This document shows, one piece after another, positions 1-64,000 of a stretch of DNA of 64,000 nt. Each line of letters opens with the position of its first letter. Within the stretch, counting starts at the first letter, position 1. Source of the DNA: Candidatus Cloacimonadales bacterium. Its GTDB lineage: Bacteria > Cloacimonadota > Cloacimonadia > Cloacimonadales > JAFGVF01. The notes under the pieces are model-generated. The model saw nothing but the letters and a program-made list of their open reading frames with translations, was not told where the DNA came from and searched no databases. The position numbers and the translations under genes were made by a program. Where the stretch lies: the NCBI GenBank assembly GCA_963677815.1, contig OY782499.1, positions 202,347 through 266,346 of the forward strand, given 5' to 3'.

Positions 1-3000
1 GTCTTGCTCATATAGATTTAAACAATTATGAGAAGGCTGTAGATTATTTTAGAGAATATTTGCATTTATGTAGTAAACACAGCAATCCTGAAGCAGAAAT
101 TATATTCTATCTTGCTTCAGCATTATTCAATTCTAATTCTTCAAATTTTGCCTTAGAGATAATTAAACAGTACTCTCCTGAAAACATTGATGTATTATGG
201 AAGATTAAAATTCTCCTTTTGAAGTCCGATATCTTAATGGAAGGTGAAGATTTTGATGAAGCTGGCCAGATAATAGATCAAGTAATTAGTATTGCTTTCC
301 AAATTGAAGATAAAAAAATTCAATCAAATATTCTTGGAGATACCAAAAAGTTATCTGGTAAATTATATTACTTTAAAAATGACTATGATAAGGCAGCTGA
401 TCTTTTTATGGATGCTGAAACTTATTACAAGAAGGCTGAGAATTTTATAGGTTTAGCAGCAGTTTATAATAACATTGGTGTATTGTATCAATTCAAGGGT
501 GAATATGATAATTCTGAAGAAATGTACAAGAAAAGCATGGAACTAGAGAAAAATAGATATAATTTAAAAGGAATATCAGTTTGTTATAATAACTTAGGTG
601 GTTTAATGGACGATAAGGGTAATCGTTTAGAATCGATCTACTACCTTAAAGAAGCTCTCCAAATTCAAACCTTACTTAATGATCCATATCAAATAACCAA
701 CATCTATAATAATTTAGGTGTTACATATATGGATGAGAAGAATTATAAAAATTCTGAAGATGCTTTTCGGAAGTCTTTAGAGATAGCAATAAATTTTAAT
801 TTCTTTAGAGTATTAATTCCTACATACAACAATCTAGGTACTCTTTTTAATTCTAAAGGCGACTGGGATAAAGCTATCGAATATTATCAAAAAGCTATTG
901 ATAAATGCCTTGAATATGATGATTTTGATGGACTTATTATTTCCTACAGCAATCTTGGTGAAATATATGAAAAGCGTGGTGAATTTAACATTGCCTATGA
1001 CCTATATTTTAAAGGATTAGAGCTTTTACCAAAAGTTAACGATGAGAATATTAAAGCTGATTTATATGGAAATATCGGTTCTGTACTAACTAATTTACAT
1101 AAGTTTAAGGAAGCTTATTCTTATCTGGTAGAAAGTCTAGATTTCTTTAAATCTGTAGATGCAAAACATAAAATAGTTGAAGGCTATCAAAAACAAGCTA
1201 TGTATTTTGTAATGACTCATAATTATGAAAGTGCAGCCTATTATTTAAATCAGGCATTAGCTATCGCAGAGGAATTAAATTTAACCAACGAGCTGGGTAA
1301 ATCATATTATCTGAAAGCAATTTTGGAAAGAGATGATGCTGAATCTGCTAAAGAATATATTCTAAAATCTATAGAACTCTTCTTATCTAATTCCAAGCAA
1401 TATGAATTAGCTCAAGCAAACTATCTTCTAGCAACTATTCTTGCAGAAGCACAAGACTGGGAACAGGCCTTAGAAATTCTCAATAACAATAGAAAATCTA
1501 TTAAAAAATTTGGTGCTATAAAACTTTTAGAAAAGAATGATATTCTTATTGCAAATATCACTAAAGAGCATAAGGCAGAATTAGAAGGTTCAAGAAATCA
1601 AGTAGAACTTACTAATAAATTTTATGAAATTACTAAAGACTTAGGAACTATAACTAATTTTGACACCCTGCTTGAAGAATCTTCAAATAAACTAGTAGAA
1701 TTTTCAGAAGCAGACAGTGCTATTGTATGTCTTTATAACAACCAAGCTATTAAAGATAGTTGGCAATACTTAAAACTTATAAACATTGAAAAAAGTGATA
1801 AATACTTTGATGTGATTATGGATATTGCTAAACAATCATATAGCTCATCCCAAAAAATTGACCATAAACAACCTAGTATAGCCCCAATCTATAATCATAT
1901 TGTGGCTTTTCCCCTATCTTTAAGAAATAAATCTCAAGGTGTAATTATTTTAATGACCAAGCATGGGACTCATTACTTCCCAGAGAAATCAATTAATATG
2001 ATTTCTGCCTTGTGTAATCAAATCATTGTTCTTATTGAAAATATTAGAACATCTGACTTAGAAAAAACTCATGCCCAAATTAGAGGTGAGTTAATCGAGT
2101 CAAATCCATTTAATATTATCGGTAAGAGTAAAAAAATGATGGAAATCTTTGATTTGATAAATAGAATTAAAGATACTCCAACTACGGTACTAGTAGAAGG
2201 ACCTAGTGGTACAGGTAAAGAGCTGATTGCTAGAGCAATTCACTATAGTTCTATCAGAAGAAATAAGCAATTTATAGCCCAATATTGTGGAGCATTACCT
2301 GAAACTCTTTTAGAATCAGAGCTCTTTGGTCATGTTAAAGGGTCCTTTACTGGAGCTGCATATGATAAAAAAGGTCTCTTGGAACTAGCTGATGGAGGTA
2401 CCTTCTTCTTAGATGAAATTGCTGATATTTCTCTTTCTACTCAAGCTAAATTACTCAGATTTTTACAAGAAGGGGAAGTAAAAAGAGTTGGTTCCACTAA
2501 AACTGAAAAAGTGAATGTCAGAGTTGTTTGTGCCACCAATGTTTCCTTGATTGATAAAGTTAAAACAGGTGAGTTCAGACTTGACCTTTATTACCGACTT
2601 AATGTTATCAGAATCCAAGTACCTGCCTTAACTGAGAGAAGAGATGATATTCCTCTTTTAGCAGTACATTTCCTAGATAAATACAATAAGCATATAAATA
2701 AGAAAGTTTCTGGTATTACTGATGAGGCTATGACTATTTTGAAGAATTATGAATGGCCAGGCAATGTTAGGCAGTTAGAAAATGAAATCGAAAGAGCTGT
2801 TACCCTTGCAGATAATAATGCTTTCATTAAGGCTGATGATGTATCTCCTGAGCTTATTCATTTTACGGCGAATAAAACAACTATAAATCTCTTATCAAAA
2901 CCTCAGTCATTAAAAGATGCAGTTGAAGAATTAGAGATTCAAATGATAACCCAAGCGTTAGAAGAAACAGAATGGAATCAAACCCAAGCTGCTAAAGCTA

Positions 3001-3062
3001 TTGGATTGAGCAGACAAGGATTAATCAAAAAAATAAAAAGGTATAATTTAGACAGAGAATAA
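1..3062 (+). CDS. sigma-54-dependent transcriptional activator (TPR array + GAF-like + AAA+ + Fis-type HTH); 5' end cut by window edge
   Basis: The frame stays open back to base 3 (LAHIDLNNYEKAVDYFREYL is itself TPR-like), so the TTG at 60 in the ORF track is probably not the start. About 500 aa of TPR-like repeats (recurrent YNNLG...Y..A) are followed by the sigma54-interaction core: Walker A GPSGTGKE, ESELFGH, GSFTGA (GAFTGA-loop variant) and Walker B FFLDEI. A C-terminal HTH reads QTQAAKAIGLSRQGLIKKI. Confidence 0.9.
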   Translation, partial: LAHIDLNNYEKAVDYFREYLHLCSKHSNPEAEIIFYLASALFNSNSSNFALEIIKQYSPENIDVLWKIKILLLKSDILMEGEDFDEAGQIIDQVISIAFQIEDKKIQSNILGDTKKLSGKLYYFKNDYDKAADLFMDAETYYKKAENFIGLAAVYNNIGVLYQFKGEYDNSEEMYKKSMELEKNRYNLKGISVCYNNLGGLMDDKGNRLESIYYLKEALQIQTLLNDPYQITNIYNNLGVTYMDEKNYKNSEDAFRKSLEIAINFNFFRVLIPTYNNLGTLFNSKGDWDKAIEYYQKAIDKCLEYDDFDGLIISYSNLGEIYEKRGEFNIAYDLYFKGLELLPKVNDENIKADLYGNIGSVLTNLHKFKEAYSYLVESLDFFKSVDAKHKIVEGYQKQAMYFVMTHNYESAAYYLNQALAIAEELNLTNELGKSYYLKAILERDDAESAKEYILKSIELFLSNSKQYELAQANYLLATILAEAQDWEQALEILNNNRKSIKKFGAIKLLEKNDILIANITKEHKAELEGSRNQVELTNKFYEITKDLGTITNFDTLLEESSNKLVEFSEADSAIVCLYNNQAIKDSWQYLKLINIEKSDKYFDVIMDIAKQSYSSSQKIDHKQPSIAPIYNHIVAFPLSLRNKSQGVIILMTKHGTHYFPEKSINMISALCNQIIVLIENIRTSDLEKTHAQIRGELIESNPFNIIGKSKKMMEIFDLINRIKDTPTTVLVEGPSGTGKELIARAIHYSSIRRNKQFIAQYCGALPETLLESELFGHVKGSFTGAAYDKKGLLELADGGTFFLDEIADISLSTQAKLLRFLQEGEVKRVGSTKTEKVNVRVVCATNVSLIDKVKTGEFRLDLYYRLNVIRIQVPALTERRDDIPLLAVHFLDKYNKHINKKVSGITDEAMTILKNYEWPGNVRQLENEIERAVTLADNNAFIKADDVSPELIHFTANKTTINLLSKPQSLKDAVEELEIQMITQALEETEWNQTQAAKAIGLSRQGLIKKIKRYNLDRE

Positions 3063-3069
3063 GGATGGT

Positions 3070-5931
3070 TTGGTGAAAAATGAAATTCTGCAAGCATTCA
3101 GTTTTGTTGCAGTTCAAATAAAAACAACAGGTATTAAACCTGAATCTAATAATATTGTTGAAATTGGGGCTACACTTTTCCAAAAAGGAGAAATTGTAGA
3201 CCAATTTCATTCTTATGTGCAAGCATCTTATGAAATATCTCCTGTTGCCCTTGCTTCTATGAATATTTCTCTTAATACTTTGAATCATTATGGGCAACCC
3301 TTAAAGAATGTTCTGAAAGAACTTGATGAATTTATTAAAGACCAAACTATACTATTCTTTAATGATATGAATCAGTCTTCTTTTTTAACTCATCATATAA
3401 TCCAACAGAACATTACCCCCTTCTTAGATTATCATTATGACCTACACGAGCTGATGAAAATCTATTTTCCCTTTTCACAACATTTTGATATTGAACAATT
3501 ATGTAAAAATTTAGACGATAAAACTGAAATTTCTAGTAATTGCCAAGATACATCTAAACTCCTTGGTCAATTATTCTATGAAATGATAGACTATATAGTA
3601 GATAATATACCCTATCCCAAAAATAGAATTCTTTATCAACTTGCTGCCATAGCTAACCTTGATAGTGATATAAATTCTGTTCTTCTTAAAATAACTGAAT
3701 ACCAGCAAAAAACAGCTTTAGTTAAAAATCAAGAATCTACTATTAGGCATTCCCAAGTTAACTTTCTTCAATCTCAAGTTAAGACTGCAGAATATCCAAC
3801 TATCAATCAAGTTTTAGGAGAAGAAGGACTATTTGCCCAAAAGTTCCCTAATTATGAAGAAAGGCAAGGGCAAATAATGATGGCTCAAGCAGTAGAGAAA
3901 GCTTTTTTACAAGACCAGTTACTGCTAGTTGAAGCTGGAACTGGTGTTGGTAAATCCTTTGCCTATCTTATACCTGCCATTGAATACTCTACTAGAACTA
4001 AAAGCAAAGTTATCATTTCAACTAATACAAAAAATCTACAGGAACAACTATTTTTTAAAGACCTGCCTACTTTAGCTGAAATATTGCCTCTTAGTTTTAA
4101 AGCTTTAATTGTTAAAGGACGAGAAAACTACATTTGTCTAAAGAGATGGCTTGAAACATCTTTGAATATAAATTCTCTAACAAATTATGAAGCTCAGGGT
4201 CTGCTTTATTTAGTAATTTGGCAAAGTCAGACTAAAACTGGAGATATTTCTGAGAACAATGCTTTTGATAAAACTAAATTCCCTGCATCTTGGCGACTAG
4301 TTGTTTCAGAGAGATATTTTTGTGGTGGTATGAATCGCTGTTCTCATAGTTCATCCTGCCATGTTATGTTTATTAAGAAGAAATTAGATGAAGCAGGTCT
4401 TGTAGTAGTTAATCATTCTCTGTTGCTCTCAGATTTAATGAATGAGAAAAAGACACTTGGTGAATATAGTAGAGTAGTTATTGACGAAGCTCATAATCTC
4501 CCAGGAGTAGCTGGTAAACATCTAGGCTTTAGTTTAACTTATTTCGATATTAATCAACTACTAAATCATATAGTTTTTATTAAGCAAAAGAAGAAAATAG
4601 GTCTTTTACCTAATTTCCTGAATATTATTGAGAATACTTTGCAAGATAGTCAAACGTCCAAATCTCATTTCATTTCCCAAACAAACTCCATAATTGATTT
4701 TATAGCTGAGAATAAAAAAATGTTTTCAGACTTGTTTAATAAATTATCGCATATTGTTGAAGAAAAAGGTTCTTTTGGAAAATTCAGATTAAAAAATGCT
4801 CAAGCAATTCCAGATTTCCAAGCCAGCTTTTCTGAACTAAGAACTAGCTGGAATACCCTTTTGCAAAAGTTTTTTAGGCTTACTGAACTTCTACGAATGA
4901 CCTCAAAAGATCTTATTCATCAGTATGATAAATATCTTTCTGATTTTGAAGGAATCTATCAACAGTTAACTGAAATTGATGAATCTCTATTAAAATTATC
5001 CCAGCCTGATTGGGCTGATAATGTAATCTGGTTAGAGCAAATTGCCTCAAGAAATAGTGATTTTCCACTAGTGATAATCAATTATGCACCAATTGAAGTT
5101 AATGAAAAACTACATGGTTTTCTCTATAATGCAGTTGATACCCTAGTTATGACTTCTGCAACCCTTGCTATAAGAGGGGTCTTCAAATTTTTCATGAATC
5201 AATCGGGGTTATCTTTGCTGGAAGACAAGGCAATTGAGCAAATAACTGTTCCTTCTCCCTTCGATTATGATCAGCAGTCAAAACTATTTATTCCAAACTT
5301 CTTACCTTTTCCTAAAGATAGTTTCTATGTCGACCAATCACTTAAAATTCTCAACACTTTGATTTCTAATACTCGGCAAGGTTCTATGGTTCTTTTTACT
5401 TCTTATAAAGACCTAAACTATGCTTATAGAGAACTCCAAGAACCTCTCTTTGAACAAGGAATCAAACTTCTTGCTCAAGGTATTTCTGGTTCTCGTAATT
5501 CTATTTTAAATGAATTCAAAAGAAATAAGAATTCTGTTCTTCTAGGCACTTCTTCTTTCTGGGAAGGAGTTGATGTACAAGGAGATTCCTTATCTCAACT
5601 CATAGTTTTTAAGCTCCCTTTCCAAGTTCCTTCAGAGCCTATGGTAGAAGCTTATATTGAAAAACTAGAATCTCAAAAGAAAAACTCCTTTATGCACTTT
5701 ATGCTTCCAAATGCTCTACTTAAAGTTAGACAAGGTTTTGGAAGATTGATAAGAAGCAAACAAGACAAAGGAGTAGTTGTTATCCTTGATAAAAGAGTAA
5801 TCACAACCAGATATGGAGATTATTTCCGTCAGATTTTGCCTTGCAAATTACAAATTATAAATACTGATTTAGAACTTGTTGAAGTTACCAATAAATTCTT
5901 TAACACTTTAGAGGATAAAAGTAATGTATAA
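3070..5931 (+). CDS. dinG: DinG-family ATP-dependent DNA helicase with N-terminal DnaQ-like (apparently degenerate) exonuclease domain
   Basis: GTG start lies 8 nt after the upstream stop. Helicase motif I is AGTGVGKS and motif II is VIDEAHNL. Four Cys (YICLKR, YFCGG, NRCSH, SSCHV) fit the XPD/DinG Fe-S domain, and the C-terminal FWEGVD and GRLIRS motifs are present. The N-terminal ~170 aa resembles an epsilon-type exonuclease, but Exo I reads VQIKTTG instead of D-x-E. Confidence 0.85.
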   Translation: MVKNEILQAFSFVAVQIKTTGIKPESNNIVEIGATLFQKGEIVDQFHSYVQASYEISPVALASMNISLNTLNHYGQPLKNVLKELDEFIKDQTILFFNDMNQSSFLTHHIIQQNITPFLDYHYDLHELMKIYFPFSQHFDIEQLCKNLDDKTEISSNCQDTSKLLGQLFYEMIDYIVDNIPYPKNRILYQLAAIANLDSDINSVLLKITEYQQKTALVKNQESTIRHSQVNFLQSQVKTAEYPTINQVLGEEGLFAQKFPNYEERQGQIMMAQAVEKAFLQDQLLLVEAGTGVGKSFAYLIPAIEYSTRTKSKVIISTNTKNLQEQLFFKDLPTLAEILPLSFKALIVKGRENYICLKRWLETSLNINSLTNYEAQGLLYLVIWQSQTKTGDISENNAFDKTKFPASWRLVVSERYFCGGMNRCSHSSSCHVMFIKKKLDEAGLVVVNHSLLLSDLMNEKKTLGEYSRVVIDEAHNLPGVAGKHLGFSLTYFDINQLLNHIVFIKQKKKIGLLPNFLNIIENTLQDSQTSKSHFISQTNSIIDFIAENKKMFSDLFNKLSHIVEEKGSFGKFRLKNAQAIPDFQASFSELRTSWNTLLQKFFRLTELLRMTSKDLIHQYDKYLSDFEGIYQQLTEIDESLLKLSQPDWADNVIWLEQIASRNSDFPLVIINYAPIEVNEKLHGFLYNAVDTLVMTSATLAIRGVFKFFMNQSGLSLLEDKAIEQITVPSPFDYDQQSKLFIPNFLPFPKDSFYVDQSLKILNTLISNTRQGSMVLFTSYKDLNYAYRELQEPLFEQGIKLLAQGISGSRNSILNEFKRNKNSVLLGTSSFWEGVDVQGDSLSQLIVFKLPFQVPSEPMVEAYIEKLESQKKNSFMHFMLPNALLKVRQGFGRLIRSKQDKGVVVILDKRVITTRYGDYFRQILPCKLQIINTDLELVEVTNKFFNTLEDKSNV

Positions 5932-6817
5932 TTCCCTTATTACTAAATATTCACCAGATTATCTGCTTGAAGATGAAAAACTATCTAAACATACATCTTT
6001 TAAAATTGGTGGTCCAGCAGACATCTTCTTAATGCCTGATTCTCTTCTACTTCTCCAAGATATGATTAAAGAAGTTAGCCGATTAAATTTAAAATCTATG
6101 GTAATTGGGGGCGGGAATAATCTTCTGTTTGCAGATTCTGGTTTCCGAGGTGTTATCATATCAACTGAAAAGCTTAATAGATTAAGCCTTGAAGGAAATA
6201 CCATCACTGCTCAATGTGGGGTATCACTTAAAGAACTTACAGCTTTTGCTTTGGAAAACTCTTTATCAGGTCTAGAATTTGCTTGTGGTATCCCTGGTTC
6301 TGTTGGCGGTGCTGTCTTTATGAACGCTGGTGCTTACGGAGGAGAAATGAAAGATGTCATTATCTCTGTAGATTATCTTGATCATGATGATGTAATCCGA
6401 AATCATGCCTTAACAGGTCATAACTTTGACTATCGGACAAGTATTTATCAGCAGAGAAACTACCTTGTCCTAGAAACTAGACTCAAATTAACTCCAAGTT
6501 ATAAAGATCAAATCCAAGCTAGAATGGATGACTTGCAAGCAAGAAGACAAGCTAAACAACCTCTGGAGTATCCTAGTGCAGGTTCTGTTTTTCGCCGACC
6601 AGAAGGTCACTTTGTTGGTAAGCTTATTGATGATTGTGGTCTAAGAGGTTATTCCATCGGCGGAGCTCAAATCTCAGAAAAACACTCTGGTTTTATTATC
6701 AACAAGGGAAATGCTACAGCTGATGATGTTATCAAGCTTATAAGTTATATTCAAGAAAGTGTAAAGTGCAAATTCCAAGTTGCACTTCATACTGAAGTTA
6801 GAATTATTGACCCTTGA
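5924..6817 (+). CDS. murB: UDP-N-acetylenolpyruvoylglucosamine reductase
   Basis: MurB motifs are present: KHTSFKIGGPADIF, GGGNNLL, GIPGSVGGAVFMNAGAYGGE, PSAGSVFRRP and SEKHSGFIIN. It overlaps the dinG stop by 8 nt. Confidence 0.95.
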   Translation: MYNSLITKYSPDYLLEDEKLSKHTSFKIGGPADIFLMPDSLLLLQDMIKEVSRLNLKSMVIGGGNNLLFADSGFRGVIISTEKLNRLSLEGNTITAQCGVSLKELTAFALENSLSGLEFACGIPGSVGGAVFMNAGAYGGEMKDVIISVDYLDHDDVIRNHALTGHNFDYRTSIYQQRNYLVLETRLKLTPSYKDQIQARMDDLQARRQAKQPLEYPSAGSVFRRPEGHFVGKLIDDCGLRGYSIGGAQISEKHSGFIINKGNATADDVIKLISYIQESVKCKFQVALHTEVRIIDP

Positions 6818-6870
6818 TTGTTACTCTCTCTATAAATTTCCAATGATTTATCGAGAGAGTAACAATCAAG
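6813..6870 (+). repeat. 58-bp long-stem hairpin element (family 4), copy A; contains the murB stop codon
   Basis: CTTGATTGTTACTCTCTC-N22-GAGAGAGTAACAATCAAG forms a perfect 18-bp stem. The murB TGA (6815-6817) lies inside the left arm. Confidence 0.95.
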
Positions 6871-6950
6871 AGATTATATTAAAATATAAGGCTCTCTCTC
6901 AAGTAAAGTTGGTCTTAGAAAAATAATGAAGAATATTTGATGATGCATCA

Positions 6951-7091
6951 GCTGTGAAAGGGGATTAATACTCTCCCCGGTCTACACGACCACCCCTCTC
7001 AAACGCTCTTTCGAGCTGAAAGGGGATTAATACTCTCCCCGGTCTACACGACCACCCCTCTCAAACGCTCTTTCGAGCTGAAAGGGGATTT
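6951..7091 (+). repeat. 62-bp tandem repeat, ~2.2 copies (family 2)
   Basis: The unit is GCTGAAAGGGGATTAATACTCTCCCCGGTCTACACGACCACCCCTCTCAAACGCTCTTTCGA. GGGATT recurs at 6961, 7023 and 7085, giving a 62-bp period. Confidence 0.95.
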
Positions 7092-7157
7092 ACATGGGTC
7101 GAGGGATTCTAGCCCACGGTTACGCAGATGGCGGAGAAAATCTCCACCGTCCGACAG
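7074..7157 (+). repeat. mosaic repeat modules shared (inverted) with 20477-20709
   Basis: GAGCTGAAAGGGGATTTACATGGGTCGAGGGATTCTAGCCCACGG matches the reverse complement of 20477-20520. GGCGGAGAAAATCTCCACCGTCCGACA (7130-7156) matches the reverse complement of 20683-20709, with a compensatory G:C to T:A stem change. Confidence 0.85.
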
Positions 7158-7159
7158 AT

Positions 7160-7186
7160 GCGGATGTTGTCATCCGCATTCCCAGT
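7160..7186 (-). repeat. single REP (GCGGATGTTGTCATCCGCATTCCCAGTT)
   Basis: Matches the REP consensus with the GCGGATG...CATCCGC stem variant, 15 nt from the stop of the rubrerythrin-like gene. Confidence 0.9.
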
Positions 7187-7200
7187 TAGGAGAAATAAAT

Positions 7201-7656
7201 CTACTCATATTTTTCTAGTCTAGCAGTAATCTTATTCACATGCCCTATTTCCTGTAATCTCAAATCTTCGAACACTTTAAGAGCAAAGTCATCTAAAGCA
7301 GTAAAAGTCTTAAACATTTCATAAGCTTTAGCAGTGTTCTTTTCTCGATTTAATGCAATTTTTAAAACATCAACAGGGGAATAAGAATTTTTTATTTCAT
7401 CAGTATTAATTAACATTTCAAGTAACGCTTTTTCAATATTGATAGTTTTCTCTAGTTCTTGTCTGCTAAGTTTTCCCTCTTCTAGCAACTCTCTTAACCT
7501 GTTATAATGACCAGTTTCTTCTTCAGCTAATTGACTTAATATCTCTTTAACTTGAGAATCTTGAACTATTTCAGTAGCCTTCTTATAAAAAGAAAAACTT
7601 TCTAATTCTATTTTTTCTGCATATTCGATAATTTCTCTTAAATTTAATTCTCTCAT
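7201..7656 (-). CDS. ferritin-like / rubrerythrin-family diiron protein (no rubredoxin domain)
   Basis: 151 aa and predicted all-helical. Two E-x-x-H metal motifs (EEETGH and LQEIGH) are each preceded by a helix with a conserved Glu, as in rubrerythrin-like four-helix bundles. Confidence 0.7.
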   Translation of the reverse strand: MRELNLREIIEYAEKIELESFSFYKKATEIVQDSQVKEILSQLAEEETGHYNRLRELLEEGKLSRQELEKTINIEKALLEMLINTDEIKNSYSPVDVLKIALNREKNTAKAYEMFKTFTALDDFALKVFEDLRLQEIGHVNKITARLEKYE

Positions 7657-7684
7657 GATTACTCCTGTTATTATTTATTTTTTT

Positions 7685-7719
7685 GGAACACCCCCTATCT
7701 TCCCCCTCTCGGAGGGGGA
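7685..7719 (+). repeat. family-3 G5/C5 hairpin element (GGAACACCCCCTATCTTCCCCCTCtcgGAGGGGGA)
   Basis: One of four copies; the others are at 24158-24194 and 24273-24309 (inverted) and 41242-41278. Confidence 0.9.
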
Positions 7720-7736
7720 AATAGGACATCAAAATC

Positions 7737-7886
7737 ATTACGAGCTGAAAGGGGATTGTTTACTCTCCCCGGTCTTCTCGACCACCCCTCTCAAACGCTC
7801 TTACGAGCTGAAAGGGGATTGTTTACTCTCCCCGGTCTTCTCGACCACCCCTCTCAAACGCTCTTACGAGCTGAAAGGGGATTTAG
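7737..7886 (+). repeat. 63-bp tandem repeat, ~2.3 copies (family 2, ~90% identical to the 6951 array, same orientation)
   Basis: The unit is GCTGAAAGGGGATTGTTTACTCTCCCCGGTCTTCTCGACCACCCCTCTCAAACGCTCTTACGA, starting at 7744, 7807 and 7870. The array ends about 5 nt before the stop codon at 7891 of the NuoI-GltD gene. Confidence 0.95.
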
Positions 7887-7890
7887 GGGG

Positions 7891-9696
7891 TTATTTATTC
7901 TTTGTGTTCAAATATTTATCGATAGCCTTGGCAGCGACATGACCGTTAGCTACCCCATTGATTACATCAGGTCCTTTTATGATATCTCCACCAACAAAAA
8001 GCCATTCTAAGGAAGATTGGTATCCTTCATTAACCTGTATTCTTCCTCTAGGACCAAACTTCAAATTTTCTCTTAAACTATCAGAAATATATGATAGATC
8101 CATTCCTTGTCCGATTGATTCAACTATCATATCAGCAGGGAAAAACTTCTTCTTGTCTGTATCGAATTTTGGATTAAAAACTCCAGATTCATCGAATACT
8201 GATAAACATTTAACAAGATGTAAGCCTTTTATCTTATTATCTACTATTTCTATTTCTTGTGGGCCCCAACCTGGTTCAATGATAGCTTTTTCTTCTCTTG
8301 ATTCTACTATTTCTTCCCTATCAGCAGGCATAATATCTTCTGTTTCAAGACTGGTAGTAGTGATATCAACTTTGCCATACTTCTGATTTTGCAGTCTAGC
8401 TAAAGTTCTAGTAATATCCATAGCCACATTACCACCTCCGATTACTACTATCTTCTTACCAACAGGAATATTTTCTCCAAGAGTGAATTGTCTTAGTAAA
8501 TCTGTAGCGAAATAGACTTCAGGATTATCCGAACCGGGTATTTTTGTAGATCTTCCTAAATGAAGACCAGTTGCAGCATATACAGCAGAATAATCTTGAT
8601 GAAGTTCTTCTAAACTTATATCCTGACCAATACGGGTGTTAAACTGAATTTCTACTCCTAAAGATTTTATGTAATCTATATCTTTATTGATTTGATCATA
8701 AGGAAGTCTGTATTCAGGGATACCATAGCGCATCATACCACCAGAATCAGGTAAAGCTTCGAATATTTTTACCTTGTAGCCTAAAATCGCCAAATAATAG
8801 GCTGCTGAGAGTCCAGAAGGACCTGCTCCGATTACAGCAATTTTATGATTTAGTTTTGGATCAGCAAGATGTTCTGAGCCTAGTACTTCCTGGTATTTCT
8901 CTGCAGGAATTTGATCCGCTATATAACGTTTCAACCAACGTATAGCAATGGGATCACCATTATTATGTAAGGCACAAGCTGTCTCACATTTATGGGTACA
9001 AATTCTCCCACATATTTCAGGAAGAGGATTGGTTTCATAGAGAATCCTAAAAGCTTCTTCTATGTTATCTTCTCTAAGTGCTGCTATATAAGCAGGAATA
9101 TCCATGTGAGCAGGACATGTTGCAGTACATAATCCACATTCTAAACATCTGTCAGCTTCAAGCAATGCTTGTTCTTTATTATAGCCTTTGATAATTTCTA
9201 TAAATGATTTATCTCTTGCATCAGGGGCTAATTCGTCCATCTCAATTCTATCAAATTTAATAAGAGCAATATCTTCAGATCTAGCATAACCCTTTTCATC
9301 ATCTTGCCACTTAGTTTTATCAGCTCCAGGAGTGAATCTAAAGACTTCTGGGTCATCATCAATCCAAATGTATTCATTCGACATTGTTAAAGCCCCTGTA
9401 GGGCAAATATCTACACATAAGGCACACCAACAACATCTACCGTAATCTATACGTGGACGTAAGCCACTATTACCATCTGTAACTTCTTGTCCAGCTACTG
9501 CCACTAAATCAATTGCTGCATTCTGACAAATCTCTTCACAAGAACCACAGCCTATACATTTGGTAAAATCATTTTGGTGAAAACCTCGATAATTATCAGC
9601 ACCAGGTCTATCTTTTATAGGGTCTTTAACTGTCCAAGGTTCTTCAGCAATTCTCTTCCAAATAGTTAATGGTTGAATAATATCTTTTAATTTCAT
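7891..9696 (-). CDS. fusion protein: NuoI/MbxN-like 2x[4Fe-4S] ferredoxin + GltD/SudA-like FAD/NAD(P)H oxidoreductase (last gene of Mbx-type operon)
   Basis: The N-terminus has two ferredoxin motifs (CIGCGSCEEICQ, CCWCALCVDICP). Two further Cys clusters follow (CLECGLCTATCP, CGRICTHKCETAC) as in GltD. A Rossmann motif IAVIGAGPSGLSAAYYL and a second motif VVIGGGNVAMD are present. Its start lies 2 nt after the stop of the NuoD-like gene. Confidence 0.85.
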   Translation of the reverse strand: MKLKDIIQPLTIWKRIAEEPWTVKDPIKDRPGADNYRGFHQNDFTKCIGCGSCEEICQNAAIDLVAVAGQEVTDGNSGLRPRIDYGRCCWCALCVDICPTGALTMSNEYIWIDDDPEVFRFTPGADKTKWQDDEKGYARSEDIALIKFDRIEMDELAPDARDKSFIEIIKGYNKEQALLEADRCLECGLCTATCPAHMDIPAYIAALREDNIEEAFRILYETNPLPEICGRICTHKCETACALHNNGDPIAIRWLKRYIADQIPAEKYQEVLGSEHLADPKLNHKIAVIGAGPSGLSAAYYLAILGYKVKIFEALPDSGGMMRYGIPEYRLPYDQINKDIDYIKSLGVEIQFNTRIGQDISLEELHQDYSAVYAATGLHLGRSTKIPGSDNPEVYFATDLLRQFTLGENIPVGKKIVVIGGGNVAMDITRTLARLQNQKYGKVDITTTSLETEDIMPADREEIVESREEKAIIEPGWGPQEIEIVDNKIKGLHLVKCLSVFDESGVFNPKFDTDKKKFFPADMIVESIGQGMDLSYISDSLRENLKFGPRGRIQVNEGYQSSLEWLFVGGDIIKGPDVINGVANGHVAAKAIDKYLNTKNK

Positions 9697-9698
9697 TT

Positions 9699-10901
9699 TT
9701 ACCTCTCAATCTCAGGTGGGCAAGTGTGAAGAGAAACCATCAAGGCTGCTAAATCTGAAATCGTGATATTAACAGCCAACTTTTCTAATACCGATATTGC
9801 GTGGGTATAGCTAGCACCTCTTGCAAAAACTCTTCTAGGATATTTGCTTCCATCAGATACCATATAAAAACCATGTTCACCTCTAGTAGACTCAGCTTTA
9901 ATATAAGTTTGGCCAGCAGGTATTTTCCAATGAAGAACATTTGGTAATTTTGTCTGGATTTCTCCCTTCTCAGGTATTTTATTTATTATTTGTTTTACTA
10001 AACTTAGACTTTGCAAAAGTTCTTGCAAACGAAGTTCTGCTCTGTCATAAGCATCGCCAATATTCGAAGTTAACATTTTAAAAGTTAACTCTGGGTATTT
10101 GAGATAAGGTTGATTTATTCTAATATCATCGGCTATACCAGAAGCTCTAGCTGTAGGTCCAACAATACCATATTCACTTACCATCTCTTTAGTAATGATT
10201 CCTAAACCTTTTAATCTAGCTTTAGTAATTGCATTATTAAAGAAGACTCTTTCAATATCATCAAGTAACTTGTAAGTTCTATCTACTGTTTTGAGCACTC
10301 TTTCTTTAAAGCCTTGAGGAAGGTCTTTTCTCACTCCTCCAGGTATCATATACATGTGGTAAATTCTTCCCCCAGTCATTTCTTCAAACAAATCTAACCA
10401 GTAGTCCCTCATAGCAACTGTCCACTGACCTATGGCCCCCATACCTAATGAACCAGCCTGTCCTCCTAACCACATTAGAAAACCAGCGACTCTAGACATT
10501 TCTAGGTTCAAGGTTCTTAACCAAGAAGCCTTTTCAGGAATTACTATTCCTGCTAAATCTTCCATAGCTGCAGAGACACAATATTCATTAGTATCAGGTT
10601 CTGGTACGCAGATTCTACATACTATAGGAAAACATTGTATGTATCTTCTTCTCTCCATCAATTTTTCAAAACCTCTATGCAGATAGCCAACATGTGTTTT
10701 AGCATCTACTATTTCATCGCCATTGACAAGAATTTCAACAGACATATTTCCTGTTACACCAGGGTGTTGAGGACCTTGCCAAATCTTAGTAAATTTATGA
10801 GATTCTAAATCTATTACAGGCTTCCCATCCTCCATCTGAGGATATTTAGATCTATCTGCAATATAATCTTTGTACTTGCTTTCAGATACTTTACTCATCA
10901 T
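9699..10901 (-). CDS. NuoD / group-4 [NiFe]-hydrogenase large-subunit homologue, Mbx/MBS 'L'-type (incomplete NiFe cysteine set)
   Basis: 400 aa with NuoD/MbhL-like sequence. At the position of R-x-C-G-x-C it reads R-I-C-V-P-E. At the C-terminal D-P-C-x-x-C position it reads H-T-C-P-P-E-I-E-R, so only the first Cys of each pair is kept. Confidence 0.85.
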   Translation of the reverse strand: MMSKVSESKYKDYIADRSKYPQMEDGKPVIDLESHKFTKIWQGPQHPGVTGNMSVEILVNGDEIVDAKTHVGYLHRGFEKLMERRRYIQCFPIVCRICVPEPDTNEYCVSAAMEDLAGIVIPEKASWLRTLNLEMSRVAGFLMWLGGQAGSLGMGAIGQWTVAMRDYWLDLFEEMTGGRIYHMYMIPGGVRKDLPQGFKERVLKTVDRTYKLLDDIERVFFNNAITKARLKGLGIITKEMVSEYGIVGPTARASGIADDIRINQPYLKYPELTFKMLTSNIGDAYDRAELRLQELLQSLSLVKQIINKIPEKGEIQTKLPNVLHWKIPAGQTYIKAESTRGEHGFYMVSDGSKYPRRVFARGASYTHAISVLEKLAVNITISDLAALMVSLHTCPPEIER

Positions 10902-11451
10902 CCCTCCTTATCTTTGGAGCTTGTGGGAAATTAGGATATTTTACTTTCTGCATTTGTTCTTTAGGGTCATTTGTTTCTCGACCTGGACGCTGATAATAAG
11001 TCTTTTGAGAATACTCTAATGTATCAAAATCTCTTCTCATTGGTGGCATTTCGTCCCAGCTTTCCATTATGAATGGTTCTGAAACCCTTGGAGAATTTGG
11101 GAAATCTATACCAAACATTTCATAGAGCTCTCTCTGATATTGCCAAGCATGAGCCCATAAAGTATGAATGGAATGCATAGAAGCTTGCTGTCTATCAATA
11201 AACACATTGATAGCTAAATTAACCTTCAAGTCATAATTATAAACCATGTATGTGAGCATAAATTTATTATCTTCCAGATAATCAACAGCTTGAAGAAAAG
11301 CCAAATGTTTGAAAGCAAGTTGATTTTTTAAATAAGATAAAGCTATTACCAATTGCTCTCTATCTACAGTGATAAAAACAAGATCTGGATGTTTCTCAAC
11401 TATATTTTTCACTTTTACCATTTTACTTAATTCATTAATTATATTTTTCAT
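10891..11451 (-). CDS. NuoC / MbxK-like 30-kDa subunit
   Basis: Size (186 aa) and its position between the NuoB-like and NuoD-like genes fit. NuoC-like core reads YLKNQLAFKHLAFLQAVDY...RELYEMFGIDF. RBS is AGGAG. Confidence 0.8.
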   Translation of the reverse strand: MKNIINELSKMVKVKNIVEKHPDLVFITVDREQLVIALSYLKNQLAFKHLAFLQAVDYLEDNKFMLTYMVYNYDLKVNLAINVFIDRQQASMHSIHTLWAHAWQYQRELYEMFGIDFPNSPRVSEPFIMESWDEMPPMRRDFDTLEYSQKTYYQRPGRETNDPKEQMQKVKYPNFPQAPKIRRDDE

Positions 11452-11459
11452 AGTAACTC

Positions 11460-12101
11460 CTACCAGTTGTAGTCTGGCATATTCCAGTCTTTGATTATCT
11501 TCTTTTGATTAGCCTTGTACCAATCAAAATTATCAGCATACTTATTCATCCCATCACATTCACCTGCTTGAATCTTCTGCTTGAGTCCATTGAAACCAGC
11601 TATCAAGGCTTCAGGTCTAGGCATACAGCCTGTAACATAAATATCTACCGGTATGTAGTAATCTATTCTATTAATCGTGTTATAAGAATCATAATACATA
11701 CCGCCATTGATAGTACATGAGCCCAGGGCAATTACATATTTAGGTCCTTGCATTTGTTCATAAGATCTAATTATTCTCTTGATAGTTTTCAAGGAAGCAT
11801 AGCCTCCAATAATGAAGACATTTGCTTGCCGAGGGGTAGGTCTGCCTGCTATACCATAGCGAAAGGCATCAAATCTTGCTGTCATCAAGGGTCTTAATTC
11901 AATAGCTCCACAACCAGTTCCGTAGGCCAATATCCAGAGAGATCTAGCTCTTGCCCAATTAAGGAATTGTTCTAAGTATTTATTAAGTGGCTCTATCCTA
12001 GAAGGTCTGTCATTAGCAAATAAATCTCTTTCATACTCTGGAAGTCCTTCATTAGCTAATTTCATTTCTTTTTCTATTTCTTTTATATCTTTTTCTTTCA
12101 T
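11460..12101 (-). CDS. NuoB / MbxJ-like [4Fe-4S] small subunit
   Basis: NuoB-type motifs are present: GTGCGAIE, GSCTINGGMYY and GCMPRPE. Confidence 0.85.
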   Translation of the reverse strand: MKEKDIKEIEKEMKLANEGLPEYERDLFANDRPSRIEPLNKYLEQFLNWARARSLWILAYGTGCGAIELRPLMTARFDAFRYGIAGRPTPRQANVFIIGGYASLKTIKRIIRSYEQMQGPKYVIALGSCTINGGMYYDSYNTINRIDYYIPVDIYVTGCMPRPEALIAGFNGLKQKIQAGECDGMNKYADNFDWYKANQKKIIKDWNMPDYNW

Positions 12102-12110
12102 TTCAACTCC

Positions 12111-13022
12111 TTAAAAGTAGGCGATAAATAGGACTGATAAAATTCCTATTAAGGTTGGTATTCTTAAAAAGAACCTAAATGATTGTTCTGGTCTAAATCT
12201 AGGGAAAGCAGCTCCTACAAAAACTGAGAAGAGATAGATACAGAAGGTTTTTAGCATCATCACAGGTAAATTAGTAGCTCCACCAAAGAAGAGGTTCATA
12301 AAGAGAACTAATTTAGCTGAAGCAAAGAGGGCTCTGTTTGTCTGTAGAGTTCCCAAAAAGCTACCATTCATCTCGATTGGAGGACCAATTGGTATCTCTT
12401 GAGGTGCTAAGACTAAAGAAAAAGGTGAATGCATATTCATCCCTAAGAGAGAAATCATAGCAGCTATAACAGCTAGAGGGTTAGTAAAGAGAGTCCAATT
12501 TAAGAAAGAACCTTGTTGAGCTGCAACAATAGTAGTTATATTCAAAGTTTGATACTGAATAGCTATGGATATTACTGCTAAAGAGAAAGGTAGTTCAAAA
12601 GTTGACATCTGAGCTAAACCCCTTGCAATACCAAGAGGTGAATAGGGATGTCCCCCTTCTCCAGCACCTAAAGCCATACCTAATTGTCCAAAGAAAATGA
12701 AATACATAACAAGGAGTAAATCCCCAGCCATGGAATAATTACTAAAGACAACTGAACCAAAGATAACTGGAATAAATAGATAGGTTCCCATCCCCCCAGC
12801 TAATCTAAAAACAGGTCCTAGGAAGTACATATATCCGTGAGAAATAGCAACTTTTCTCCCATGAGTCTGAATTATATCTAATAGTGGTTGCCATACCGGA
12901 GGTCCTATCCTCCTATGCACTCTGGCATATATTTTATGAACAAGACCTACTAAGAATATTCCATAAAGAGTTGCAACTAGTATAGAAATAACAGCATATA
13001 CCATTTTAATAAAAATATCCAT
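12111..13022 (-). CDS. NuoH / MbxM-like integral membrane subunit
   Basis: 303 aa polytopic membrane protein placed between the antiporter-like genes and the NuoB-like gene. The N-terminal RRIGPP...QP motif is typical of NuoH/HycD/MbhM. Confidence 0.8.
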   Translation of the reverse strand: MDIFIKMVYAVISILVATLYGIFLVGLVHKIYARVHRRIGPPVWQPLLDIIQTHGRKVAISHGYMYFLGPVFRLAGGMGTYLFIPVIFGSVVFSNYSMAGDLLLVMYFIFFGQLGMALGAGEGGHPYSPLGIARGLAQMSTFELPFSLAVISIAIQYQTLNITTIVAAQQGSFLNWTLFTNPLAVIAAMISLLGMNMHSPFSLVLAPQEIPIGPPIEMNGSFLGTLQTNRALFASAKLVLFMNLFFGGATNLPVMMLKTFCIYLFSVFVGAAFPRFRPEQSFRFFLRIPTLIGILSVLFIAYF

Positions 13023-13025
13023 AAC

Positions 13026-16000
13026 TTACACTCCTAAGAAAAATACTATTACGAAGAAAAGAATTATATGTAACAAGTAAGTTTGGCCATTACCTGAATA
13101 GATTCTTCTTGTTACATCAGCTAAGGTATGGGCCCACTCAGCTGTTCCATGCCAGAAGTCCCAAATACGAGGTTTTCCCCATGAACCAAGAGCTTTACGA
13201 TAATGAGCAAACATATTATGAGCAACATGAGTTGTTTGAGGAGTATGAGGTCTTTCTCCAGCATAAACAATATTAAATTGTTTCACTTTGGTTATCTTTC
13301 CTATATAGAGTATCAAGAAAAATAATGGAACTATAAAGACACCCATAGTAACTAACATAATCAAATTACCGTTCCAGTGTCCATAAGGACTATATACATT
13401 ATATCCATCTATAACAATATTAGAATTGAAATACTGCTGTGCCATAGCACTTAAAGGTCTTATAAGTAAATTAGGGAAGGTAGAAAGAATCATTATTGCA
13501 CCAATATAGATATATTGTGGAATAATAAACCAAATTGGAGCTTCCTTAACATCTTTGTGTTGGTGTTTGGCTTGTCCAAGAAATACACTATGAATCAACC
13601 TGTATAAATAGAGGAAACTCACTGCAGAGGCAAAGAATAAAACTCCTGCCTGTAAGTACCAACCCCTTTCAATAAAGGAGGAATACATTAGCCACTTAGA
13701 CCCAAAACCTGATAAAGGTGGAACACCTGAAACTGCAATAATCGAAATTAGAACACTTATGAAAGATAAAGGCATTTTCTTAATTAAGCCCCCCATTTCA
13801 TACATATTACGTGTATGTGTTCTGTAGTAAATACCAGCAATAGCTATAAATAGTGCTGATTTAAACATCATGTGATTAAGCGATAGATAAAAGGCAGAAA
13901 CCCAACCTAAATGACTAAGCATGGATGCTGCACCAATTATATATCCAACCTGACTCATACTTGAATAAGCTAATAAGCGTTTAACATCTTCTTGGAAAGC
14001 AGCAAGGAAGGCACCTACAAGAGCTGTAAATACCCCTATCCAACCAATCCAGTAATAGATATCAAATTTAGGGAAACTTGAAACAGCTGATATTGCTACT
14101 AAAATAAATCCCCAGATACCTGCTTTTAAGAGAATAGCAGAAATAAAAGATGAGACATCAGCTTCTGCTTCTGCATGAGCTTCAGGTAACCATACATGGA
14201 GACCTAGCAGACCAGATTTAACCATAAATCCTAGTGATAACATTATTATTGAGATTAGAGGAAGATCTATCTGACTCATACTTGTAATTAGTGGAGAAGT
14301 ACTTATTAATTGAGGTGCAAAAGCAAAACCTGTAATCATTAATAAAGCACCTGCCATTGAGAATAAGAGATACATTAATGAAGCTTTACTAGCCTTCTTT
14401 CCTCTAAGTATTAACAGAAATGATGAAATAGTCATTAACTCCCAAGAAAAGAAAAACTCGAGATAAGAAGTAGCTACCAAGAGATTTCCAAAAGATAAAA
14501 TCATCATTAAAAGCAATCCATAAAATCCTACACTTATATCTTTTCTATTAAGAGTTGAGATTATGTTTATACCTGAGCCAATTATGAAAATTACTCCAAA
14601 TAATATTTGAATAGGATTACTTAAATCAAAATAATTATATAAATAATAAGCAAATCCAGTCACTGCTCCTAAGGAAATAAAGCCCTTAATCTTACTTGGT
14701 AAGAAATCAAGACTTAGCATTATAAATAGAGCCAGTAATGGAAGCTTAATTACAAGATTGCTAGGGAAGTAATATGCAAAGAAAGTTAAAGCTACAGGAA
14801 TAGTAATTATCCCTAACAAGATTAAAACTAAACGCTGATTTCCTGTATATATCTGACTATAACCTAGAGTATTATTTGTATTAGACTTAACTATATTTAT
14901 AAACCATCTAAACAAATAAACAATTTCAAATAATGAGCCAAGCAAAATCATTACTAAGACAAAATAATTATTAGCAGTTACTAAAGCACGAATAAATTCC
15001 CATTTTGCCCAAAATCCTGCAAAAGGAGGTAGTCCTGATAAAGCAAAAATTAGGAGCCCAAAAATAAGTAACAATATTTTATTACTTTTTAGAGCATCCC
15101 AGTCTTTCATTCGTTCATTGTTAACAATTCCACTTAGCCAAAAGAGTCCAGTTTTAGCTAATAGATGATTCAGGAAAAATCCACCCACTATTAACATTCT
15201 TATCTCATTATTTAATCCTTTGGTAAAGATTAAAGAAGCTAGCAGGAGGCCTATTTGACCGATAGAAGAGTAACCAAGTAACCTTTGACTATTCTTTTGC
15301 ATTAAACCCATTAGATTAGATAGTAAGAAAGTCAGGCCAGCTATAATACCAAAAACTTGGAGAAGATTACTAGGTATCAAAGCTAGTATTTTATGGAACA
15401 TAAAGAGAATTCCAGCTGAATTAACCACAGAAATTATTGCGGCCATTCCTGGATGAGTGCTTTCATAAACATCTAAAGCCCAGCCATTAACAGGGAAAGT
15501 TTTTAATTCTATCATTAATCCTATAGCTAATAAGTAAATAGCTATCACCTTGTAACCAGTAAAAGATACTGTTATAAATTCAAGATTTAGAGTTCCTGTA
15601 AAGAAATAAATAAATACAACTCCTAGAAGATAAAATATAGAAGCAATTCCACTAGCTAACATGTACTTGAAAGCAGATGATAATGAATTTTCACCTCTAC
15701 CTAAAGTTACTAAAGCAACAGTAGAAATTGAAATTATTTCTAAAAAGACAAATGAATTAAACAAGTCTCTTGTTAAAACAATACCATTAACCCCCATTAT
15801 CATTATTAAATAGAGAATCATAGAAGAAATTGAATCATTCTCAAATGATTTCCCTAAATAAATTGCAGTAAGAAAAGCGATAAAATTAACAGCTACTAAA
15901 ATTATCGATTCAGTTATGCTAACCCTAAAATTAATTGATAATGGAGCAATAAAACCTGCTGTATCAAAGACAAGTTTATCAATTCCTGAAACAATTATTT

Positions 16001-16148
16001 TTTGAATCCAACTTGCTGAAATTACTAAATTGCTGGCTAACAAGCCCAAGAAAATAGAATAAGATAACTTTCTATTTACTTTATCAAGAAGCGGTAAGAT
16101 AAAAGCAGTCAGTAAAGATAATATGATTATATATAGAGGGTTTACCAT
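13026..16148 (-). CDS. fused double MrpD/NuoM/NuoN-type antiporter-like subunit (MbxH-H' equivalent)
   Basis: 1040 aa and extremely hydrophobic. Two antiporter-like modules are present: the first has GWALDVYESTHPGMAAI and the second has the canonical HVWLPEAHAEA motif. Each is followed by a LLAYSS(I/M)(G/S)Q(I/V)G motif. Confidence 0.8.
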   Translation of the reverse strand: MVNPLYIIILSLLTAFILPLLDKVNRKLSYSIFLGLLASNLVISASWIQKIIVSGIDKLVFDTAGFIAPLSINFRVSITESIILVAVNFIAFLTAIYLGKSFENDSISSMILYLIMIMGVNGIVLTRDLFNSFVFLEIISISTVALVTLGRGENSLSSAFKYMLASGIASIFYLLGVVFIYFFTGTLNLEFITVSFTGYKVIAIYLLAIGLMIELKTFPVNGWALDVYESTHPGMAAIISVVNSAGILFMFHKILALIPSNLLQVFGIIAGLTFLLSNLMGLMQKNSQRLLGYSSIGQIGLLLASLIFTKGLNNEIRMLIVGGFFLNHLLAKTGLFWLSGIVNNERMKDWDALKSNKILLLIFGLLIFALSGLPPFAGFWAKWEFIRALVTANNYFVLVMILLGSLFEIVYLFRWFINIVKSNTNNTLGYSQIYTGNQRLVLILLGIITIPVALTFFAYYFPSNLVIKLPLLALFIMLSLDFLPSKIKGFISLGAVTGFAYYLYNYFDLSNPIQILFGVIFIIGSGINIISTLNRKDISVGFYGLLLMMILSFGNLLVATSYLEFFFSWELMTISSFLLILRGKKASKASLMYLLFSMAGALLMITGFAFAPQLISTSPLITSMSQIDLPLISIIMLSLGFMVKSGLLGLHVWLPEAHAEAEADVSSFISAILLKAGIWGFILVAISAVSSFPKFDIYYWIGWIGVFTALVGAFLAAFQEDVKRLLAYSSMSQVGYIIGAASMLSHLGWVSAFYLSLNHMMFKSALFIAIAGIYYRTHTRNMYEMGGLIKKMPLSFISVLISIIAVSGVPPLSGFGSKWLMYSSFIERGWYLQAGVLFFASAVSFLYLYRLIHSVFLGQAKHQHKDVKEAPIWFIIPQYIYIGAIMILSTFPNLLIRPLSAMAQQYFNSNIVIDGYNVYSPYGHWNGNLIMLVTMGVFIVPLFFLILYIGKITKVKQFNIVYAGERPHTPQTTHVAHNMFAHYRKALGSWGKPRIWDFWHGTAEWAHTLADVTRRIYSGNGQTYLLHIILFFVIVFFLGV

Positions 16149-16495
16149 TTTAACTCCTTGTAGTCATCTATAGAAAAAGATGACTTTTTCTTATACATCT
16201 CTGAAGCAAATACTAGCATCAAAGCTGTTGTTGCTAACCCTATAACTATGGCTGTTAATACCAAAGCAGAAGGAATAGGGTCAATCACTTCTTGGATTGA
16301 TTTAGTGATTTCAACTGAACTATCCAAAATAGGAGCAGTTCTTCCTCTGATATAACCTAGAGATACAATTATTATATGTATGCCTGTATCAGCAATCGAG
16401 AAACCTAATATGATTTTAATTATATTTTTACGGGATAACATGGTGTAAATACCTAAAATTACCAAAATAAAACCTAAGATTAATGTCACAGTCAT
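16142..16495 (-). CDS. MrpC/MnhC/NuoK-like small membrane subunit
   Basis: 117 aa with three predicted TM helices, in an operon position equivalent to MbxG/MrpC. It overlaps neighbours by 4-7 nt. Confidence 0.7.
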   Translation of the reverse strand: MTVTLILGFILVILGIYTMLSRKNIIKIILGFSIADTGIHIIIVSLGYIRGRTAPILDSSVEITKSIQEVIDPIPSALVLTAIVIGLATTALMLVFASEMYKKKSSFSIDDYKELKW

Positions 16496-17202
16496 CTTTC
16501 CCCCTTCTTCAATCTTTCTGAAGATGTCTCACTCCCCATAGTATCAATTATGTTTGTTAACTCAGCACCTACTTTGAAACCTATGAGAGAATATACTAAT
16601 GGAATAGCTCCAGCAGAGAAAATCTTTCCATACTGTCCAAGAGGTAAGAGACTAGGATTAAGGAAACCTAAAGTTAAAACAAGCCCTATTAATCCAATAA
16701 CTACATAGGCAAAACCTGAGATTGATTCTACAATATTTAGTATTATATGACTCAGAGTAAAATCTAAATCGGATAAAATTAAAAGAAGGAAACCTGAAGC
16801 AATTACAACTCCACCTTGGAAACCTCCCCCAGGGCTCAAATGTCCATGAGTAAAGATATAAATCCCCAGTACCATAATTAAACTTACAAGAAATGAAGAA
16901 CTTGTTTTTATGTTCTCAGAAACATCTCTTTTCTTCCCTTTTCTTCTTTTATTTTGTAGCAAATATCCAACTCCTAAAGTAGCAAGAAATAGTACTGTAA
17001 CTTCCCCCAGGGTATCTAAACCACGATATGTAACGACTATGGAAGTAACTACATTTGGGCTATTAAGCTCTACCACTGAACCTTCAACATAACTTGTAGC
17101 CAAAGGATTAAGAGAATCTTGACCTTGAAAGTTCTCAATGAAAGGTATGAATACTATTATAAGGCCTATTATTCCTAGGACAGCTAAAATTTTATTTATC
17201 AT
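16492..17202 (-). CDS. MrpB/MnhB-like membrane subunit
   Basis: MnhB signature V..IVVTYRGLDTLGEVTVL is present, with multiple TM helices. Confidence 0.75.
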   Translation of the reverse strand: MINKILAVLGIIGLIIVFIPFIENFQGQDSLNPLATSYVEGSVVELNSPNVVTSIVVTYRGLDTLGEVTVLFLATLGVGYLLQNKRRKGKKRDVSENIKTSSSFLVSLIMVLGIYIFTHGHLSPGGGFQGGVVIASGFLLLILSDLDFTLSHIILNIVESISGFAYVVIGLIGLVLTLGFLNPSLLPLGQYGKIFSAGAIPLVYSLIGFKVGAELTNIIDTMGSETSSERLKKGER

Positions 17203-17443
17203 CTTCTTCCCCCTTACGCATCCTATTTAAGGCATATAGGAAGACAACTGTAGTCAAAGCAGAACCAATTGAAGCTTCAGTCATAGCTACATCTGGAGAG
17301 CCTAACAGTAGATATATTAAAGAAGCTAACAAGCTTACTACTCCTGCTGAGATAATAGCTGAAACTAAATTTTTCTGAAAAATAGTATATATGGCAGCTA
17401 AAATCATTATGATAGCTAAAGCAATTATTATAAATAAAGTCAT
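17192..17443 (-). CDS. small MrpA-C-terminal/MbhD-like (DUF4040-type) membrane subunit
   Basis: 83 aa and hydrophobic. The motif GSPDVAMTEASIGSALTT resembles the DUF4040/MnhB N-terminal region. Confidence 0.6.
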   Translation of the reverse strand: MTLFIIIALAIIMILAAIYTIFQKNLVSAIISAGVVSLLASLIYLLLGSPDVAMTEASIGSALTTVVFLYALNRMRKGEEDDK

Positions 17444-17784
17444 TGATTACCTCCTGTTAGCTTTTCATCATCATCTTTTAACTCATCTTTAAGTGACATT
17501 TTTGCTAACTTGATTCCAGAATAATGGGCAGCTCTAGCTATTACATTTGAAGAAACAGGATTTGTAGCAATTACAAATAAAATAATTATAGCTATCTTTC
17601 CGCACCAAGCTGAACCAAAATTTGCTAACCCTATACCAATGGAAAACAGGATTGTTCCTAGGGTTGTGGCTTTAGTTCCAGCCTGCATTCTGTTATATAC
17701 ATCTGGCATTCTCAACACACCTAGAGCTCCTAAAAAAAGAAAAAGTGAGCCAAGAAGAGTGATTATTGCAGAAAATAATTCCAT
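17440..17784 (-). CDS. MrpG/MnhG-like antiporter subunit
   Basis: The MnhG-type motif GALGVLRMPDVYNRMQAGTKATTLG is present. Confidence 0.8.
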   Translation of the reverse strand: MELFSAIITLLGSLFLFLGALGVLRMPDVYNRMQAGTKATTLGTILFSIGIGLANFGSAWCGKIAIIILFVIATNPVSSNVIARAAHYSGIKLAKMSLKDELKDDDEKLTGGNQ

Positions 17785-18044
17785 TATAACCCCCTCTCTA
17801 AATATCTGGCAAAAGCAACAACACCAATAAAGCTAACTAATCCATAAACAATGGCAACATCCAGGTAAATGATCCGTTGAGCTAGATGGGAAATAAAGAC
17901 TATCAATGATATTGAGATAATAGTCATAGCATCCAAAGCAACTATTCTATCTGCTAAAGTAGGACCTTTAAATAATCTTATTAGAACCAAAAATAAGCTT
18001 AAAATAATTAATCCTGCAGAAATTTGATATAATAAATTAACCAA
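17784..18044 (-). CDS. MrpF/MnhF-like antiporter subunit
   Basis: 86 aa, with the MnhF-type motif LFKGPTLADRIVALD. Confidence 0.8.
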   Translation of the reverse strand: MVNLLYQISAGLIILSLFLVLIRLFKGPTLADRIVALDAMTIISISLIVFISHLAQRIIYLDVAIVYGLVSFIGVVAFARYLERGL

Positions 18045-18528
18045 AAATCACCTCCAGATATTTTTCAAATTTAACAACTATAGCCTCTGTGGTAGAATTT
18101 ATATCAGAAACAGAAACGTCTATCCAATGGATGTAAAAATATTCTCCCTTCATCTCTACAGTGAGAGTTCCAGGAGTTAAAGTAATTGAATTAGCAAGAA
18201 AAGCCCTTCCTAGAGGTGTTTTAAGTTTTGTTTTAACCTTAACAATACCAGGGTTTATAGGTAATTTTGGTGAGATAACTCTTCTAGCTACATCTAAATT
18301 TGATTTTATCAATTCCCAGCTAAAAACAAAAATATACCTAATAAAATAGATGATTGCTTTTAAACTGAACTTGATATCCCCTAAAATTCTTAGTCTTGGT
18401 AAAAATAATAGCGTAACTAATAAGGCTACCAATCCTCCGAATATAACTTCTTCTGTAGTCATTCCAGCTAACAGAATCCAAGTAATAAACAATAGAAATG
18501 TGGCAATAATAAATGTCTTAGCTCTCAT
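18037..18528 (-). CDS. MrpE/MnhE-like antiporter subunit
   Basis: 163 aa with two N-terminal TM helices, then the MnhE-like core ITLTPGTLTVE. It is the first structural gene after the TetR gene. Confidence 0.75.
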   Translation of the reverse strand: MRAKTFIIATFLLFITWILLAGMTTEEVIFGGLVALLVTLLFLPRLRILGDIKFSLKAIIYFIRYIFVFSWELIKSNLDVARRVISPKLPINPGIVKVKTKLKTPLGRAFLANSITLTPGTLTVEMKGEYFYIHWIDVSVSDINSTTEAIVVKFEKYLEVIFG

Positions 18529-18538
18529 TGTGCTTTCC

Positions 18539-19141
18539 TCACACTTGTTTTATTGAATCTATGATCAAATCAAAAAGGTAATCAAAATTATTTTCACCTT
18601 TTGTCCCTAATTCTGAAATAAAACTCTCATCTTCTCCCCATAAAGCTTTTGCTAATTTATCGACATCAATACTCGATTTAACAGACCTATCTTCGATACC
18701 CTGCAGAAGATATTTCTTAATCGTTTGATTAATGTCTTTATTATAATTTGCATTTTTATCAATTTCCTTATCAATAGCTTGACATTGTTGTTTGTGATAC
18801 TTGAAAGTCTCAAATATTTTACGAAAATCGTCTTTTTTTGAGAATTCACTTAAGAACTTTTCCTTAAAAGTTATCAATTTTTGCAAGCCTGTGTACTTCT
18901 TTTTCGAAATTTCATTTGCTAATTGAGCTATATCCATAAAATAATTATTTACTATACAAAAACAAACTTCATTCTTACTTTTGAAATATGAGTAGATAGA
19001 ACCCTTGCTATAGCCAACCTTCTTAGCTATCTCTAGCATTGTTGTATTTTCAAATCCTTTAGAAAAAAATATTTCCTTCGCAGCAGTTACTATTAAATTC
19101 TTTTTAAACTCGTATTCTTGTTGCTTACGATTAATTATCAA
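18539..19141 (-). CDS. TetR-family transcriptional regulator (first gene of Mbx-type operon)
   Basis: N-terminal TetR HTH reads TTMLEIAKKVGYSKGSIYSYFKSKNEV. TTG start is preceded by AAGGAAG at 6-nt spacing. There are 10 nt between its stop and the MrpE-like start. Confidence 0.85.
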   Translation of the reverse strand: MIINRKQQEYEFKKNLIVTAAKEIFFSKGFENTTMLEIAKKVGYSKGSIYSYFKSKNEVCFCIVNNYFMDIAQLANEISKKKYTGLQKLITFKEKFLSEFSKKDDFRKIFETFKYHKQQCQAIDKEIDKNANYNKDINQTIKKYLLQGIEDRSVKSSIDVDKLAKALWGEDESFISELGTKGENNFDYLFDLIIDSIKQV

Positions 19142-19187
19142 AATACACTTCCTTTTAATAAATTTCTTATTTAATTAAATCATATTC

Positions 19188-19216
19188 ATTTTATTGACTC
19201 TTGGTCAATTTGTCAA
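19188..19216 (-). promoter_or_regulatory. sigma70-type promoter of the TetR/Mbx-type operon
   Basis: On the minus strand: TTGACA (19216-19211), a 17-nt spacer, then TAAAAT (19193-19188), about 45 nt upstream of the TTG start. Confidence 0.6.
19193..19209. promoter_or_regulatory. candidate TetR operator: perfect palindrome ATTGAC-N5-GTCAAT in the promoter spacer
   Basis: ATTGACTCTTGGTCAAT lies exactly between the -35 and -10 hexamers of the operon that begins with a TetR gene. Confidence 0.5.
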
Positions 19217-19457
19217 TATATGTTTTATTTTTTTTAATTTTAGTCATTTACTTCCAGTAACCATCACTGTTTGAGAAAATAATTTGACAATAACTAAGGT
19301 AGATTAATCTTGTCACTTAATAGGTAGATTGATTTGTCTTTCTTGCAACTGCCAACATCTGAAGCAAAGATGTGAAACAAAGTGCTAATTAAGTTGAAAA
19401 TTAGTTATGCAATATCAAACCTAATCCTACCTGTAAAAACAAACAAAGGAGAAGCAA

Positions 19458-20417
19458 ATGTTAAGAACTGCTGAATTTGTAAGTCCAGGACATCCGGACA
19501 AATTATGTGACAGAATTGCTGATAGCATTCTGGATGTTTGTTTAGCACAGGATGAAAATACTCGTGCAGCCATCGAAGTAATGGGTGGCCACAAATTAAT
19601 AAGTGTTACAGGTGAAATTACCACCTCAGCATTTGTTAATGTTCAAGAAACTGTTAGAAAAATTACTGGTGAAAACTGTGGTGTTCAGGTAAATATTGTC
19701 AGACAATCACCTGAAATCGCTAATGGTGTTGATACTGGGGGAGCAGGTGACCAAGGTATAATGATTGGCTACGCCTGTAATGAAAATGAAGAAATGATTC
19801 CTCAAGAAGCCTATCTGGCCCGTTCATTAAATCGTTATTTATACAAAAATCATCCCTACGATGGTAAAACTCAAGTTACACTTAAAGATCAAGAAATAAT
19901 AGCTATAGTTGCTAGTTTCCAGTTAAGCCCAACTTCTGAATTAAAAGAAGAGATTAAAGCATGGGCAAAGGAAATGAACTTAGATATATCTAATACTAAG
20001 GTTCACGTTAATCCTGCTGGAGAATGGAATGTAGGAGGCTTTGACGCTGATACTGGTGTTACTGGTAGAAAACTAGCTGTAGATAACTATGGACCTAGGA
20101 TTCCTATTGGAGGTGGCGCTTTTTCTGGTAAAGACTCTACCAAAGTAGATAGATCAGGAGCTTATATGGCTAGACGTATTGCTGTTGATTACCTTAAAAA
20201 ATACCAAGCTAAAGAAGTATTTGTTGAACTAGCTTATGCAATTGGTGTTGCTGAACCAGTACAAGCTACTGCTGTAGTTGATGGTCAAGAAATGCAGGTG
20301 GAAGGCTATGATTTAACTCCTAGAGGTATCATTAAAGCTTTAGGATTAACAAAAGCTATCTTCGCATCTACTGCAGAATGGGGACATTTTGGTAACAAAT
20401 TCAACTGGGATAAATAA
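19458..20417 (+). CDS. metK: S-adenosylmethionine synthetase, compact (319 aa) form
   Basis: MetK motifs are present: SPGHPDKLCDRIAD, GAGDQGIMIGYA, TGRKLAVDNYG and GGGAFSGKDSTKVDRSGAYMAR. RBS is AAGGAG. It is about 65 aa shorter than the 384-aa E. coli MetK. Confidence 0.9.
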   Translation: MLRTAEFVSPGHPDKLCDRIADSILDVCLAQDENTRAAIEVMGGHKLISVTGEITTSAFVNVQETVRKITGENCGVQVNIVRQSPEIANGVDTGGAGDQGIMIGYACNENEEMIPQEAYLARSLNRYLYKNHPYDGKTQVTLKDQEIIAIVASFQLSPTSELKEEIKAWAKEMNLDISNTKVHVNPAGEWNVGGFDADTGVTGRKLAVDNYGPRIPIGGGAFSGKDSTKVDRSGAYMARRIAVDYLKKYQAKEVFVELAYAIGVAEPVQATAVVDGQEMQVEGYDLTPRGIIKALGLTKAIFASTAEWGHFGNKFNWDK

Positions 20418-20436
20418 ACCCAAATTTTTATAGATA

Positions 20437-20464
20437 AAGGCAGATTTTTTCTGCCTTTTTTTTG
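20437..20464 (+). terminator. rho-independent terminator of metK
   Basis: AAGGCAG-attttttc-CTGCCTT followed by TTTTTTTG, 20 nt after the stop. Confidence 0.85.
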
Positions 20465-20720
20465 CTCAACCAATTACCGCGGGCTGGAATCACGACCCCA
20501 CATTAATCCCCTTTCAGTTCATCAAAACGCACCAAAACTAACTGGGAACGCGGGATTCCAGCCCGCACCACGTACTTCTGTACGTGGATATTCTTGAGAA
20601 GTCCAGCACTAACGTGCTGGACGCGGGCAAGATGCCCGCGTTCCCAGTTAGAGGGGTGGTCGAGTAGACCGGGGAGAGTATTTGTCGGACGGTTGAGATT
20701 TTCTCAGCCAAAACCCTTTT
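20461..20720. repeat. mosaic of repeat modules (families 2 and 5, REP, REPIN A) filling the metK / M23 convergent intergenic region
   Basis: It contains an inverted partial family-2 unit (GAGGGGTGGTCGAGTAGACCGGGGAGAGTA, 20651-20680), REPIN A, a degenerate REP (20479-20500) and the family-5 hairpin. Confidence 0.85.
20540..20649 (+). repeat. 110-bp REPIN-like composite element, copy A
   Basis: It has the same 110-bp architecture and near-identical sequence. It lies between the convergent metK and M23 peptidase genes. Confidence 0.95.
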
Positions 20721-20748
20721 TAGATCATCAGAGCCTTTAGGTTAAATC

Positions 20749-22287
20749 CTATCTAGTTTTACTTTCTTGATTCTGAAGTTGCAAGTTAGTAATATATTCT
20801 TTTTTACTAGTTGCAATTCTTGTTTTTAATCCTTCAACTTGATTTAAGTATCTTTTCTTTCGTTCACCTTCAAGTTTATTAGCCGCCACCATCTTCAAGT
20901 TTGTTTTAGGATTAACCCATTTTCCATTAAGCTTAACACCAAAATGTAAATGAGGACCTGTAGAGCGTCCAGTTGAGCCTACAGTACCAATAATTTGTCC
21001 TTTAGCGACATAGCGTCCTTCTCTTGTTTTTATCTTATGAAGATGAGCATATTGAGTTATCATTCCATTATCATGTCTAATTCTCACATCATTACCATAA
21101 CCATCACCAGAATTTCTTGCCTTGATAACAGAACCAGAGGTTACAGCAAAAACAGGAGTTCCAGTTGAGCCACGCAAATCCATACCTTGGTGTTTGATTC
21201 TTCTACCTAAAATCGGATGAATTCTATAGCCATAAGGAGAGGTAATGTGCATGAGATTAAGAGGAGTACGAATATTACCTTGAACAAGGCCTTTACCATT
21301 TTCGGTATACATACCATTAAAAGCAGAAGCATCATTATCATCTACAAAGCGATAAGCTGATTTCGAGCCTGTTCTTTTACCTGAATACTTTACATACAAC
21401 ACTTTGCCCTGGGGCTCTCTTTCCCCATTTACAACTTTCTCTTGGACAAAGAGTTCGAAAGTATCTCCTACCCGAGCATCAGAAGATAAAGCTAATTGTG
21501 ATTCTATTGCATCATTAGCTTGTTGTCTTACAAAACTACTCAATCCTATTGATGCCATTGCTCTATCCATAGAATTATTATCTTTGCTTACCTGGCCAGT
21601 AAAATAAGTTTCCACTATTTCATAGGGATTAGTAACTAGCTTATATTCAAGTTCTCTTTCCCCCTTAATATAAAATTCATGAAGAGAAATTTTATCATTT
21701 TTATAAGAGAATTTATTAAACCTTTTTACTTTGAGGGAATCTAAATAATAATCTACAAAGAGAGTATCTCCTACATCAATACTTGTTGCATCAATATATT
21801 CACCCAACTTCCAAGCATAATAACCAATATGTTTTGCTTCCATACCTAAATCAGTTAAAACTTGATAAACAGAACCACCTTTAAGAATAGGTTTTCTCAC
21901 TTCAACTAAGTAGGATATAGAATCTTCTTTACATTTTTTTATATCATATTTAGCATTAAACAAATCTACTTTTGCTTCTTTGATTTCTCTAGTATCAATA
22001 GTAGCTTTAAAAAGAATATTGCTCTCGGTTTCAGTTGCTTTCTCACCAATTTTAGAGCCAATTATATCAAGAATATCTCCAGTATTTATGAAGTTCCTTG
22101 AAGTTATCTCCGCAAACAAATCTGCATTTTTACTAATAGTAAACTTGTCTATCAACTCATTACTTTTTCTAACTATTTTTACTCTCTTACCATCAACTAC
22201 TTTATATTCAGGTTCATTGTTACACTTACAACCTGAGAAAACTACAAGTATATATATTATTAACAAGTAAAATAAAGTTCTTTTCAT
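20749..22287 (-). CDS. M23-family (LytM-type) peptidoglycan metalloendopeptidase, probable lipoprotein
   Basis: Signal/lipobox is LVVFSGC. M23 catalytic motifs are HQGMDLRG (HxxxD) and GPHLHFGV (HxH). RBS is GAGGAG. Confidence 0.9.
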   Translation of the reverse strand: MKRTLFYLLIIYILVVFSGCKCNNEPEYKVVDGKRVKIVRKSNELIDKFTISKNADLFAEITSRNFINTGDILDIIGSKIGEKATETESNILFKATIDTREIKEAKVDLFNAKYDIKKCKEDSISYLVEVRKPILKGGSVYQVLTDLGMEAKHIGYYAWKLGEYIDATSIDVGDTLFVDYYLDSLKVKRFNKFSYKNDKISLHEFYIKGERELEYKLVTNPYEIVETYFTGQVSKDNNSMDRAMASIGLSSFVRQQANDAIESQLALSSDARVGDTFELFVQEKVVNGEREPQGKVLYVKYSGKRTGSKSAYRFVDDNDASAFNGMYTENGKGLVQGNIRTPLNLMHITSPYGYRIHPILGRRIKHQGMDLRGSTGTPVFAVTSGSVIKARNSGDGYGNDVRIRHDNGMITQYAHLHKIKTREGRYVAKGQIIGTVGSTGRSTGPHLHFGVKLNGKWVNPKTNLKMVAANKLEGERKKRYLNQVEGLKTRIATSKKEYITNLQLQNQESKTR

Positions 22288-22493
22288 AAATTCTCCTCAT
22301 GTGACAAATAATATATGCTATTTTTTTGGCAATATTTTTTTTATAAGTCACTCATTAGGAACCTATCAAAAAATGCAGATATCTAAATCTTTAGTTTCTC
22401 TTTCAAAATCTAGCCCCATTCAAGGACAACCAAAAATAATCATTAACATTCCCATTCTAAACTTATCTTAACCCAAAATTGTTAGCATAAATC

Positions 22494-22519
22494 TTGACAG
22501 CAATATTTATTAATATAAA
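22494..22519 (+). promoter_or_regulatory. candidate promoter of the olsB/olsA-like pair
   Basis: TTGACA, 14 nt, then TATAAA, about 30 nt upstream of the GTG start. The spacer is unusually short, but the P1 and P3 promoters show the same TTGACA-N14-TATAA(A/T) arrangement. Confidence 0.35.
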
Positions 22520-22550
22520 TTTAGCTTTATCTATAATAGGAGTTTAATTA

Positions 22551-23381
22551 GTGAATCAAAAAAATGTTATAAAAGCTATTTTAAGAGCTCGTTACAAGAA
22601 AAAAATAGAGTCTTTTTCAGCTAAAATTAATATAGAAATTAATAAAAAAAATTACATCATTAAAACAGCATCAAATCAAGATGAGCTTGAACAGGTCTTA
22701 ACTCTTAGACATCAAGTTTTTCTAGAAGAATTACTCCATAAAAAAAGACTTATCGAGGTTGATTTTGATAAATTTGATCTTCTTTGTGATCATCTCATGA
22801 TAATTAACAAGAGTGATGATTCTCTAATTGGTACTTATCGTTTGAATTGTTCCAAATTTAGTGGAGATTTCTATTCTGCAACTGAGTTTAACATTGATGC
22901 TATCATTGAACTTCCAGGGGAAAAAGTTGAATTAGGAAGAGCATGTGTCCATCCTGATTTCAGAAATGGCATGACTATTGCCCTTCTCTGGAAAGGTTTA
23001 TCTGAATACATGGCTGTATCAGGCTCCAGATTCTTTTTTGGTTGCTCAAGTATTAAATCTATGGATTATATGAAAATTTTACATATCTATAATGCTCTTG
23101 TAAGTTCTGGTAATTTAATCCATTTACCTGATGTCAAACCCCATGGTAAGTTTAAATCAAAAAGTCTTAAGAAACTTATCAAAACTCAAGATTTAGATGA
23201 ACAAAAAGATGAAATTAATCTAATGGAAGAACTGCCTCCTCTCTTAAAAAGTTACATCAAAGCTGGAGCAAAAGTAATAGGCCAACCTGCCCTAGATAAA
23301 GATTTTCAATGCTTTGATTTTTTAACTCTTTTGGATTTCCAAAATGCAGATAAGAAATATAAGGATAAGTATAAGAAATGA
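22551..23381 (+). CDS. GNAT-type N-acyltransferase, OlsB/GlsB-like (lyso-aminolipid synthase)
   Basis: Hemolysin-like acyltransferase motifs are LRHQVFLEEL, FDKFDLLCDHL and ELGRACVHPDFR. GTG start is preceded by AGGAG. It is translationally coupled (ATGA overlap) to an acyltransferase gene. Confidence 0.7.
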   Translation: MNQKNVIKAILRARYKKKIESFSAKINIEINKKNYIIKTASNQDELEQVLTLRHQVFLEELLHKKRLIEVDFDKFDLLCDHLMIINKSDDSLIGTYRLNCSKFSGDFYSATEFNIDAIIELPGEKVELGRACVHPDFRNGMTIALLWKGLSEYMAVSGSRFFFGCSSIKSMDYMKILHIYNALVSSGNLIHLPDVKPHGKFKSKSLKKLIKTQDLDEQKDEINLMEELPPLLKSYIKAGAKVIGQPALDKDFQCFDFLTLLDFQNADKKYKDKYKK

Positions 23382-24157
23382 TTATTATTAAATTACTGCT
23401 AACTATCTGGTATTTTTCTTGCTTTTTCGCTAAAGGTGGCTTAATAATGCTCTTTGTTAAGAACAGAATTAAACGTCATCAACTCAATGCAGAAAATACT
23501 TCTAAGGCTTGTAAAAGAATGGTTAAATTATTAGATTTACAAGTGCAGTTAACTAATCCAGACAAATGGGAGCTTTTAAAAAAGAGTAATTATTTAATTG
23601 TCGCAAATCATGTTTCCTATCTCGATATAGCCATTTTAACTTCAATTCGACCTCTATTATTCATTACCTCCAATGAAATGAAAAATACCCCCTTTTTGGG
23701 ACAATTAACCCAACTAGGAGGTAGTCTCTATACAGACAGAAAGAAGTTCACAGGTATTATGGGAGAAATTAAGAACTTTGCCTCTTTTTTAGCTGATGGC
23801 TTTAACGTAGTTCTCTTTCCTGAAGCTACTTCTACTGATGGCAAACAGCTTAGACCTTTTAAAAAATCGCTTCTTCAAGTTGCAATCCAAGCTGAAAAGC
23901 CAATCCTACCTATCTGTATCAAATATGTTACTAGTCAGGGAAATCCCATAACTGACGAGAATAGAGATAATTTCTACTGGTATGGAGATATGGCATTTCT
24001 TCCCCACTTTATGAGACTTATCAAAACTAAGAATACTAAAATTGAAGTAACTATTCTTGATGAAATTGAAGTAGTAAAAGATTCAGATAGAAAAGAGCTT
24101 AGTGATAAAGCCTTTCAACAAATTAGTAATAAATATTATTCCTATAAGTATTTATAA
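23378..24157 (+). CDS. lysophospholipid/lyso-aminolipid O-acyltransferase, PlsC/OlsA-like
   Basis: PlsC-family HX4D motif (NHVSYLD) and FPEATSTDG block are present, with an N-terminal TM helix. Confidence 0.8.
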   Translation: MIIIKLLLTIWYFSCFFAKGGLIMLFVKNRIKRHQLNAENTSKACKRMVKLLDLQVQLTNPDKWELLKKSNYLIVANHVSYLDIAILTSIRPLLFITSNEMKNTPFLGQLTQLGGSLYTDRKKFTGIMGEIKNFASFLADGFNVVLFPEATSTDGKQLRPFKKSLLQVAIQAEKPILPICIKYVTSQGNPITDENRDNFYWYGDMAFLPHFMRLIKTKNTKIEVTILDEIEVVKDSDRKELSDKAFQQISNKYYSYKYL

Positions 24158-24309
24158 ATCCCCTTTTGTGAGGGGGAAGGCAGGGGGTGATTCCTTTCAA
24201 TAACTGGGAACGCGGGCATCCCTGCCCGCCTATGGACCCTCAGATGGATGCAAGATGTATCCACTCCATCATATCCCCCTATGAGAGGGGGAAAACAGGG
24301 GGTGTTTCC
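24158..24309 (-). repeat. two family-3 G5/C5 hairpin elements flanking a REP
   Basis: ATCCCCTTTTGTGAGGGGGAAGGCAGGGGGTGATTCC (24158-24194) and ATCCCCCTATGAGAGGGGGAAAACAGGGGGTGTTTCC (24273-24309). Confidence 0.9.
24202..24229 (+). repeat. single REP (AACTGGGAACGCGGGCATCCCTGCCCGC)
   Basis: Matches the REP consensus and lies between the acyltransferase gene and ispF. Confidence 0.9.
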
Positions 24310-24335
24310 TAAAAAAAACAAAGAGGAGAATAATT

Positions 24336-24809
24336 ATGAGAATTGGCATGGGCTATGATGTTCATCAACTTGCACCCAACAGAAAGCTTATTTTAGGGGG
24401 AGTTGAAATCCCCTATCATCTTGGGTTAATAGGTCATTCAGATGCAGACGTACTCTTACACGCCATAACTGATGCTTTAATAGGTGCATTAGCCTTAGGA
24501 GATATAGGAAAACTATTCCCTGACACTGATAATCAATATGCTGGAATAGATTCTCGCATTCTCTTAAAGAGGGTATGGCAAATCATCAAAGATAAGGGTT
24601 ATCATATTGGAAATATAGACTCCACTATCTGTGCTCAAAAACCAAAACTTCAAGCTTATATCCCACAAATGAGATATAATATCGCTCAGGATTTAGAGTG
24701 TTCTTTAGATGATGTCTCTGTTAAAGCAACTACTGAAGAGAGAATGGGAATTAGCGGTTCTGAAAAGGGCATGACTGCTTATGCTGTGGTTTTGTTAGAA
24801 AAGGCATAG
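24336..24809 (+). CDS. ispF: 2-C-methyl-D-erythritol 2,4-cyclodiphosphate synthase
   Basis: Motifs are MRIGMGYDVHQL, GHSDADVLLHAITDALIGA and GDIGKLFPDTD. RBS is GAGGAG. Confidence 0.95.
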   Translation: MRIGMGYDVHQLAPNRKLILGGVEIPYHLGLIGHSDADVLLHAITDALIGALALGDIGKLFPDTDNQYAGIDSRILLKRVWQIIKDKGYHIGNIDSTICAQKPKLQAYIPQMRYNIAQDLECSLDDVSVKATTEERMGISGSEKGMTAYAVVLLEKA

Positions 24810-24825
24810 ACTGGAAGTGCTGGAT

Positions 24826-24852
24826 GCGGGCTGGAATCCCGCTTTCCCAGTT
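24826..24852 (-). repeat. single REP (GCGGGCTGGAATCCCGCTTTCCCAGTT)
   Basis: Matches the REP consensus and lies between the ispF stop and the bidirectional terminator. Confidence 0.9.
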
Positions 24853-24853
24853 A

Positions 24854-24890
24854 ATAAAAAGCCCCTGCTTTCCAGCAGGGGCTTATCTTT
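24854..24890. terminator. bidirectional terminator (ispF on +, P1 on -)
   Basis: AAGCCCCTGC-tttcca-GCAGGGGCTT is flanked by an A-run upstream and a T-rich run downstream. Confidence 0.8.
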
Positions 24891-24910
24891 ATTTGATTAT
24901 ATTAAGCGTT

Positions 24911-27900
24911 TTATTGTCTTCTAAATCCTTTAGCAGCTAATTCTGGAGCACCACTATTAGATCCTTTTACTCTGAAGAATTTCATTGAATCACTTGCAGT
25001 AATTGTAGTTGTTAAGCCTTCAACATTTTCTACAAATACATATTCACCATCAGGAGTATCGCACGCATATACATTATAAGAAGTAGCATTAGCAGCAGCT
25101 TCCCATGATAATGTTATTGCAGCACCATCATTAGCGATAGCGAAGTTAACAGGAACTTCAGGGTCTGGAAGAGCAGTTTCTGCAGTATTAATTGTTAAAG
25201 TGAAATCACCATTATTACTAGAATATCCAGAAACTACGATGTAATATTCACCAGCAGGAGATACTGTTTCTAACATTTCAGACCAGGTAGCTCTATCTCT
25301 TGATTTAGCTCTATTTCCACCTGTACTTGCACTACTTTGATCATCATTATAATACCATGCGTCACTATTAACAGTAGCTTCATCAATTTGTTGGTAAGAG
25401 TTGAATACCCATAGTTTGGTATCCCAAGATGTACCATCTAAAGAAATACTCATCAACTTGTCAGTTGGAAGGGTCAATTTATAAACAACAGATTGAGATG
25501 TACAGAAATCATAACTTTCGTTATAAGGTGTAGTTGTATTGTTTTCAACTATAGTTTCAGCTAAAGTAAGAGTGATAGGGTCATTATGATCATCACCTTG
25601 AGGTAAAACAAAACCTTCACCACTTAAAGCAACTTCATTAACACCTCTGTTATTACTAGTGTTTTTAGCAGCAGTATTAACTCTAAATGTTCTATTTAGA
25701 TCATCAGTAATTTGAAGAGTAGCTACTCTTGAACCTTCAGCACTTGGAGTAAAATCAAGAGTAATAACTAGTGATTGGTCTTCACCAAGAGCCATAGAAG
25801 CTTCAGGATCTGTAGAATAAGCAAAGTCATCAGCATTATCACCAACGATTTCTATAGTAGAGATATTAAGAGTTCCCACACCAATATTAGAGATAGTAAC
25901 ATTATCTGAAGCAGTCTGACCTACATTTACTATACCGAAATCTATTTCGGAAGCATTTAGAGATGCTACTGGAGTAGATGCTGGTTCTCCAAAGTAGATA
26001 TTATCAATATCGAACCAATAGTCATTTACACTATCATCTAACATTTCAAATCTAAAGATTACTGATTGACCTGCAAAAGCAGAAATATCAGTAGTGAATG
26101 TAGTGAAATCAGCAGTATCAGTGTGGTCAGTACCATTTACAGAAGCAATCGGATTGAAAGTTGCTCCATTATCTGTAGATGCAGTAATAGTAAGGTAATC
26201 ATGTCCATCAACTGAAGTGATACCAACAGTACCTGCTGACCAGTTTGTAAGTCTGTAATCTAGAGTAATCTCAGCTAAAGCATTAATATTATTCATAGAT
26301 TGGAATTGAATATAACCATTACTAGCAGTACTATAAATGTTTTTATACATTACATTACCAACTGTGTTATGCTGATCTGTTCCAATAATGAAATTGTGAT
26401 CAGTTATTGCTTGTGGAATTGAAGTTGAACCTTCAAAATCTACCATAATTGGCATTGGCATTGTAGGGTCAGGAACAGTAGTAAATGACCACACTTCAAT
26501 ACCTTCAGTAGCTTGACCAACAACATTATAAGGAACAACTTTCCAGTAGTAAGTTGTTTCATAATCTAAACCACTATAAGCATAAGAAGTAGCTGTTTGA
26601 TCCACAGGTGTCATACCAGCAAATGTTTGGTCTGTTGAGAAATAAACATAATATCCTGTAGCACCTGTAGCAGTTTGCCATGTTAAGTTACCATTAAGGG
26701 CAATATCACTAGCTTCATTAGCAGGAGCAGTATAAGTAACAGCATCAGGAGCTTGACCAACTGTAGTAAATGTCCAAGTTGCTACTAATGTATCTGTAGT
26801 TTCACCAGTGTAGTTGCGATTTATAACTTTCCAAGCGTATTCTGTGCTTGGATCTAAATTGGTAACAGCATATTCTTCAACAGCAGCTACATCATCAAGA
26901 ACAAGAGCCATTTCTCTTGCACCTGTAGTACCGAAATATAAGTCTATAGTTTCAGTATAATCAGCATTAGTCCATTCTAATGTTAAAGCAGTTGCTTGAT
27001 CAATAGCTTGGTTAGCAGGACTTGGATTTGTTGCAGCTTCTGGAAGAGGTAATGCATCAGCTGTTAAGTTGATTGTATAATCAACACTTTGAGGTGAAGG
27101 ATAGCTAGAAATAATTAAGAAATAAGTTCCAGCTGGAATCATCTCATTTGTATAAGTTAAGGTATTTCCTGAAGAAGACTTAGTTAAAAGAACTTCAGCA
27201 GGAGTATCTACATTAGGTTCATTTTCAAGGATAAAAGCACCCATCCAAGAACCTGTTGTAGTGATAGTACCATTAAGTAACATTGTATTTGCTAAGGTAA
27301 ACTGATAAACTACATCATCACCATTCATATATGATGAAGTTGGAGTAATCCAAGTTGATGAATAATCATCACTATAGTCTGCAGTATTACCAGTAATTTC
27401 TTCAGCAGGGAAGGTTAAAAGAAGAGGATTAGCACAGGTAGAACCTTGTGGAATCGGAATACCTGTTCCAGTAAGAGCAACTTCATGATTAATTGGCACG
27501 AAAGGATTACTTGGATCAGATTCTTTTACAACTAGATTACCTGCATAAATCATTTCAGCTTGTGGGGTAAAAGTTACCTCAACATCAAATGATGAACCCA
27601 CTTCTAAAGTATATGGGGTCACGATTGCTGTATCATAAGAGTATCCAGCAGGAGTTTCAAATTCTGTAATAGTAGCTGCAATTGATCCATTATTTGAAAC
27701 AGTAAATGTTTGACTTGCTTCAGTAGCTAGGAAAACTTCACCAAAATCATGAGAATCAGGAGAAACTTGAACTAAAGTTCCTTGAGGAATCTCTTCTAAA
27801 GTCAAATCATCAATATAAACATATTGATATGTTGAGGAGAAAGATGATTTGAAAGCAATTCTTTCATTAGCTCTAACAGGACTAACCATATCAATACTAT

Positions 27901-29749
27901 ATTCAGCATAAGTAGTGGTCAAATCTAGAGTATCTATGGCAGTAAAATTATCCATAGTTTGATTGTATTTACCAAGTATTAATGTTGGAGTACCTGATCT
28001 TTTTGCCCAGAATCTAAGTCTATAAGCATCCATATCTGGAACAACTACTGGAGATATTAATTCTGCAGTAGCAGAAGTATCATTATAATTATAGACTCTA
28101 TAAGAATATGTACCAGCATGAGCTGAGTAAGATGAAGAATATCTTCCAGCAGTTGCTGAAGAAGATGTTGAGGTTAAGTTACTTGTCCAACCTAAGAATC
28201 CTTCTTCAGTTTCGAAGTCTTGAGTATAAGGAATATTAATTTCATAGATATTAGTATCAATACCATTACCTGAAAGAGCTATTTCATATACTTCTCTTGT
28301 TAAATCATCTGTGATTTGAAGAGTAGCACTTTTCTCGCCAGCACTTGTAGGATTGAAAGTAACTTCAATTAATAAGTCTTCTGTAGCAGCAAGAGCGTAA
28401 TCTTCACTATCTGTATAGCTAAATTGATCAGCATCAGTACCAGTTATTGAAATATCAGTAATATTAAGTGTTCCACCACCAATATTTTGGATTGATACTA
28501 TTTCAGAATCTGAAGCTTCATTTAAAGAAACTGTACCAAAAGCGATTGGGTCTGTGTTGATTTCTACGATTGGTGTAGCAGGAATTTCTTCCACGGTAAC
28601 ATTATCAATATAAACTGAATAACCATCATCGTCGATCATTCTGAAAGCAATAGCTTGATTTCCACTATAACCTTCTAAGCTGATTATTTGTTCTGTCCAT
28701 GCTGAAGGCATATTTGTTCCAGCTACATAAGATGCTATTTCAGTTGAAAAATCACTAGCACCTGTATAAGCATCTGCAATTTGTAATTGTAAATCAGTTC
28801 CTGCAGAAGTAGATCCTTTTAGCCAGAATTTTAGTCTGTATGAAGTTGAGGCATCTAAATCAAAAATTGGAGTGATTAGTAATTGTTCTCCACCTGCTGA
28901 TGCCCAAGGACCTCTTGCACAAGCTAAACCACTTTGTGGAGATGTTGTATATCTTAACCATACATTGCTACCAGAAACAGAGATTTGTCCCCATCCGGCA
29001 GGAGCTGCAGGACTACCTATCCAAGTATCTTCAAATCCTTCATTGTATGGGAATTCTGTAATAGCACCAAATTCTGTAGTAAAAGAACTTACATCACTTG
29101 ACATTTCTATTGCAGTAGGACCTACAGCTACAACTTTCCAGAAGTAGCTAGTGCCATTGTTTAATGAACTTGTGTATGGAGAAGTAGCAGGATTTACGAT
29201 AAGAGCATCAGTAAACTCAGCATTATCAGCAAGATATAATACAGCATAATCTGTAATTTCATCAGTTGTCCATTCTAAATTTGCATTAATAGCAACATTG
29301 ATTGCACCATTTTCAGGTGAGACTAAAAGAGGAGCATCTGGTGTGCCTGCTGGTGGATTGTAGAATACATCTACACTTAGTACTAGTGTGCTTGAATCAC
29401 CATAATTATCCAAATCCTCTGTAGTAGCTGTAACAGTGAGACCATTAGGTCCTAGAGTATTTAAATCAGAATAGCTTTGAGCTGATAACCAGCCAACTGA
29501 AGGATAATCTGTTCCATTTATATTTAAATGAATATCATACCAGTTGCCTATATATGATTCTGTACCAAAAGAAGTTGTAATTTGAATATCTGTAATTTCT
29601 GAGCCTTCAGGAATTCCAGTTGTTGTTATTGTTGAAACTACAGGATCTTCATCTGCCCCATAGTTTGAATCAGAAAAATTAATACTTTCAGCCATAATAA
29701 AGCTGAAACTTAAAACAAATAGCATTAAGGCTAATATCGTTTTTTTCAT
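24911..29749 (-). CDS. giant secreted multidomain surface protein P1 (Fn3-like, MAM/anchor-J-like, Ig-like, PPC-like domains; class-B C-terminal domain)
   Basis: The start is reassigned to ATG at 29749 (MKKTILALMLFVLSFSFIMA signal peptide, RBS AGGGAGA); the ORF-track start at 29860 lacks both. The protein has repeated Fn3-like modules (..YFWKVVAV, ..YYWKVVPYN), Ig-like modules (FG.V..G....V.I.N.G.G.LNI..I...G.DA..F) and PPC-like modules (GEYYIVVSGYSSNNGDFTLTIN). Confidence 0.85.
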   Translation of the reverse strand: MKKTILALMLFVLSFSFIMAESINFSDSNYGADEDPVVSTITTTGIPEGSEITDIQITTSFGTESYIGNWYDIHLNINGTDYPSVGWLSAQSYSDLNTLGPNGLTVTATTEDLDNYGDSSTLVLSVDVFYNPPAGTPDAPLLVSPENGAINVAINANLEWTTDEITDYAVLYLADNAEFTDALIVNPATSPYTSSLNNGTSYFWKVVAVGPTAIEMSSDVSSFTTEFGAITEFPYNEGFEDTWIGSPAAPAGWGQISVSGSNVWLRYTTSPQSGLACARGPWASAGGEQLLITPIFDLDASTSYRLKFWLKGSTSAGTDLQLQIADAYTGASDFSTEIASYVAGTNMPSAWTEQIISLEGYSGNQAIAFRMIDDDGYSVYIDNVTVEEIPATPIVEINTDPIAFGTVSLNEASDSEIVSIQNIGGGTLNITDISITGTDADQFSYTDSEDYALAATEDLLIEVTFNPTSAGEKSATLQITDDLTREVYEIALSGNGIDTNIYEINIPYTQDFETEEGFLGWTSNLTSTSSSATAGRYSSSYSAHAGTYSYRVYNYNDTSATAELISPVVVPDMDAYRLRFWAKRSGTPTLILGKYNQTMDNFTAIDTLDLTTTYAEYSIDMVSPVRANERIAFKSSFSSTYQYVYIDDLTLEEIPQGTLVQVSPDSHDFGEVFLATEASQTFTVSNNGSIAATITEFETPAGYSYDTAIVTPYTLEVGSSFDVEVTFTPQAEMIYAGNLVVKESDPSNPFVPINHEVALTGTGIPIPQGSTCANPLLLTFPAEEITGNTADYSDDYSSTWITPTSSYMNGDDVVYQFTLANTMLLNGTITTTGSWMGAFILENEPNVDTPAEVLLTKSSSGNTLTYTNEMIPAGTYFLIISSYPSPQSVDYTINLTADALPLPEAATNPSPANQAIDQATALTLEWTNADYTETIDLYFGTTGAREMALVLDDVAAVEEYAVTNLDPSTEYAWKVINRNYTGETTDTLVATWTFTTVGQAPDAVTYTAPANEASDIALNGNLTWQTATGATGYYVYFSTDQTFAGMTPVDQTATSYAYSGLDYETTYYWKVVPYNVVGQATEGIEVWSFTTVPDPTMPMPIMVDFEGSTSIPQAITDHNFIIGTDQHNTVGNVMYKNIYSTASNGYIQFQSMNNINALAEITLDYRLTNWSAGTVGITSVDGHDYLTITASTDNGATFNPIASVNGTDHTDTADFTTFTTDISAFAGQSVIFRFEMLDDSVNDYWFDIDNIYFGEPASTPVASLNASEIDFGIVNVGQTASDNVTISNIGVGTLNISTIEIVGDNADDFAYSTDPEASMALGEDQSLVITLDFTPSAEGSRVATLQITDDLNRTFRVNTAAKNTSNNRGVNEVALSGEGFVLPQGDDHNDPITLTLAETIVENNTTTPYNESYDFCTSQSVVYKLTLPTDKLMSISLDGTSWDTKLWVFNSYQQIDEATVNSDAWYYNDDQSSASTGGNRAKSRDRATWSEMLETVSPAGEYYIVVSGYSSNNGDFTLTINTAETALPDPEVPVNFAIANDGAAITLSWEAAANATSYNVYACDTPDGEYVFVENVEGLTTTITASDSMKFFRVKGSNSGAPELAAKGFRRQ

Positions 29750-29927
29750 ATTTTCTCCCTTAATTAATGTGCGTTTTACACTCAAATTTGCATAAAACAC
29801 TGTTGTTTGTAATTTGCTAGTAAATCTGAGGGGGATTGTGTAGTGTGCGTGGTGATGCATTTTAATGGTGCAAGCCCCTACAGCCCTAACTCATTACAAT
29901 GTAATTATTTATAAAATACATGTTATT

Positions 29928-29953
29928 TTTATATATTATGAAATCTTTGTCAA
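29928..29953 (-). promoter_or_regulatory. candidate promoter of P1
   Basis: On the minus strand: TTGACA, 14 nt, then TATAAA, about 180-200 nt upstream of the ATG at 29749. Confidence 0.35.
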
Positions 29954-29979
29954 TCTTTTTTTTATTAATTATTTGTTTT

Positions 29980-30151
29980 AACTGGGAGAGCTGGCATCCC
30001 TGCCGGCTTCTTAACTGGGAAGGCGGGATTCCAGCCCGCCTCCAGCACTAAAAGTGCTGGAATTATTAAGATTACCCAGCACTTAATGCTGGGTGCGGGC
30101 TGGAATCCCGCTTTCCCAGTTAGTGCGGGTAAGATACCCGCCTTCCCAGTT
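29980..30151. repeat. REP cluster (2 forward REPs, 2 internal hairpins, 2 reverse REPs) between P1 and P2
   Basis: Sequence runs AACTGGGAGAGCTGGCATCCCTGCCGGC, AACTGGGAAGGCGGGATTCCAGCCCGC, CCAGCACtaaaaGTGCTGG, CCCAGCACttaaTGCTGGG, GCGGGCTGGAATCCCGCTTTCCCAGTT, GCGGGTAAGATACCCGCCTTCCCAGTT. Confidence 0.95.
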
Positions 30152-30154
30152 ACT

Positions 30155-30185
30155 GAAAAAAGCCCCTGCTTTTCAGCAGGGGCCT
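30155..30185 (-). terminator. terminator of P2
   Basis: On the minus strand: GGCCCCTGC-tgaaaa-GCAGGGGCT followed by TTTTTTC, 25 nt after the stop. Confidence 0.8.
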
Positions 30186-30209
30186 TCATTAATTAAGGGT
30201 TAATTTATA

Positions 30210-33200
30210 TTAGTTTCTTCTACCGAATCTTTTAGCAGGGCTAATAGTATCAGTTGAAGCTTTAACGCTATAGAATTTCATCATATCAGTAGCAGTGAAG
30301 GTATGAGTTAAACCATCAACAGCTTCGATGAATACAAATTCACCATCAGGTGTATCACAACCGTAGATATTATAGGAGTTTGCATTAGCAGCGGCATCCC
30401 AAGTCAAGGTTATAGAAGCACCATCATTAGCGATAGCGAAGTTAACTGGTACATCAGGATCTGTTACTGCAGGTTCGCCGAAGTAGATATTATCAATATC
30501 GAACCAATAGTCATTTACCTCATCATCAGTCATTTCAAATCTGAAGATTACTGATTGACCAGCATAAGCAGAGATATCAGCAGTGAATGTTGCGAATTCA
30601 GCTGAATCTACATGATCAGTACCATTAACTGCATCAACTGGGTCAAATGTAGCTCCATTATCTGTTGAAGCATAAATATTTAAGTATTCATGTCCTTCAA
30701 CTGAAGTGATACCGACAGTACCAGCTGACCAGTTTGTCATTCTGTAATCTAATGAAATTACTGAAGTAGCAGTAATGCCATTCATTGCTTGGAACTGAAT
30801 ATATCCATTTGATGAAGAGCTATAGATATTCTTATACATAACATTACCTACTGTATTATGTACATTAGTTCCTATTGAGAAGTTTTCAGAAGTAATAGCT
30901 GCAGGATTAGCAGTTGTTCCTTCGAAGTCGATTGTTACAGGCATTGGCATTGTTGGGTCAGGAATTGTAGTAAATGACCATACTACAATACCTTCAGTAG
31001 CTTGACCAACAACATTGTAAGGAATAACTTTCCAATAGTAAGTTGTTTCGTAGTCTAAACCACTAAATGCATAGCTAGTTCCAGCTTGATCTTCAGGAGT
31101 TACACCAGCAAATGTTTCATCTGTTGAGAAATAAACATAATAGCCGTTAGCACCTGTTCCAGCTTGCCATGTTAAGTTACCACTAAGAGCAACGTCTGTT
31201 GCAGTGTCAACAGGAGCTGTATATGTTACAGCTTCAGGAGCAGAACCAACAGTTGTGAATGTCCAAGTTACAACAGAATCAGCAATTGTTTCTCCAGTAT
31301 AGTTACGGCAAACAACTTTCCAGCTATACTCTGTATTAGCATCAAGATCAGTAACAGCATATTCTTCAACAGCAGCTACATCATCAAGAACAAGAGCCAT
31401 TTCTCTAGCACCTGTAGTACCGAAATATAAGTCTATAGTTTCAGTATAATCAGCATTAGTCCATTCTAATGTTAAAGCAGTTGCTTGATCAATAGCTTGG
31501 TTAGCAGGACTTGGATTTGTTGCAGCTTCTGGAATAGGTAATGCATCAGCTGTTAAGTTGATTGTATAATCAACACTTTGAGGTGAAGGATAGCTAGAAA
31601 TAATTAAGAAATAAGTTCCAGCTGGAATCATCTCATTTGTATAAGTTAAGGTATTTCCTGAAGAAGACTTAGTTAAAAGAACTTCAGCAGGAGTATCTAC
31701 ATTAGGTTCATTTTCAAGGATAAAAGCACCCATCCAAGAACCTGTTGTAGTAATAGTACCATTAAGTAACATTGTATTTGCTAAGGTAAATTGATAAACA
31801 ACATCATCACCGTTCAAATATGATGAAGATGGACTAATCCAAGTTGATGAATAGTCATCTAAGAAGTCAACAGTATTACCTGTAACATCAACAGCAGGGA
31901 AAGTTAATGGTAAAGGATCACTACAAGTAGAACCTTGTGGTGGTAACCAACCTGTACCTGTAAGAGCTACTTCATTAACAGCTCTTGATGTATTTGCAGC
32001 TTTAGATGAATAAGAAACTCTTACATTTCTAGCTAAATCATCAGTGATTGCTAAAGTAGCTTCTTTTAAACCTAAGGCATCAGGAGTAAAGGTAACTGTA
32101 ATAGCTAATGATTCACCATTTTCCAGAGCCATATCAGGTGTTTCTTCAACATATTCCCAAGCGAAAAGACCAGCATCAGTACCTGTAATTCCAACATTAG
32201 AAATGTTAAGAGTTCCAGGACCAACATTAGTAATTGTAACTTCTTCAGCTACTGATGTAGTTGCAACTTCAATTTCTCCGAAATCAATCGCATTTGTGCT
32301 CAATTCAGCTACAGGAACAAGTGGAGTTGCTTCGAAAGTTATGTTATCTAAATATACATAATCATAAGTAGTAGCAAATACAGGAATGAAAGCAAATCTT
32401 TCATTACCAGTAGTTGTTCCTTCAAATTCGATAGTTGTTTGCTCATAAGTTAATGGAACAGCAAAAGTATCTATTGCTGTTAATATAGTCATATCACTAT
32501 CCCATTTTGCTAGGATAATTTCTGAATCTATTGTACCTTTTGTCCAGAATCTTAATCTGTATCCGTCCATATCAGGAACAAGGTTTGGTGCAATTAATTG
32601 TAGATTTGCAGTAAGGTCTCCTGAGTTATAGAATTGGATAGCTGTTGAACCATCTTGAACATTTGTTGTACTGGTATTCAATGTTATTCCAGCATAATCT
32701 GGTGATGTTGTTTCAATGATTGTTGACCAACCTAAAAGAGAGCCTTCAAAAGATTCATTCCATGGTAGGTCAGTAGCATAGATGTTAGTATCAACTGAGT
32801 TACCAACTAGTTCTACAACATTAACTACACGAGCTTGGTCATCAGTAATTTCTAATTGTGCTGTATGGTCACCTTCATTATTTGGTGAATAAACAACTCC
32901 AACTGAAATGTTTTCTGTGATTTCAAGACTTGCAGGATAAGTATTATTATCTGTTAGAATAAACTGATCAGCATTTGTACCAACAATTTCTATATTAGTA
33001 ATACCTAGTGTTCCTAAACCAAGATTTGAAATAGTCAAAGTTTGAGAATCACTATCAGTGCCCATTATTTGATCTGTAAATGTTAATGTATCAGCACTTA
33101 CGGTGAAAACAGGATCAGCTGAAACTTCTTCGTATGTAAATCCTGAAACAGGTCTGAAAGCTTTAAGAGTACCTGAAGGTACAGAAGTTGGGAATGTAGT

Positions 33201-36134
33201 AACATAATTTGTTCCATCACTTCTAACAGTCAGAGATTTGTTATCAGCTAGAGAATAGTTATAGAATTCATCTGAACTTGAGTGAAAACCAGACTCGGTT
33301 GCAAAGAATAATACTAATAAGTTATCAGTATTGTTATATACGAATGGAGTAGCAAGGTCTATAGTCACAATTGGATTTGTTGTATCAACAGTCATAGTTC
33401 CACTATAAACATGAGTAAAACCATCAAGTTCCCAATCATATGTATCAGCAAAACTATCTTTAGTAGTATGTTTCATATAAACTTCAATAGTTTCTGACCA
33501 TGCTGAGTTGTTATTATAAAGATAAGAGATTGAAGAAATAGCTGAATCATCTATGTCAAGCTCTTCTTGAAGATAGATATTTTGAGTCATTGTGTAACCA
33601 TAATATGGTTCCATTGGCATACCGTGGTTAACACTTCTAACTCCATCAAATACTAAATCAGCATCTGGGAATGGTGAAAGACCAGTTGTAAATGACCAGA
33701 CCACAATACCTTCAGTTGGTTGACCTACTACATTATAAGGCACAACTTTCCAGTAGTATGTAGTATCATAATCACCAGAGTAAGCATAAGTTGTTTCTGC
33801 TTGGTCTACAGGAGTAACACCAGCGAAAGTCTCGTCAGTTGAGAAATATACATAATAACCATCTGCACCTGTGGCAGCATTCCATGTTAAGTTACCATTT
33901 AAAGCTTGATCAGTGGCTTGGTCAGCTGGAGCTGTATAAGTTGTAGCTTCTGGAGCTGTACCTACAGTGTTAAAGGACCAAGTTTCAACTGAATCAGCAG
34001 GAGTTTCACCCATATAGTTACGATTTACTATTTTCCATTCATACTCAGTAAGAGTTAATAAACCTGTAACCTGATATTCATCTACCACTGGAATATCATT
34101 TTCAACCATGACCATTGAACCAGCTTCACCAAAATAAATATCTATTGTTTCAGTGTAATCAACATTGTCCCAAGTCAAAGTAAGAGTAGAAGGTTGATCT
34201 ACTGCATCATCAGCTGGGAATGGGTTTGTTGCACCATCAGTTGGAGCAGGAATAGATTCAGAATTGATAGTCATAATAAATTCACCTGAATTTGTATTGT
34301 AACCAGAAACAACTATATAGTAATCACCAGCTAAAGCAAATGAAGGATTCATTTTTGACCATACTGCTCTATCTCTTGCTTTTTCTCCATCATTGAATCT
34401 ACTTCCACCTGTACCAGCACTTGATTCATCATCATTATAGTACCAAGCATCAGTGTTTTGAGTAGCATTATCAATTTGTTCGAATGAATTGAATACCCAA
34501 AGTTTGGTATCCCAAGTAGTTCCTTCTAAAGAAATATCAAGAATCTTTGCTTGAGGTAAAGTAAGTTGATATACAACTGAAGGACTTGAACAGAAATCAT
34601 AAGTATTGTTATAAGGTGCTGTTGTGTGTTCTTCAATAATTTCATTTGCTAATGTTAGAACAAATGGATTATTGTGATCATCACCTGTAGAATCTAAAAC
34701 TTCAACAGTTAAAGCAACATCATGATTAATTGGCACAAAAGGATTTCCTGGATCAGTTTGTTTGAATCTTAAAGAAGATGTATGTGTACCAATAAGGGTT
34801 GTAAGAGGCTTCACAGCAACAGAAATTGATGCTTGTGGTTCCAAAGTTACAGGATAAGTATTTTCATCAATTAATTGGAAATAACTTGTATTTAAAATTG
34901 AAGTTTCAGTAATTTCAGCAGAAACTCCACCAACATTTGAGATTGTTACAGTAGTAGGAGTAGCTGTTGTGTCTTGATACATCAATCCACCAAAATCAAC
35001 AGTTTCTGGTATAAGATTAATAATAGCTTCAGTAGGTACCTCTTCAATATTAACATCATCTAAATAAATTGATCTGTAAGTTCCACCAAATCCATGCTTG
35101 AAAGAAACATGATCTTCTGCACGGTCACCTGGTAAATCAACTATATATTGAGTGTAAGTAGTTGTTAAGCTTAAAGAATCTAATCTTGTAAAAGTTGCCT
35201 CATCAGTAGCATCAGTCATAGTCCCAACATAAAGAATAGTACCAGCAGTACTTCCCTTAGCTGAGAATCTAACTCTATTACCAGCATTCTCAACTTTTGG
35301 AGTAGAACCGATAATGTCTCCTGTAGAAACTGAACTGTTATATATTTTATAAGAGTTTTCTCCACTTAAAGCATTTGAATTATCTACTTCAGCATAAGTG
35401 TAAGAATTACCTGTATTGTCTAAACTTATCCAACCAGGAGCTTGTTCTCCATCTTCGGAATTATCAAAATTCTCTAAATAAGGAACACTTGCAGTGCCAT
35501 ATTCAGATGTGAAAGACCAAACTGCTGTTTCTGTTTCTAAGGCAGTTGCACTTACAGCAACAACTTTCCAATAGTAAGTTGTATTTAAAGCTAAAGTTGG
35601 ACTATATGGAGATGTAGCAGGATCTACCATTATAGCATCAGTTAATTCAGCATTATCAGCTATATATAAAACTGCGTGATCTGTGTTATCACCAGTTGTC
35701 CATTCTAAAGTTGCATCTATAGCAACGTTGACTGCACCATTTGCAGGACTAGTTAAAACTGGTATGCTTGGAGAACCAGCTTGTGGCACAGTATAAGATA
35801 CATTACCTGGTGTAACTCCACCTTGACCTGATTCAGCAACAACAATACCTAATTCATTCTTAATTTGGTATTCGTTTTCAGTTGACCATGAACCAGCAGT
35901 ATAGACTGTTGATAATTCATGTCCAGGTTCTATAGCAAAGGTATGTGATTCAGGACCGTTTCCATCTTCAATTGTTAAATTCTCTAAAACAGGTGAGCCA
36001 TCAACGTTGACAGTTACTGAACCACCGTTCCAGCCATCACCATAGGAATCTACTAATTCGATTGTATAATCTAAAGCAAATACACTTGTTATCATTAAAA
36101 CACTTAGCAAAAGAGCTAATATAGTTTTTTTCAT
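30210..36134 (-). CDS. giant secreted multidomain surface protein P2 (paralogue of P1/P3; class-B C-terminal domain)
   Basis: Start at ATG 36134 (MKKTILALLLSVLMITSVFA, RBS GGGAGA). The N-terminal YGDGWNGG module is shared with P3. The Fn3-like, Ig-like and PPC-like modules are shared with P1 and P3 in a different order. Confidence 0.85.
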   Translation of the reverse strand: MKKTILALLLSVLMITSVFALDYTIELVDSYGDGWNGGSVTVNVDGSPVLENLTIEDGNGPESHTFAIEPGHELSTVYTAGSWSTENEYQIKNELGIVVAESGQGGVTPGNVSYTVPQAGSPSIPVLTSPANGAVNVAIDATLEWTTGDNTDHAVLYIADNAELTDAIMVDPATSPYSPTLALNTTYYWKVVAVSATALETETAVWSFTSEYGTASVPYLENFDNSEDGEQAPGWISLDNTGNSYTYAEVDNSNALSGENSYKIYNSSVSTGDIIGSTPKVENAGNRVRFSAKGSTAGTILYVGTMTDATDEATFTRLDSLSLTTTYTQYIVDLPGDRAEDHVSFKHGFGGTYRSIYLDDVNIEEVPTEAIINLIPETVDFGGLMYQDTTATPTTVTISNVGGVSAEITETSILNTSYFQLIDENTYPVTLEPQASISVAVKPLTTLIGTHTSSLRFKQTDPGNPFVPINHDVALTVEVLDSTGDDHNNPFVLTLANEIIEEHTTAPYNNTYDFCSSPSVVYQLTLPQAKILDISLEGTTWDTKLWVFNSFEQIDNATQNTDAWYYNDDESSAGTGGSRFNDGEKARDRAVWSKMNPSFALAGDYYIVVSGYNTNSGEFIMTINSESIPAPTDGATNPFPADDAVDQPSTLTLTWDNVDYTETIDIYFGEAGSMVMVENDIPVVDEYQVTGLLTLTEYEWKIVNRNYMGETPADSVETWSFNTVGTAPEATTYTAPADQATDQALNGNLTWNAATGADGYYVYFSTDETFAGVTPVDQAETTYAYSGDYDTTYYWKVVPYNVVGQPTEGIVVWSFTTGLSPFPDADLVFDGVRSVNHGMPMEPYYGYTMTQNIYLQEELDIDDSAISSISYLYNNNSAWSETIEVYMKHTTKDSFADTYDWELDGFTHVYSGTMTVDTTNPIVTIDLATPFVYNNTDNLLVLFFATESGFHSSSDEFYNYSLADNKSLTVRSDGTNYVTTFPTSVPSGTLKAFRPVSGFTYEEVSADPVFTVSADTLTFTDQIMGTDSDSQTLTISNLGLGTLGITNIEIVGTNADQFILTDNNTYPASLEITENISVGVVYSPNNEGDHTAQLEITDDQARVVNVVELVGNSVDTNIYATDLPWNESFEGSLLGWSTIIETTSPDYAGITLNTSTTNVQDGSTAIQFYNSGDLTANLQLIAPNLVPDMDGYRLRFWTKGTIDSEIILAKWDSDMTILTAIDTFAVPLTYEQTTIEFEGTTTGNERFAFIPVFATTYDYVYLDNITFEATPLVPVAELSTNAIDFGEIEVATTSVAEEVTITNVGPGTLNISNVGITGTDAGLFAWEYVEETPDMALENGESLAITVTFTPDALGLKEATLAITDDLARNVRVSYSSKAANTSRAVNEVALTGTGWLPPQGSTCSDPLPLTFPAVDVTGNTVDFLDDYSSTWISPSSSYLNGDDVVYQFTLANTMLLNGTITTTGSWMGAFILENEPNVDTPAEVLLTKSSSGNTLTYTNEMIPAGTYFLIISSYPSPQSVDYTINLTADALPIPEAATNPSPANQAIDQATALTLEWTNADYTETIDLYFGTTGAREMALVLDDVAAVEEYAVTDLDANTEYSWKVVCRNYTGETIADSVVTWTFTTVGSAPEAVTYTAPVDTATDVALSGNLTWQAGTGANGYYVYFSTDETFAGVTPEDQAGTSYAFSGLDYETTYYWKVIPYNVVGQATEGIVVWSFTTIPDPTMPMPVTIDFEGTTANPAAITSENFSIGTNVHNTVGNVMYKNIYSSSSNGYIQFQAMNGITATSVISLDYRMTNWSAGTVGITSVEGHEYLNIYASTDNGATFDPVDAVNGTDHVDSAEFATFTADISAYAGQSVIFRFEMTDDEVNDYWFDIDNIYFGEPAVTDPDVPVNFAIANDGASITLTWDAAANANSYNIYGCDTPDGEFVFIEAVDGLTHTFTATDMMKFYSVKASTDTISPAKRFGRRN

Positions 36135-36538
36135 AATGTTTTTCTCCCATAACATTCTTAGTGTTATATCGTTTTTTTGGGTGTAACATATAATAGGAAG
36201 TGTTGAAAAATATCTACAAGTCGGACGCTTATGATTACTGTGGTGATGTAATCAAAAGCGTACCAGACATTGTCTTACGAATATTCTTAAAACTTCTCAA
36301 TGTGCTGTTACAAATTTAATTTTACTTACATAGGTGCTCTAGTTAATTGTTTGTTTGTTATGAGAATTACAGTGGTGAAGTAATTTCTCATCAACAATTT
36401 TCTTTGCACCATAGTCTCTTAATCTTCAGTTTCAATCAGTGTTTGGCTACTTTCTTATATAGTAGTGTGGTGGCATCTCATATTAGTGTAGCCCAACGTG
36501 ACCAAAGTAAAGATCTATTTCTCATTAATTCTAAGTAC

Positions 36539-36568
36539 ATTTTATGTTAATTTGTTTTTATCTGTCAA
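36539..36568 (-). promoter_or_regulatory. candidate promoter of P2 (implies ~400-nt leader)
   Basis: On the minus strand: TTGACA, 18 nt, then TAAAAT. A weaker alternative (TTGTAG-N18-TATTAT) lies about 60 nt upstream of the ATG. Confidence 0.35.
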
Positions 36569-36694
36569 TATCTTTTTTTTAGATTTTACTTTTTTTCTCA
36601 ATTTTGCCACAATTACTGAATTATCATTAGTTAAAGATGAAATGCAAATATGTGGATATGACTTGCATTTTAACATGTAACTCGGGATTGCTCT

Positions 36695-36974
36695 AACTGG
36701 GAACGCGGGATTCCAGCCCGCTAACTGGGAACGCGGGATTCCAGCCCGCTAACTGGGAACGCGGGATTCCAGCCCGCTAACTGGGAACGCGGGATTCCAG
36801 CCCGCTAACTGGGAACGCGGGATTCCAGCCCGCTAACTGGGAACGCGGGATTCCAGCCCGCTAACTGGGAACGCGGGATTCCAGCCCGCTAACTGGGAAC
36901 GCGGGATTCCAGCCCGCTAACTGGGAACGCGGGATTCCAGCCCGCTAACTGGGAACGCGGGATTCCAGCCCGCA
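36695..36974 (+). repeat. perfect head-to-tail tandem array of a 28-bp REP unit (AACTGGGAACGCGGGATTCCAGCCCGCT), 10 units, no spacers
   Basis: Units start at 36695, 36723, 36751, 36779, 36807, 36835, 36863, 36891, 36919 and 36947. Nine are identical 28-mers, and the tenth runs into the REPIN at 36947. Confidence 0.98.
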
Positions 36975-37056
36975 CCACGTACTTCTGTACGTGGTTATTC
37001 TTGAGAAGTCCAGCACTAACGTGCTGGACGCGGGCAGGATGCCCGCATTCCCAGTT
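36947..37056 (+). repeat. 110-bp REPIN-like composite element, copy B
   Basis: Structure is AACTGGGAACGCGGGattccagCCCGC, then hairpin CCACGTACttctGTACGTGG, a spacer, hairpin CCAGCACtaacGTGCTGG, then GCGGGCaggatGCCCGCATTCCCAGTT. The termini are inverted REPs. Confidence 0.95.
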
Positions 37057-37078
37057 AGGAGGATGCCTATTCCCCCAG

Positions 37079-37639
37079 TTATCTTTCTCTTTTCTTACCA
37101 TTATTCTTAATATAATTAATTACTTTAAAGTAGTGGTCCTCATTTCTTATATAGCGATCAAAATAATCATCCATCCAAAATTTACCTTTTCGCTTTAGCA
37201 ATTGATTTGCTTTCTTTGCAGTAAAGGATTTCCAACTTTGAATTATTTCGTGGAGATGTTGACTTTCATAAGGTCCAATCAAAACATGCACATGATTTGG
37301 CATAATTATCATTTCAATTAAGTCATATCTTACTTTATCAAAATATTTAAGAGCATTTTCAACAATTTCATACACTTTCGGATTTTTTAGATAGCATTGA
37401 CCATATCCATTATCTTCATATCTATGTAGAAATTGTTGTAATCTTTCATATTCACAGCTATTTTTATCTATTGATTTTTTCATAATAGCTAATTCACTTT
37501 TTTTGTATTCAATTACCTGTTGCGGAATAGAATCATGTAATCTAAATGTTATGAATTGATACACTTTATCATTATCATAGTGAGGAATACCACTTCTCTT
37601 ATAATAACCTTTTAGTTCTTCTTCAAATAAGAAACACAC
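37079..37639 (-). CDS. REP-associated tyrosine transposase (RAYT; IS200/IS605-type Y1 HUH transposase family)
   Basis: 186 aa with HUH motif PNHVHVLIG and the C-terminal Tyr motif FWMDDYFDRYIRNEDHYFKVINYIKNNG. RBS is AGGAGG. No IS ends or tnpB are present; the gene is flanked on both sides by REP arrays. Confidence 0.8.
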   Translation of the reverse strand: MCFLFEEELKGYYKRSGIPHYDNDKVYQFITFRLHDSIPQQVIEYKKSELAIMKKSIDKNSCEYERLQQFLHRYEDNGYGQCYLKNPKVYEIVENALKYFDKVRYDLIEMIIMPNHVHVLIGPYESQHLHEIIQSWKSFTAKKANQLLKRKGKFWMDDYFDRYIRNEDHYFKVINYIKNNGKKRER

Positions 37640-37735
37640 ATTAACCTCCTACCTTGTTATTTTATCTAAGTAAAAATATATGTAAATAGTTATAATCCTG
37701 TCAACTGTAATTCTTTTTGGATTTTAGCTGGAAAT

Positions 37736-37933
37736 AACTGGGAACACGGGCATCTTGCTCGTTAACTGGGAACGCGGGATTCCAGCCCGCACCACGTACT
37801 TCTGTACGTGGTTATTCTTGAGAAGTCTAGCACTAACGTGCTGGACGCGGGCAAGATGCCCGCATTCCCAGTTATTTCGGGCAAGATGCCCGCATTCCCA
37901 GTTAAGCGGGCTGGAATCCCGCGTTCCCAGTTA
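37736..37933. repeat. REP cluster 5' of RAYT
   Basis: It contains a forward variant REP (AACTGGGAACACGGGCATCTTGCTCGT), REPIN C, then two REPs ending ..GCCCGCATTCCCAGTT and ..CCCGCGTTCCCAGTT in reverse orientation. Confidence 0.9.
37764..37873 (+). repeat. 110-bp REPIN-like composite element, copy C
   Basis: Near-identical to copy B and in the same orientation, on the other side of the RAYT gene. Confidence 0.95.
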
Positions 37934-37960
37934 AAAAAAAGCCCCGCGTTAGCGAGGCTT
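37933..37960 (-). terminator. terminator of P5
   Basis: On the minus strand: AAGCCTCGC-taac-GCGGGGCTT (one mismatch) followed by TTTTTTTT. Confidence 0.75.
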
Positions 37961-37986
37961 TTATTAGTTTATTTTCTAAGTATTAA

Positions 37987-40050
37987 TTACTTAATTTTTA
38001 CAATCTTGAAGTTCTTAGTTTGTGTAGGAGAAGTCATTCTTACAAAGTAGATACCATTAGCAACTTTCTTGTTGTTAAGGTCTCTGCCGTTGAATTCAAA
38101 GTTATGTTCACCAGCATTAAATGATTCTCTTCTTACAACTTGACCTAAAAGGTTGTAGATAGTTACAGTTGCAGTTTCGCCTTCTTTAACTCTTACAGTT
38201 GTAGAAGTAGATTCTGTGAAAGGTGAAGGACCGAAGTTACGGAAAGTAGTTTCTGTGATACCAGGAACTACAGGTTCATCTTCAACTGTTACAACGATAG
38301 GACCATGGAAAGAGTTTTCGTTACCTAATTCAGCAACTTCTAACCAGTAGTAGTAAGTTGTAGATTCAACTTCGCTATCTGTATAAGTGTAAGTTTGTGT
38401 TTGAGTTTGGTTAGCAGGAGCAACCATTGTAGGGTTGATTCTGATAGCTTGATCTTGGTTATCAGTTTCTGCTCTATATACATTATAACCTTGTAAGTTA
38501 CTTTCTGATTCAGTTACCCATTTTAATGTAACATATTCATTAGCATGTGCTTGAGCTGTGAATGATGAAAGTTCTACAGGAAGGCTAGGCTCTGTGATAA
38601 TAATATCAACAGGATCTTTAGCACCATCATAATTGATAGTAACAGTTACAACGCCACCAGGGAAAGCTGCATCATATTGATATACACCATCAATATATAG
38701 AGCACCCTGTAAGATGTTTGTTACAAATGTAAATACATATGTACCATTTACAGTTGGATTAACAGTTGCACCAAAGTTGAATGCACCAGCAAGTGGGAAA
38801 TTCTCGGAGAAATTTCCTGGTTCAGCAAATGGTGCTGGGACTGGAGGAGTAAATCCTGCAGGTGTTCCACCAGTAAATGTAACCTGTACTTGTACTTCTA
38901 CATTGTTAGGATTGTTATCGCCAGGAACTACCACAGGTGCTTCATCTTCATAGACAGCAGTAGTAGTGAAAGTACTAGTGTTCATTGTACCTTCGTTTGG
39001 ATATCTCTTAGGAGTAATTCTTTGAGCTTTTGAAGATTTCTTTCCAGCAGGAACGATATAAGGTTTTACACCCCATGTATATTCTGTGTTATAATCTAAC
39101 TCATAATCAAGAGTATATGTCATAACAGCTACATCTGCAACCATGTTCATATCTTCTCCAACAACACCAATATATAATTCATAACCAGTAGCAGCAGGAC
39201 CATCATAAGTCCATGTGAATTCTGGCATAAGAGCTACATCAGTTGCTTCATTTTCAGGAGTAGCATTAGTTGCCCAAGTTGGGTAAACTATTGGAGCTGC
39301 TTCAGTTGTAAATGACCATACAGGTGCATCACCTTCAGGATAAGTTTTGTCGCCACCTGGCATGTCATCCCATACAAATGGTTCAATTTTCCATTCATAT
39401 TCAGTTGAGTAAGCTAAATTAGGAACTTCAATTGAAAGTTCATTCCAATCACTTGCAGGGTTCATCCAATCAACAGCACCAACTGTACGATAATAGAAAT
39501 CATATAAGTCTGGTGTTGAACCTTCTGGATTTGCCCAGGTTAAAGTAACTGTAGTAGCTACACCAGTTGCATCATCTAATGGTGAAACAACAGTACACCA
39601 TTCTGGAGCTACGGGACCTGCAGGTCCGCCCCATGCGATTACGTCTGCATGAGTATGTTGGTCAGCACCTAATTTTGCTACATCTACAGGACCATATTCG
39701 TTACCATCTGCATCTATAAACCAAAATCTAGCGAGTGTACCAAAAACACCCCAGTTTGATAAAGGAGACATCTGAATATTCAATTTACCATCAATTTCAG
39801 AGTAAACAGTATTGTTTGTATTCTGATCCGCTTCTTCAGGCCAGTTCCAGTAAAGAACAGGGTTAGGAGCCCACATTTCTCCACCAAAACCTGCATTATA
39901 TTGGCAAGCTTTGAAACCAATAGTACCATTAGCGTGAAAATCTCCACCCTCTGTTGTAGTGTTAAAAATCAATAGATAAGGTGGTGCAATTTGAGCTAAT
40001 AATCCAAATACACTCAGTAATAATAAAGATACAATTAATAATTTTTTCAT
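37987..40050 (-). CDS. secreted Fn3-repeat protein P5 with T9SS type-A C-terminal sorting domain
   Basis: Signal peptide is MKKLLIVSLLLLSVFGLLAQ. There are three Fn3-like modules (..EYEWKIEPF, ..EYTWGVKPY). An LPVELSSFTA...YYYWLEV module is followed by the CTD ..TVTIYNLLGQVVRR...NGIYFVRMTS...KIVKIK. Confidence 0.85.
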   Translation of the reverse strand: MKKLLIVSLLLLSVFGLLAQIAPPYLLIFNTTTEGGDFHANGTIGFKACQYNAGFGGEMWAPNPVLYWNWPEEADQNTNNTVYSEIDGKLNIQMSPLSNWGVFGTLARFWFIDADGNEYGPVDVAKLGADQHTHADVIAWGGPAGPVAPEWCTVVSPLDDATGVATTVTLTWANPEGSTPDLYDFYYRTVGAVDWMNPASDWNELSIEVPNLAYSTEYEWKIEPFVWDDMPGGDKTYPEGDAPVWSFTTEAAPIVYPTWATNATPENEATDVALMPEFTWTYDGPAATGYELYIGVVGEDMNMVADVAVMTYTLDYELDYNTEYTWGVKPYIVPAGKKSSKAQRITPKRYPNEGTMNTSTFTTTAVYEDEAPVVVPGDNNPNNVEVQVQVTFTGGTPAGFTPPVPAPFAEPGNFSENFPLAGAFNFGATVNPTVNGTYVFTFVTNILQGALYIDGVYQYDAAFPGGVVTVTINYDGAKDPVDIIITEPSLPVELSSFTAQAHANEYVTLKWVTESESNLQGYNVYRAETDNQDQAIRINPTMVAPANQTQTQTYTYTDSEVESTTYYYWLEVAELGNENSFHGPIVVTVEDEPVVPGITETTFRNFGPSPFTESTSTTVRVKEGETATVTIYNLLGQVVRRESFNAGEHNFEFNGRDLNNKKVANGIYFVRMTSPTQTKNFKIVKIK

Positions 40051-40065
40051 TTTTTCTCCCCGATA

Positions 40066-40701
40066 TTATTTACGTGCGTTAGCGCGTTTACTTGTTATGT
40101 TTCTACCAGCTGGAGCATTCCAACCAGTATAAGCTTCGTTAGTGTAGATTAAGAATCCGTCGCCTATGTTGATATCAAAAGATGTTGCTGGTGAAGAAGT
40201 TGAATATTGAACCCAACCACCATTATTCCATGTAGTAATAGAAGTTACACCAGCACCTATTGAAGTAGCTAGTTCAGCTGCAGTAGTAATGTCACTTCTA
40301 TTTAATGGCAACATAATTTGATTAAAATCACTACCTGCAAAATCATAATTAGCTTGAGTTGGTAAAGTACCAGCACAGTAAAAATCAACATCGGTTGTGC
40401 CACCAAGATAAACTAAAAATGATTCTCCCTCTGAAATATCAAAGCTAGTAGCTGGTGATGATGTTGAGTATTGTGCCCAACCTCCATCCCATTTAGTTAT
40501 TGATGTAACATCTGGACTAATTGCAGCAGCTAATTCAGCTGTTGTAGTAATACCTGCATCCATTGGCAAGGCGATCATATTAAAATCGTTTGCATATAAT
40601 TCATATTTCACATATCCGACAACGTCACTGAAGTCTGATTCAACAGCGAACATAAAAGTTACGGACGCAATTAAAAGCGCTAAGACAAGCAACTTTTTCA
40701 T
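40066..40701 (-). CDS. small secreted protein with internal tandem duplication (unknown function), co-transcribed with P5
   Basis: Signal peptide is MKKLLVLALLIASVTFMFA and RBS is GGAGG. The two halves share ..TTAAELA..I...VTSIT.W..GGW.QYSTSSPATSFDI..G..FL.Y. A 15-nt gap separates it from the P5 start. Confidence 0.75.
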   Translation of the reverse strand: MKKLLVLALLIASVTFMFAVESDFSDVVGYVKYELYANDFNMIALPMDAGITTTAELAAAISPDVTSITKWDGGWAQYSTSSPATSFDISEGESFLVYLGGTTDVDFYCAGTLPTQANYDFAGSDFNQIMLPLNRSDITTAAELATSIGAGVTSITTWNNGGWVQYSTSSPATSFDINIGDGFLIYTNEAYTGWNAPAGRNITSKRANARK

Positions 40702-40755
40702 ATACGAACCTCCATAAGTTCATTTTTGTTTTGGTCACCACACCACTACAATGTC

Positions 40756-40784
40756 ATAATATGCAGATAAATAATAGCTGTCAA
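40756..40784 (-). promoter_or_regulatory. candidate promoter of the 211-aa gene / P5 operon
   Basis: On the minus strand: TTGACA, 17 nt, then TATTAT, about 55 nt upstream of the ATG at 40701. Confidence 0.45.
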
Positions 40785-40906
40785 ATATTTTTTTCCTTTT
40801 TAAGTTTTTTTCTCTTATCAAAGTATTTTTTAATGCCTTTGTAAAGGGGATTGAGGATAAAGGGAAATTATTCTTAACAATGCTAGCAGATGATTTTTTT
40901 TGTTAT

Positions 40907-41234
40907 AACTGGGATGGCGGATGACTACATCCGCCTTTGGCTTTTCTCAAAGCCAAAGTATAGCAGGGTAATTTTTTTAAACTACCTTGCTAATATTTAT
41001 CTTTTTCTTGAGAAAAAGATGCGGATGTGGACATCCGCATTCCCAGTTATTTAAGAGAAGAGCGGGCTGGAATCCCGCATTCCCAGTTAAGAAGCCTTTG
41101 CGGATGTGGACATCCGCATTCCCACTTATTTAAGAGAAGAGCGGGCTGGAATCCCGCATTCCCAGTTATTGAGTGGACATCCGCATTCCCACTTATTTAA
41201 GAGAAGAGCGGGCTGGAATCCCGCATTCCCAGTT
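40907..41234. repeat. REP cluster with three tandem REP doublets
   Basis: The doublet GCGGATGTGGACATCCGCATTCCCA(G/C)TT-ATTTAAGAGAAGA-GCGGGCTGGAATCCCGCATTCCCAGTT occurs at 41021-41089 and 41100-41168, with a truncated copy at 41173-41234. A forward REP at 40907 and three unrelated hairpins (40929-41018) are also present. Confidence 0.95.
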
Positions 41235-41241
41235 ATTGAGT

Positions 41242-41278
41242 GGAAACACCCCCTATTTTCCCCCTCAAAGAGGGGGAT
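41242..41278 (+). repeat. family-3 G5/C5 hairpin element
   Basis: Sequence is GGAAACACCCCCTATTTTCCCCCTCaaagAGGGGGAT. Confidence 0.9.
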
Positions 41279-41312
41279 TTTGTAAGGATCAACAACTTGT
41301 GTTTCAGGGGGA

Positions 41313-41606
41313 TTAGTCTAATGTCCTGTAGTATTCACGCATAAAATGAATCCAATTATTATTTGTTGTGCCTTCTGCAATTCTTCTCTGGTTTAATTCT
41401 TCTTTTTCCTGGGGAGTTAAGGCTTTATATGCCTTACTCAACATAGTTTTGATTTCGCCAAAGTGTTGATTATTTTCCACAAGCCTTGGATTTGATTTTT
41501 TTCTTAAACGATATTTAGCTTCCTTCTTATATTTTACCAGAGTTAAACCATTTTTCTTTACCTTTGTTTTAAAACCCCAAGGTATTTTTAATCCGATTTT
41601 AATCAT
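41313..41606 (-). CDS. small basic hypothetical protein (97 aa)
   Basis: A strong RBS (AGGAGG, 4-nt spacing) precedes the ATG. The N-terminal half is Lys/Arg-rich. I recognise no family. Confidence 0.55.
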   Translation of the reverse strand: MIKIGLKIPWGFKTKVKKNGLTLVKYKKEAKYRLRKKSNPRLVENNQHFGEIKTMLSKAYKALTPQEKEELNQRRIAEGTTNNNWIHFMREYYRTLD

Positions 41607-41728
41607 GTGACCTCCTATTAATAATTATTTTGTTGTTACACTAACTTATGGGGTCCGTTTTTTGGAAAATGGTGCGTTTTTACTGAAAATAATTGATTTG
41701 ATTCTAGTATTTTGGAGTTCATACTTGG

Positions 41729-41786
41729 CTTAATTGTTAGTATCTCAATAGTTCATTGGAATTTTCTAGAGAGAGTAACAATCAAG
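41729..41786 (-). repeat. 58-bp long-stem hairpin element (family 4), copy C (left arm degenerate)
   Basis: Sequence is CTTAATTGTTAGTATCTC-N22-GAGAGAGTAACAATCAAG. The loop is the reverse complement of the copy A loop (shared TTCCAATGA). Confidence 0.85.
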
Positions 41787-41819
41787 CTACAGGGAGGATG
41801 GATGACTACTTCTGCTTAT

Positions 41820-42001
41820 AACTGGGAAGGGGGATTCCCAGTTATTTAAGAGAAGAGCGGGCTGGAATCCCGCATTCCCAGTTAGCATAGCAAAAGCCCC
41901 GCTTTCGCAGGGCTTTTTAATTTATTTGAGTGTGCCGGCAAGGATGCCGGCGCTCCCAGTTATTTAAGAGAAGAGCGGGCTGGAATCCCGCATTCCCAGT
42001 T
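41820..42001. repeat. REP cluster abutting the P4 stop codon
   Basis: It contains a collapsed palindrome AACTGGGAAGGGGGATTCCCAGTT and three reverse REPs, including the stem variant GCCGGCAAGGATGCCGGC. The last REP ends in ..CCCAGTT, and its final TT plus the next A form the P4 TAA stop on the minus strand. Confidence 0.95.
41893..41916 (-). terminator. probable terminator of P4 (after two REPs)
   Basis: GC hairpin AAAGCCCCGC-tttc-GCAGGGCTTT. The T-run is short on the minus strand (TTTTG) and longer on the plus strand. Confidence 0.5.
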
Positions 42002-45000
42002 ATTTAGCAGGAGTGAAGGCATCAGTAGATGCTTCAATCTTGAAGAATTTCATATTATCAGCTCCGTCATTAGTATATGAGTTAGTACCTACAGTTTGGA
42101 TTAATTCAAATCCACTATCAGGGTTCATAGAACCGTATACTTTATAGGAGTTAGCATTGGTAACTTCTTCCCAAGTAATTACGATACCTGTAGCTTCTTT
42201 AACAATAGAAGTAATTACAGGTGTAGCAAGTTCAGTCACACCACCACCAGCTATGATATCATCTGCATCACGTGGGTTAAGACCATATTGGTTATAAGAA
42301 TAATCCACGACACCTGTGATAGAAGTAAATGTGTCGTTTACTGAAGCTGCAGGAATAAGTTCAAAGATACCATTATCAATTTGAGCATCACCTGAGCCAT
42401 CAGTAACAAACCATTCATCATTACTATTAGCAGCGGTTGTAACAGTTAAGTTTTCAATCTTCACTAAAACACCTTCATAGGCTTCGTTAGAAGCTAAATC
42501 TGCAGTAGTAACTACAAGCGGTTCAGGAAGAGTGTTTCCTTGAGAGACAACTTGGAAGTCTGTTACAGTCTTTAGTTCAGTCCAACCATAGTATTCATCT
42601 ACAGTAGCACGGAATGAAACAATGTCACCTAGACTAGGGCTGTTTGTAGAATCATAAACATAAATACCATTCCAAGCACCACCTTGAGGAGCCGAGATAA
42701 AGTATCTTGAACCTGCATAATTAGTAGCAGTTACGATACCTTCTACAAGAACATCTTGTCCGTCATAAGGAGAAGGATAAGTTCCATCGCCAGCTTCAGT
42801 AGTATATTGAATATCATAGATAGGTGTAGGAAGAACTTCATTAGCAATACCTGTTAAGTCAATAATTACATCATCGAAACCATCAGCAGAATGAGTAATC
42901 TGACCATAAACAGTTCCAGCATTAGTAGCATTGAATTTAACGTTGATAGTAACTTCTTCTTCTTGTAATTCGAAGAAGAAATCAGAACCCCAAGCACCAT
43001 CTGGGTCTTGGATTTGGAAATCGCCAGTTACTTCTACAAGTCCTAAATCAACGCCTTGCATATAAAGGACGTAAGATTGACTAGCAGATTCTACACCAAC
43101 TTCTGTTTCAAAGGTCATAGCAGTTTTTGATATGTTAAGACCGTCTTCATAACCAGTCACTTCTTGGATTTCAGAAGCGAAGCGAGAAGTTAGTTGAGAT
43201 GTACCTTGATATTCAATAGCCAGACCAGTCACATTAAGGTTATTAGCAGAAATGTCTGAACCAATATAATCAGCTTCAGAGAAATTAGTTCTGAAGACAA
43301 GGTTATTAGTTCCATCTGTTAAGGTGTAGTTTTGGCCAGAAGCGAAAGTACCAGTTTCAACAAATGTAACACCTTGGACTGTTACCACTTGTGATTCATA
43401 AGCGTTGAAGTTAGTATTTAAGTCTGCAATAGTAACTACAATAGGAGTAACAGTATTTCCTGTTGAAGTAGCAGGGTCGCTATTTACAGAAGGTACAAAT
43501 TGAAGAGTTCCGTTATATTCAGTAAGAGAACCTTCAAGATTAGTGATACCATCATAGAGGTTATAAGTAGTAGTTATAACTCCAGAGTTATCATCAATTA
43601 GAATACCTGCAGTAGCATCTTGGATATATTTTTGATTACGAGAAGTTCTTTGGTAAGTTAAGATAGCTTCCCCAGTTAATCTATAGATAGTACCATCAGT
43701 GAGCCCTGCTCTTAAGTCAGCAATAGTAGCAACTTCAGTAACAGCTGAGAAAGTGAAGTCTGCAGAAACTACAGGACTATTTAGATAACCTTCTTTCATA
43801 GCAATAGCTTGGATAGTAGCATCAGCACTTAAGCTAAATGGAGCTGAATAAAGTGTTGAAGCATCAGTAGGTGTATCACCATTAGTAGTGTAATAGATTG
43901 AGGCACCAGCAGTTTCACAGGTAAGTGTAACATCTATTGGATTTTCGAAATTTCCACCATTAGGAGAGATTACAGGACTAGCAACTACTTCCATTGGTTC
44001 AGTGTGAGAACCAAGATATGAGAAGGTATCACTTGGATAAACAATCCACTGTGAATCTTCAGGAGAAGTTCCAGCAGAAGCTGTCCAATCAGTAGTACCC
44101 TGAGTAACAGTCATCTTTCTAACAAGAGTATGGTTAGCAGTAGCTCCAGTATCTCCAGCTACTTCCCAAGTAGAACCAGGGTCAACAGTTGGAGTACCAA
44201 AGACATCAATAAGGATACCATTATAGAAGAGACCAACTGCATCATCACCATTAAAATAAGTAACGTTACTTGTTTCATCTGCTATGGCAAGAATTGAAGC
44301 ATCGGCTGAAGCATTAGCTATAACATAAACATCACCGGATGCAAGTGTACCTTGCATATCAGAAGTATTACCCCAGTCACCACCATTAGAAGCTAATCTT
44401 ACAGTATAAGGAGTTAAATCAACATCCGCTCCAGTACCATTATAGATTTCAACAGCTTTATTATTAGAAGAACCTTCAATATATTCAGAAATAATCATAC
44501 CTGTAGGGACAATAATCTCTTCGATAGTGATTACAGATTCAGCAATAGAGCTATCAAGCCAGTCAGTTTTAACAGCCATAGCTTTAACAGTAGTAGTAGC
44601 ATCAACAGTGAAAGGTGTAGTATATTCACTTGATCCAGTAGTTGGGTCATTACCATCTATAGTATAATAGATAGTTGCACCATCGGTTGCACAAGTGATA
44701 GTAACTTCTTGGCTTTCATAGTAAGTTCCTGTTGCTGGAGCGATTTCAGGAGTAGCAACTGTTGAAGGACCAGCTAATTCTGTAAAATCAGCAAGGTTTC
44801 TAGCAACAATTTGAGGACTTCCATTATATTCAGCAACATAAGCGACCACATCTAAACCACTAGTAAAGATAGCCTGTCCAATATAATCAGCTTCAGAGAA
44901 AGAAGTTCTGAAGGTTAAGTTATCAGTACCATCAGTGAGTGTATAGTTTGTATTTGCTGCAAAAGTACCTGCTGAAGAGAAGTTTACACTTTCTAGTTTA

Positions 45001-48000
45001 ACTAATCTTGATTCATAAGTATCAATTGCAGAAGTAATATCAGTAATTGATACTACTAAAGGAGTGACAGTATTTCCTGTTGAAGTAGCAGAACCTGGGT
45101 CTGCAGTTGGAACAAATTGAAGGATTCCATTATATTCATTAAGAGTACCTTCAATATTTGTAATACCGTCATATTGATTATAAGTTGTTGTGATAAGACC
45201 AGAGTTATCATCGATTAAGATACCAGCAGTGGCATCTTGGATATATTTTTGATTACGAGAATCTCTTTGATAAGTTAAGATAGCTTGACCAGTTAATCTA
45301 TAAATAGTACCATCAGTAGCACCAGCTCTTAAGCTTGCGATATCAGCAACCTCAGTAGCAGTAATTGAAGTGATGGTATATTCAGCAGTAGCAATAGCTG
45401 AATCATCATAATCAACTAAAGTAGCAAAGGCTTTCACAGTAGTATCTTCGGTGATAGTTAAATCACTAGAATATACAAGTGAGCCTGTAGTTGGATCACT
45501 ACCATCTAAGGTATAATAGATAGTAGCACCATCAGTTGCACAAGTAATAGTAACTACAACTTGGTCATTATAAGAACCAGCAGCAGGGGTAAATTCAGGA
45601 GTTGCAACTGTAGGAGTTGGTTCGACTCCATAGCTTCCTAGATAAGCAAATGTATCTTGTGGGTAGATATTCCATTGAGAAGAAGCTTCATCTGTACCAG
45701 CTGAAAGAGCCCAGTCAGTAGTTCCTTCAGTAACTGTTAACTTTCTAACAAGAGTATAATCTGCAGTAGTACCAGCACCACCAGCTACATCCCAAGATGA
45801 ACCTGGATCAGAACCGAAAACACCAATCATATCAATTGCGATATCATTATAACATAGAGCTACGGTATCATCACCGTTAAAGTTACAAACACCACTTGTT
45901 GCATCTGCAAGAGCGAGAACAGCTGCCTCAGCACCAGAGTTTGCAATAACGAAAACTGCTTCAGCTGCTAGTGTACCATTGAAATCGTAAGTAGTACCCC
46001 AATCTCCACCATTGAAAGCAGTTTTTATAGTATAAGGTGTTAAATCGACTTCAGCACCAGTTCCGTTATAAATTTCGATAACTTTGTTGCTACCAGAACC
46101 TTCTATATATTCAGAAATAATCATACCAACTGGCATTTCATTTAGATCAACAATAGTATAATCAGCACTTGCAATAGCAGAATCATCATAATCAACTAAG
46201 CTAGCAAAAGCTTTGACTGTTGCATCAGCAGTTAAAGTAAATGGAGCTGAATAAACGTCAGAAGCTGTTGTTGGGTCATTTCCATCTATAGTATAATAGA
46301 TAGTAGCACCTTCTGTAGCACAAGTGATAGTAACTTCAACTTGGTTATCATAGCTACCAGCTACAGGACTTATTTCAGGTGTTGCAACTATTTGAGCTGG
46401 ATCAACACCATGACTTCCTAAATAGGTAAAGGTATCTTGAGGATAAACATTCCATTGCGAAGAAGTTTCATCTGTACCAGCTGAAACAGCCCAGTCAGTT
46501 GTACCTTGAGTAACTTCAACTTTTCTTACAAGAGTGTAATTTACAGTTGTACCAACTCCACCAGCTACATCCCATGAAGAACCTGGGTCCACTCCAGGAA
46601 CACCAATTACATCAATAAGAGTAGTATTGTAGAAGAGACCAATTGCATCATCACCGTTGAAGTAACAAACATTACTTGTAGCATCTGTTACGGCAAGAAT
46701 AGCTGCAACTGAACCTGAGTTTGAGATAACAAAGACATCCCCAGCAGTAAGTGTACCAGTCATATCATAATTATTACCCCAATCTCCACCATTAGAGCCT
46801 AGTTTAACACTATAAGGTGTTAAATCAACATCTGCACCTGTACCATTGTAGATTTCAATTGTTTTATTATTTGAACCACCTTCAATGTATTCAGAGATAA
46901 TCATACCTGTTGGTATATCACCTGCTTCTGGACTTACTGTATAAGAAGCTTCTTGGCTGGTAGATGTTGCATTATCATCATCAGTTGCTTCAATTACATA
47001 ATATACAGTAGTTTCTGCTAATTGAGCTGGAATATCAGCTGTATAAGAAGCACGGGCAGGAGTCATTGCAGTAGTTGTAGTATAGACGCCTGTTTCAGTT
47101 CCCCATTTTAAATTGATAGTAGCAATAGTGCCATCATTATCAACTGCATTAGCTGTAACTGTTACAGCATCAGTAGGATAAATTGTAAGAGGAGCATGAG
47201 TTACATCTGATATTACAGGAAGTTGGTTAGCAGTTACATCAAGAATAACATCATCTGCATCTCTTGGGCTAATACCAAATGAACCATATTTGTAGTCAAC
47301 AATACCTGTAATTGAAGAATAAACCTGTCCAACACTTGGAGCTGGGTCTGGAATATAGCCATATTCATCATCAATTTGAGCATTTCCAGAACCATCTGTT
47401 ACATACCATTCATTATAGGTAGAAGGTTCTTGAGTAACTGATACATTTTCAACAGTAACTAATACGCCTTCATAAGCTTCTGTAGATGCCTGAGCAGTAG
47501 TAATTACAGCAGGAGTTACAGAGTTTCCTTGTGAAAGAGTTTGGAAACCATTGATATTACTTAGTTCTGTTAAAGTATTATATTCAACAACTTGTCCATT
47601 AAAAGTAACTTCATCACCTATTGTAGGATTAGCTGTGTTGTTATAAACAAGGATTCCATTCCAAGCGCCACCTGCAGGAGCAGAGATATTGAAACCTGAA
47701 CTATTAACTGCAGTTACGATACCTGTAACATTAACAGTCTGTCCTTGATAAGCAGAAGCGTCTGAAGTTGTAGGATCAGCTACATACTGGATATCATAAA
47801 TTGAAACAGTAGGAATGATATTGATAACATAAGACTCTGAAGCCATTTGAGAATCATTCCAGCCTGCTTTAACAGCAATAGCCTTGATTGTCATATCAGC
47901 AGCAACTTCGATAGCTCCACTATAAAGAGTAGAAGCAGAAGTTGGAGTATCTCCGTTAGTAGTATAATAGATGTCTGCATCTGCAGTAGTTGTTGCTAAA

Positions 48001-50372
48001 GTAACATTTTGAACTGCATCAAAGGTTCCACCAGCTGGATTCATAGTAGGAGTAGCACAAGTAAATACAGGTTCTCCACCATAAATTGCATTAACCCATT
48101 CAGGATAATCTACGAATGGATTTCTGTTACCTTGATAATCTTCAATTTCATTATTACGAGTTATTTCAGCAGCATCAACAGGATCTTGACCATGCCATTC
48201 TAAAAGAATAGGAAGCATATTTACATTGATTGGTCCATTATTAGGAACAGGAGGGGCAAGAGGAAGGTCATAACGTACATTCATATAAAGTAATGCACGA
48301 GCTAAATCACCCTTGTGTTGATCTGTTGGTTCAAAGACAGTAACAAATTCATCATTATCACCACGATATGAAACATATCCAGTTGCATAAGAATATGAAT
48401 ATTCAACTGAATTTACAACATCAAATGATAAATTACCACGTGAAGAGTTTACACCTGAATCAGTTGGGAAAAGATGATGTACATCAGCTTTAGCTCTTAA
48501 TTCTTCATTTTGAGTATCATAATCTTCAATCCAGCTTTGAGCATAAGAGTGTTCACAATTAATGTCAGTTGGTGCAGAAGTATCACCATAAGAATGAGAA
48601 ACTTCTAAACCAGTATAAACACATGTTACTGTGTTATTTATATTATCTATATTGCTATACATGGCAGCACGAGCACCATCATAGCTTGTATTTGTGTTTG
48701 TTGAAATAAGTGTTTTTAATTGACTCTTTAAAGCAGCACCTTCTGTAGCAGTAATACCACTATAGTAAGAAGAACCACCTGAAGTAGTTACAGTAATATA
48801 AGCTGACTTATATTCTGTTCCATCACTTGTTCCTGAATCCATAACATAAAGTTTCACAGGATAAGTACCTACAGCGTAATAAGTGAAGCTTGGATTAGCA
48901 GCATCTGAATCTTCATTATTATCACCATCGAAATCCCAGCTATATAAATAAGGACTTGTCCCACCAGTAACTAAATTAGTAAAGTTAACTGTAAGAGGAA
49001 CTTGACCAGTAAGCACATCAGCTTCGAAATCAACAGTTAGAATTTCAGGAGAAGTTCCACCAGCACCCATAACTGAGAAATCATCATAATATATTACTCC
49101 GCCACCTGAGTTATCATTATAAGTTCTAACTTCAAAATAAAAGTTATCTGCAGTAGCAGGAGCAGTAAGAGTATGAGAAACTTGTTGCCAATCTGCACTG
49201 TCTGTTGAATATCCACTTGGTCTTAATTCTAAAGCATTATCAGATAATGTGCTTGTACCTTCACGCCAATAAGAATAAATTCTTCCTTTTGCATTAGCAT
49301 CATTATCTAAGAACCAATAAGAGATAGTATAAGTTTCTCCACCAACAATACCTTCAACATATTGACCTAAGTCTTTGGTGCCTGCAGTTTGCTTAGCAGA
49401 ATAAGAACCAGAATGAACAATAGTTGCTTCTTGCTCAATACTTTCTTTCTTATCCCAACCTGTTGGGCTTGTAGCAGTATCCCAAGCTTCAAGACTTCCA
49501 TTAGTCATTAATTCATCACCACTTCCACTTGTTTCTTCAGTAACAGTGATGTAATTAATTTTTTCTTCAATATCTGTGCCTAAAACTGCATCAGTAACTG
49601 TTAATTTTACAGAATAAGTTCCTGCTGAAGTATAATCATAAGCAGGATTTTCTTCAGTGGAATCAACACTTCCGTTGTTATCAAAATCCCATGCATAACC
49701 ATAAGGTGAAGTACCACCAGTTACTGCAGGAGTGAAGTTAACAGTGAGAGGGGCAAGACCGGTTACATAATCAGCTGAGAAATCAGCTGAGAGAGCTGTA
49801 GGGGTTGTGCCACCAGAATAATCTGTTACAGAAAAATCATCTATACTCAAATGAGCATTTTGGGCATCACTTAGAACTCTAATATAGATTTCGGTAGCAG
49901 AATCATTGATGTCATAAGAATAATCTACATAATTTTGATTAGCACTGGCCCCTAAAGTATGAGTATCTAAATCTATGAAATTTTCATTATCATAAGATTT
50001 TTGTAAAACAAATACATTAGTATCAGAACCATTAATATAAGCATATTTGAAACTAACTGTTTCAATTGTGTTAAGAGCAGGTGTAGTTATATGAGCTCCG
50101 GCAGAATCATCATTAATAACAAAGCCATAAGACCCTGCAATTGTATTTCCATAAGAGAAATTACCAGCTTGAACTTTTGTCCAAACTCTTCCGCTTATAG
50201 TAACAGAAGCATCTCCATAAGAAGTACTTGGATTGCTTTCAAAATCTTCAGTCCATGTATCAGCCATCAGCGAACCGATGCTTAACATCATCATTAGTAC
50301 GATAAAAATATTCAGATATCTTTTCACATATCCTCCAAATTTTTTGGTTTGTGTTAAATAATTTTCTTCCAT
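42000..50372 (-). CDS. giant secreted nuclease P4: endonuclease I domain + 3 lamin-tail domains + PKD, CBM-like, OB-like and Fn3-associated repeats; class-B C-terminal domain
   Basis: Endonuclease-I motifs lie at aa ~535-765 (NCEHSYAQSW, ADVHHLFPTDSGVNSSRGN, HKGDLARALLYM, QGNRNPFVDYPEW). Three LTD-like modules are present (GMIISEYIEG..NK.IEIYNGTGA.VDL..Y......NGGDWG...FNGDD). Two PKD modules are present (PLTVNFT...GGTSPY.Y.WDFD). The true start may be GTG at 50327 (GGAGGA 4 nt upstream, then KRYLNIFIVLMMMLSIGSLMA) rather than ATG 50372, which has no RBS. Confidence 0.85.
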   Translation of the reverse strand: MEENYLTQTKKFGGYVKRYLNIFIVLMMMLSIGSLMADTWTEDFESNPSTSYGDASVTISGRVWTKVQAGNFSYGNTIAGSYGFVINDDSAGAHITTPALNTIETVSFKYAYINGSDTNVFVLQKSYDNENFIDLDTHTLGASANQNYVDYSYDINDSATEIYIRVLSDAQNAHLSIDDFSVTDYSGGTTPTALSADFSADYVTGLAPLTVNFTPAVTGGTSPYGYAWDFDNNGSVDSTEENPAYDYTSAGTYSVKLTVTDAVLGTDIEEKINYITVTEETSGSGDELMTNGSLEAWDTATSPTGWDKKESIEQEATIVHSGSYSAKQTAGTKDLGQYVEGIVGGETYTISYWFLDNDANAKGRIYSYWREGTSTLSDNALELRPSGYSTDSADWQQVSHTLTAPATADNFYFEVRTYNDNSGGGVIYYDDFSVMGAGGTSPEILTVDFEADVLTGQVPLTVNFTNLVTGGTSPYLYSWDFDGDNNEDSDAANPSFTYYAVGTYPVKLYVMDSGTSDGTEYKSAYITVTTSGGSSYYSGITATEGAALKSQLKTLISTNTNTSYDGARAAMYSNIDNINNTVTCVYTGLEVSHSYGDTSAPTDINCEHSYAQSWIEDYDTQNEELRAKADVHHLFPTDSGVNSSRGNLSFDVVNSVEYSYSYATGYVSYRGDNDEFVTVFEPTDQHKGDLARALLYMNVRYDLPLAPPVPNNGPINVNMLPILLEWHGQDPVDAAEITRNNEIEDYQGNRNPFVDYPEWVNAIYGGEPVFTCATPTMNPAGGTFDAVQNVTLATTTADADIYYTTNGDTPTSASTLYSGAIEVAADMTIKAIAVKAGWNDSQMASESYVINIIPTVSIYDIQYVADPTTSDASAYQGQTVNVTGIVTAVNSSGFNISAPAGGAWNGILVYNNTANPTIGDEVTFNGQVVEYNTLTELSNINGFQTLSQGNSVTPAVITTAQASTEAYEGVLVTVENVSVTQEPSTYNEWYVTDGSGNAQIDDEYGYIPDPAPSVGQVYSSITGIVDYKYGSFGISPRDADDVILDVTANQLPVISDVTHAPLTIYPTDAVTVTANAVDNDGTIATINLKWGTETGVYTTTTAMTPARASYTADIPAQLAETTVYYVIEATDDDNATSTSQEASYTVSPEAGDIPTGMIISEYIEGGSNNKTIEIYNGTGADVDLTPYSVKLGSNGGDWGNNYDMTGTLTAGDVFVISNSGSVAAILAVTDATSNVCYFNGDDAIGLFYNTTLIDVIGVPGVDPGSSWDVAGGVGTTVNYTLVRKVEVTQGTTDWAVSAGTDETSSQWNVYPQDTFTYLGSHGVDPAQIVATPEISPVAGSYDNQVEVTITCATEGATIYYTIDGNDPTTASDVYSAPFTLTADATVKAFASLVDYDDSAIASADYTIVDLNEMPVGMIISEYIEGSGSNKVIEIYNGTGAEVDLTPYTIKTAFNGGDWGTTYDFNGTLAAEAVFVIANSGAEAAVLALADATSGVCNFNGDDTVALCYNDIAIDMIGVFGSDPGSSWDVAGGAGTTADYTLVRKLTVTEGTTDWALSAGTDEASSQWNIYPQDTFAYLGSYGVEPTPTVATPEFTPAAGSYNDQVVVTITCATDGATIYYTLDGSDPTTGSLVYSSDLTITEDTTVKAFATLVDYDDSAIATAEYTITSITATEVADIASLRAGATDGTIYRLTGQAILTYQRDSRNQKYIQDATAGILIDDNSGLITTTYNQYDGITNIEGTLNEYNGILQFVPTADPGSATSTGNTVTPLVVSITDITSAIDTYESRLVKLESVNFSSAGTFAANTNYTLTDGTDNLTFRTSFSEADYIGQAIFTSGLDVVAYVAEYNGSPQIVARNLADFTELAGPSTVATPEIAPATGTYYESQEVTITCATDGATIYYTIDGNDPTTGSSEYTTPFTVDATTTVKAMAVKTDWLDSSIAESVITIEEIIVPTGMIISEYIEGSSNNKAVEIYNGTGADVDLTPYTVRLASNGGDWGNTSDMQGTLASGDVYVIANASADASILAIADETSNVTYFNGDDAVGLFYNGILIDVFGTPTVDPGSTWEVAGDTGATANHTLVRKMTVTQGTTDWTASAGTSPEDSQWIVYPSDTFSYLGSHTEPMEVVASPVISPNGGNFENPIDVTLTCETAGASIYYTTNGDTPTDASTLYSAPFSLSADATIQAIAMKEGYLNSPVVSADFTFSAVTEVATIADLRAGLTDGTIYRLTGEAILTYQRTSRNQKYIQDATAGILIDDNSGVITTTYNLYDGITNLEGSLTEYNGTLQFVPSVNSDPATSTGNTVTPIVVTIADLNTNFNAYESQVVTVQGVTFVETGTFASGQNYTLTDGTNNLVFRTNFSEADYIGSDISANNLNVTGLAIEYQGTSQLTSRFASEIQEVTGYEDGLNISKTAMTFETEVGVESASQSYVLYMQGVDLGLVEVTGDFQIQDPDGAWGSDFFFELQEEEVTINVKFNATNAGTVYGQITHSADGFDDVIIDLTGIANEVLPTPIYDIQYTTEAGDGTYPSPYDGQDVLVEGIVTATNYAGSRYFISAPQGGAWNGIYVYDSTNSPSLGDIVSFRATVDEYYGWTELKTVTDFQVVSQGNTLPEPLVVTTADLASNEAYEGVLVKIENLTVTTAANSNDEWFVTDGSGDAQIDNGIFELIPAASVNDTFTSITGVVDYSYNQYGLNPRDADDIIAGGGVTELATPVITSIVKEATGIVITWEEVTNANSYKVYGSMNPDSGFELIQTVGTNSYTNDGADNMKFFKIEASTDAFTPAK

Positions 50373-50575
50373 AACTAATAAATTACTTAACTTAAATTAA
50401 TAGATAGTTGAAGCCATATCTGAGACAAAACAGTCCCCTTTTACTAAACAAAATATTTTTTAACTATAGAACTCAAATAGACTTATCTATCTTCCTAAAA
50501 GATCAGTGTAGAAGGTGTGGTATTGTTTTCTACTTATAATACGCCAAAGGCATATTTAACTTCTTTTACATACTA

Positions 50576-50603
50576 AATTTAGAATTGTTAAGATACTTGT
50601 CAA
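50576..50603 (-). promoter_or_regulatory. candidate promoter of P4
   Basis: On the minus strand: TTGACA, 16 nt, then TAAATT, about 200-250 nt upstream of the start. Confidence 0.4.
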
Positions 50604-50654
50604 GTAATAATCAGTAAGTTTTAATTAACAATTGTTTGTGAGAGGCTTGTATTG

Positions 50655-50890
50655 AATTGTCGTCCTTGCAGGACTAAGCTCTTTTTATATTTCGTAGGTA
50701 AACAGGGTCTTCGACCCCTGCCTATTATATCTTCATCTCTCCGAGATTGTTTTTGGATTAATAAACATTCTATTGATTAACTACGTGTCGTCCCGTAACT
50801 TAATCCCGTGAGGGATGCTAATATAATAGGCAGTGTTCGAAGACACTGCTAAATCGACAAAACATACCCTGAGCCCTGGAGGGGCGGAAA
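50655..50890. other. hairpin-dense GC island: candidate structured ncRNA or MITE (unclassified)
   Basis: Five short GC hairpins are present, plus an 11-bp long-range complement GCCTATTATAT (50721-50731) / ATATAATAGGC (50822-50832), in otherwise AT-rich intergenic DNA. Details are in the findings. Confidence 0.4.
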
Positions 50891-50895
50891 TCAGA

Positions 50896-52572
50896 CTAAT
50901 CCATTAGTTCAAATTTAATATCCAGTTTAATCCCTTCCTCTTTTACCAAAATATCATTATATATTGGGAATTTGAGCTTATCAATAATCTTATCAAGTGA
51001 ATCTAGTTTAACATCAGAGAGAATAAGTACTAGCGCATCATCACCCCAAAAACCAACTTCATCATTATTTCTGGTATAAAACATGACAAGTTTAGAAATA
51101 TCTTTAAGTACCTGATTAACTGTCTCTTGAGGTATAATTTCATTACTAGTCAACATTATTTTCACAACTGCAACATCAGTACCCTTTTGAAGGTGCATAT
51201 CTTTATTCTTCTTGATGGCTGCTTTAATCTTATCTTTAGGAATAACCCCAAAGAAATATTCAATTTCTTGATAGTCATGAACTTTTTCGGATAATTGACT
51301 TACTTTTTCTTTTAACTCTTCCACCTCTTTATTAGCTTTCTTAAGCATAATTTCCTCTCTGACTTTTTGCTGACTTTCATATTTTGCTTGAATTTCAAAA
51401 AGGGTTTTCTCTTGTCTCTCTTGAATTAATAAATTAACATAGTCATGAGATTTTACCAGAGTTCGATAAGCTTCAGAATATTTATCCTCTTCATTATAGA
51501 TTTTTGAAATTAATTGCAATATTTTAAATTTTAGTGAATTTGTAGTATCTTCAGCTTCTATATCCTTAAAAGCTGAGTCAAGTACTTGCAAAGCTAGTTT
51601 ATACTTATTCTGTATTTCTAATGTTTCCCCTTGTAAGAATTTGATTTTTGCTGAGATAATTGGATACTCTTCAGACTTTAATAAGTTAAGAGCTCGATTT
51701 GATACTTCAATTACTTTGTCATAATTTTTCATCTTGAAATAAGTCAAAGCCATTTGATATTTTGTTCTTACCCTATGGTAAAGATATTTGTGATTAGATT
51801 GGTCAAGGTATCTTAGGGCTTCTTCGTAGAAAGGTATTGCTTGAGAATATTTATCATTCTTAAAATAAACTTTAGCTATCAAGGCATGTGTTTGTGACTT
51901 AAGAGGAATATCATTAAGCAGGACAGAAATTTCTAATGCTTTATTGAAATATCTCAAAGCTCGTTCAAAATTCCCTATATCAACAAACATTTTACCAATA
52001 TTGAGATTTGTTGTTGCTATCTTAGCTTTCAAATCATGCTTCTCTTGTAAATCCAATGCTTTAAAATATGTACTCATACTAAGGGCATAAGACTTGCATT
52101 TCCTGTAAGCTGTTCCTAAAGAATTATTTATATCAGCACATAATTCATCAATCTTTGTTTTATCATGACCTTTTATTTTATTGACAAATCCTAACGATAA
52201 TTTTAAGAAAGAGATAGCATTATTATAGTCACCAATCCTTGTATAGGTTTCTCCAACATTATGGGTAGCAACTACTAAATCATATTCATTATTACTTTGT
52301 TTAAAAATACCACAAGATAGACGAAACATATTAAGAGCACTTTTATAATCTATTTGTCCCCAATAATGAACTCCAAGTTCAATTAGAAGAGTCCCTTCTT
52401 CTCTAGGTAACTGCAAATCACTAGCAAGTTTTATGGCTTTGTTAAGATATATTTCAACATCTTTATGCCGGTCTTCTTGAATTAAATAAGCAATATATGT
52501 TTTTAAATTGTTTAGAGTAGTTACATTCTGTTGACCTTGATTTATTTTCTCTTCTAATTCTTTTATATTCAT
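50896..52572 (-). CDS. TPR-repeat protein with coiled coil and C-terminal degenerate GGDEF-like domain
   Basis: About 380 aa of TPR-like repeats are followed by a charged coiled-coil segment. The C-terminal ~130 aa carries GFWGDDALVLIL at the position of R-x-GGDEF-x-x-L; the GGDEF assignment is tentative. Confidence 0.6.
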   Translation of the reverse strand: MNIKELEEKINQGQQNVTTLNNLKTYIAYLIQEDRHKDVEIYLNKAIKLASDLQLPREEGTLLIELGVHYWGQIDYKSALNMFRLSCGIFKQSNNEYDLVVATHNVGETYTRIGDYNNAISFLKLSLGFVNKIKGHDKTKIDELCADINNSLGTAYRKCKSYALSMSTYFKALDLQEKHDLKAKIATTNLNIGKMFVDIGNFERALRYFNKALEISVLLNDIPLKSQTHALIAKVYFKNDKYSQAIPFYEEALRYLDQSNHKYLYHRVRTKYQMALTYFKMKNYDKVIEVSNRALNLLKSEEYPIISAKIKFLQGETLEIQNKYKLALQVLDSAFKDIEAEDTTNSLKFKILQLISKIYNEEDKYSEAYRTLVKSHDYVNLLIQERQEKTLFEIQAKYESQQKVREEIMLKKANKEVEELKEKVSQLSEKVHDYQEIEYFFGVIPKDKIKAAIKKNKDMHLQKGTDVAVVKIMLTSNEIIPQETVNQVLKDISKLVMFYTRNNDEVGFWGDDALVLILSDVKLDSLDKIIDKLKFPIYNDILVKEEGIKLDIKFELMD

Positions 52573-53228
52573 TATTTCACCATTCTTTTAATTTCTTTTA
52601 CTAATTTATTAATCCCTTGATAGACTTTAGCTAAGGAGGCATCATTCATAAAAGCAGGAGTTGAAACTATTAAATTTTTTCTATCTATAATAATTTCATC
52701 TGAGTCTATTGGATGAAGCTCTGCTTGAGTAAAATCAATTAATTTTTGAGATTCAGCTTTCAAACCAGTTGTAACTTCTATCTTTTTATCTTTAAATAAG
52801 ATTGCTAATATTGAAGGGAAAATACAAATTGCTCCAATAGGTTTAAAGGACTTGTGAAAGGCTAAAATCATATTTTTGACATCTTCCTTAACTTGCCAAT
52901 TACCATCCGCAGCTGGGAAATTAGTAAAATTCTTTAAAGCACCATAACCACCTGGGAGAATTAAAGCTTCATATTCAGAAACATTAAAATCTGCTAAAGC
53001 TTTAATATCACCTCTTGCTATACGAGCAGCTTCTTGTAAAATATTACGTTTTGTTTCAAATTCTTGACCGGTAATATGATCTATAGTATCATACTGTAGA
53101 CGATCTGGGGCAAATATATCGTATTCTATACCCTCTTGTGATAATGATAGAAGGCTATAAACTGCTTCAAATATCTCAGAGCCATCTCTATGCCCACACC
53201 CTGCTAACAATACACAATACTTTTTCAT
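52572..53228 (-). CDS. elbB: DJ-1/PfpI-family ElbB-like glyoxalase
   Basis: The N-terminus MKKYCVLLAGCGHRDGSEIFEAV, the ALILPGGYGALKNF block and the nucleophile elbow GAICIFP match the ElbB pattern. Confidence 0.8.
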   Translation of the reverse strand: MKKYCVLLAGCGHRDGSEIFEAVYSLLSLSQEGIEYDIFAPDRLQYDTIDHITGQEFETKRNILQEAARIARGDIKALADFNVSEYEALILPGGYGALKNFTNFPAADGNWQVKEDVKNMILAFHKSFKPIGAICIFPSILAILFKDKKIEVTTGLKAESQKLIDFTQAELHPIDSDEIIIDRKNLIVSTPAFMNDASLAKVYQGINKLVKEIKRMVK

Positions 53229-53374
53229 CTTATCCTCTCCTATAATCCCAAATAATTACTCGCATTATCAAAATTATTATTACTTAGCTTACTTGTCAAT
53301 AAAGAATTTTGGAGTCAGACTGAGAAAGAAAAAGAAACTGTTCAACTATCAATTTTTATAAAACAAAAAATAGT

Positions 53375-53402
53375 TTGACAGACTAATTTCTAAATATAAT
53401 AT
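53375..53402 (+). promoter_or_regulatory. candidate promoter of P3
   Basis: TTGACA (53375-53380) is followed by TATAAT after 14 nt or TAATAT after 16 nt, about 125 nt upstream of the ATG. Confidence 0.4.
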
Positions 53403-53526
53403 TGAATACATATAATTAGTATTGCTTTTATTGATGTGAGATTATTAATATCACCACTACAAAAATAATCTTACCCAATATCAATACAGGAGATTATAAC
53501 ACTAAGTGAAATAAAGGAGAAAATTT

Positions 53527-56500
53527 ATGAATAAAAAACTTGTTTTTTTGTTATTGTTTTTAGTAGCAACAATGAGTATTTTTTCATTAGACTACACAAT
53601 TGAACTAACAGACACTTATGGAGATGGTTGGAATGGTGGTTCTGTCACAGTTAATGTAAACGGTTCACCAGTACTTGAAGACTTAACAATAGGAGGTGGT
53701 TCCAGTGCTTCTTATTCTTTTACTGTAGTCAGTAATGACCTCATTGAGACCAGCTATACAGCTGGTAGTTGGTCTACTGAAAATGAATATCAAATTTTAA
53801 ATGAAAATAATGAAGTAGTTGCTGAATCAGGGCAAGGAGGAGCTACACCTGGAAATGTAAGTTACACTGTACCTCAAGTTATTGAAGGAACTCCTGATGC
53901 GCCTACTTTAACTTCACCAGTTGATGGAAGCAACAATATAGCAGTTGCAAGTAATTTGGAATGGACAATTGGTGAGAACACTAACACAGTAACATTATAT
54001 CTTGCTGATAATGCAGAATTTACTAATGCTATAATTATGGAGGAAAATGCAACATCCCCATACAGTTATAGTGGACTTGAAACAGGTACCTTATATTATT
54101 GGAAAGTAGTTGCTATTAACACTACAAATAGTCTTGAGACAGCTACTCAGGCTTCTTTCACAACGACATTATTTAGTGGAGACCAAGTAGTTTTTTCAGG
54201 TGATTATGTTGTAAATCAGGGGTTACCTATTGAACCATATTATGGCTATTCTGTTTCTCAATCTATCTACCCTGCAGATGAATTAAATATTGTGGATCAT
54301 ACTATTACAGAAATAACTTATCTTTTTAATCAGAACAGTGTGTTTACTGATAACATTATCATTTATATGGCTCATACTGAACTAACTACATTTGATAATT
54401 CTACAAGTTGGATCGATGAAGGATTGATAGAAGTATATAATGGAACATTAACAACTTCAACTGAAGACCCAAAAATTACAATTGAACTAGACTCACCTTT
54501 TGTATATAATAATGTAGATAACCTTTTAGTATGTGTTTTTGAAACCACTAGTGGTTATCATTCAGGTTCAGATGAGTTCTTAACATTCTCAGTTGCTGAA
54601 AATAGATCAATCCACTATAAAAGTGATTCAACTAATCCTAGCATAGTTGATTGGACTTCTTTAAGTGGAACTGCAAAAGCATATCTACCAGTTACAGCTT
54701 TTACTTTAGGTGAAATCCCTCAAAATCCAATCGCAACTCTTTCTGATACAGAATTAGACTTTGGTACTGTAGTTTTATATGAAACAGCTAATGATATAGT
54801 ATCTATTACTAATACAGGAGCAGGTACACTAAATATCACAGATATTACTATTACTGGTACAAATTCTGAAGACTTTGATTTTGACACAGACACAGAAGGT
54901 CCTTGGGCTCTTACAACTGGACAAGAGTTAGTAATACAAGTAGATTTCACACCACAAGCTGATGGTCCTAGATCTGCTAGTTTAGAAATAACAGATGACT
55001 TAGCTAGACAAGTTCATGAAATTGCTCTTTCAGGTACTGGTAATGATACTAATATCTATGAAATCACTATTCCTTATTCTCAAACATTTGAAAATGAGGA
55101 AGAAATCATGGGTTGGACAAGTGTTCTTAATTCAACTTCTTCCTCTGCAACTGCTGGAAGATATAATGGTAGTGCTAATAATGGTTCTTACTCTTATAGA
55201 GTCTATAATTCTAATGATACAAATACTACAGCTGAATTAATTTCGCCACTTGTTATTCCTGATATTAATGCTTACAGAATAAGATTCTGGGCAAAAAAAT
55301 CAAGTACAAACAACACTCAACCTCTTGTTGTAGGAAAATATAATCAAGATATGAATTCTTTTACTGCTATTAGTAGTGTTGAATTAACAACAACTTATCA
55401 AGAGTTTACTATTAATATGGTAAATTCTGCAAAAGCAAATGAAAGATTTGCCTTCCAGTTTTCATTCACTGGCACATATCAATCTATCTACATTGATGAT
55501 ATTATTTTAGAAGAAATCCCTCAAAATCCAATCGCAACTCTTTCTGACACAGAATTAGACTTTGGAACAGTTGATGTAGGTGAAACAGGGAGTGATTTAG
55601 TATCTATTTCGAACTCAGGGGCAGGAACTCTGAATATCACCAGTATTGATTTTTCAGGATCAGAAGCTGGAGATTTTGCTTACCAAACAGATACTGAAGG
55701 TCCTTGGGCTCTTACAACTGGACAAGAGCTCGTAATCCAAGTAGATTTCACACCTTCAGCTGATGGCCCTAGAAGTGGAAGTTTAGATATAACGGATGAC
55801 TTAGGAAGTAAGAGTAGACAGGTTAGTTCTGTAACTCTTACAGGTAACGGTTTTGTAATGCCTGTTGGAAATCATCACAATGACCCAATAATATTAACCT
55901 TAGCAGACGAAATTATCGAAAATGGTTCTACTACAATTTATGATACTTATTATGATTTTTGTTCATCTCAAACAGTTGTCTATAAGTTATCCCTTCCTAC
56001 AGAAAAACTAATGTCAGTATCTTTGGAAGGTACAGCTTGGGATACCAAACTCTATATATTTAACTCTTATGATCAAATCGATCAAGCAACATCAGCAAAC
56101 GATGCTTGGTATTATAATGATGATGAAAGTAATGCCGGACAAGGAGGTGCTAAATCTAAATCAAGAGATAGAGCTACTTGGTCAGAAATGCTTGAAACTC
56201 TTTCTCCAGCTGGTGATTATTACATCATTGTGACAGGTTATAACACTAACAACGGTGATTATACCATGACTATTAATACATCAGACTTACCAGTTCCTGG
56301 ACCTGCAACATCTCCTTCTCCTGCAAATGATGCTATTGATCAAGCTATTGATTTAACCCTTTCCTGGACTAACCCAGATTATACAGATTCAATTGATTTA
56401 TATTTTGGAACTCCAGGCAGCAAGTCATTAGCAAAAGTTCTTGATAATGTCCCAGCCGTTGAAGAGCATGAAGTTACAGGTTTAGCTCCAAGTACAGAAT

Positions 56501-58401
56501 ACAACTGGTATGTTGTATGTAGAAACACTTCAGGTGACACACCTGCTGAAAACATTGTAACATGGTCATTTACTACTATCGGATCAACCCCTGAAGCTGT
56601 GACCTATACAAGTCCTACTGATGCTGCTACTGACATTGAACTCAATAGTAGTTTAACCTGGCAAAGTTCAGCTAATGCAAGTGGCTATAAAGTATATCTT
56701 TCTGAAGATAATACTTTCACAGGTATCACTCCTGTAGAACATGCAACTACTTCTTATGCTCTCTCAGGTTTAGACTACGAAACTACCTACTACTGGAAAG
56801 TTGTTCCTTATAATATAGTGGGAGATGCAACTGATGGTATCTTAGTTTGGTCATTTACTACTATTCCTGATCCAACTATTCCAATGCCTGTAACAATCGA
56901 CTTCGAAGGTTCTACTGCTAATCCTGCAGCTATCACCTTAGAAAACTTCTTAATAGGAACAAATCAACATAATACTACTGGTAATGTTATGTATAAGAAT
57001 ATCTATAGCTCTTCATCAAATGGATATATCCAGTTCCAATCTATGAATAATATTACAGCTACTTCTGTGATTGCTTTAGATTATAGATTAACATTATGGT
57101 CTGCTGGTACTGTCGGTATCACTTCTGTTGACGGACATGACTACTTAACTATCTATGCTTCTACTGATGGAGGAGCAACATTTAATGTAGTTGATACAAT
57201 CAATGGCACAGATCATGTTGATACTGCTGATTTCACAACCTTTACAGCTGATATCTCTGCTTATGCTGGTCAATCAGTTATCTTCAGATTTGAAATGACA
57301 GATGATGAAGTTCATGATTCCTGGTTTGATATTGATAACATTCACTTCGGAAATGCTCCTCAAGTAACTATCAATCCTGGTGATGGTTCACCATCAGATC
57401 CTATAGTTTTAGAGGATGAAAATGTTGAGCTAGAATTCACTTCTCCAAATCCTGCAGGATTTTCTCTTCAGATCATAATGATTCCTTCTATCCCATCTAA
57501 TAATAGTGGATTACCTGCAAGTATGGAATCATTCCTATCAAGGACTTGGAGAGTAATATCTTCTGTAGAAAACCCAGGAACCTATAATATTACTTTTGAT
57601 TTAGCTGGATTAGGAATCACTAACTATGGTTTAGTCAGATTCTTTAAGAGAGCTGATAGTTCTCAAGCATGGGAAGATGTAATTAACTTAGGTGCTAGCT
57701 TGGCTTGGAACGGAAGTAAAGTAACTATTTCAGGTTTAGATTCTTTCTCAGAATTTGTCCCTGGTATAGATGAAACACTTCCTGTAACCTTGGCTTCATT
57801 TAATGCTGTTCAGACTACTAATAAATTTGCTCAGATAAACTGGGTAACAGCATCTGAATCAGAAGTTAATGGTTATAATCTCTTTAGAGGAGAAAATGAT
57901 AATCAAGACCAAGCCTTAAGAGTTACTGCAACTATGATTGAAGCAAGTAATTCACCTACAGGTGCAAGTTATTCATTTATTGATGATGAAGTTGAGATGA
58001 ATTCAAGCTATTACTATTGGTTACAAACTATTGATTTTGATGGAACTTCTGAAATGTTTGGTCCAATAACAATTAAAATATCTGAAGATAATAACCATGA
58101 TATTGAAGAAATACTTCTTGGAACTCAGCTTTTAGGAAACTATCCAAATCCATTTAACCCTTCTACTACTATATCTTTCTCAGTTGCTCAACCACAAGTA
58201 GTAACAATTGATGTTTATAACATTAAAGGACAGTTAGTAAGGAGAGTATTTAACGGCAAAATCGAAACACCTAATATCAAACAAAGTGTTGTTTGGAATG
58301 GTAAGGATAGCGATAATAAAGATGTTGCATCTGGAATTTATTTCACTGTTATGAAAACAGGAAACAAGAGCTTTACTAATAAGGCAATTCTTATGAAATA
58401 A
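53527..58401 (+). CDS. giant secreted multidomain surface protein P3 (paralogue of P1/P2) with T9SS type-A C-terminal sorting domain
   Basis: It has a signal peptide. The N-terminal YGDGWNGG module is ~75% identical to that of P2, and it carries the same Fn3-like, Ig-like and PPC-like modules. The C-terminus reads LPVTLASFNA...YYYWLQT followed by YPNPFNPSTTISFSV...VYNIKGQLVRRV...GIYFTVMK...KAILMK. Confidence 0.9.
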   Translation: MNKKLVFLLLFLVATMSIFSLDYTIELTDTYGDGWNGGSVTVNVNGSPVLEDLTIGGGSSASYSFTVVSNDLIETSYTAGSWSTENEYQILNENNEVVAESGQGGATPGNVSYTVPQVIEGTPDAPTLTSPVDGSNNIAVASNLEWTIGENTNTVTLYLADNAEFTNAIIMEENATSPYSYSGLETGTLYYWKVVAINTTNSLETATQASFTTTLFSGDQVVFSGDYVVNQGLPIEPYYGYSVSQSIYPADELNIVDHTITEITYLFNQNSVFTDNIIIYMAHTELTTFDNSTSWIDEGLIEVYNGTLTTSTEDPKITIELDSPFVYNNVDNLLVCVFETTSGYHSGSDEFLTFSVAENRSIHYKSDSTNPSIVDWTSLSGTAKAYLPVTAFTLGEIPQNPIATLSDTELDFGTVVLYETANDIVSITNTGAGTLNITDITITGTNSEDFDFDTDTEGPWALTTGQELVIQVDFTPQADGPRSASLEITDDLARQVHEIALSGTGNDTNIYEITIPYSQTFENEEEIMGWTSVLNSTSSSATAGRYNGSANNGSYSYRVYNSNDTNTTAELISPLVIPDINAYRIRFWAKKSSTNNTQPLVVGKYNQDMNSFTAISSVELTTTYQEFTINMVNSAKANERFAFQFSFTGTYQSIYIDDIILEEIPQNPIATLSDTELDFGTVDVGETGSDLVSISNSGAGTLNITSIDFSGSEAGDFAYQTDTEGPWALTTGQELVIQVDFTPSADGPRSGSLDITDDLGSKSRQVSSVTLTGNGFVMPVGNHHNDPIILTLADEIIENGSTTIYDTYYDFCSSQTVVYKLSLPTEKLMSVSLEGTAWDTKLYIFNSYDQIDQATSANDAWYYNDDESNAGQGGAKSKSRDRATWSEMLETLSPAGDYYIIVTGYNTNNGDYTMTINTSDLPVPGPATSPSPANDAIDQAIDLTLSWTNPDYTDSIDLYFGTPGSKSLAKVLDNVPAVEEHEVTGLAPSTEYNWYVVCRNTSGDTPAENIVTWSFTTIGSTPEAVTYTSPTDAATDIELNSSLTWQSSANASGYKVYLSEDNTFTGITPVEHATTSYALSGLDYETTYYWKVVPYNIVGDATDGILVWSFTTIPDPTIPMPVTIDFEGSTANPAAITLENFLIGTNQHNTTGNVMYKNIYSSSSNGYIQFQSMNNITATSVIALDYRLTLWSAGTVGITSVDGHDYLTIYASTDGGATFNVVDTINGTDHVDTADFTTFTADISAYAGQSVIFRFEMTDDEVHDSWFDIDNIHFGNAPQVTINPGDGSPSDPIVLEDENVELEFTSPNPAGFSLQIIMIPSIPSNNSGLPASMESFLSRTWRVISSVENPGTYNITFDLAGLGITNYGLVRFFKRADSSQAWEDVINLGASLAWNGSKVTISGLDSFSEFVPGIDETLPVTLASFNAVQTTNKFAQINWVTASESEVNGYNLFRGENDNQDQALRVTATMIEASNSPTGASYSFIDDEVEMNSSYYYWLQTIDFDGTSEMFGPITIKISEDNNHDIEEILLGTQLLGNYPNPFNPSTTISFSVAQPQVVTIDVYNIKGQLVRRVFNGKIETPNIKQSVVWNGKDSDNKDVASGIYFTVMKTGNKSFTNKAILMK

Positions 58402-58590
58402 TTGAACTTAACCCAGATGGTGCAGTAGAGCTTTAGAGAAGAGTGCAGATTCTTTTAGCAAAATAGCTTACAGAATTCGGACGCATATAATATATATATT
58501 CGGAGAAATTATGGAAGTTACTTTTGCAGAATAATATTGTGCTATTCACAAAGGTCTACTGCATTATTTGGTTAAACTTAACATAAAAGT

Positions 58591-58620
58591 AAGCCCTGCG
58601 ATTGCAGGGCTTTTTTTCTT
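58591..58620. terminator. bidirectional terminator (P3 on +, guaA on -)
   Basis: AGCCCTGC-gatt-GCAGGGCT followed by TTTTTTTC on the plus strand. Confidence 0.8.
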
Positions 58621-58644
58621 AAACTATATTATATTATTAATTTT

Positions 58645-60180
58645 CTATTCCCATTCTATTGTTGCAGGTGGTTTTGAGCTTATATCATAAACAACTCGAT
58701 TAACTCCTCTCACCTCATTAATGATTCTATTTGAAACTCTTTTTAAGAATTCATAAGGAAGTTCAGTCCAATCAGCAGTCATACCATCAGAAGAATTTAC
58801 TGCTCTTAATGCACAGACATTTTCATAAGTTCTTTCATCACCCATAACACCAACAGATTGTATTGGTAACAAGACAGCAAATGCCTGCCAAGTCTTATTA
58901 TATAAATCTTTATCTCTAAGTTCTGAGATAAATATGTGGTCTATATTCTGTAATAATTGAACCTTCTCAGGAGTAATATCACTGATAATTCTAACAGCTA
59001 AACCAGGTCCTGGGAAAGGATGTCTATCAACTAGAGTATTACCTAAACCAAGCTCTCTTCCCACATTACGAACTTCATCTTTGAAGAGTTCTCTAAGAGG
59101 TTCTACTAATTCCATATTCATTTTTTCGGGTAAACCACCCACATTATGATGTGATTTAATAGTAGCTGATGGACCTTTAAAAGAAACACTTTCAATTACA
59201 TCTGGATAAAGAGTACCCTGTGCTAGGAATTTTGCTTTTGGGAATTTTTTTGCTTCTCTATCGAATATTTCAATAAAAGTATTACCAATTATCTTCCTCT
59301 TTTGTTCAGGGTCAACTACTCCAGCTAGTTTTGACAAGAAAATATCTCCTGCTCTGACTGTATTGAGTTTAATACCGAAACCTTCACCAAAGATTCTTTC
59401 TACCTCTTCAACTTCATTTTTCCTAAGAAGTCCATTATCAACAAAAATTGGTATTAAATTATCTCCAATAGCTTTATAAAGAAGGGCACAAGCCACAGAA
59501 GAATCTACTCCGCCTGATAAACCTAAAATTACCTGATTATCTCCTACTTGTTCTTTAATTTGGGCAATAGCACCTTCAATGTAAGAAATTGATGTCCAAT
59601 CTTTCTTAAAACCTACTAAATCAATAAAATTATTAAGCATCTTATAGCCATTTTCTGTATGAACAACCTCTGGGTGGAATTGCAAGCAATATAGAGATTT
59701 ATTCTTATGTTTAATAGCTCCATATTCACAATTATCTGAATAAGCTAATCTTTCGAATTCTTCGCTAATATTATGGACTTTATCTCCATGACTCATCCAA
59801 ACAATCTCTTCCTCAGCTAATCCTTTAAAGATGTTATCATGATTGATTATCTTAAGTTTTGCATAACCAAATTCACGCTCGTTTGACTTATCAACTTTAT
59901 AACCTGATAAATGAGCTATCAATTGCATTCCATAACATACAGCAAACATTGGAAGATCTAATTCTAAAATTCTTTTGTCCGGAATAGGAGCATCCTCTGC
60001 ATATACACTGTAAGGGCTTCCTGAAAGAATTATCGCCTTGGGCTTCTTTTCTAAAACTTCTTGATAGGATATATTGAAAGGAACTATCTCACAATATACT
60101 TTCATTTTTCTGATTTGTTTAGCTATCAATTGGGTGTATTGAGACCCAAAATCTAATATCAAAAGCAACTCATGATTCAT
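58645..60180 (-). CDS. guaA: GMP synthase (glutamine-hydrolysing)
   Basis: Class-I amidotransferase Cys elbow is AVCYGMQ. PP-loop is GLSGGVDSSV. The conserved C-terminus is KPPATIEWE. Confidence 0.95.
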   Translation of the reverse strand: MNHELLLILDFGSQYTQLIAKQIRKMKVYCEIVPFNISYQEVLEKKPKAIILSGSPYSVYAEDAPIPDKRILELDLPMFAVCYGMQLIAHLSGYKVDKSNEREFGYAKLKIINHDNIFKGLAEEEIVWMSHGDKVHNISEEFERLAYSDNCEYGAIKHKNKSLYCLQFHPEVVHTENGYKMLNNFIDLVGFKKDWTSISYIEGAIAQIKEQVGDNQVILGLSGGVDSSVACALLYKAIGDNLIPIFVDNGLLRKNEVEEVERIFGEGFGIKLNTVRAGDIFLSKLAGVVDPEQKRKIIGNTFIEIFDREAKKFPKAKFLAQGTLYPDVIESVSFKGPSATIKSHHNVGGLPEKMNMELVEPLRELFKDEVRNVGRELGLGNTLVDRHPFPGPGLAVRIISDITPEKVQLLQNIDHIFISELRDKDLYNKTWQAFAVLLPIQSVGVMGDERTYENVCALRAVNSSDGMTADWTELPYEFLKRVSNRIINEVRGVNRVVYDISSKPPATIEWE

Positions 60181-60205
60181 CTATATTCTCCTGTTAATTA
60201 AATTA

Positions 60206-60844
60206 CTATATTCTTGAAGCCAAGCCTATAAAAGGATTTTCTAACTTTTCTCTATCTATTGAAGTGAAACCACCATGTCCTGGAATAACAATTGTCTCAT
60301 CTGGGAGGACAAAAAGCTTATCCTTGATAGAATTTTCTAGTTTTTCAAAAGAACCACCTGGGAAATCAGTTCTTCCTACACTTAACTGAAAAAGAGTATC
60401 TCCACTTATTAAAATACCTTGTCCATATAAGGAAATTCCACCCTCTGTATGACCTGGTGTATGAATTACTTTTAAATCTATCTTACCTAGTTTTACAATA
60501 TCTCCCTCTTGCAAAATGACATCTGCAGCAGGAGATACTATATCTTGCCCCATAAAAGCACTTAAATTCTTCTTACTATCAATAAGTTTATCTTTATCAG
60601 CTTGATGAATCAGGATAGGACAAGCAAATTTACTCTTAAAATATTCATTGCCACCAATGTGATCAGCATGTCCATGAGTATTAAGAATAGCTGTTACTTT
60701 TAAATTCATTTTAACTATTTCTTTGTAAAGGACATCAGAGGGGCTACCTGGATCTATCAAAATAGCTTCTTTACTTTCCTCATCCCATACTAATATGGTA
60801 TTAGTTCCATATTCTGGTAAAATATTATAAACTTTATATTTCAT
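60206..60844 (-). CDS. MBL-fold metallo-hydrolase (GloB-like)
   Basis: Motif NTHGHADHIGG (HxHxDH) is present, with downstream HTPGHTEG and D..F residues. Confidence 0.85.
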   Translation of the reverse strand: MKYKVYNILPEYGTNTILVWDEESKEAILIDPGSPSDVLYKEIVKMNLKVTAILNTHGHADHIGGNEYFKSKFACPILIHQADKDKLIDSKKNLSAFMGQDIVSPAADVILQEGDIVKLGKIDLKVIHTPGHTEGGISLYGQGILISGDTLFQLSVGRTDFPGGSFEKLENSIKDKLFVLPDETIVIPGHGGFTSIDREKLENPFIGLASRI

Positions 60845-60853
60845 TATTTCCCT

Positions 60854-61843
60854 CTATCTATTAATTAACATTTTATCCAACTCTTCCCTAGGAAGAGGTG
60901 AAACTTCAAAACTTGTGTTTAAATTAAACTTTCTGCCGTATTCTACCTTTGCAGTAGGACTTTTCAATTTATTGATATAAGTAAGTATGACTCTTCCTGC
61001 TATCTTTAACTCAGCGTCGGAAACATCCTCGCCTAAGATAACTCCTAATGGACCTGCTATATCAGAAGCTTTAATGACTATTTCATCAGCAAGTTTTGGG
61101 GTAATATAATCGCTTTCAAATCTTGTTCGAGTAACTATTAGAAGAAGCTTTTCAGATATTCTAACCCTTCTTCCTTGTTGAAGAAAACGAAGATAGTAAG
61201 GAGTTAATTGGTCATGTTTAAGTAAATCTGCAACCTTCTGTGACACCTGTTTATCTGTAAGTAAACATCCCCCACCTGGCATTTCGAAATCCTTAAGTCC
61301 ATACTCTTCAGCCAAGGCTAACTGACGATATCTTCCTCTTCCATGAATATCCAGTAATTCATCCTTATCAACCCAACCTTCTGTTATTGGCTTGGTATCT
61401 GTTAAGTATTTCTGACAAAGAGGTCTCACTAATAGCTCCTTAACTCCACTCAATTTAGCTACTGCATTCATAGAGTCTGGTCTTTGAGACATAGGTCTCT
61501 GCCCCATAACTTCTCCTGATATTATGAAATCTGCTTGAAATTTCTCTAACATTTCTGCAGCCTTACGAAACATTAATCCGTGACAATCAATACATGGATT
61601 CATGTGTTTACCAAAACCATATCTTGGATTCTTCAAAACTTCAATCAAATCTGAAGTAATATCAATAACTTCTATCTTTATTCCTGCAACTTTTGCTGCA
61701 TGTTTTGCTTTATTAGCTGGATAAAAAGGACTCTCGAAAAATATAGGCACGACTTCATATCCTAATTTTTGCATGTGCAATACAGCTAAAATGCTATCTA
61801 ATCCCCCTGAAAAAAGGGCTATTGCTTTGTGTTTCCTAATCAT
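60854..61843 (-). CDS. PP-loop ATP pyrophosphatase, ThiI/MnmA-like tRNA sulfurtransferase family (no THUMP domain)
   Basis: PP-loop is ALFSGGLDS. NPCIDCH and ISGEVMGQRPMSQ blocks resemble the ThiI/MnmA adenylation domains. The exact function is not resolved. Confidence 0.6.
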   Translation of the reverse strand: MIRKHKAIALFSGGLDSILAVLHMQKLGYEVVPIFFESPFYPANKAKHAAKVAGIKIEVIDITSDLIEVLKNPRYGFGKHMNPCIDCHGLMFRKAAEMLEKFQADFIISGEVMGQRPMSQRPDSMNAVAKLSGVKELLVRPLCQKYLTDTKPITEGWVDKDELLDIHGRGRYRQLALAEEYGLKDFEMPGGGCLLTDKQVSQKVADLLKHDQLTPYYLRFLQQGRRVRISEKLLLIVTRTRFESDYITPKLADEIVIKASDIAGPLGVILGEDVSDAELKIAGRVILTYINKLKSPTAKVEYGRKFNLNTSFEVSPLPREELDKMLINR

Positions 61844-61910
61844 TAAGTCTCCTATATAAGGTTCATAGTTTTTATCTATTATTAACTGACAACTTTTATC
61901 TTATGAAATT

Positions 61911-61943
61911 TTGTCAAGAACATAAACGAATTTTTCTTGACAG
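61911..61943. promoter_or_regulatory. inverted repeat TTGTCAAGAA-N13-TTCTTGACA between divergent operons (candidate operator / back-to-back -35 boxes)
   Basis: A 9/10-bp inverted repeat. Each arm supplies a TTGACA hexamer, one facing the TetR gene (62051, +) and one facing the PP-loop/MBL/guaA operon (-). Confidence 0.4.
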
Positions 61944-62050
61944 TTCCATACCTTTTAAAATATTTTAAACTATGGGTTTATTAATCAAGTCAACCCGTGA
62001 ATTTATATGATAAGTAATGAATATTAAGCTAATATAAAAAGGAAGTAACA

Positions 62051-62710
62051 ATGGCAAAAGGAATGTCAGAAAGAAAACAAAGAGAATTTGAATTAAGACG
62101 AAATTTTATTATAGATAATGCAGAAAAGCTCTTTTATGAATTTGGTTATGAAACTGTAACACTTAATCAACTAGCAGATGCTGTGCATTATACCAAGGCA
62201 ACACTATATACTTATTTATCTTGTAAAGACGAAATTTACTTAGAAGTTTATTGCCGTGGTTTCGAAAAAAGAACTGAATACCTATATCAAAATATGAAAC
62301 ACTGTGATACTGGATTTGAAGAAATTAAAAACTTCGGTATCGCCTATTTCAACTTTTATAAAGAAAACCCTGAAATCCTTTTCCATCAACAATACTTAGA
62401 CTTTCGTCCTCTAGAATTTGATAAACTTCCTCAACATCTAGTTGACCGATTCATGAAGCTTAATGATAAATCATCTAAACTCATCATAGATGCCTTACAA
62501 AAAGGGATTGATGACGGTTCAATTAAGTCAGATTTAAAAATAGATTATTTCCTAGGCCAACTAGTTCTTACCCTCAGAGCCTGTGCCTCTGCAGTTGTTA
62601 ACCACAAACGAACTGTTCTGAATCAACCATTTTCAGATGAAACAAATACTAATTGGTATCACAGCTACCTAAATCTCATTTTGGAAGCTATCAAGGGTAA
62701 CATCAAGTAA
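62051..62710 (+). CDS. TetR-family transcriptional regulator
   Basis: HTH reads TVTLNQLADAVHYTKATLYTYLSCKDEIY. RBS is AAGGAAG. Confidence 0.85.
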   Translation: MAKGMSERKQREFELRRNFIIDNAEKLFYEFGYETVTLNQLADAVHYTKATLYTYLSCKDEIYLEVYCRGFEKRTEYLYQNMKHCDTGFEEIKNFGIAYFNFYKENPEILFHQQYLDFRPLEFDKLPQHLVDRFMKLNDKSSKLIIDALQKGIDDGSIKSDLKIDYFLGQLVLTLRACASAVVNHKRTVLNQPFSDETNTNWYHSYLNLILEAIKGNIK

Positions 62711-62728
62711 TTTCACTCTTTGATATTC

Positions 62729-62786
62729 CTTGATTGTTAGTCACTCTATTAATTCTCAATTACTTATAGAGAGACTAACAATCAAG
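62729..62786 (+). repeat. 58-bp long-stem hairpin element (family 4), copy B
   Basis: Sequence is CTTGATTGTTAGTCACTCT-N-AGAGAGACTAACAATCAAG, 19 nt after the TetR stop. The C-to-G change in the left arm is compensated by a G-to-C change in the right arm. Confidence 0.9.
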
Positions 62787-62820
62787 CATATATATTAATA
62801 GCCTAACTAGAATATATATA

Positions 62821-62857
62821 AAAAAAACCTTGTCTGACAGACAAGGTTTAATATTTT
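62821..62857. terminator. bidirectional terminator (TetR on +, FKBP on -)
   Basis: ACCTTGTC-tgaca-GACAAGGT is flanked by A7 upstream and a T-rich run downstream. Confidence 0.8.
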
Positions 62858-63292
62858 TTACATTACTTTAATTAATTCAACTTCAAATTTTAAAGTTGCA
62901 TTTGGAGGGATAACATTTCCAGCACCTCTTGCACCATAACCTAAGTCTGCTGGAATAATAAGAGTTCTAACTTCACCTGGTTTCATACCTAAAACACCTT
63001 GATCCCATCCTTTAATAACTCTACCAGCACCCAACTGGAAGGTAAAAGGTTGATCTCTATCTTTTGAAGAATCAAATTTTGTTCCATCCATTAACCAACC
63101 AGTATAATGTACTAGAACCTTATCACCATTCTTAGCCTCAATACCTTGTCCTTGAACATCAATAGTATACTTTAAACCGTTTTCCATGATTATTAGTCCT
63201 TTTTCATCCTTATTGTTGTCGTTTCCCTTAGCACTACAAGCCATAAGACCAAATGCTAAAATAATTACTATTAGATAAGATATCTTTTTCAT
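62858..63292 (-). CDS. FKBP-type peptidyl-prolyl cis-trans isomerase, lipoprotein
   Basis: The start is reassigned to ATG 63292 (MKKISYLIVIILAFGLMAC lipobox, RBS GGAAAGGA). FKBP core reads VHYTGWLMDGTKFDSS...GAGRVIKGWDQG..GMK.GE.R.L.IP..LGYG. Confidence 0.9.
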   Translation of the reverse strand: MKKISYLIVIILAFGLMACSAKGNDNNKDEKGLIIMENGLKYTIDVQGQGIEAKNGDKVLVHYTGWLMDGTKFDSSKDRDQPFTFQLGAGRVIKGWDQGVLGMKPGEVRTLIIPADLGYGARGAGNVIPPNATLKFEVELIKVM

Positions 63293-63394
63293 AAAATTAT
63301 CCTTTCCCGTATTTTTTACCAAATTATTTTACTCTTGCTTTTGTGTAAACATAATTCTTGACTAAATAAATATGATTTTAATTAATAATTTCTT

Positions 63395-64000
63395 ATGAGA
63401 AAATATATAGATAGGCCTAAAATAGATTATGTTATTTACCATTTGAAGTTAAGATGTAGCTTAACAGAAGAGATTCTGGATAAGTTCACATTCTTGCAAG
63501 ATGGCGATTTAAGCGAAATAGATCATGCTGCGATAGTATTCCCCCTTTCTAAAGATTCATACTCTACTAGTAGGCAAATTAATGATATTCCTATCCTCTA
63601 CCCAGTCTTTCTTAATAAGAATGAACATTTCTTTGTTCAAGACTCTTCAGTAATATTTTCTCATGATATTCTTAAAGAAATCTTCTGTCTGCAAACCCTC
63701 TACTATGAACAAGAAATTAAAGAAAGAGACAAATTAGGAAGAATAATACCTGAAAAAACATTAAATTACAAGTTGAATTTTATAGATAAACCCCTTGTAG
63801 ATTACTTATTTGATATTATCATCCAAGGTATTTCTGATTTTTGCAAGATACATAATATAGCTTTCACAAAAAAGAATTTACTTGATAGACATACATTTCT
63901 CTTAAGTCATGATGTAGATAGAATTGATTCATACTCCTTCTATAATACCTTAAATTCCATTAAGTTATTTTGCAAAAAACCTTCTTTAAATAGCTATCAT
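63395..64000 (+). CDS. hypothetical protein, 3'-truncated by window edge (possibly polysaccharide-deacetylase-like)
   Basis: This frame is not in the ORF track. It stays open from ATG 63395 (first start after an in-frame TAA) to the window end, 202 codons in AT-rich DNA. No clear RBS is present. DILKEIFCLQTLYYEQE...RDKLGRI and FLLSHDVD recall deacetylase-like proteins, from memory only. Confidence 0.45.
   Translation, partial: MRKYIDRPKIDYVIYHLKLRCSLTEEILDKFTFLQDGDLSEIDHAAIVFPLSKDSYSTSRQINDIPILYPVFLNKNEHFFVQDSSVIFSHDILKEIFCLQTLYYEQEIKERDKLGRIIPEKTLNYKLNFIDKPLVDYLFDIIIQGISDFCKIHNIAFTKKNLLDRHTFLLSHDVDRIDSYSFYNTLNSIKLFCKKPSLNSYH

What the first reader, a model, noticed from the sequence alone, without database searches (positions are those of the whole stretch)
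42000..50372. A 2790-aa secreted nuclease: endonuclease I core combined with three lamin-tail domains, two OB-like modules, PKD, CBM-like and Fn3-associated repeats
Residues ~535-765 (nt ~48078-48770) carry the endonuclease I (EndA/Vvn family) motifs: NCEHSYAQSW, ADVHHLFPTDSGVNSSRGN, HKGDLARALLYM and QGNRNPFVDYPEW.

Three ~165-aa modules match the lamin-tail-domain pattern known from ExeM/NucH-type extracellular nucleases. They lie at aa ~1153-1320, 1413-1580 and 1955-2122 (nt ~46413-46916, 45633-46136 and 44007-44510) and read GMIISEYIEG..NK.IEIYNGTGA.VDL..Y...NGGDWG...FNGDD..GL.

Two modules of the form SIYDIQY...GQ.V.V.GIVTA...GGAWNGI.VY...SPRDADD (aa ~856-1043 and 2516-2705) look like the OB-like domains that precede such nucleases. 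Two ~195-aa repeats are also present (ADIASLRAG.TDGTIYRLTG.AILTYQR.SRNQKYIQDATAGILIDD).

Endonuclease I enzymes are normally ~25-kDa periplasmic proteins. Embedding one in a ~300-kDa surface protein with multiple putative DNA-binding modules suggests a cell-surface machine for capturing and processively degrading extracellular DNA, whether for nutrient scavenging, biofilm eDNA, or competition.
Basis: partly seen in the sequence, partly recalled or inferred. Interest (0 to 1): 0.7.

Follow-up and report, generated by a model that had tools for sequence, protein, structure and literature searches.

The report
Giant modular secreted nuclease of Cloacimonadales
This is a real 293-kDa secreted protein of an uncultured Cloacimonadales bacterium that joins an intact endonuclease-I-type nuclease to many copies of the accessory modules found in known extracellular DNases, making it an oversized variant of a known enzyme kind rather than a new one.

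Summary
ORF 42000..50372 (-) is intact. It carries Endonuclease_1 (E=4e-40), three lamin-tail domains, five CHB_HEX_C_1/Fn3_assoc Ig spacers, two PKD domains, two DUF5689 modules and two further OB-like modules.

- **Catalysis:** alignment with genuine E. coli EndA keeps the catalytic Glu-His, the Mg-binding Asn and the C-terminal motifs.
- **OB-like modules:** an AlphaFold model (pLDDT 96) is a tandem OB fold. Its best PDB matches are dsDNA-binding HIN domains. These modules are homologous to DUF5689 (hhalign 97%) and to the OB region of ExeM/NucH.
- **Literature:** DUF5689 is the family of DdbD and of a Riemerella transformation protein, both tied to DNA uptake.
- **Origin:** the nearest relatives of the catalytic domain are 344-aa Cloacimonadota nucleases with a T9SS tail. 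About a dozen orthologs (1750-2790 aa) shuffle modules around a constant nuclease.

Caveats:
- The protein is extremely acidic (81 K+R against 363 D+E), which argues against ordinary electrostatic DNA binding.
- No T9SS tail or membrane anchor is detectable.
- Nothing supports processivity.
- The lamin-tail domain's role is unproven.
- Endonuclease_1 fused to LTD or Fn3 domains was already noted in 2017.
- The start codon is probably GTG at 50327, giving 2775 aa.

Verdict: a new variant of a known kind, of moderate interest.

The parts
42000..50327 (-). Coding sequence of the giant nuclease from the probable GTG start (2775 aa). The maximal ORF reaches the ATG at 50372 (2790 aa).
   Evidence: ORF. 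GTG at 50327-50325 lies 3 nt after GGAGGA (50336-50331). Orthologs start MKRYLN at this position.
50262..50327 (-). Sec-type signal peptide (aa 16-37, (M)KRYLNIFIVLMMMLSIGSLMA|DT), with no lipobox Cys
   Evidence: Sequence. It is the only hydrophobic stretch in the protein and is conserved in orthologs. The cleavage site is inferred.
49788..50261 (-). N-terminal jelly-roll domain (aa 38-195), adhesin/MAM/CBM-like
   Evidence: No Pfam or NCBIfam hit. The AF2 model has pLDDT 88. Foldseek finds gingipain K2 cleaved-adhesin (TM 0.61-0.64), reelin, MAM and CBM4/29/32. The same domain heads other Cloacimonadota giant proteins.
49527..49790 (-). PKD domain 1 (aa 195-282)
   Evidence: PKD_4/PKD hits. 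It is 54% identical to PKD2.
49038..49526 (-). CBM_4_9-like jelly-roll (aa 283-445), weakly supported
   Evidence: CBM_4_9 E=2e-4, 22.2 bits against a cut-off of 25.9, covering model positions 6-131 of 136. P0009 and P0010 have an LTD at this position instead.
48783..49037 (-). PKD domain 2 (aa 446-530)
48069..48770 (-). Endonuclease_1 (His-Me finger / beta-beta-alpha-metal) catalytic domain, aa 535-768. Predicted key residues are E607-H608, D631, H634, N643 and R646.
   Evidence: Pfam E=4.3e-40. A profile search finds PDB Vvn/EndoI at E=8e-17. The alignment with E. coli EndA keeps EH, DxHxLxP, VNxxRGN, KGxxAR and QGNxNP. It is the best-conserved module across orthologs.
47817..48068 (-). CHB_HEX_C_1/Fn3_assoc Ig-like spacer 1 (aa 769-852)
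47223..47816 (-). Tandem-OB module 1 (aa 853-1050), ExeM/NucH-type OB region related to DUF5689
   Evidence: ExeM_NucH_DNase model positions 1-118, E=1.7e-13. AF2 pLDDT 96.3. Foldseek finds HIN-200 dsDNA-binding tandem OB folds and RPA/CST/AspRS OB folds. hhalign to DUF5689 gives 96.9%.
46923..47222 (-). Unassigned Ig-like module (aa 1051-1150)
   Evidence: Only weak Ig-like Pfam hits. It is conserved in orthologs.
46407..46916 (-). Lamin-tail-domain module 1 (aa 1153-1322)
   Evidence: Pfam LTD. exonuc_ExeM-GG model positions 10-177. It is 72% identical to LTD2 and LTD3.
46143..46400 (-). CHB_HEX_C_1 spacer 2 (aa 1325-1410)
45627..46136 (-). Lamin-tail-domain module 2 (aa 1413-1582)
45357..45620 (-). 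CHB_HEX_C_1 spacer 3 (aa 1585-1672)
44769..45356 (-). DUF5689 module a (aa 1673-1868), DdbD-family tandem-OB type
   Evidence: Pfam DUF5689 E=2.8e-29, two stretches. hhalign to the OB-like family gives 96.9%, E=1.4e-10.
44517..44762 (-). CHB_HEX_C_1 spacer 4 (aa 1871-1952)
44001..44510 (-). Lamin-tail-domain module 3 (aa 1955-2124)
   Evidence: Best LTD stretch at 1959-2060. ExeM-GG hit at 1943-2126.
43737..43994 (-). CHB_HEX_C_1 spacer 5 (aa 2127-2212)
43158..43730 (-). DUF5689 module b (aa 2215-2405)
   Evidence: It is part of a ~540-aa segmental duplication (aa 1325-1868 against 1871-2405, 59% identical).
42834..43157 (-). ASH/CFAP65-like Ig module (aa 2406-2513)
   Evidence: Weak Ig_CFAP65 hit. 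It is conserved in orthologs.
42249..42827 (-). Tandem-OB module 2 (aa 2516-2708)
   Evidence: ExeM_NucH_DNase model positions 1-119 match aa 2543-2649. It is 54% identical to module 1.
42003..42239 (-). C-terminal Fn3-like domain (aa 2712-2790) ending MKFFKIEASTDAFTPAK; a candidate localisation domain of unknown mechanism
   Evidence: The same domain ends the 1981-aa and 1649-aa ORFs of this window (E=2e-16 and 2e-10) and all long orthologs. It is not related to the T9SS CTD (hhalign 0.15%) and is a generic Fn3 in a database-wide search.
41891..41917 (-). Terminator-like hairpin (AGCCCTGC-GAAA-GCGGGGCT followed by TTTTG) about 85-110 nt downstream of the stop
   Evidence: Read directly from the sequence.

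Best explanation
The gene encodes a Sec-exported, roughly 293-kDa modular extracellular nuclease of a Candidatus Cloacimonadales bacterium.

**Shown**
- The catalytic unit is an Endonuclease_1 (EndA/Vvn-type His-Me finger) domain with its catalytic Glu-His and Mg-binding Asn intact.
- An adhesin/CBM-like head (jelly-roll, PKD, jelly-roll, PKD) lies N-terminal to it.
- A roughly 2000-residue stalk lies C-terminal to it. In the stalk, Ig-like spacers separate three ExeM-type lamin-tail domains and four tandem-OB modules: two of the ExeM/NucH OB type and two DUF5689 (DdbD-type).

**Inferred**
- The OB/DUF5689 modules hold extracellular nucleic acid, or hold the enzyme in a DNA-rich matrix.
- The Mg2+-dependent nuclease then cuts the nucleic acid endonucleolytically into oligonucleotides, for nutrient (P, N, C) scavenging or eDNA-matrix remodelling.
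- The protein stays cell-associated through its C-terminal Fn3-like domain, which replaces the T9SS tail of its shorter paralogs.

It arose by adding the accessory toolkit of EEP-type DNases (ExeM/Xds/NucH), in multiple copies, to a catalytic domain most similar to the ordinary 344-aa T9SS-secreted nuclease of the phylum.
For: - **Profile hits:** Endonuclease_1 E=4e-40, LTD x3, DUF5689 x2, CHB_HEX_C_1 x5, PKD x2.
- **Catalytic residues:** the EndA alignment keeps the catalytic and metal-binding residues, and these columns are invariant across a family alignment with sequences as low as about 33% identical to the window's domain. A profile search finds PDB Vvn/EndoI at E=8e-17.
- **Selection:** the nuclease is the constant and best-conserved module among module-shuffled orthologs.
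- **Accessory toolkit:** the LTD and OB regions match ExeM/NucH models, but no EEP domain does.
- **Fold of the OB-like module:** the AF2 model has pLDDT 96, and its top PDB hits are dsDNA-bound HIN domains and ssDNA-binding OB folds.
- **DUF5689 link:** DUF5689 modules are homologous to the OB-like modules. DUF5689 is the family of DdbD, the predicted DNA-binding partner of a TonB-dependent transporter in a locus required for DNA depletion; its model also resembles the p202 HIN domain. It is also the family of a Riemerella protein essential for natural transformation.
- **Precedent:** the OB region is essential for ExeM and Xds activity.
- **Export:** there is a signal peptide and no other hydrophobic segment.
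- **Origin:** the closest catalytic relatives are 344-aa Cloacimonadota proteins made of Endonuclease_1 plus a T9SS CTD.
Against: - The mature chain has 81 K+R against 363 D+E (pI about 4 or lower). The OB-like modules have 2-5 K+R in about 195 aa, and the nuclease domain has a net charge of -21, whereas EndA is basic. Classical electrostatic DNA binding is therefore unlikely unless divalent cations bridge the contact.
- K/R depletion is shared by all secreted giant proteins in the window, so it is an exoproteome trait rather than a nuclease adaptation.
- No T9SS CTD, transmembrane anchor or lipobox is present, so attachment to the cell is not shown.
- The Vvn Arg99 loop and the four disulfides of EndA/Vvn are absent.
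- No nucleoside, nucleotide or TonB-dependent transporter lies nearby.
- DNA binding by DUF5689 or the LTD has not been shown experimentally in the papers read.
- The family includes an RNase (Bsn), so the substrate could be RNA.
Confidence: 0.65

Rival explanations
1. Matrix-anchored nuclease. The nuclease is active, but the OB/DUF5689, LTD and jelly-roll modules bind polysaccharide, cell-envelope or floc-matrix components rather than nucleic acid. They would place the enzyme in a biofilm or granule instead of capturing DNA.
For: - All modules are extremely acidic and K/R-poor, as are the 120 stand-alone homologs of the OB-like module (median 3 K+R).
- OB folds also bind oligosaccharides.
- The N-terminal domain resembles cleaved adhesins and CBM4/29/32, and there is a weak CBM_4_9 hit.
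- An LTD and the CBM-like module are interchangeable at one position in orthologs.
- The LTD was dispensable for DNase activity in Xds.
Against: - The OB-like module is homologous to the OB region that ExeM and Xds need for DNase activity.
- It is also homologous to DUF5689 proteins tied genetically to DNA uptake and utilisation.
- Its best structural matches are nucleic-acid-binding OB folds.
Confidence: 0.2
2. Extracellular RNase or sugar-non-specific nuclease whose main substrate is RNA, like the Endonuclease_1 family member Bsn of Bacillus subtilis.
For: - Endonuclease_1 includes the Mg2+-activated RNase Bsn.
- The window's domain is far from the EndA equivalog (41.8 bits against 372).
- It is 38% identical to a Halobacillus 'endonuclease' of unknown specificity.
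Against: - The accessory modules come from DNases (ExeM/Xds/NucH) and from DNA-uptake proteins.
- This reading does not exclude DNA cleavage.
Confidence: 0.1
3. Essentially a giant adhesin or surface-layer protein in which the nuclease domain is vestigial, or alternatively a nuclease toxin aimed at competitors.
For: - The gene sits among other giant K/R-poor surface proteins that share the same N-terminal and C-terminal domains.
- P0016 is a paralog with the same binding modules but no nuclease.
Against: - The catalytic motifs are invariant, and the nuclease is the most conserved module in orthologs.
- No immunity-like gene lies next to it.
- Endonuclease_1 is not among the toxin groups in the His-Me classification text read.
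Confidence: 0.05

Closest known systems
Endonuclease I family (E. coli EndA, Vibrio vulnificus Vvn, V. cholerae Dns; Pfam PF04231, His-Me finger group 9)
   Same: - The catalytic domain matches the whole Pfam model.
- It keeps the EH, DxHxLxP, VNxxRGN, KGxxAR and QGNxNP motifs shared with EndA.
- It is secreted through a signal peptide.
   Different: - EndA and Vvn are basic periplasmic proteins of roughly 210-235 aa (EndA is 235 aa) with eight Cys and an Arg-bearing omega-loop insertion.
- Here the domain is acidic, has 2 Cys and lacks that insertion.
- It scores only 42 bits against the EndA equivalog cut-off of 372.
- It makes up about 8% of a 2775-aa chain.
ExeM (Shewanella oneidensis) / Xds (Vibrio cholerae) / NucH extracellular nucleases
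   Same: It carries the same accessory toolkit: an LTD and a YhcR-like OB region homologous to NCBIfam ExeM models. These are extracellular, surface-associated DNases acting on eDNA and biofilm.
   Different: - Their catalytic domain is EEP; here none is present and Endonuclease_1 takes that role.
- They have one LTD and one OB region in about 870 aa, against three LTDs and four OB-type modules here.
- ExeM's GlyGly-CTERM anchor is absent.
[quoted passage not shown]
   Same: - Two modules are above-threshold DUF5689, and two more are homologous to it.
- The modelled fold resembles HIN/p202 dsDNA-binding domains, as reported for DdbD.
   Different: - DdbD is a separate protein predicted to pair with a TonB-dependent transporter. 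Here the modules are fused to a nuclease, and no such transporter is in the window.
- DNA binding is predicted, not shown, in both cases.
344-aa Cloacimonadota 'endonuclease' proteins (Endonuclease_1 plus T9SS type A sorting domain)
   Same: They are the closest relatives of the catalytic domain (44-54% identity over its full length) and come from the same phylum.
   Different: They have a single catalytic domain with a Por_Secre_tail/FlgD_ig C-terminus and near-neutral charge. They carry no LTD, OB or Ig array.
Multi-domain Endonuclease_1 proteins with fn3/LTD/Big_2 domains (Jablonska et al. 2017) and the 1049-aa LTD-bearing nuclease of Ca. Izemoplasma DNA-degradation loci (Wasmund et al. 2021)
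   Same: They share the general architecture of a secreted nuclease with Ig-like and LTD modules. Other Endonuclease_1 + LTD + T9SS proteins of 2356-3097 aa exist (P0076, P0094, P0106).
   Different: - The combination with DUF5689/tandem-OB modules and this particular module order is confined to about a dozen Cloacimonadales proteins.
- This combination was not found described in the papers searched.

Membership tests
Endonuclease I (Pfam PF04231 Endonuclease_1) | Profile match above the curated threshold over the whole domain | tested here: met
   138.4 bits against 25, model positions 4-235 of 235, aa 547-758.
Endonuclease I (Pfam PF04231 Endonuclease_1) | [quoted passage not shown] 2003) | tested here: met
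   E607-H608 align with the EH of genuine E. coli EndA and are invariant in the set of 22 aligned sequences.
Endonuclease I (Pfam PF04231 Endonuclease_1) | Mg2+-binding Asn in the VNxxR motif (Vvn Asn127) | tested here: met
   N643 aligns with the EVNGDR Asn of Vvn (PDB 1OUO/1OUP) and of EndA.
Endonuclease I (Pfam PF04231 Endonuclease_1) | Phosphate-stabilising Arg in the omega-loop (Vvn Arg99) | tested here: inconclusive
   The EndA/Vvn insertion that carries it is a gap in this protein, and no invariant Arg replaces it upstream of D631.
Endonuclease I (Pfam PF04231 Endonuclease_1) | Eight Cys forming four disulfides (the EndA/Vvn subgroup) | tested here: not met
   Only C584 and C606 lie in the domain. 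The organism is an anaerobe-lineage MAG.
Endonuclease I (Pfam PF04231 Endonuclease_1) | Orthology to EndA (NCBIfam PRK15137 equivalog) | tested here: not met
   41.8 bits against a cut-off of 372. It is a family member but not an EndA ortholog.
Endonuclease I (Pfam PF04231 Endonuclease_1) | Mg2+-dependent nuclease activity | not testable with these tools
   Needs an enzyme assay.
ExeM/Xds/NucH extracellular nucleases | N-terminal lamin-tail domain | tested here: met
   exonuc_ExeM-GG model positions 10-177 match three times; Pfam LTD x3.
ExeM/Xds/NucH extracellular nucleases | YhcR-like OB region | tested here: met
   ExeM_NucH_DNase model positions 1-119 match both OB-like modules. The stand-alone homolog P0243 matches ExeM-GG positions 196-341.
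ExeM/Xds/NucH extracellular nucleases | EEP (endonuclease/exonuclease/phosphatase) catalytic domain | tested here: not met
   No EEP Pfam hit, and the ExeM models match only in their N-terminal parts. It is therefore not a member of this family.
ExeM/Xds/NucH extracellular nucleases | GlyGly-CTERM / C-terminal membrane anchor (ExeM-GG type) | tested here: not met
   No hydrophobic segment outside the signal peptide.
DUF5689 (DdbD / RA0C_RS04920 family) | Pfam PF18942 match above threshold | tested here: met
   103 bits against 28.6, two stretches. The two OB-like modules are sub-threshold (21-22 bits) but homologous by hhalign at 96.9%.
DUF5689 (DdbD / RA0C_RS04920 family) | HIN/p202-like tandem-OB fold | tested here: met
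   The model of the related OB-like module has pLDDT 96. Its top Foldseek hits are p204/p202/IFI16/MNDA HIN domains, but TM-scores are only 0.35-0.40. The DUF5689 modules themselves were not modelled.
DUF5689 (DdbD / RA0C_RS04920 family) | Encoded next to a DdbC-type TonB-dependent outer-membrane transporter | tested here: not met
   No TonB-dependent receptor among the window's ORFs or in the ortholog locus L001.
DUF5689 (DdbD / RA0C_RS04920 family) | Binds DNA | not testable with these tools
   This is predicted only in the literature read. The acidity of the modules argues for caution.
T9SS cargo proteins | C-terminal type A sorting domain (TIGR04183 / PF18962) | tested here: not met
   No hit in the whole protein or in its last 86 aa. 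hhalign of the C-terminal domain against T9SS CTDs gives 0.15%. The neighbouring ORFs 37987..40050 and 53527..58401 and the paralogs P0013-P0015 do carry one.

The most novel reading that the evidence does not exclude
The protein is a single-polypeptide DNA-foraging appendage: a Cloacimonadota counterpart of the multi-gene Ddb DNA-utilisation loci of Bacteroidota.

- Four DdbD-like (HIN-fold) receptors and three LTDs are strung on Ig spacers and capture eDNA for a distal His-Me nuclease.
- Every module is hyper-acidic, so binding would have to be bridged by divalent cations or driven by base stacking. Neither mode has been described for this fold.
- The unannotated stand-alone OB-like proteins with a T9SS tail, widespread in Cloacimonadota and Flavobacteriales, would then be a new family of surface DNA receptors.
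Probability: 0.3. Interest if true: 0.6.

Novelty: new variant of a known kind. Interest (0 to 1): 0.4.

Why it matters
Extracellular DNA is a major phosphorus, nitrogen and carbon pool and a structural polymer of biofilms and digester granules. Cloacimonadota are abundant, uncultured members of anaerobic digesters and sediments.

If the model holds, this protein shows two things:
- The accessory toolkit of EEP-type DNases (LTD plus OB) is portable to a different catalytic fold.
- The DUF5689 domain, only recently tied to DNA uptake in Bacteroidota, is used outside that phylum, fused directly to a nuclease.

It also offers a test case for a biophysical question: how, or whether, extremely acidic OB-fold modules bind a polyanion. 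The protein and its orthologs are already in public databases, largely unannotated, so the gain is in annotation and hypothesis rather than discovery of a new system.

Tried and rejected
- **C-terminal domain as a dedicated sorting domain.** A search of the last 78 aa against 1.84 billion representatives returned generic multi-Fn3 proteins with matches anywhere in the chain. This was uninformative.
- **C-terminal domain as a divergent T9SS CTD.** Rejected: hhalign gave 0.15%.
- **Aligning the N-terminal half of the nuclease domain to Vvn by sequence.** No hit was found. The question was settled instead by fetching genuine E. coli endA and aligning it through intermediate homologs.
- **The Vvn structure paper** is not held. 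Vvn residue numbers are therefore from memory, checked against the chain indices printed.
- **Exact look-up of the window's protein on contigs** failed. An ortholog locus was used for synteny instead.
- **Rfam scan of 40600-53600** for a riboswitch or leader found nothing near threshold.
- **The downstream repeats at 41020-42002** first looked CRISPR-like. Their irregular spacing (79, 67, 649, 118) and composite structure point to REP/MITE-like elements instead.
- **Literature search** for a Cloacimonadota extracellular nuclease found nothing specific.

Full report
**1. The observation**

The ORF 42000..50372 on the minus strand is real and uninterrupted at 2790 codons.

Pfam confirms the architecture:
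- Endonuclease_1 at aa 547-758, covering model positions 4-235 of 235, E=4.3e-40.
- Three LTD stretches.
- Five CHB_HEX_C_1/Fn3_assoc stretches.
- Two DUF5689 stretches.
- Two PKD stretches.

Pairwise identities are 64-72% for the LTDs, 54% for the OB-like modules and 64% for DUF5689. A ~540-aa block (CHB-LTD-CHB-DUF5689) is duplicated at 59% identity.

The 'CBM-like' label is the weakest part. It rests on a CBM_4_9 hit at E=2e-4, below the gathering score.

The start codon is probably not the ATG at 50372. The GTG at 50327 follows a GGAGGA, and orthologs begin MKRYLN there. The mature chain from D38 is 2753 aa and 293 kDa.

**2. Source and context**

A scan of species-representative genomes places the closest relatives in Candidatus Cloacimonadales / Cloacimonadota MAGs. 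The best hit is CAXXJV010000001.1, 93% identical in the nuclease domain.

The identical protein is already in NCBI/ENA, unannotated, on a 2.88-Mb contig.

The window is ordinary chromosome. It carries an Mrp/Mbh-like complex, murB, metK, guaA and an IS200-like transposase, plus five other secreted proteins, four of them 687-1981 aa. Two of these carry T9SS type A sorting domains.

A DJ-1/PfpI gene and a TPR gene lie upstream in the same orientation. They are also upstream of a 51%-identical ortholog. No transporter or nucleotide-catabolic gene is adjacent.

**3. The catalytic domain**

Sequence and profile searches of the PDB find only the endonuclease I structures Vvn, V. cholerae and V. salmonicida EndoI. 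The profile search reaches E=8e-17, but the alignment covers only the C-terminal two-thirds.

To test the catalytic His, I fetched genuine endA from E. coli K-12 and aligned it with the window's domain through 20 intermediate homologs.

These features align and are invariant or nearly so:
- The EH pair (E607-H608).
- D631-x-x-H634-x-L-x-P.
- VN643-x-x-R646-G-N.
- KG-x-x-AR.
- W...DPV...E..R and QGN-x-NP.

These features differ from EndA/Vvn:
- The omega-loop insertion that carries Vvn Arg99 is absent.
- There are 2 Cys rather than 8.
- The domain is acidic, with net charge -21, whereas mature EndA is +9.
- It scores 42 bits against the EndA equivalog cut-off of 372.

It is therefore a divergent member of the family, not an EndA ortholog. 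Across orthologs the nuclease is the most conserved module (62-94% identity), and it is the constant element while other modules come and go. This argues that catalysis is under selection.

**4. The accessory modules**

NCBIfam matches only the N-terminal parts of the ExeM/NucH models: the LTD (positions 10-177) and the OB region (positions 1-119). It never matches the EEP nuclease part.

An AlphaFold model of OB-like module 1, built on a 40-sequence alignment, has pLDDT 96.3 and shows two beta-barrels. Foldseek against the PDB ranks two groups first:
- The dsDNA-bound HIN-200 domains of p204, p202, IFI16 and MNDA.
- Single OB folds of RPA, CST and Asp/Lys-tRNA synthetases.

TM-scores are modest (0.35-0.40 for HIN; about 2.6 A over 80 residues for single OB folds). 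This supports a tandem OB fold of the nucleic-acid type, not homology to HIN.

Profile-profile comparison shows the DUF5689 modules are homologous to the OB-like modules (96.9%, E=1.4e-10 over 145 columns). The protein therefore carries four modules of this kind.

The N-terminal domain has no family hit. Its model (pLDDT 88) is a jelly-roll resembling gingipain cleaved-adhesin domains, reelin repeats, MAM and CBM4/29/32.

**5. What the literature adds**

- Jablonska et al. 2017 already state that Endonuclease_1 occurs with fn3, LTD and Big_2 domains.
- In ExeM and Xds the OB region is essential for DNase activity. The LTD is dispensable in Xds, for activity and for localisation, and only partly needed in ExeM.
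- A 2025 preprint shows that DdbD, a DUF5689 protein, is the predicted substrate-binding partner of a TonB-dependent transporter in a B. thetaiotaomicron locus required for DNA depletion. Its AlphaFold model resembles the p202 HIN domain. This is the same structural neighbour I obtained independently.
- A Riemerella DUF5689 protein is essential for natural transformation.
- Wasmund et al. 2021 describe a 1049-aa protein with nuclease, nucleic-acid-binding and LTD domains in Izemoplasma DNA-degradation loci.

**6. Family and evolution**

About a dozen proteins (P0002-P0012 and P0121, 1752-2777 aa) share the core order PKD, Endonuclease_1, CHB spacer, accessory modules, tandem-OB, C-terminal Fn3. 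They differ in three ways:
- They carry two to four LTDs.
- DUF5689 modules are present or absent.
- In two of them an LTD replaces the CBM-like module.

A paralogous group (P0013-P0015, ~1.7 kaa) ends in a T9SS sorting domain. One genome, OY782831.1, holds both a 2777-aa form and a 1636-aa form.

The nearest relatives of the catalytic domain are 344-aa Cloacimonadota proteins consisting of Endonuclease_1 plus a T9SS CTD (44-54% identity). In species representatives, most Cloacimonadota copies are about 350 aa.

Unrelated giants of 2356-3097 aa carrying Endonuclease_1, LTD and a T9SS tail also exist (P0076, P0094, P0106). A Bacteroidales frame of at least 1970 aa contains the domain.

The giant form is thus a lineage-specific elaboration of a common secreted nuclease.

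**7. Counter-evidence**

The mature chain has 81 K+R and 363 D+E. The OB-like modules have 2-5 K+R per ~195 aa, and the LTDs have 4. The 120 stand-alone homologs of the OB-like module are equally acidic, with a median of 3 K+R.

This K/R depletion (about 3%) is shared by the other giant secreted proteins of the window (3.0-4.8%). Cytoplasmic proteins have 10-17%. It is a property of the exoproteome, but it still makes ordinary electrostatic binding of DNA implausible. If these modules bind DNA, they must do so through bridging cations or base stacking. Otherwise they bind something else.

Localisation is also open:
- No T9SS CTD, transmembrane anchor or lipobox is present.
- The C-terminal Fn3-like domain is unrelated to T9SS CTDs.
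- That domain is a generic Fn3 at database scale.
- It nevertheless ends three giant proteins of this window and all long orthologs, with a conserved MKFF-x-[IV]-x-AST...AK terminus.

**8. Verdict**

Processivity, surface anchoring and DNA binding by the LTDs are not supported by evidence.

It is a new variant of a known kind. Its distinguishing features are Endonuclease_1 in place of EEP, multiplied ExeM-type LTD/OB and DdbD-type DUF5689 modules, and a size of 2775 aa. Interest is moderate.

Noticed in passing
window 41020-42002 (intergenic, immediately downstream of the ORF; the first copy overlaps the stop codon): There are five copies of a 40-70-nt composite REP/MITE-like repeat (AACTGGGAATGCGGGATTCCAGCCCGCTCTTCTCTTAAATAACTGGGAAT) with GC-rich hairpins and irregular spacing of 79, 67, 649 and 118 nt. 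They flank a 97-aa K/R-rich ORF (41313..41606, minus strand) that has its own AGGAGG. It is not a CRISPR array, and there is no Rfam match.
   Followed up: partly
window 42003-42239; 30231-30467 (end of ORF 30210..36155); 24959-25153 (end of ORF 24911..29860): Three giant secreted proteins end in the same ~79-aa Fn3-like domain, with a conserved terminus MKF[FY]-x-[IV]-x-[AG]S...AK and sometimes a short basic tail. Paralogs and neighbouring proteins carry a T9SS type A CTD at that position instead. It may be an undescribed C-terminal localisation domain; no homology to T9SS CTDs was found.
   Followed up: partly
proteins P0243-P0362; homologous to window aa 853-1050 and 2516-2708: The tandem-OB module occurs as stand-alone secreted proteins of 230-330 aa (signal peptide, module, T9SS CTD) throughout Cloacimonadota and in Flavobacteriales and other Bacteroidota. 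The module has no Pfam assignment in these proteins. They are candidate surface nucleic-acid receptors and are strongly acidic.
   Followed up: partly
window ORFs 24911..29860, 30210..36155, 37987..40050, 40066..40701, 42000..50372, 53527..58401: All secreted proteins in the window are depleted in Lys and Arg (3.0-4.8%) and rich in Asp and Glu (10-13.5%). Cytoplasmic proteins have 10-17% K+R. This is a compartment-wide compositional bias of unknown cause.
   Followed up: partly
window 50325-50336: The annotated-style ATG start at 50372 is probably wrong. The GTG at 50327 follows GGAGGA and matches the MKRYLN start of the orthologs.
   Followed up: yes
protein P0016 (2126 aa, JGI 'predicted extracellular nuclease'): This paralog has the same N-terminal domain, LTD, CHB, DUF5689 and tandem-OB modules plus a T9SS CTD, but no Endonuclease_1 domain. 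It is a possible binding-only counterpart.
   Followed up: no
window 50896-53228 and locus L001 7468-9849: A DJ-1/PfpI gene and a TPR-protein gene lie directly upstream of the nuclease gene, in the same orientation, both here and next to a 51%-identical ortholog. The functional link is unknown.
   Followed up: no
orthologs P0002-P0012 compared with the window protein: Identity is mosaic. In P0002 the N-terminal domain is 57% identical and the C-terminal domain 54%, while its other modules range from 72% to 96% (most about 90%). P0006 has a 91%-identical C-terminal domain but modules of 57-70% elsewhere. This suggests recombination or module exchange between genes.
   Followed up: no
window 40066..40701 (minus strand): A 211-aa secreted protein with no family hit contains an internal duplication of about 70 aa (…TTAELA…VTSIT.W..GGW.QYSTSSPATSFDI…).
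   Followed up: no
window 37079..37639 (minus strand): An IS200-like Y1 transposase ORF (Y1_Tnp, E=6.5e-10) sits between the giant surface-protein genes.
   Followed up: no
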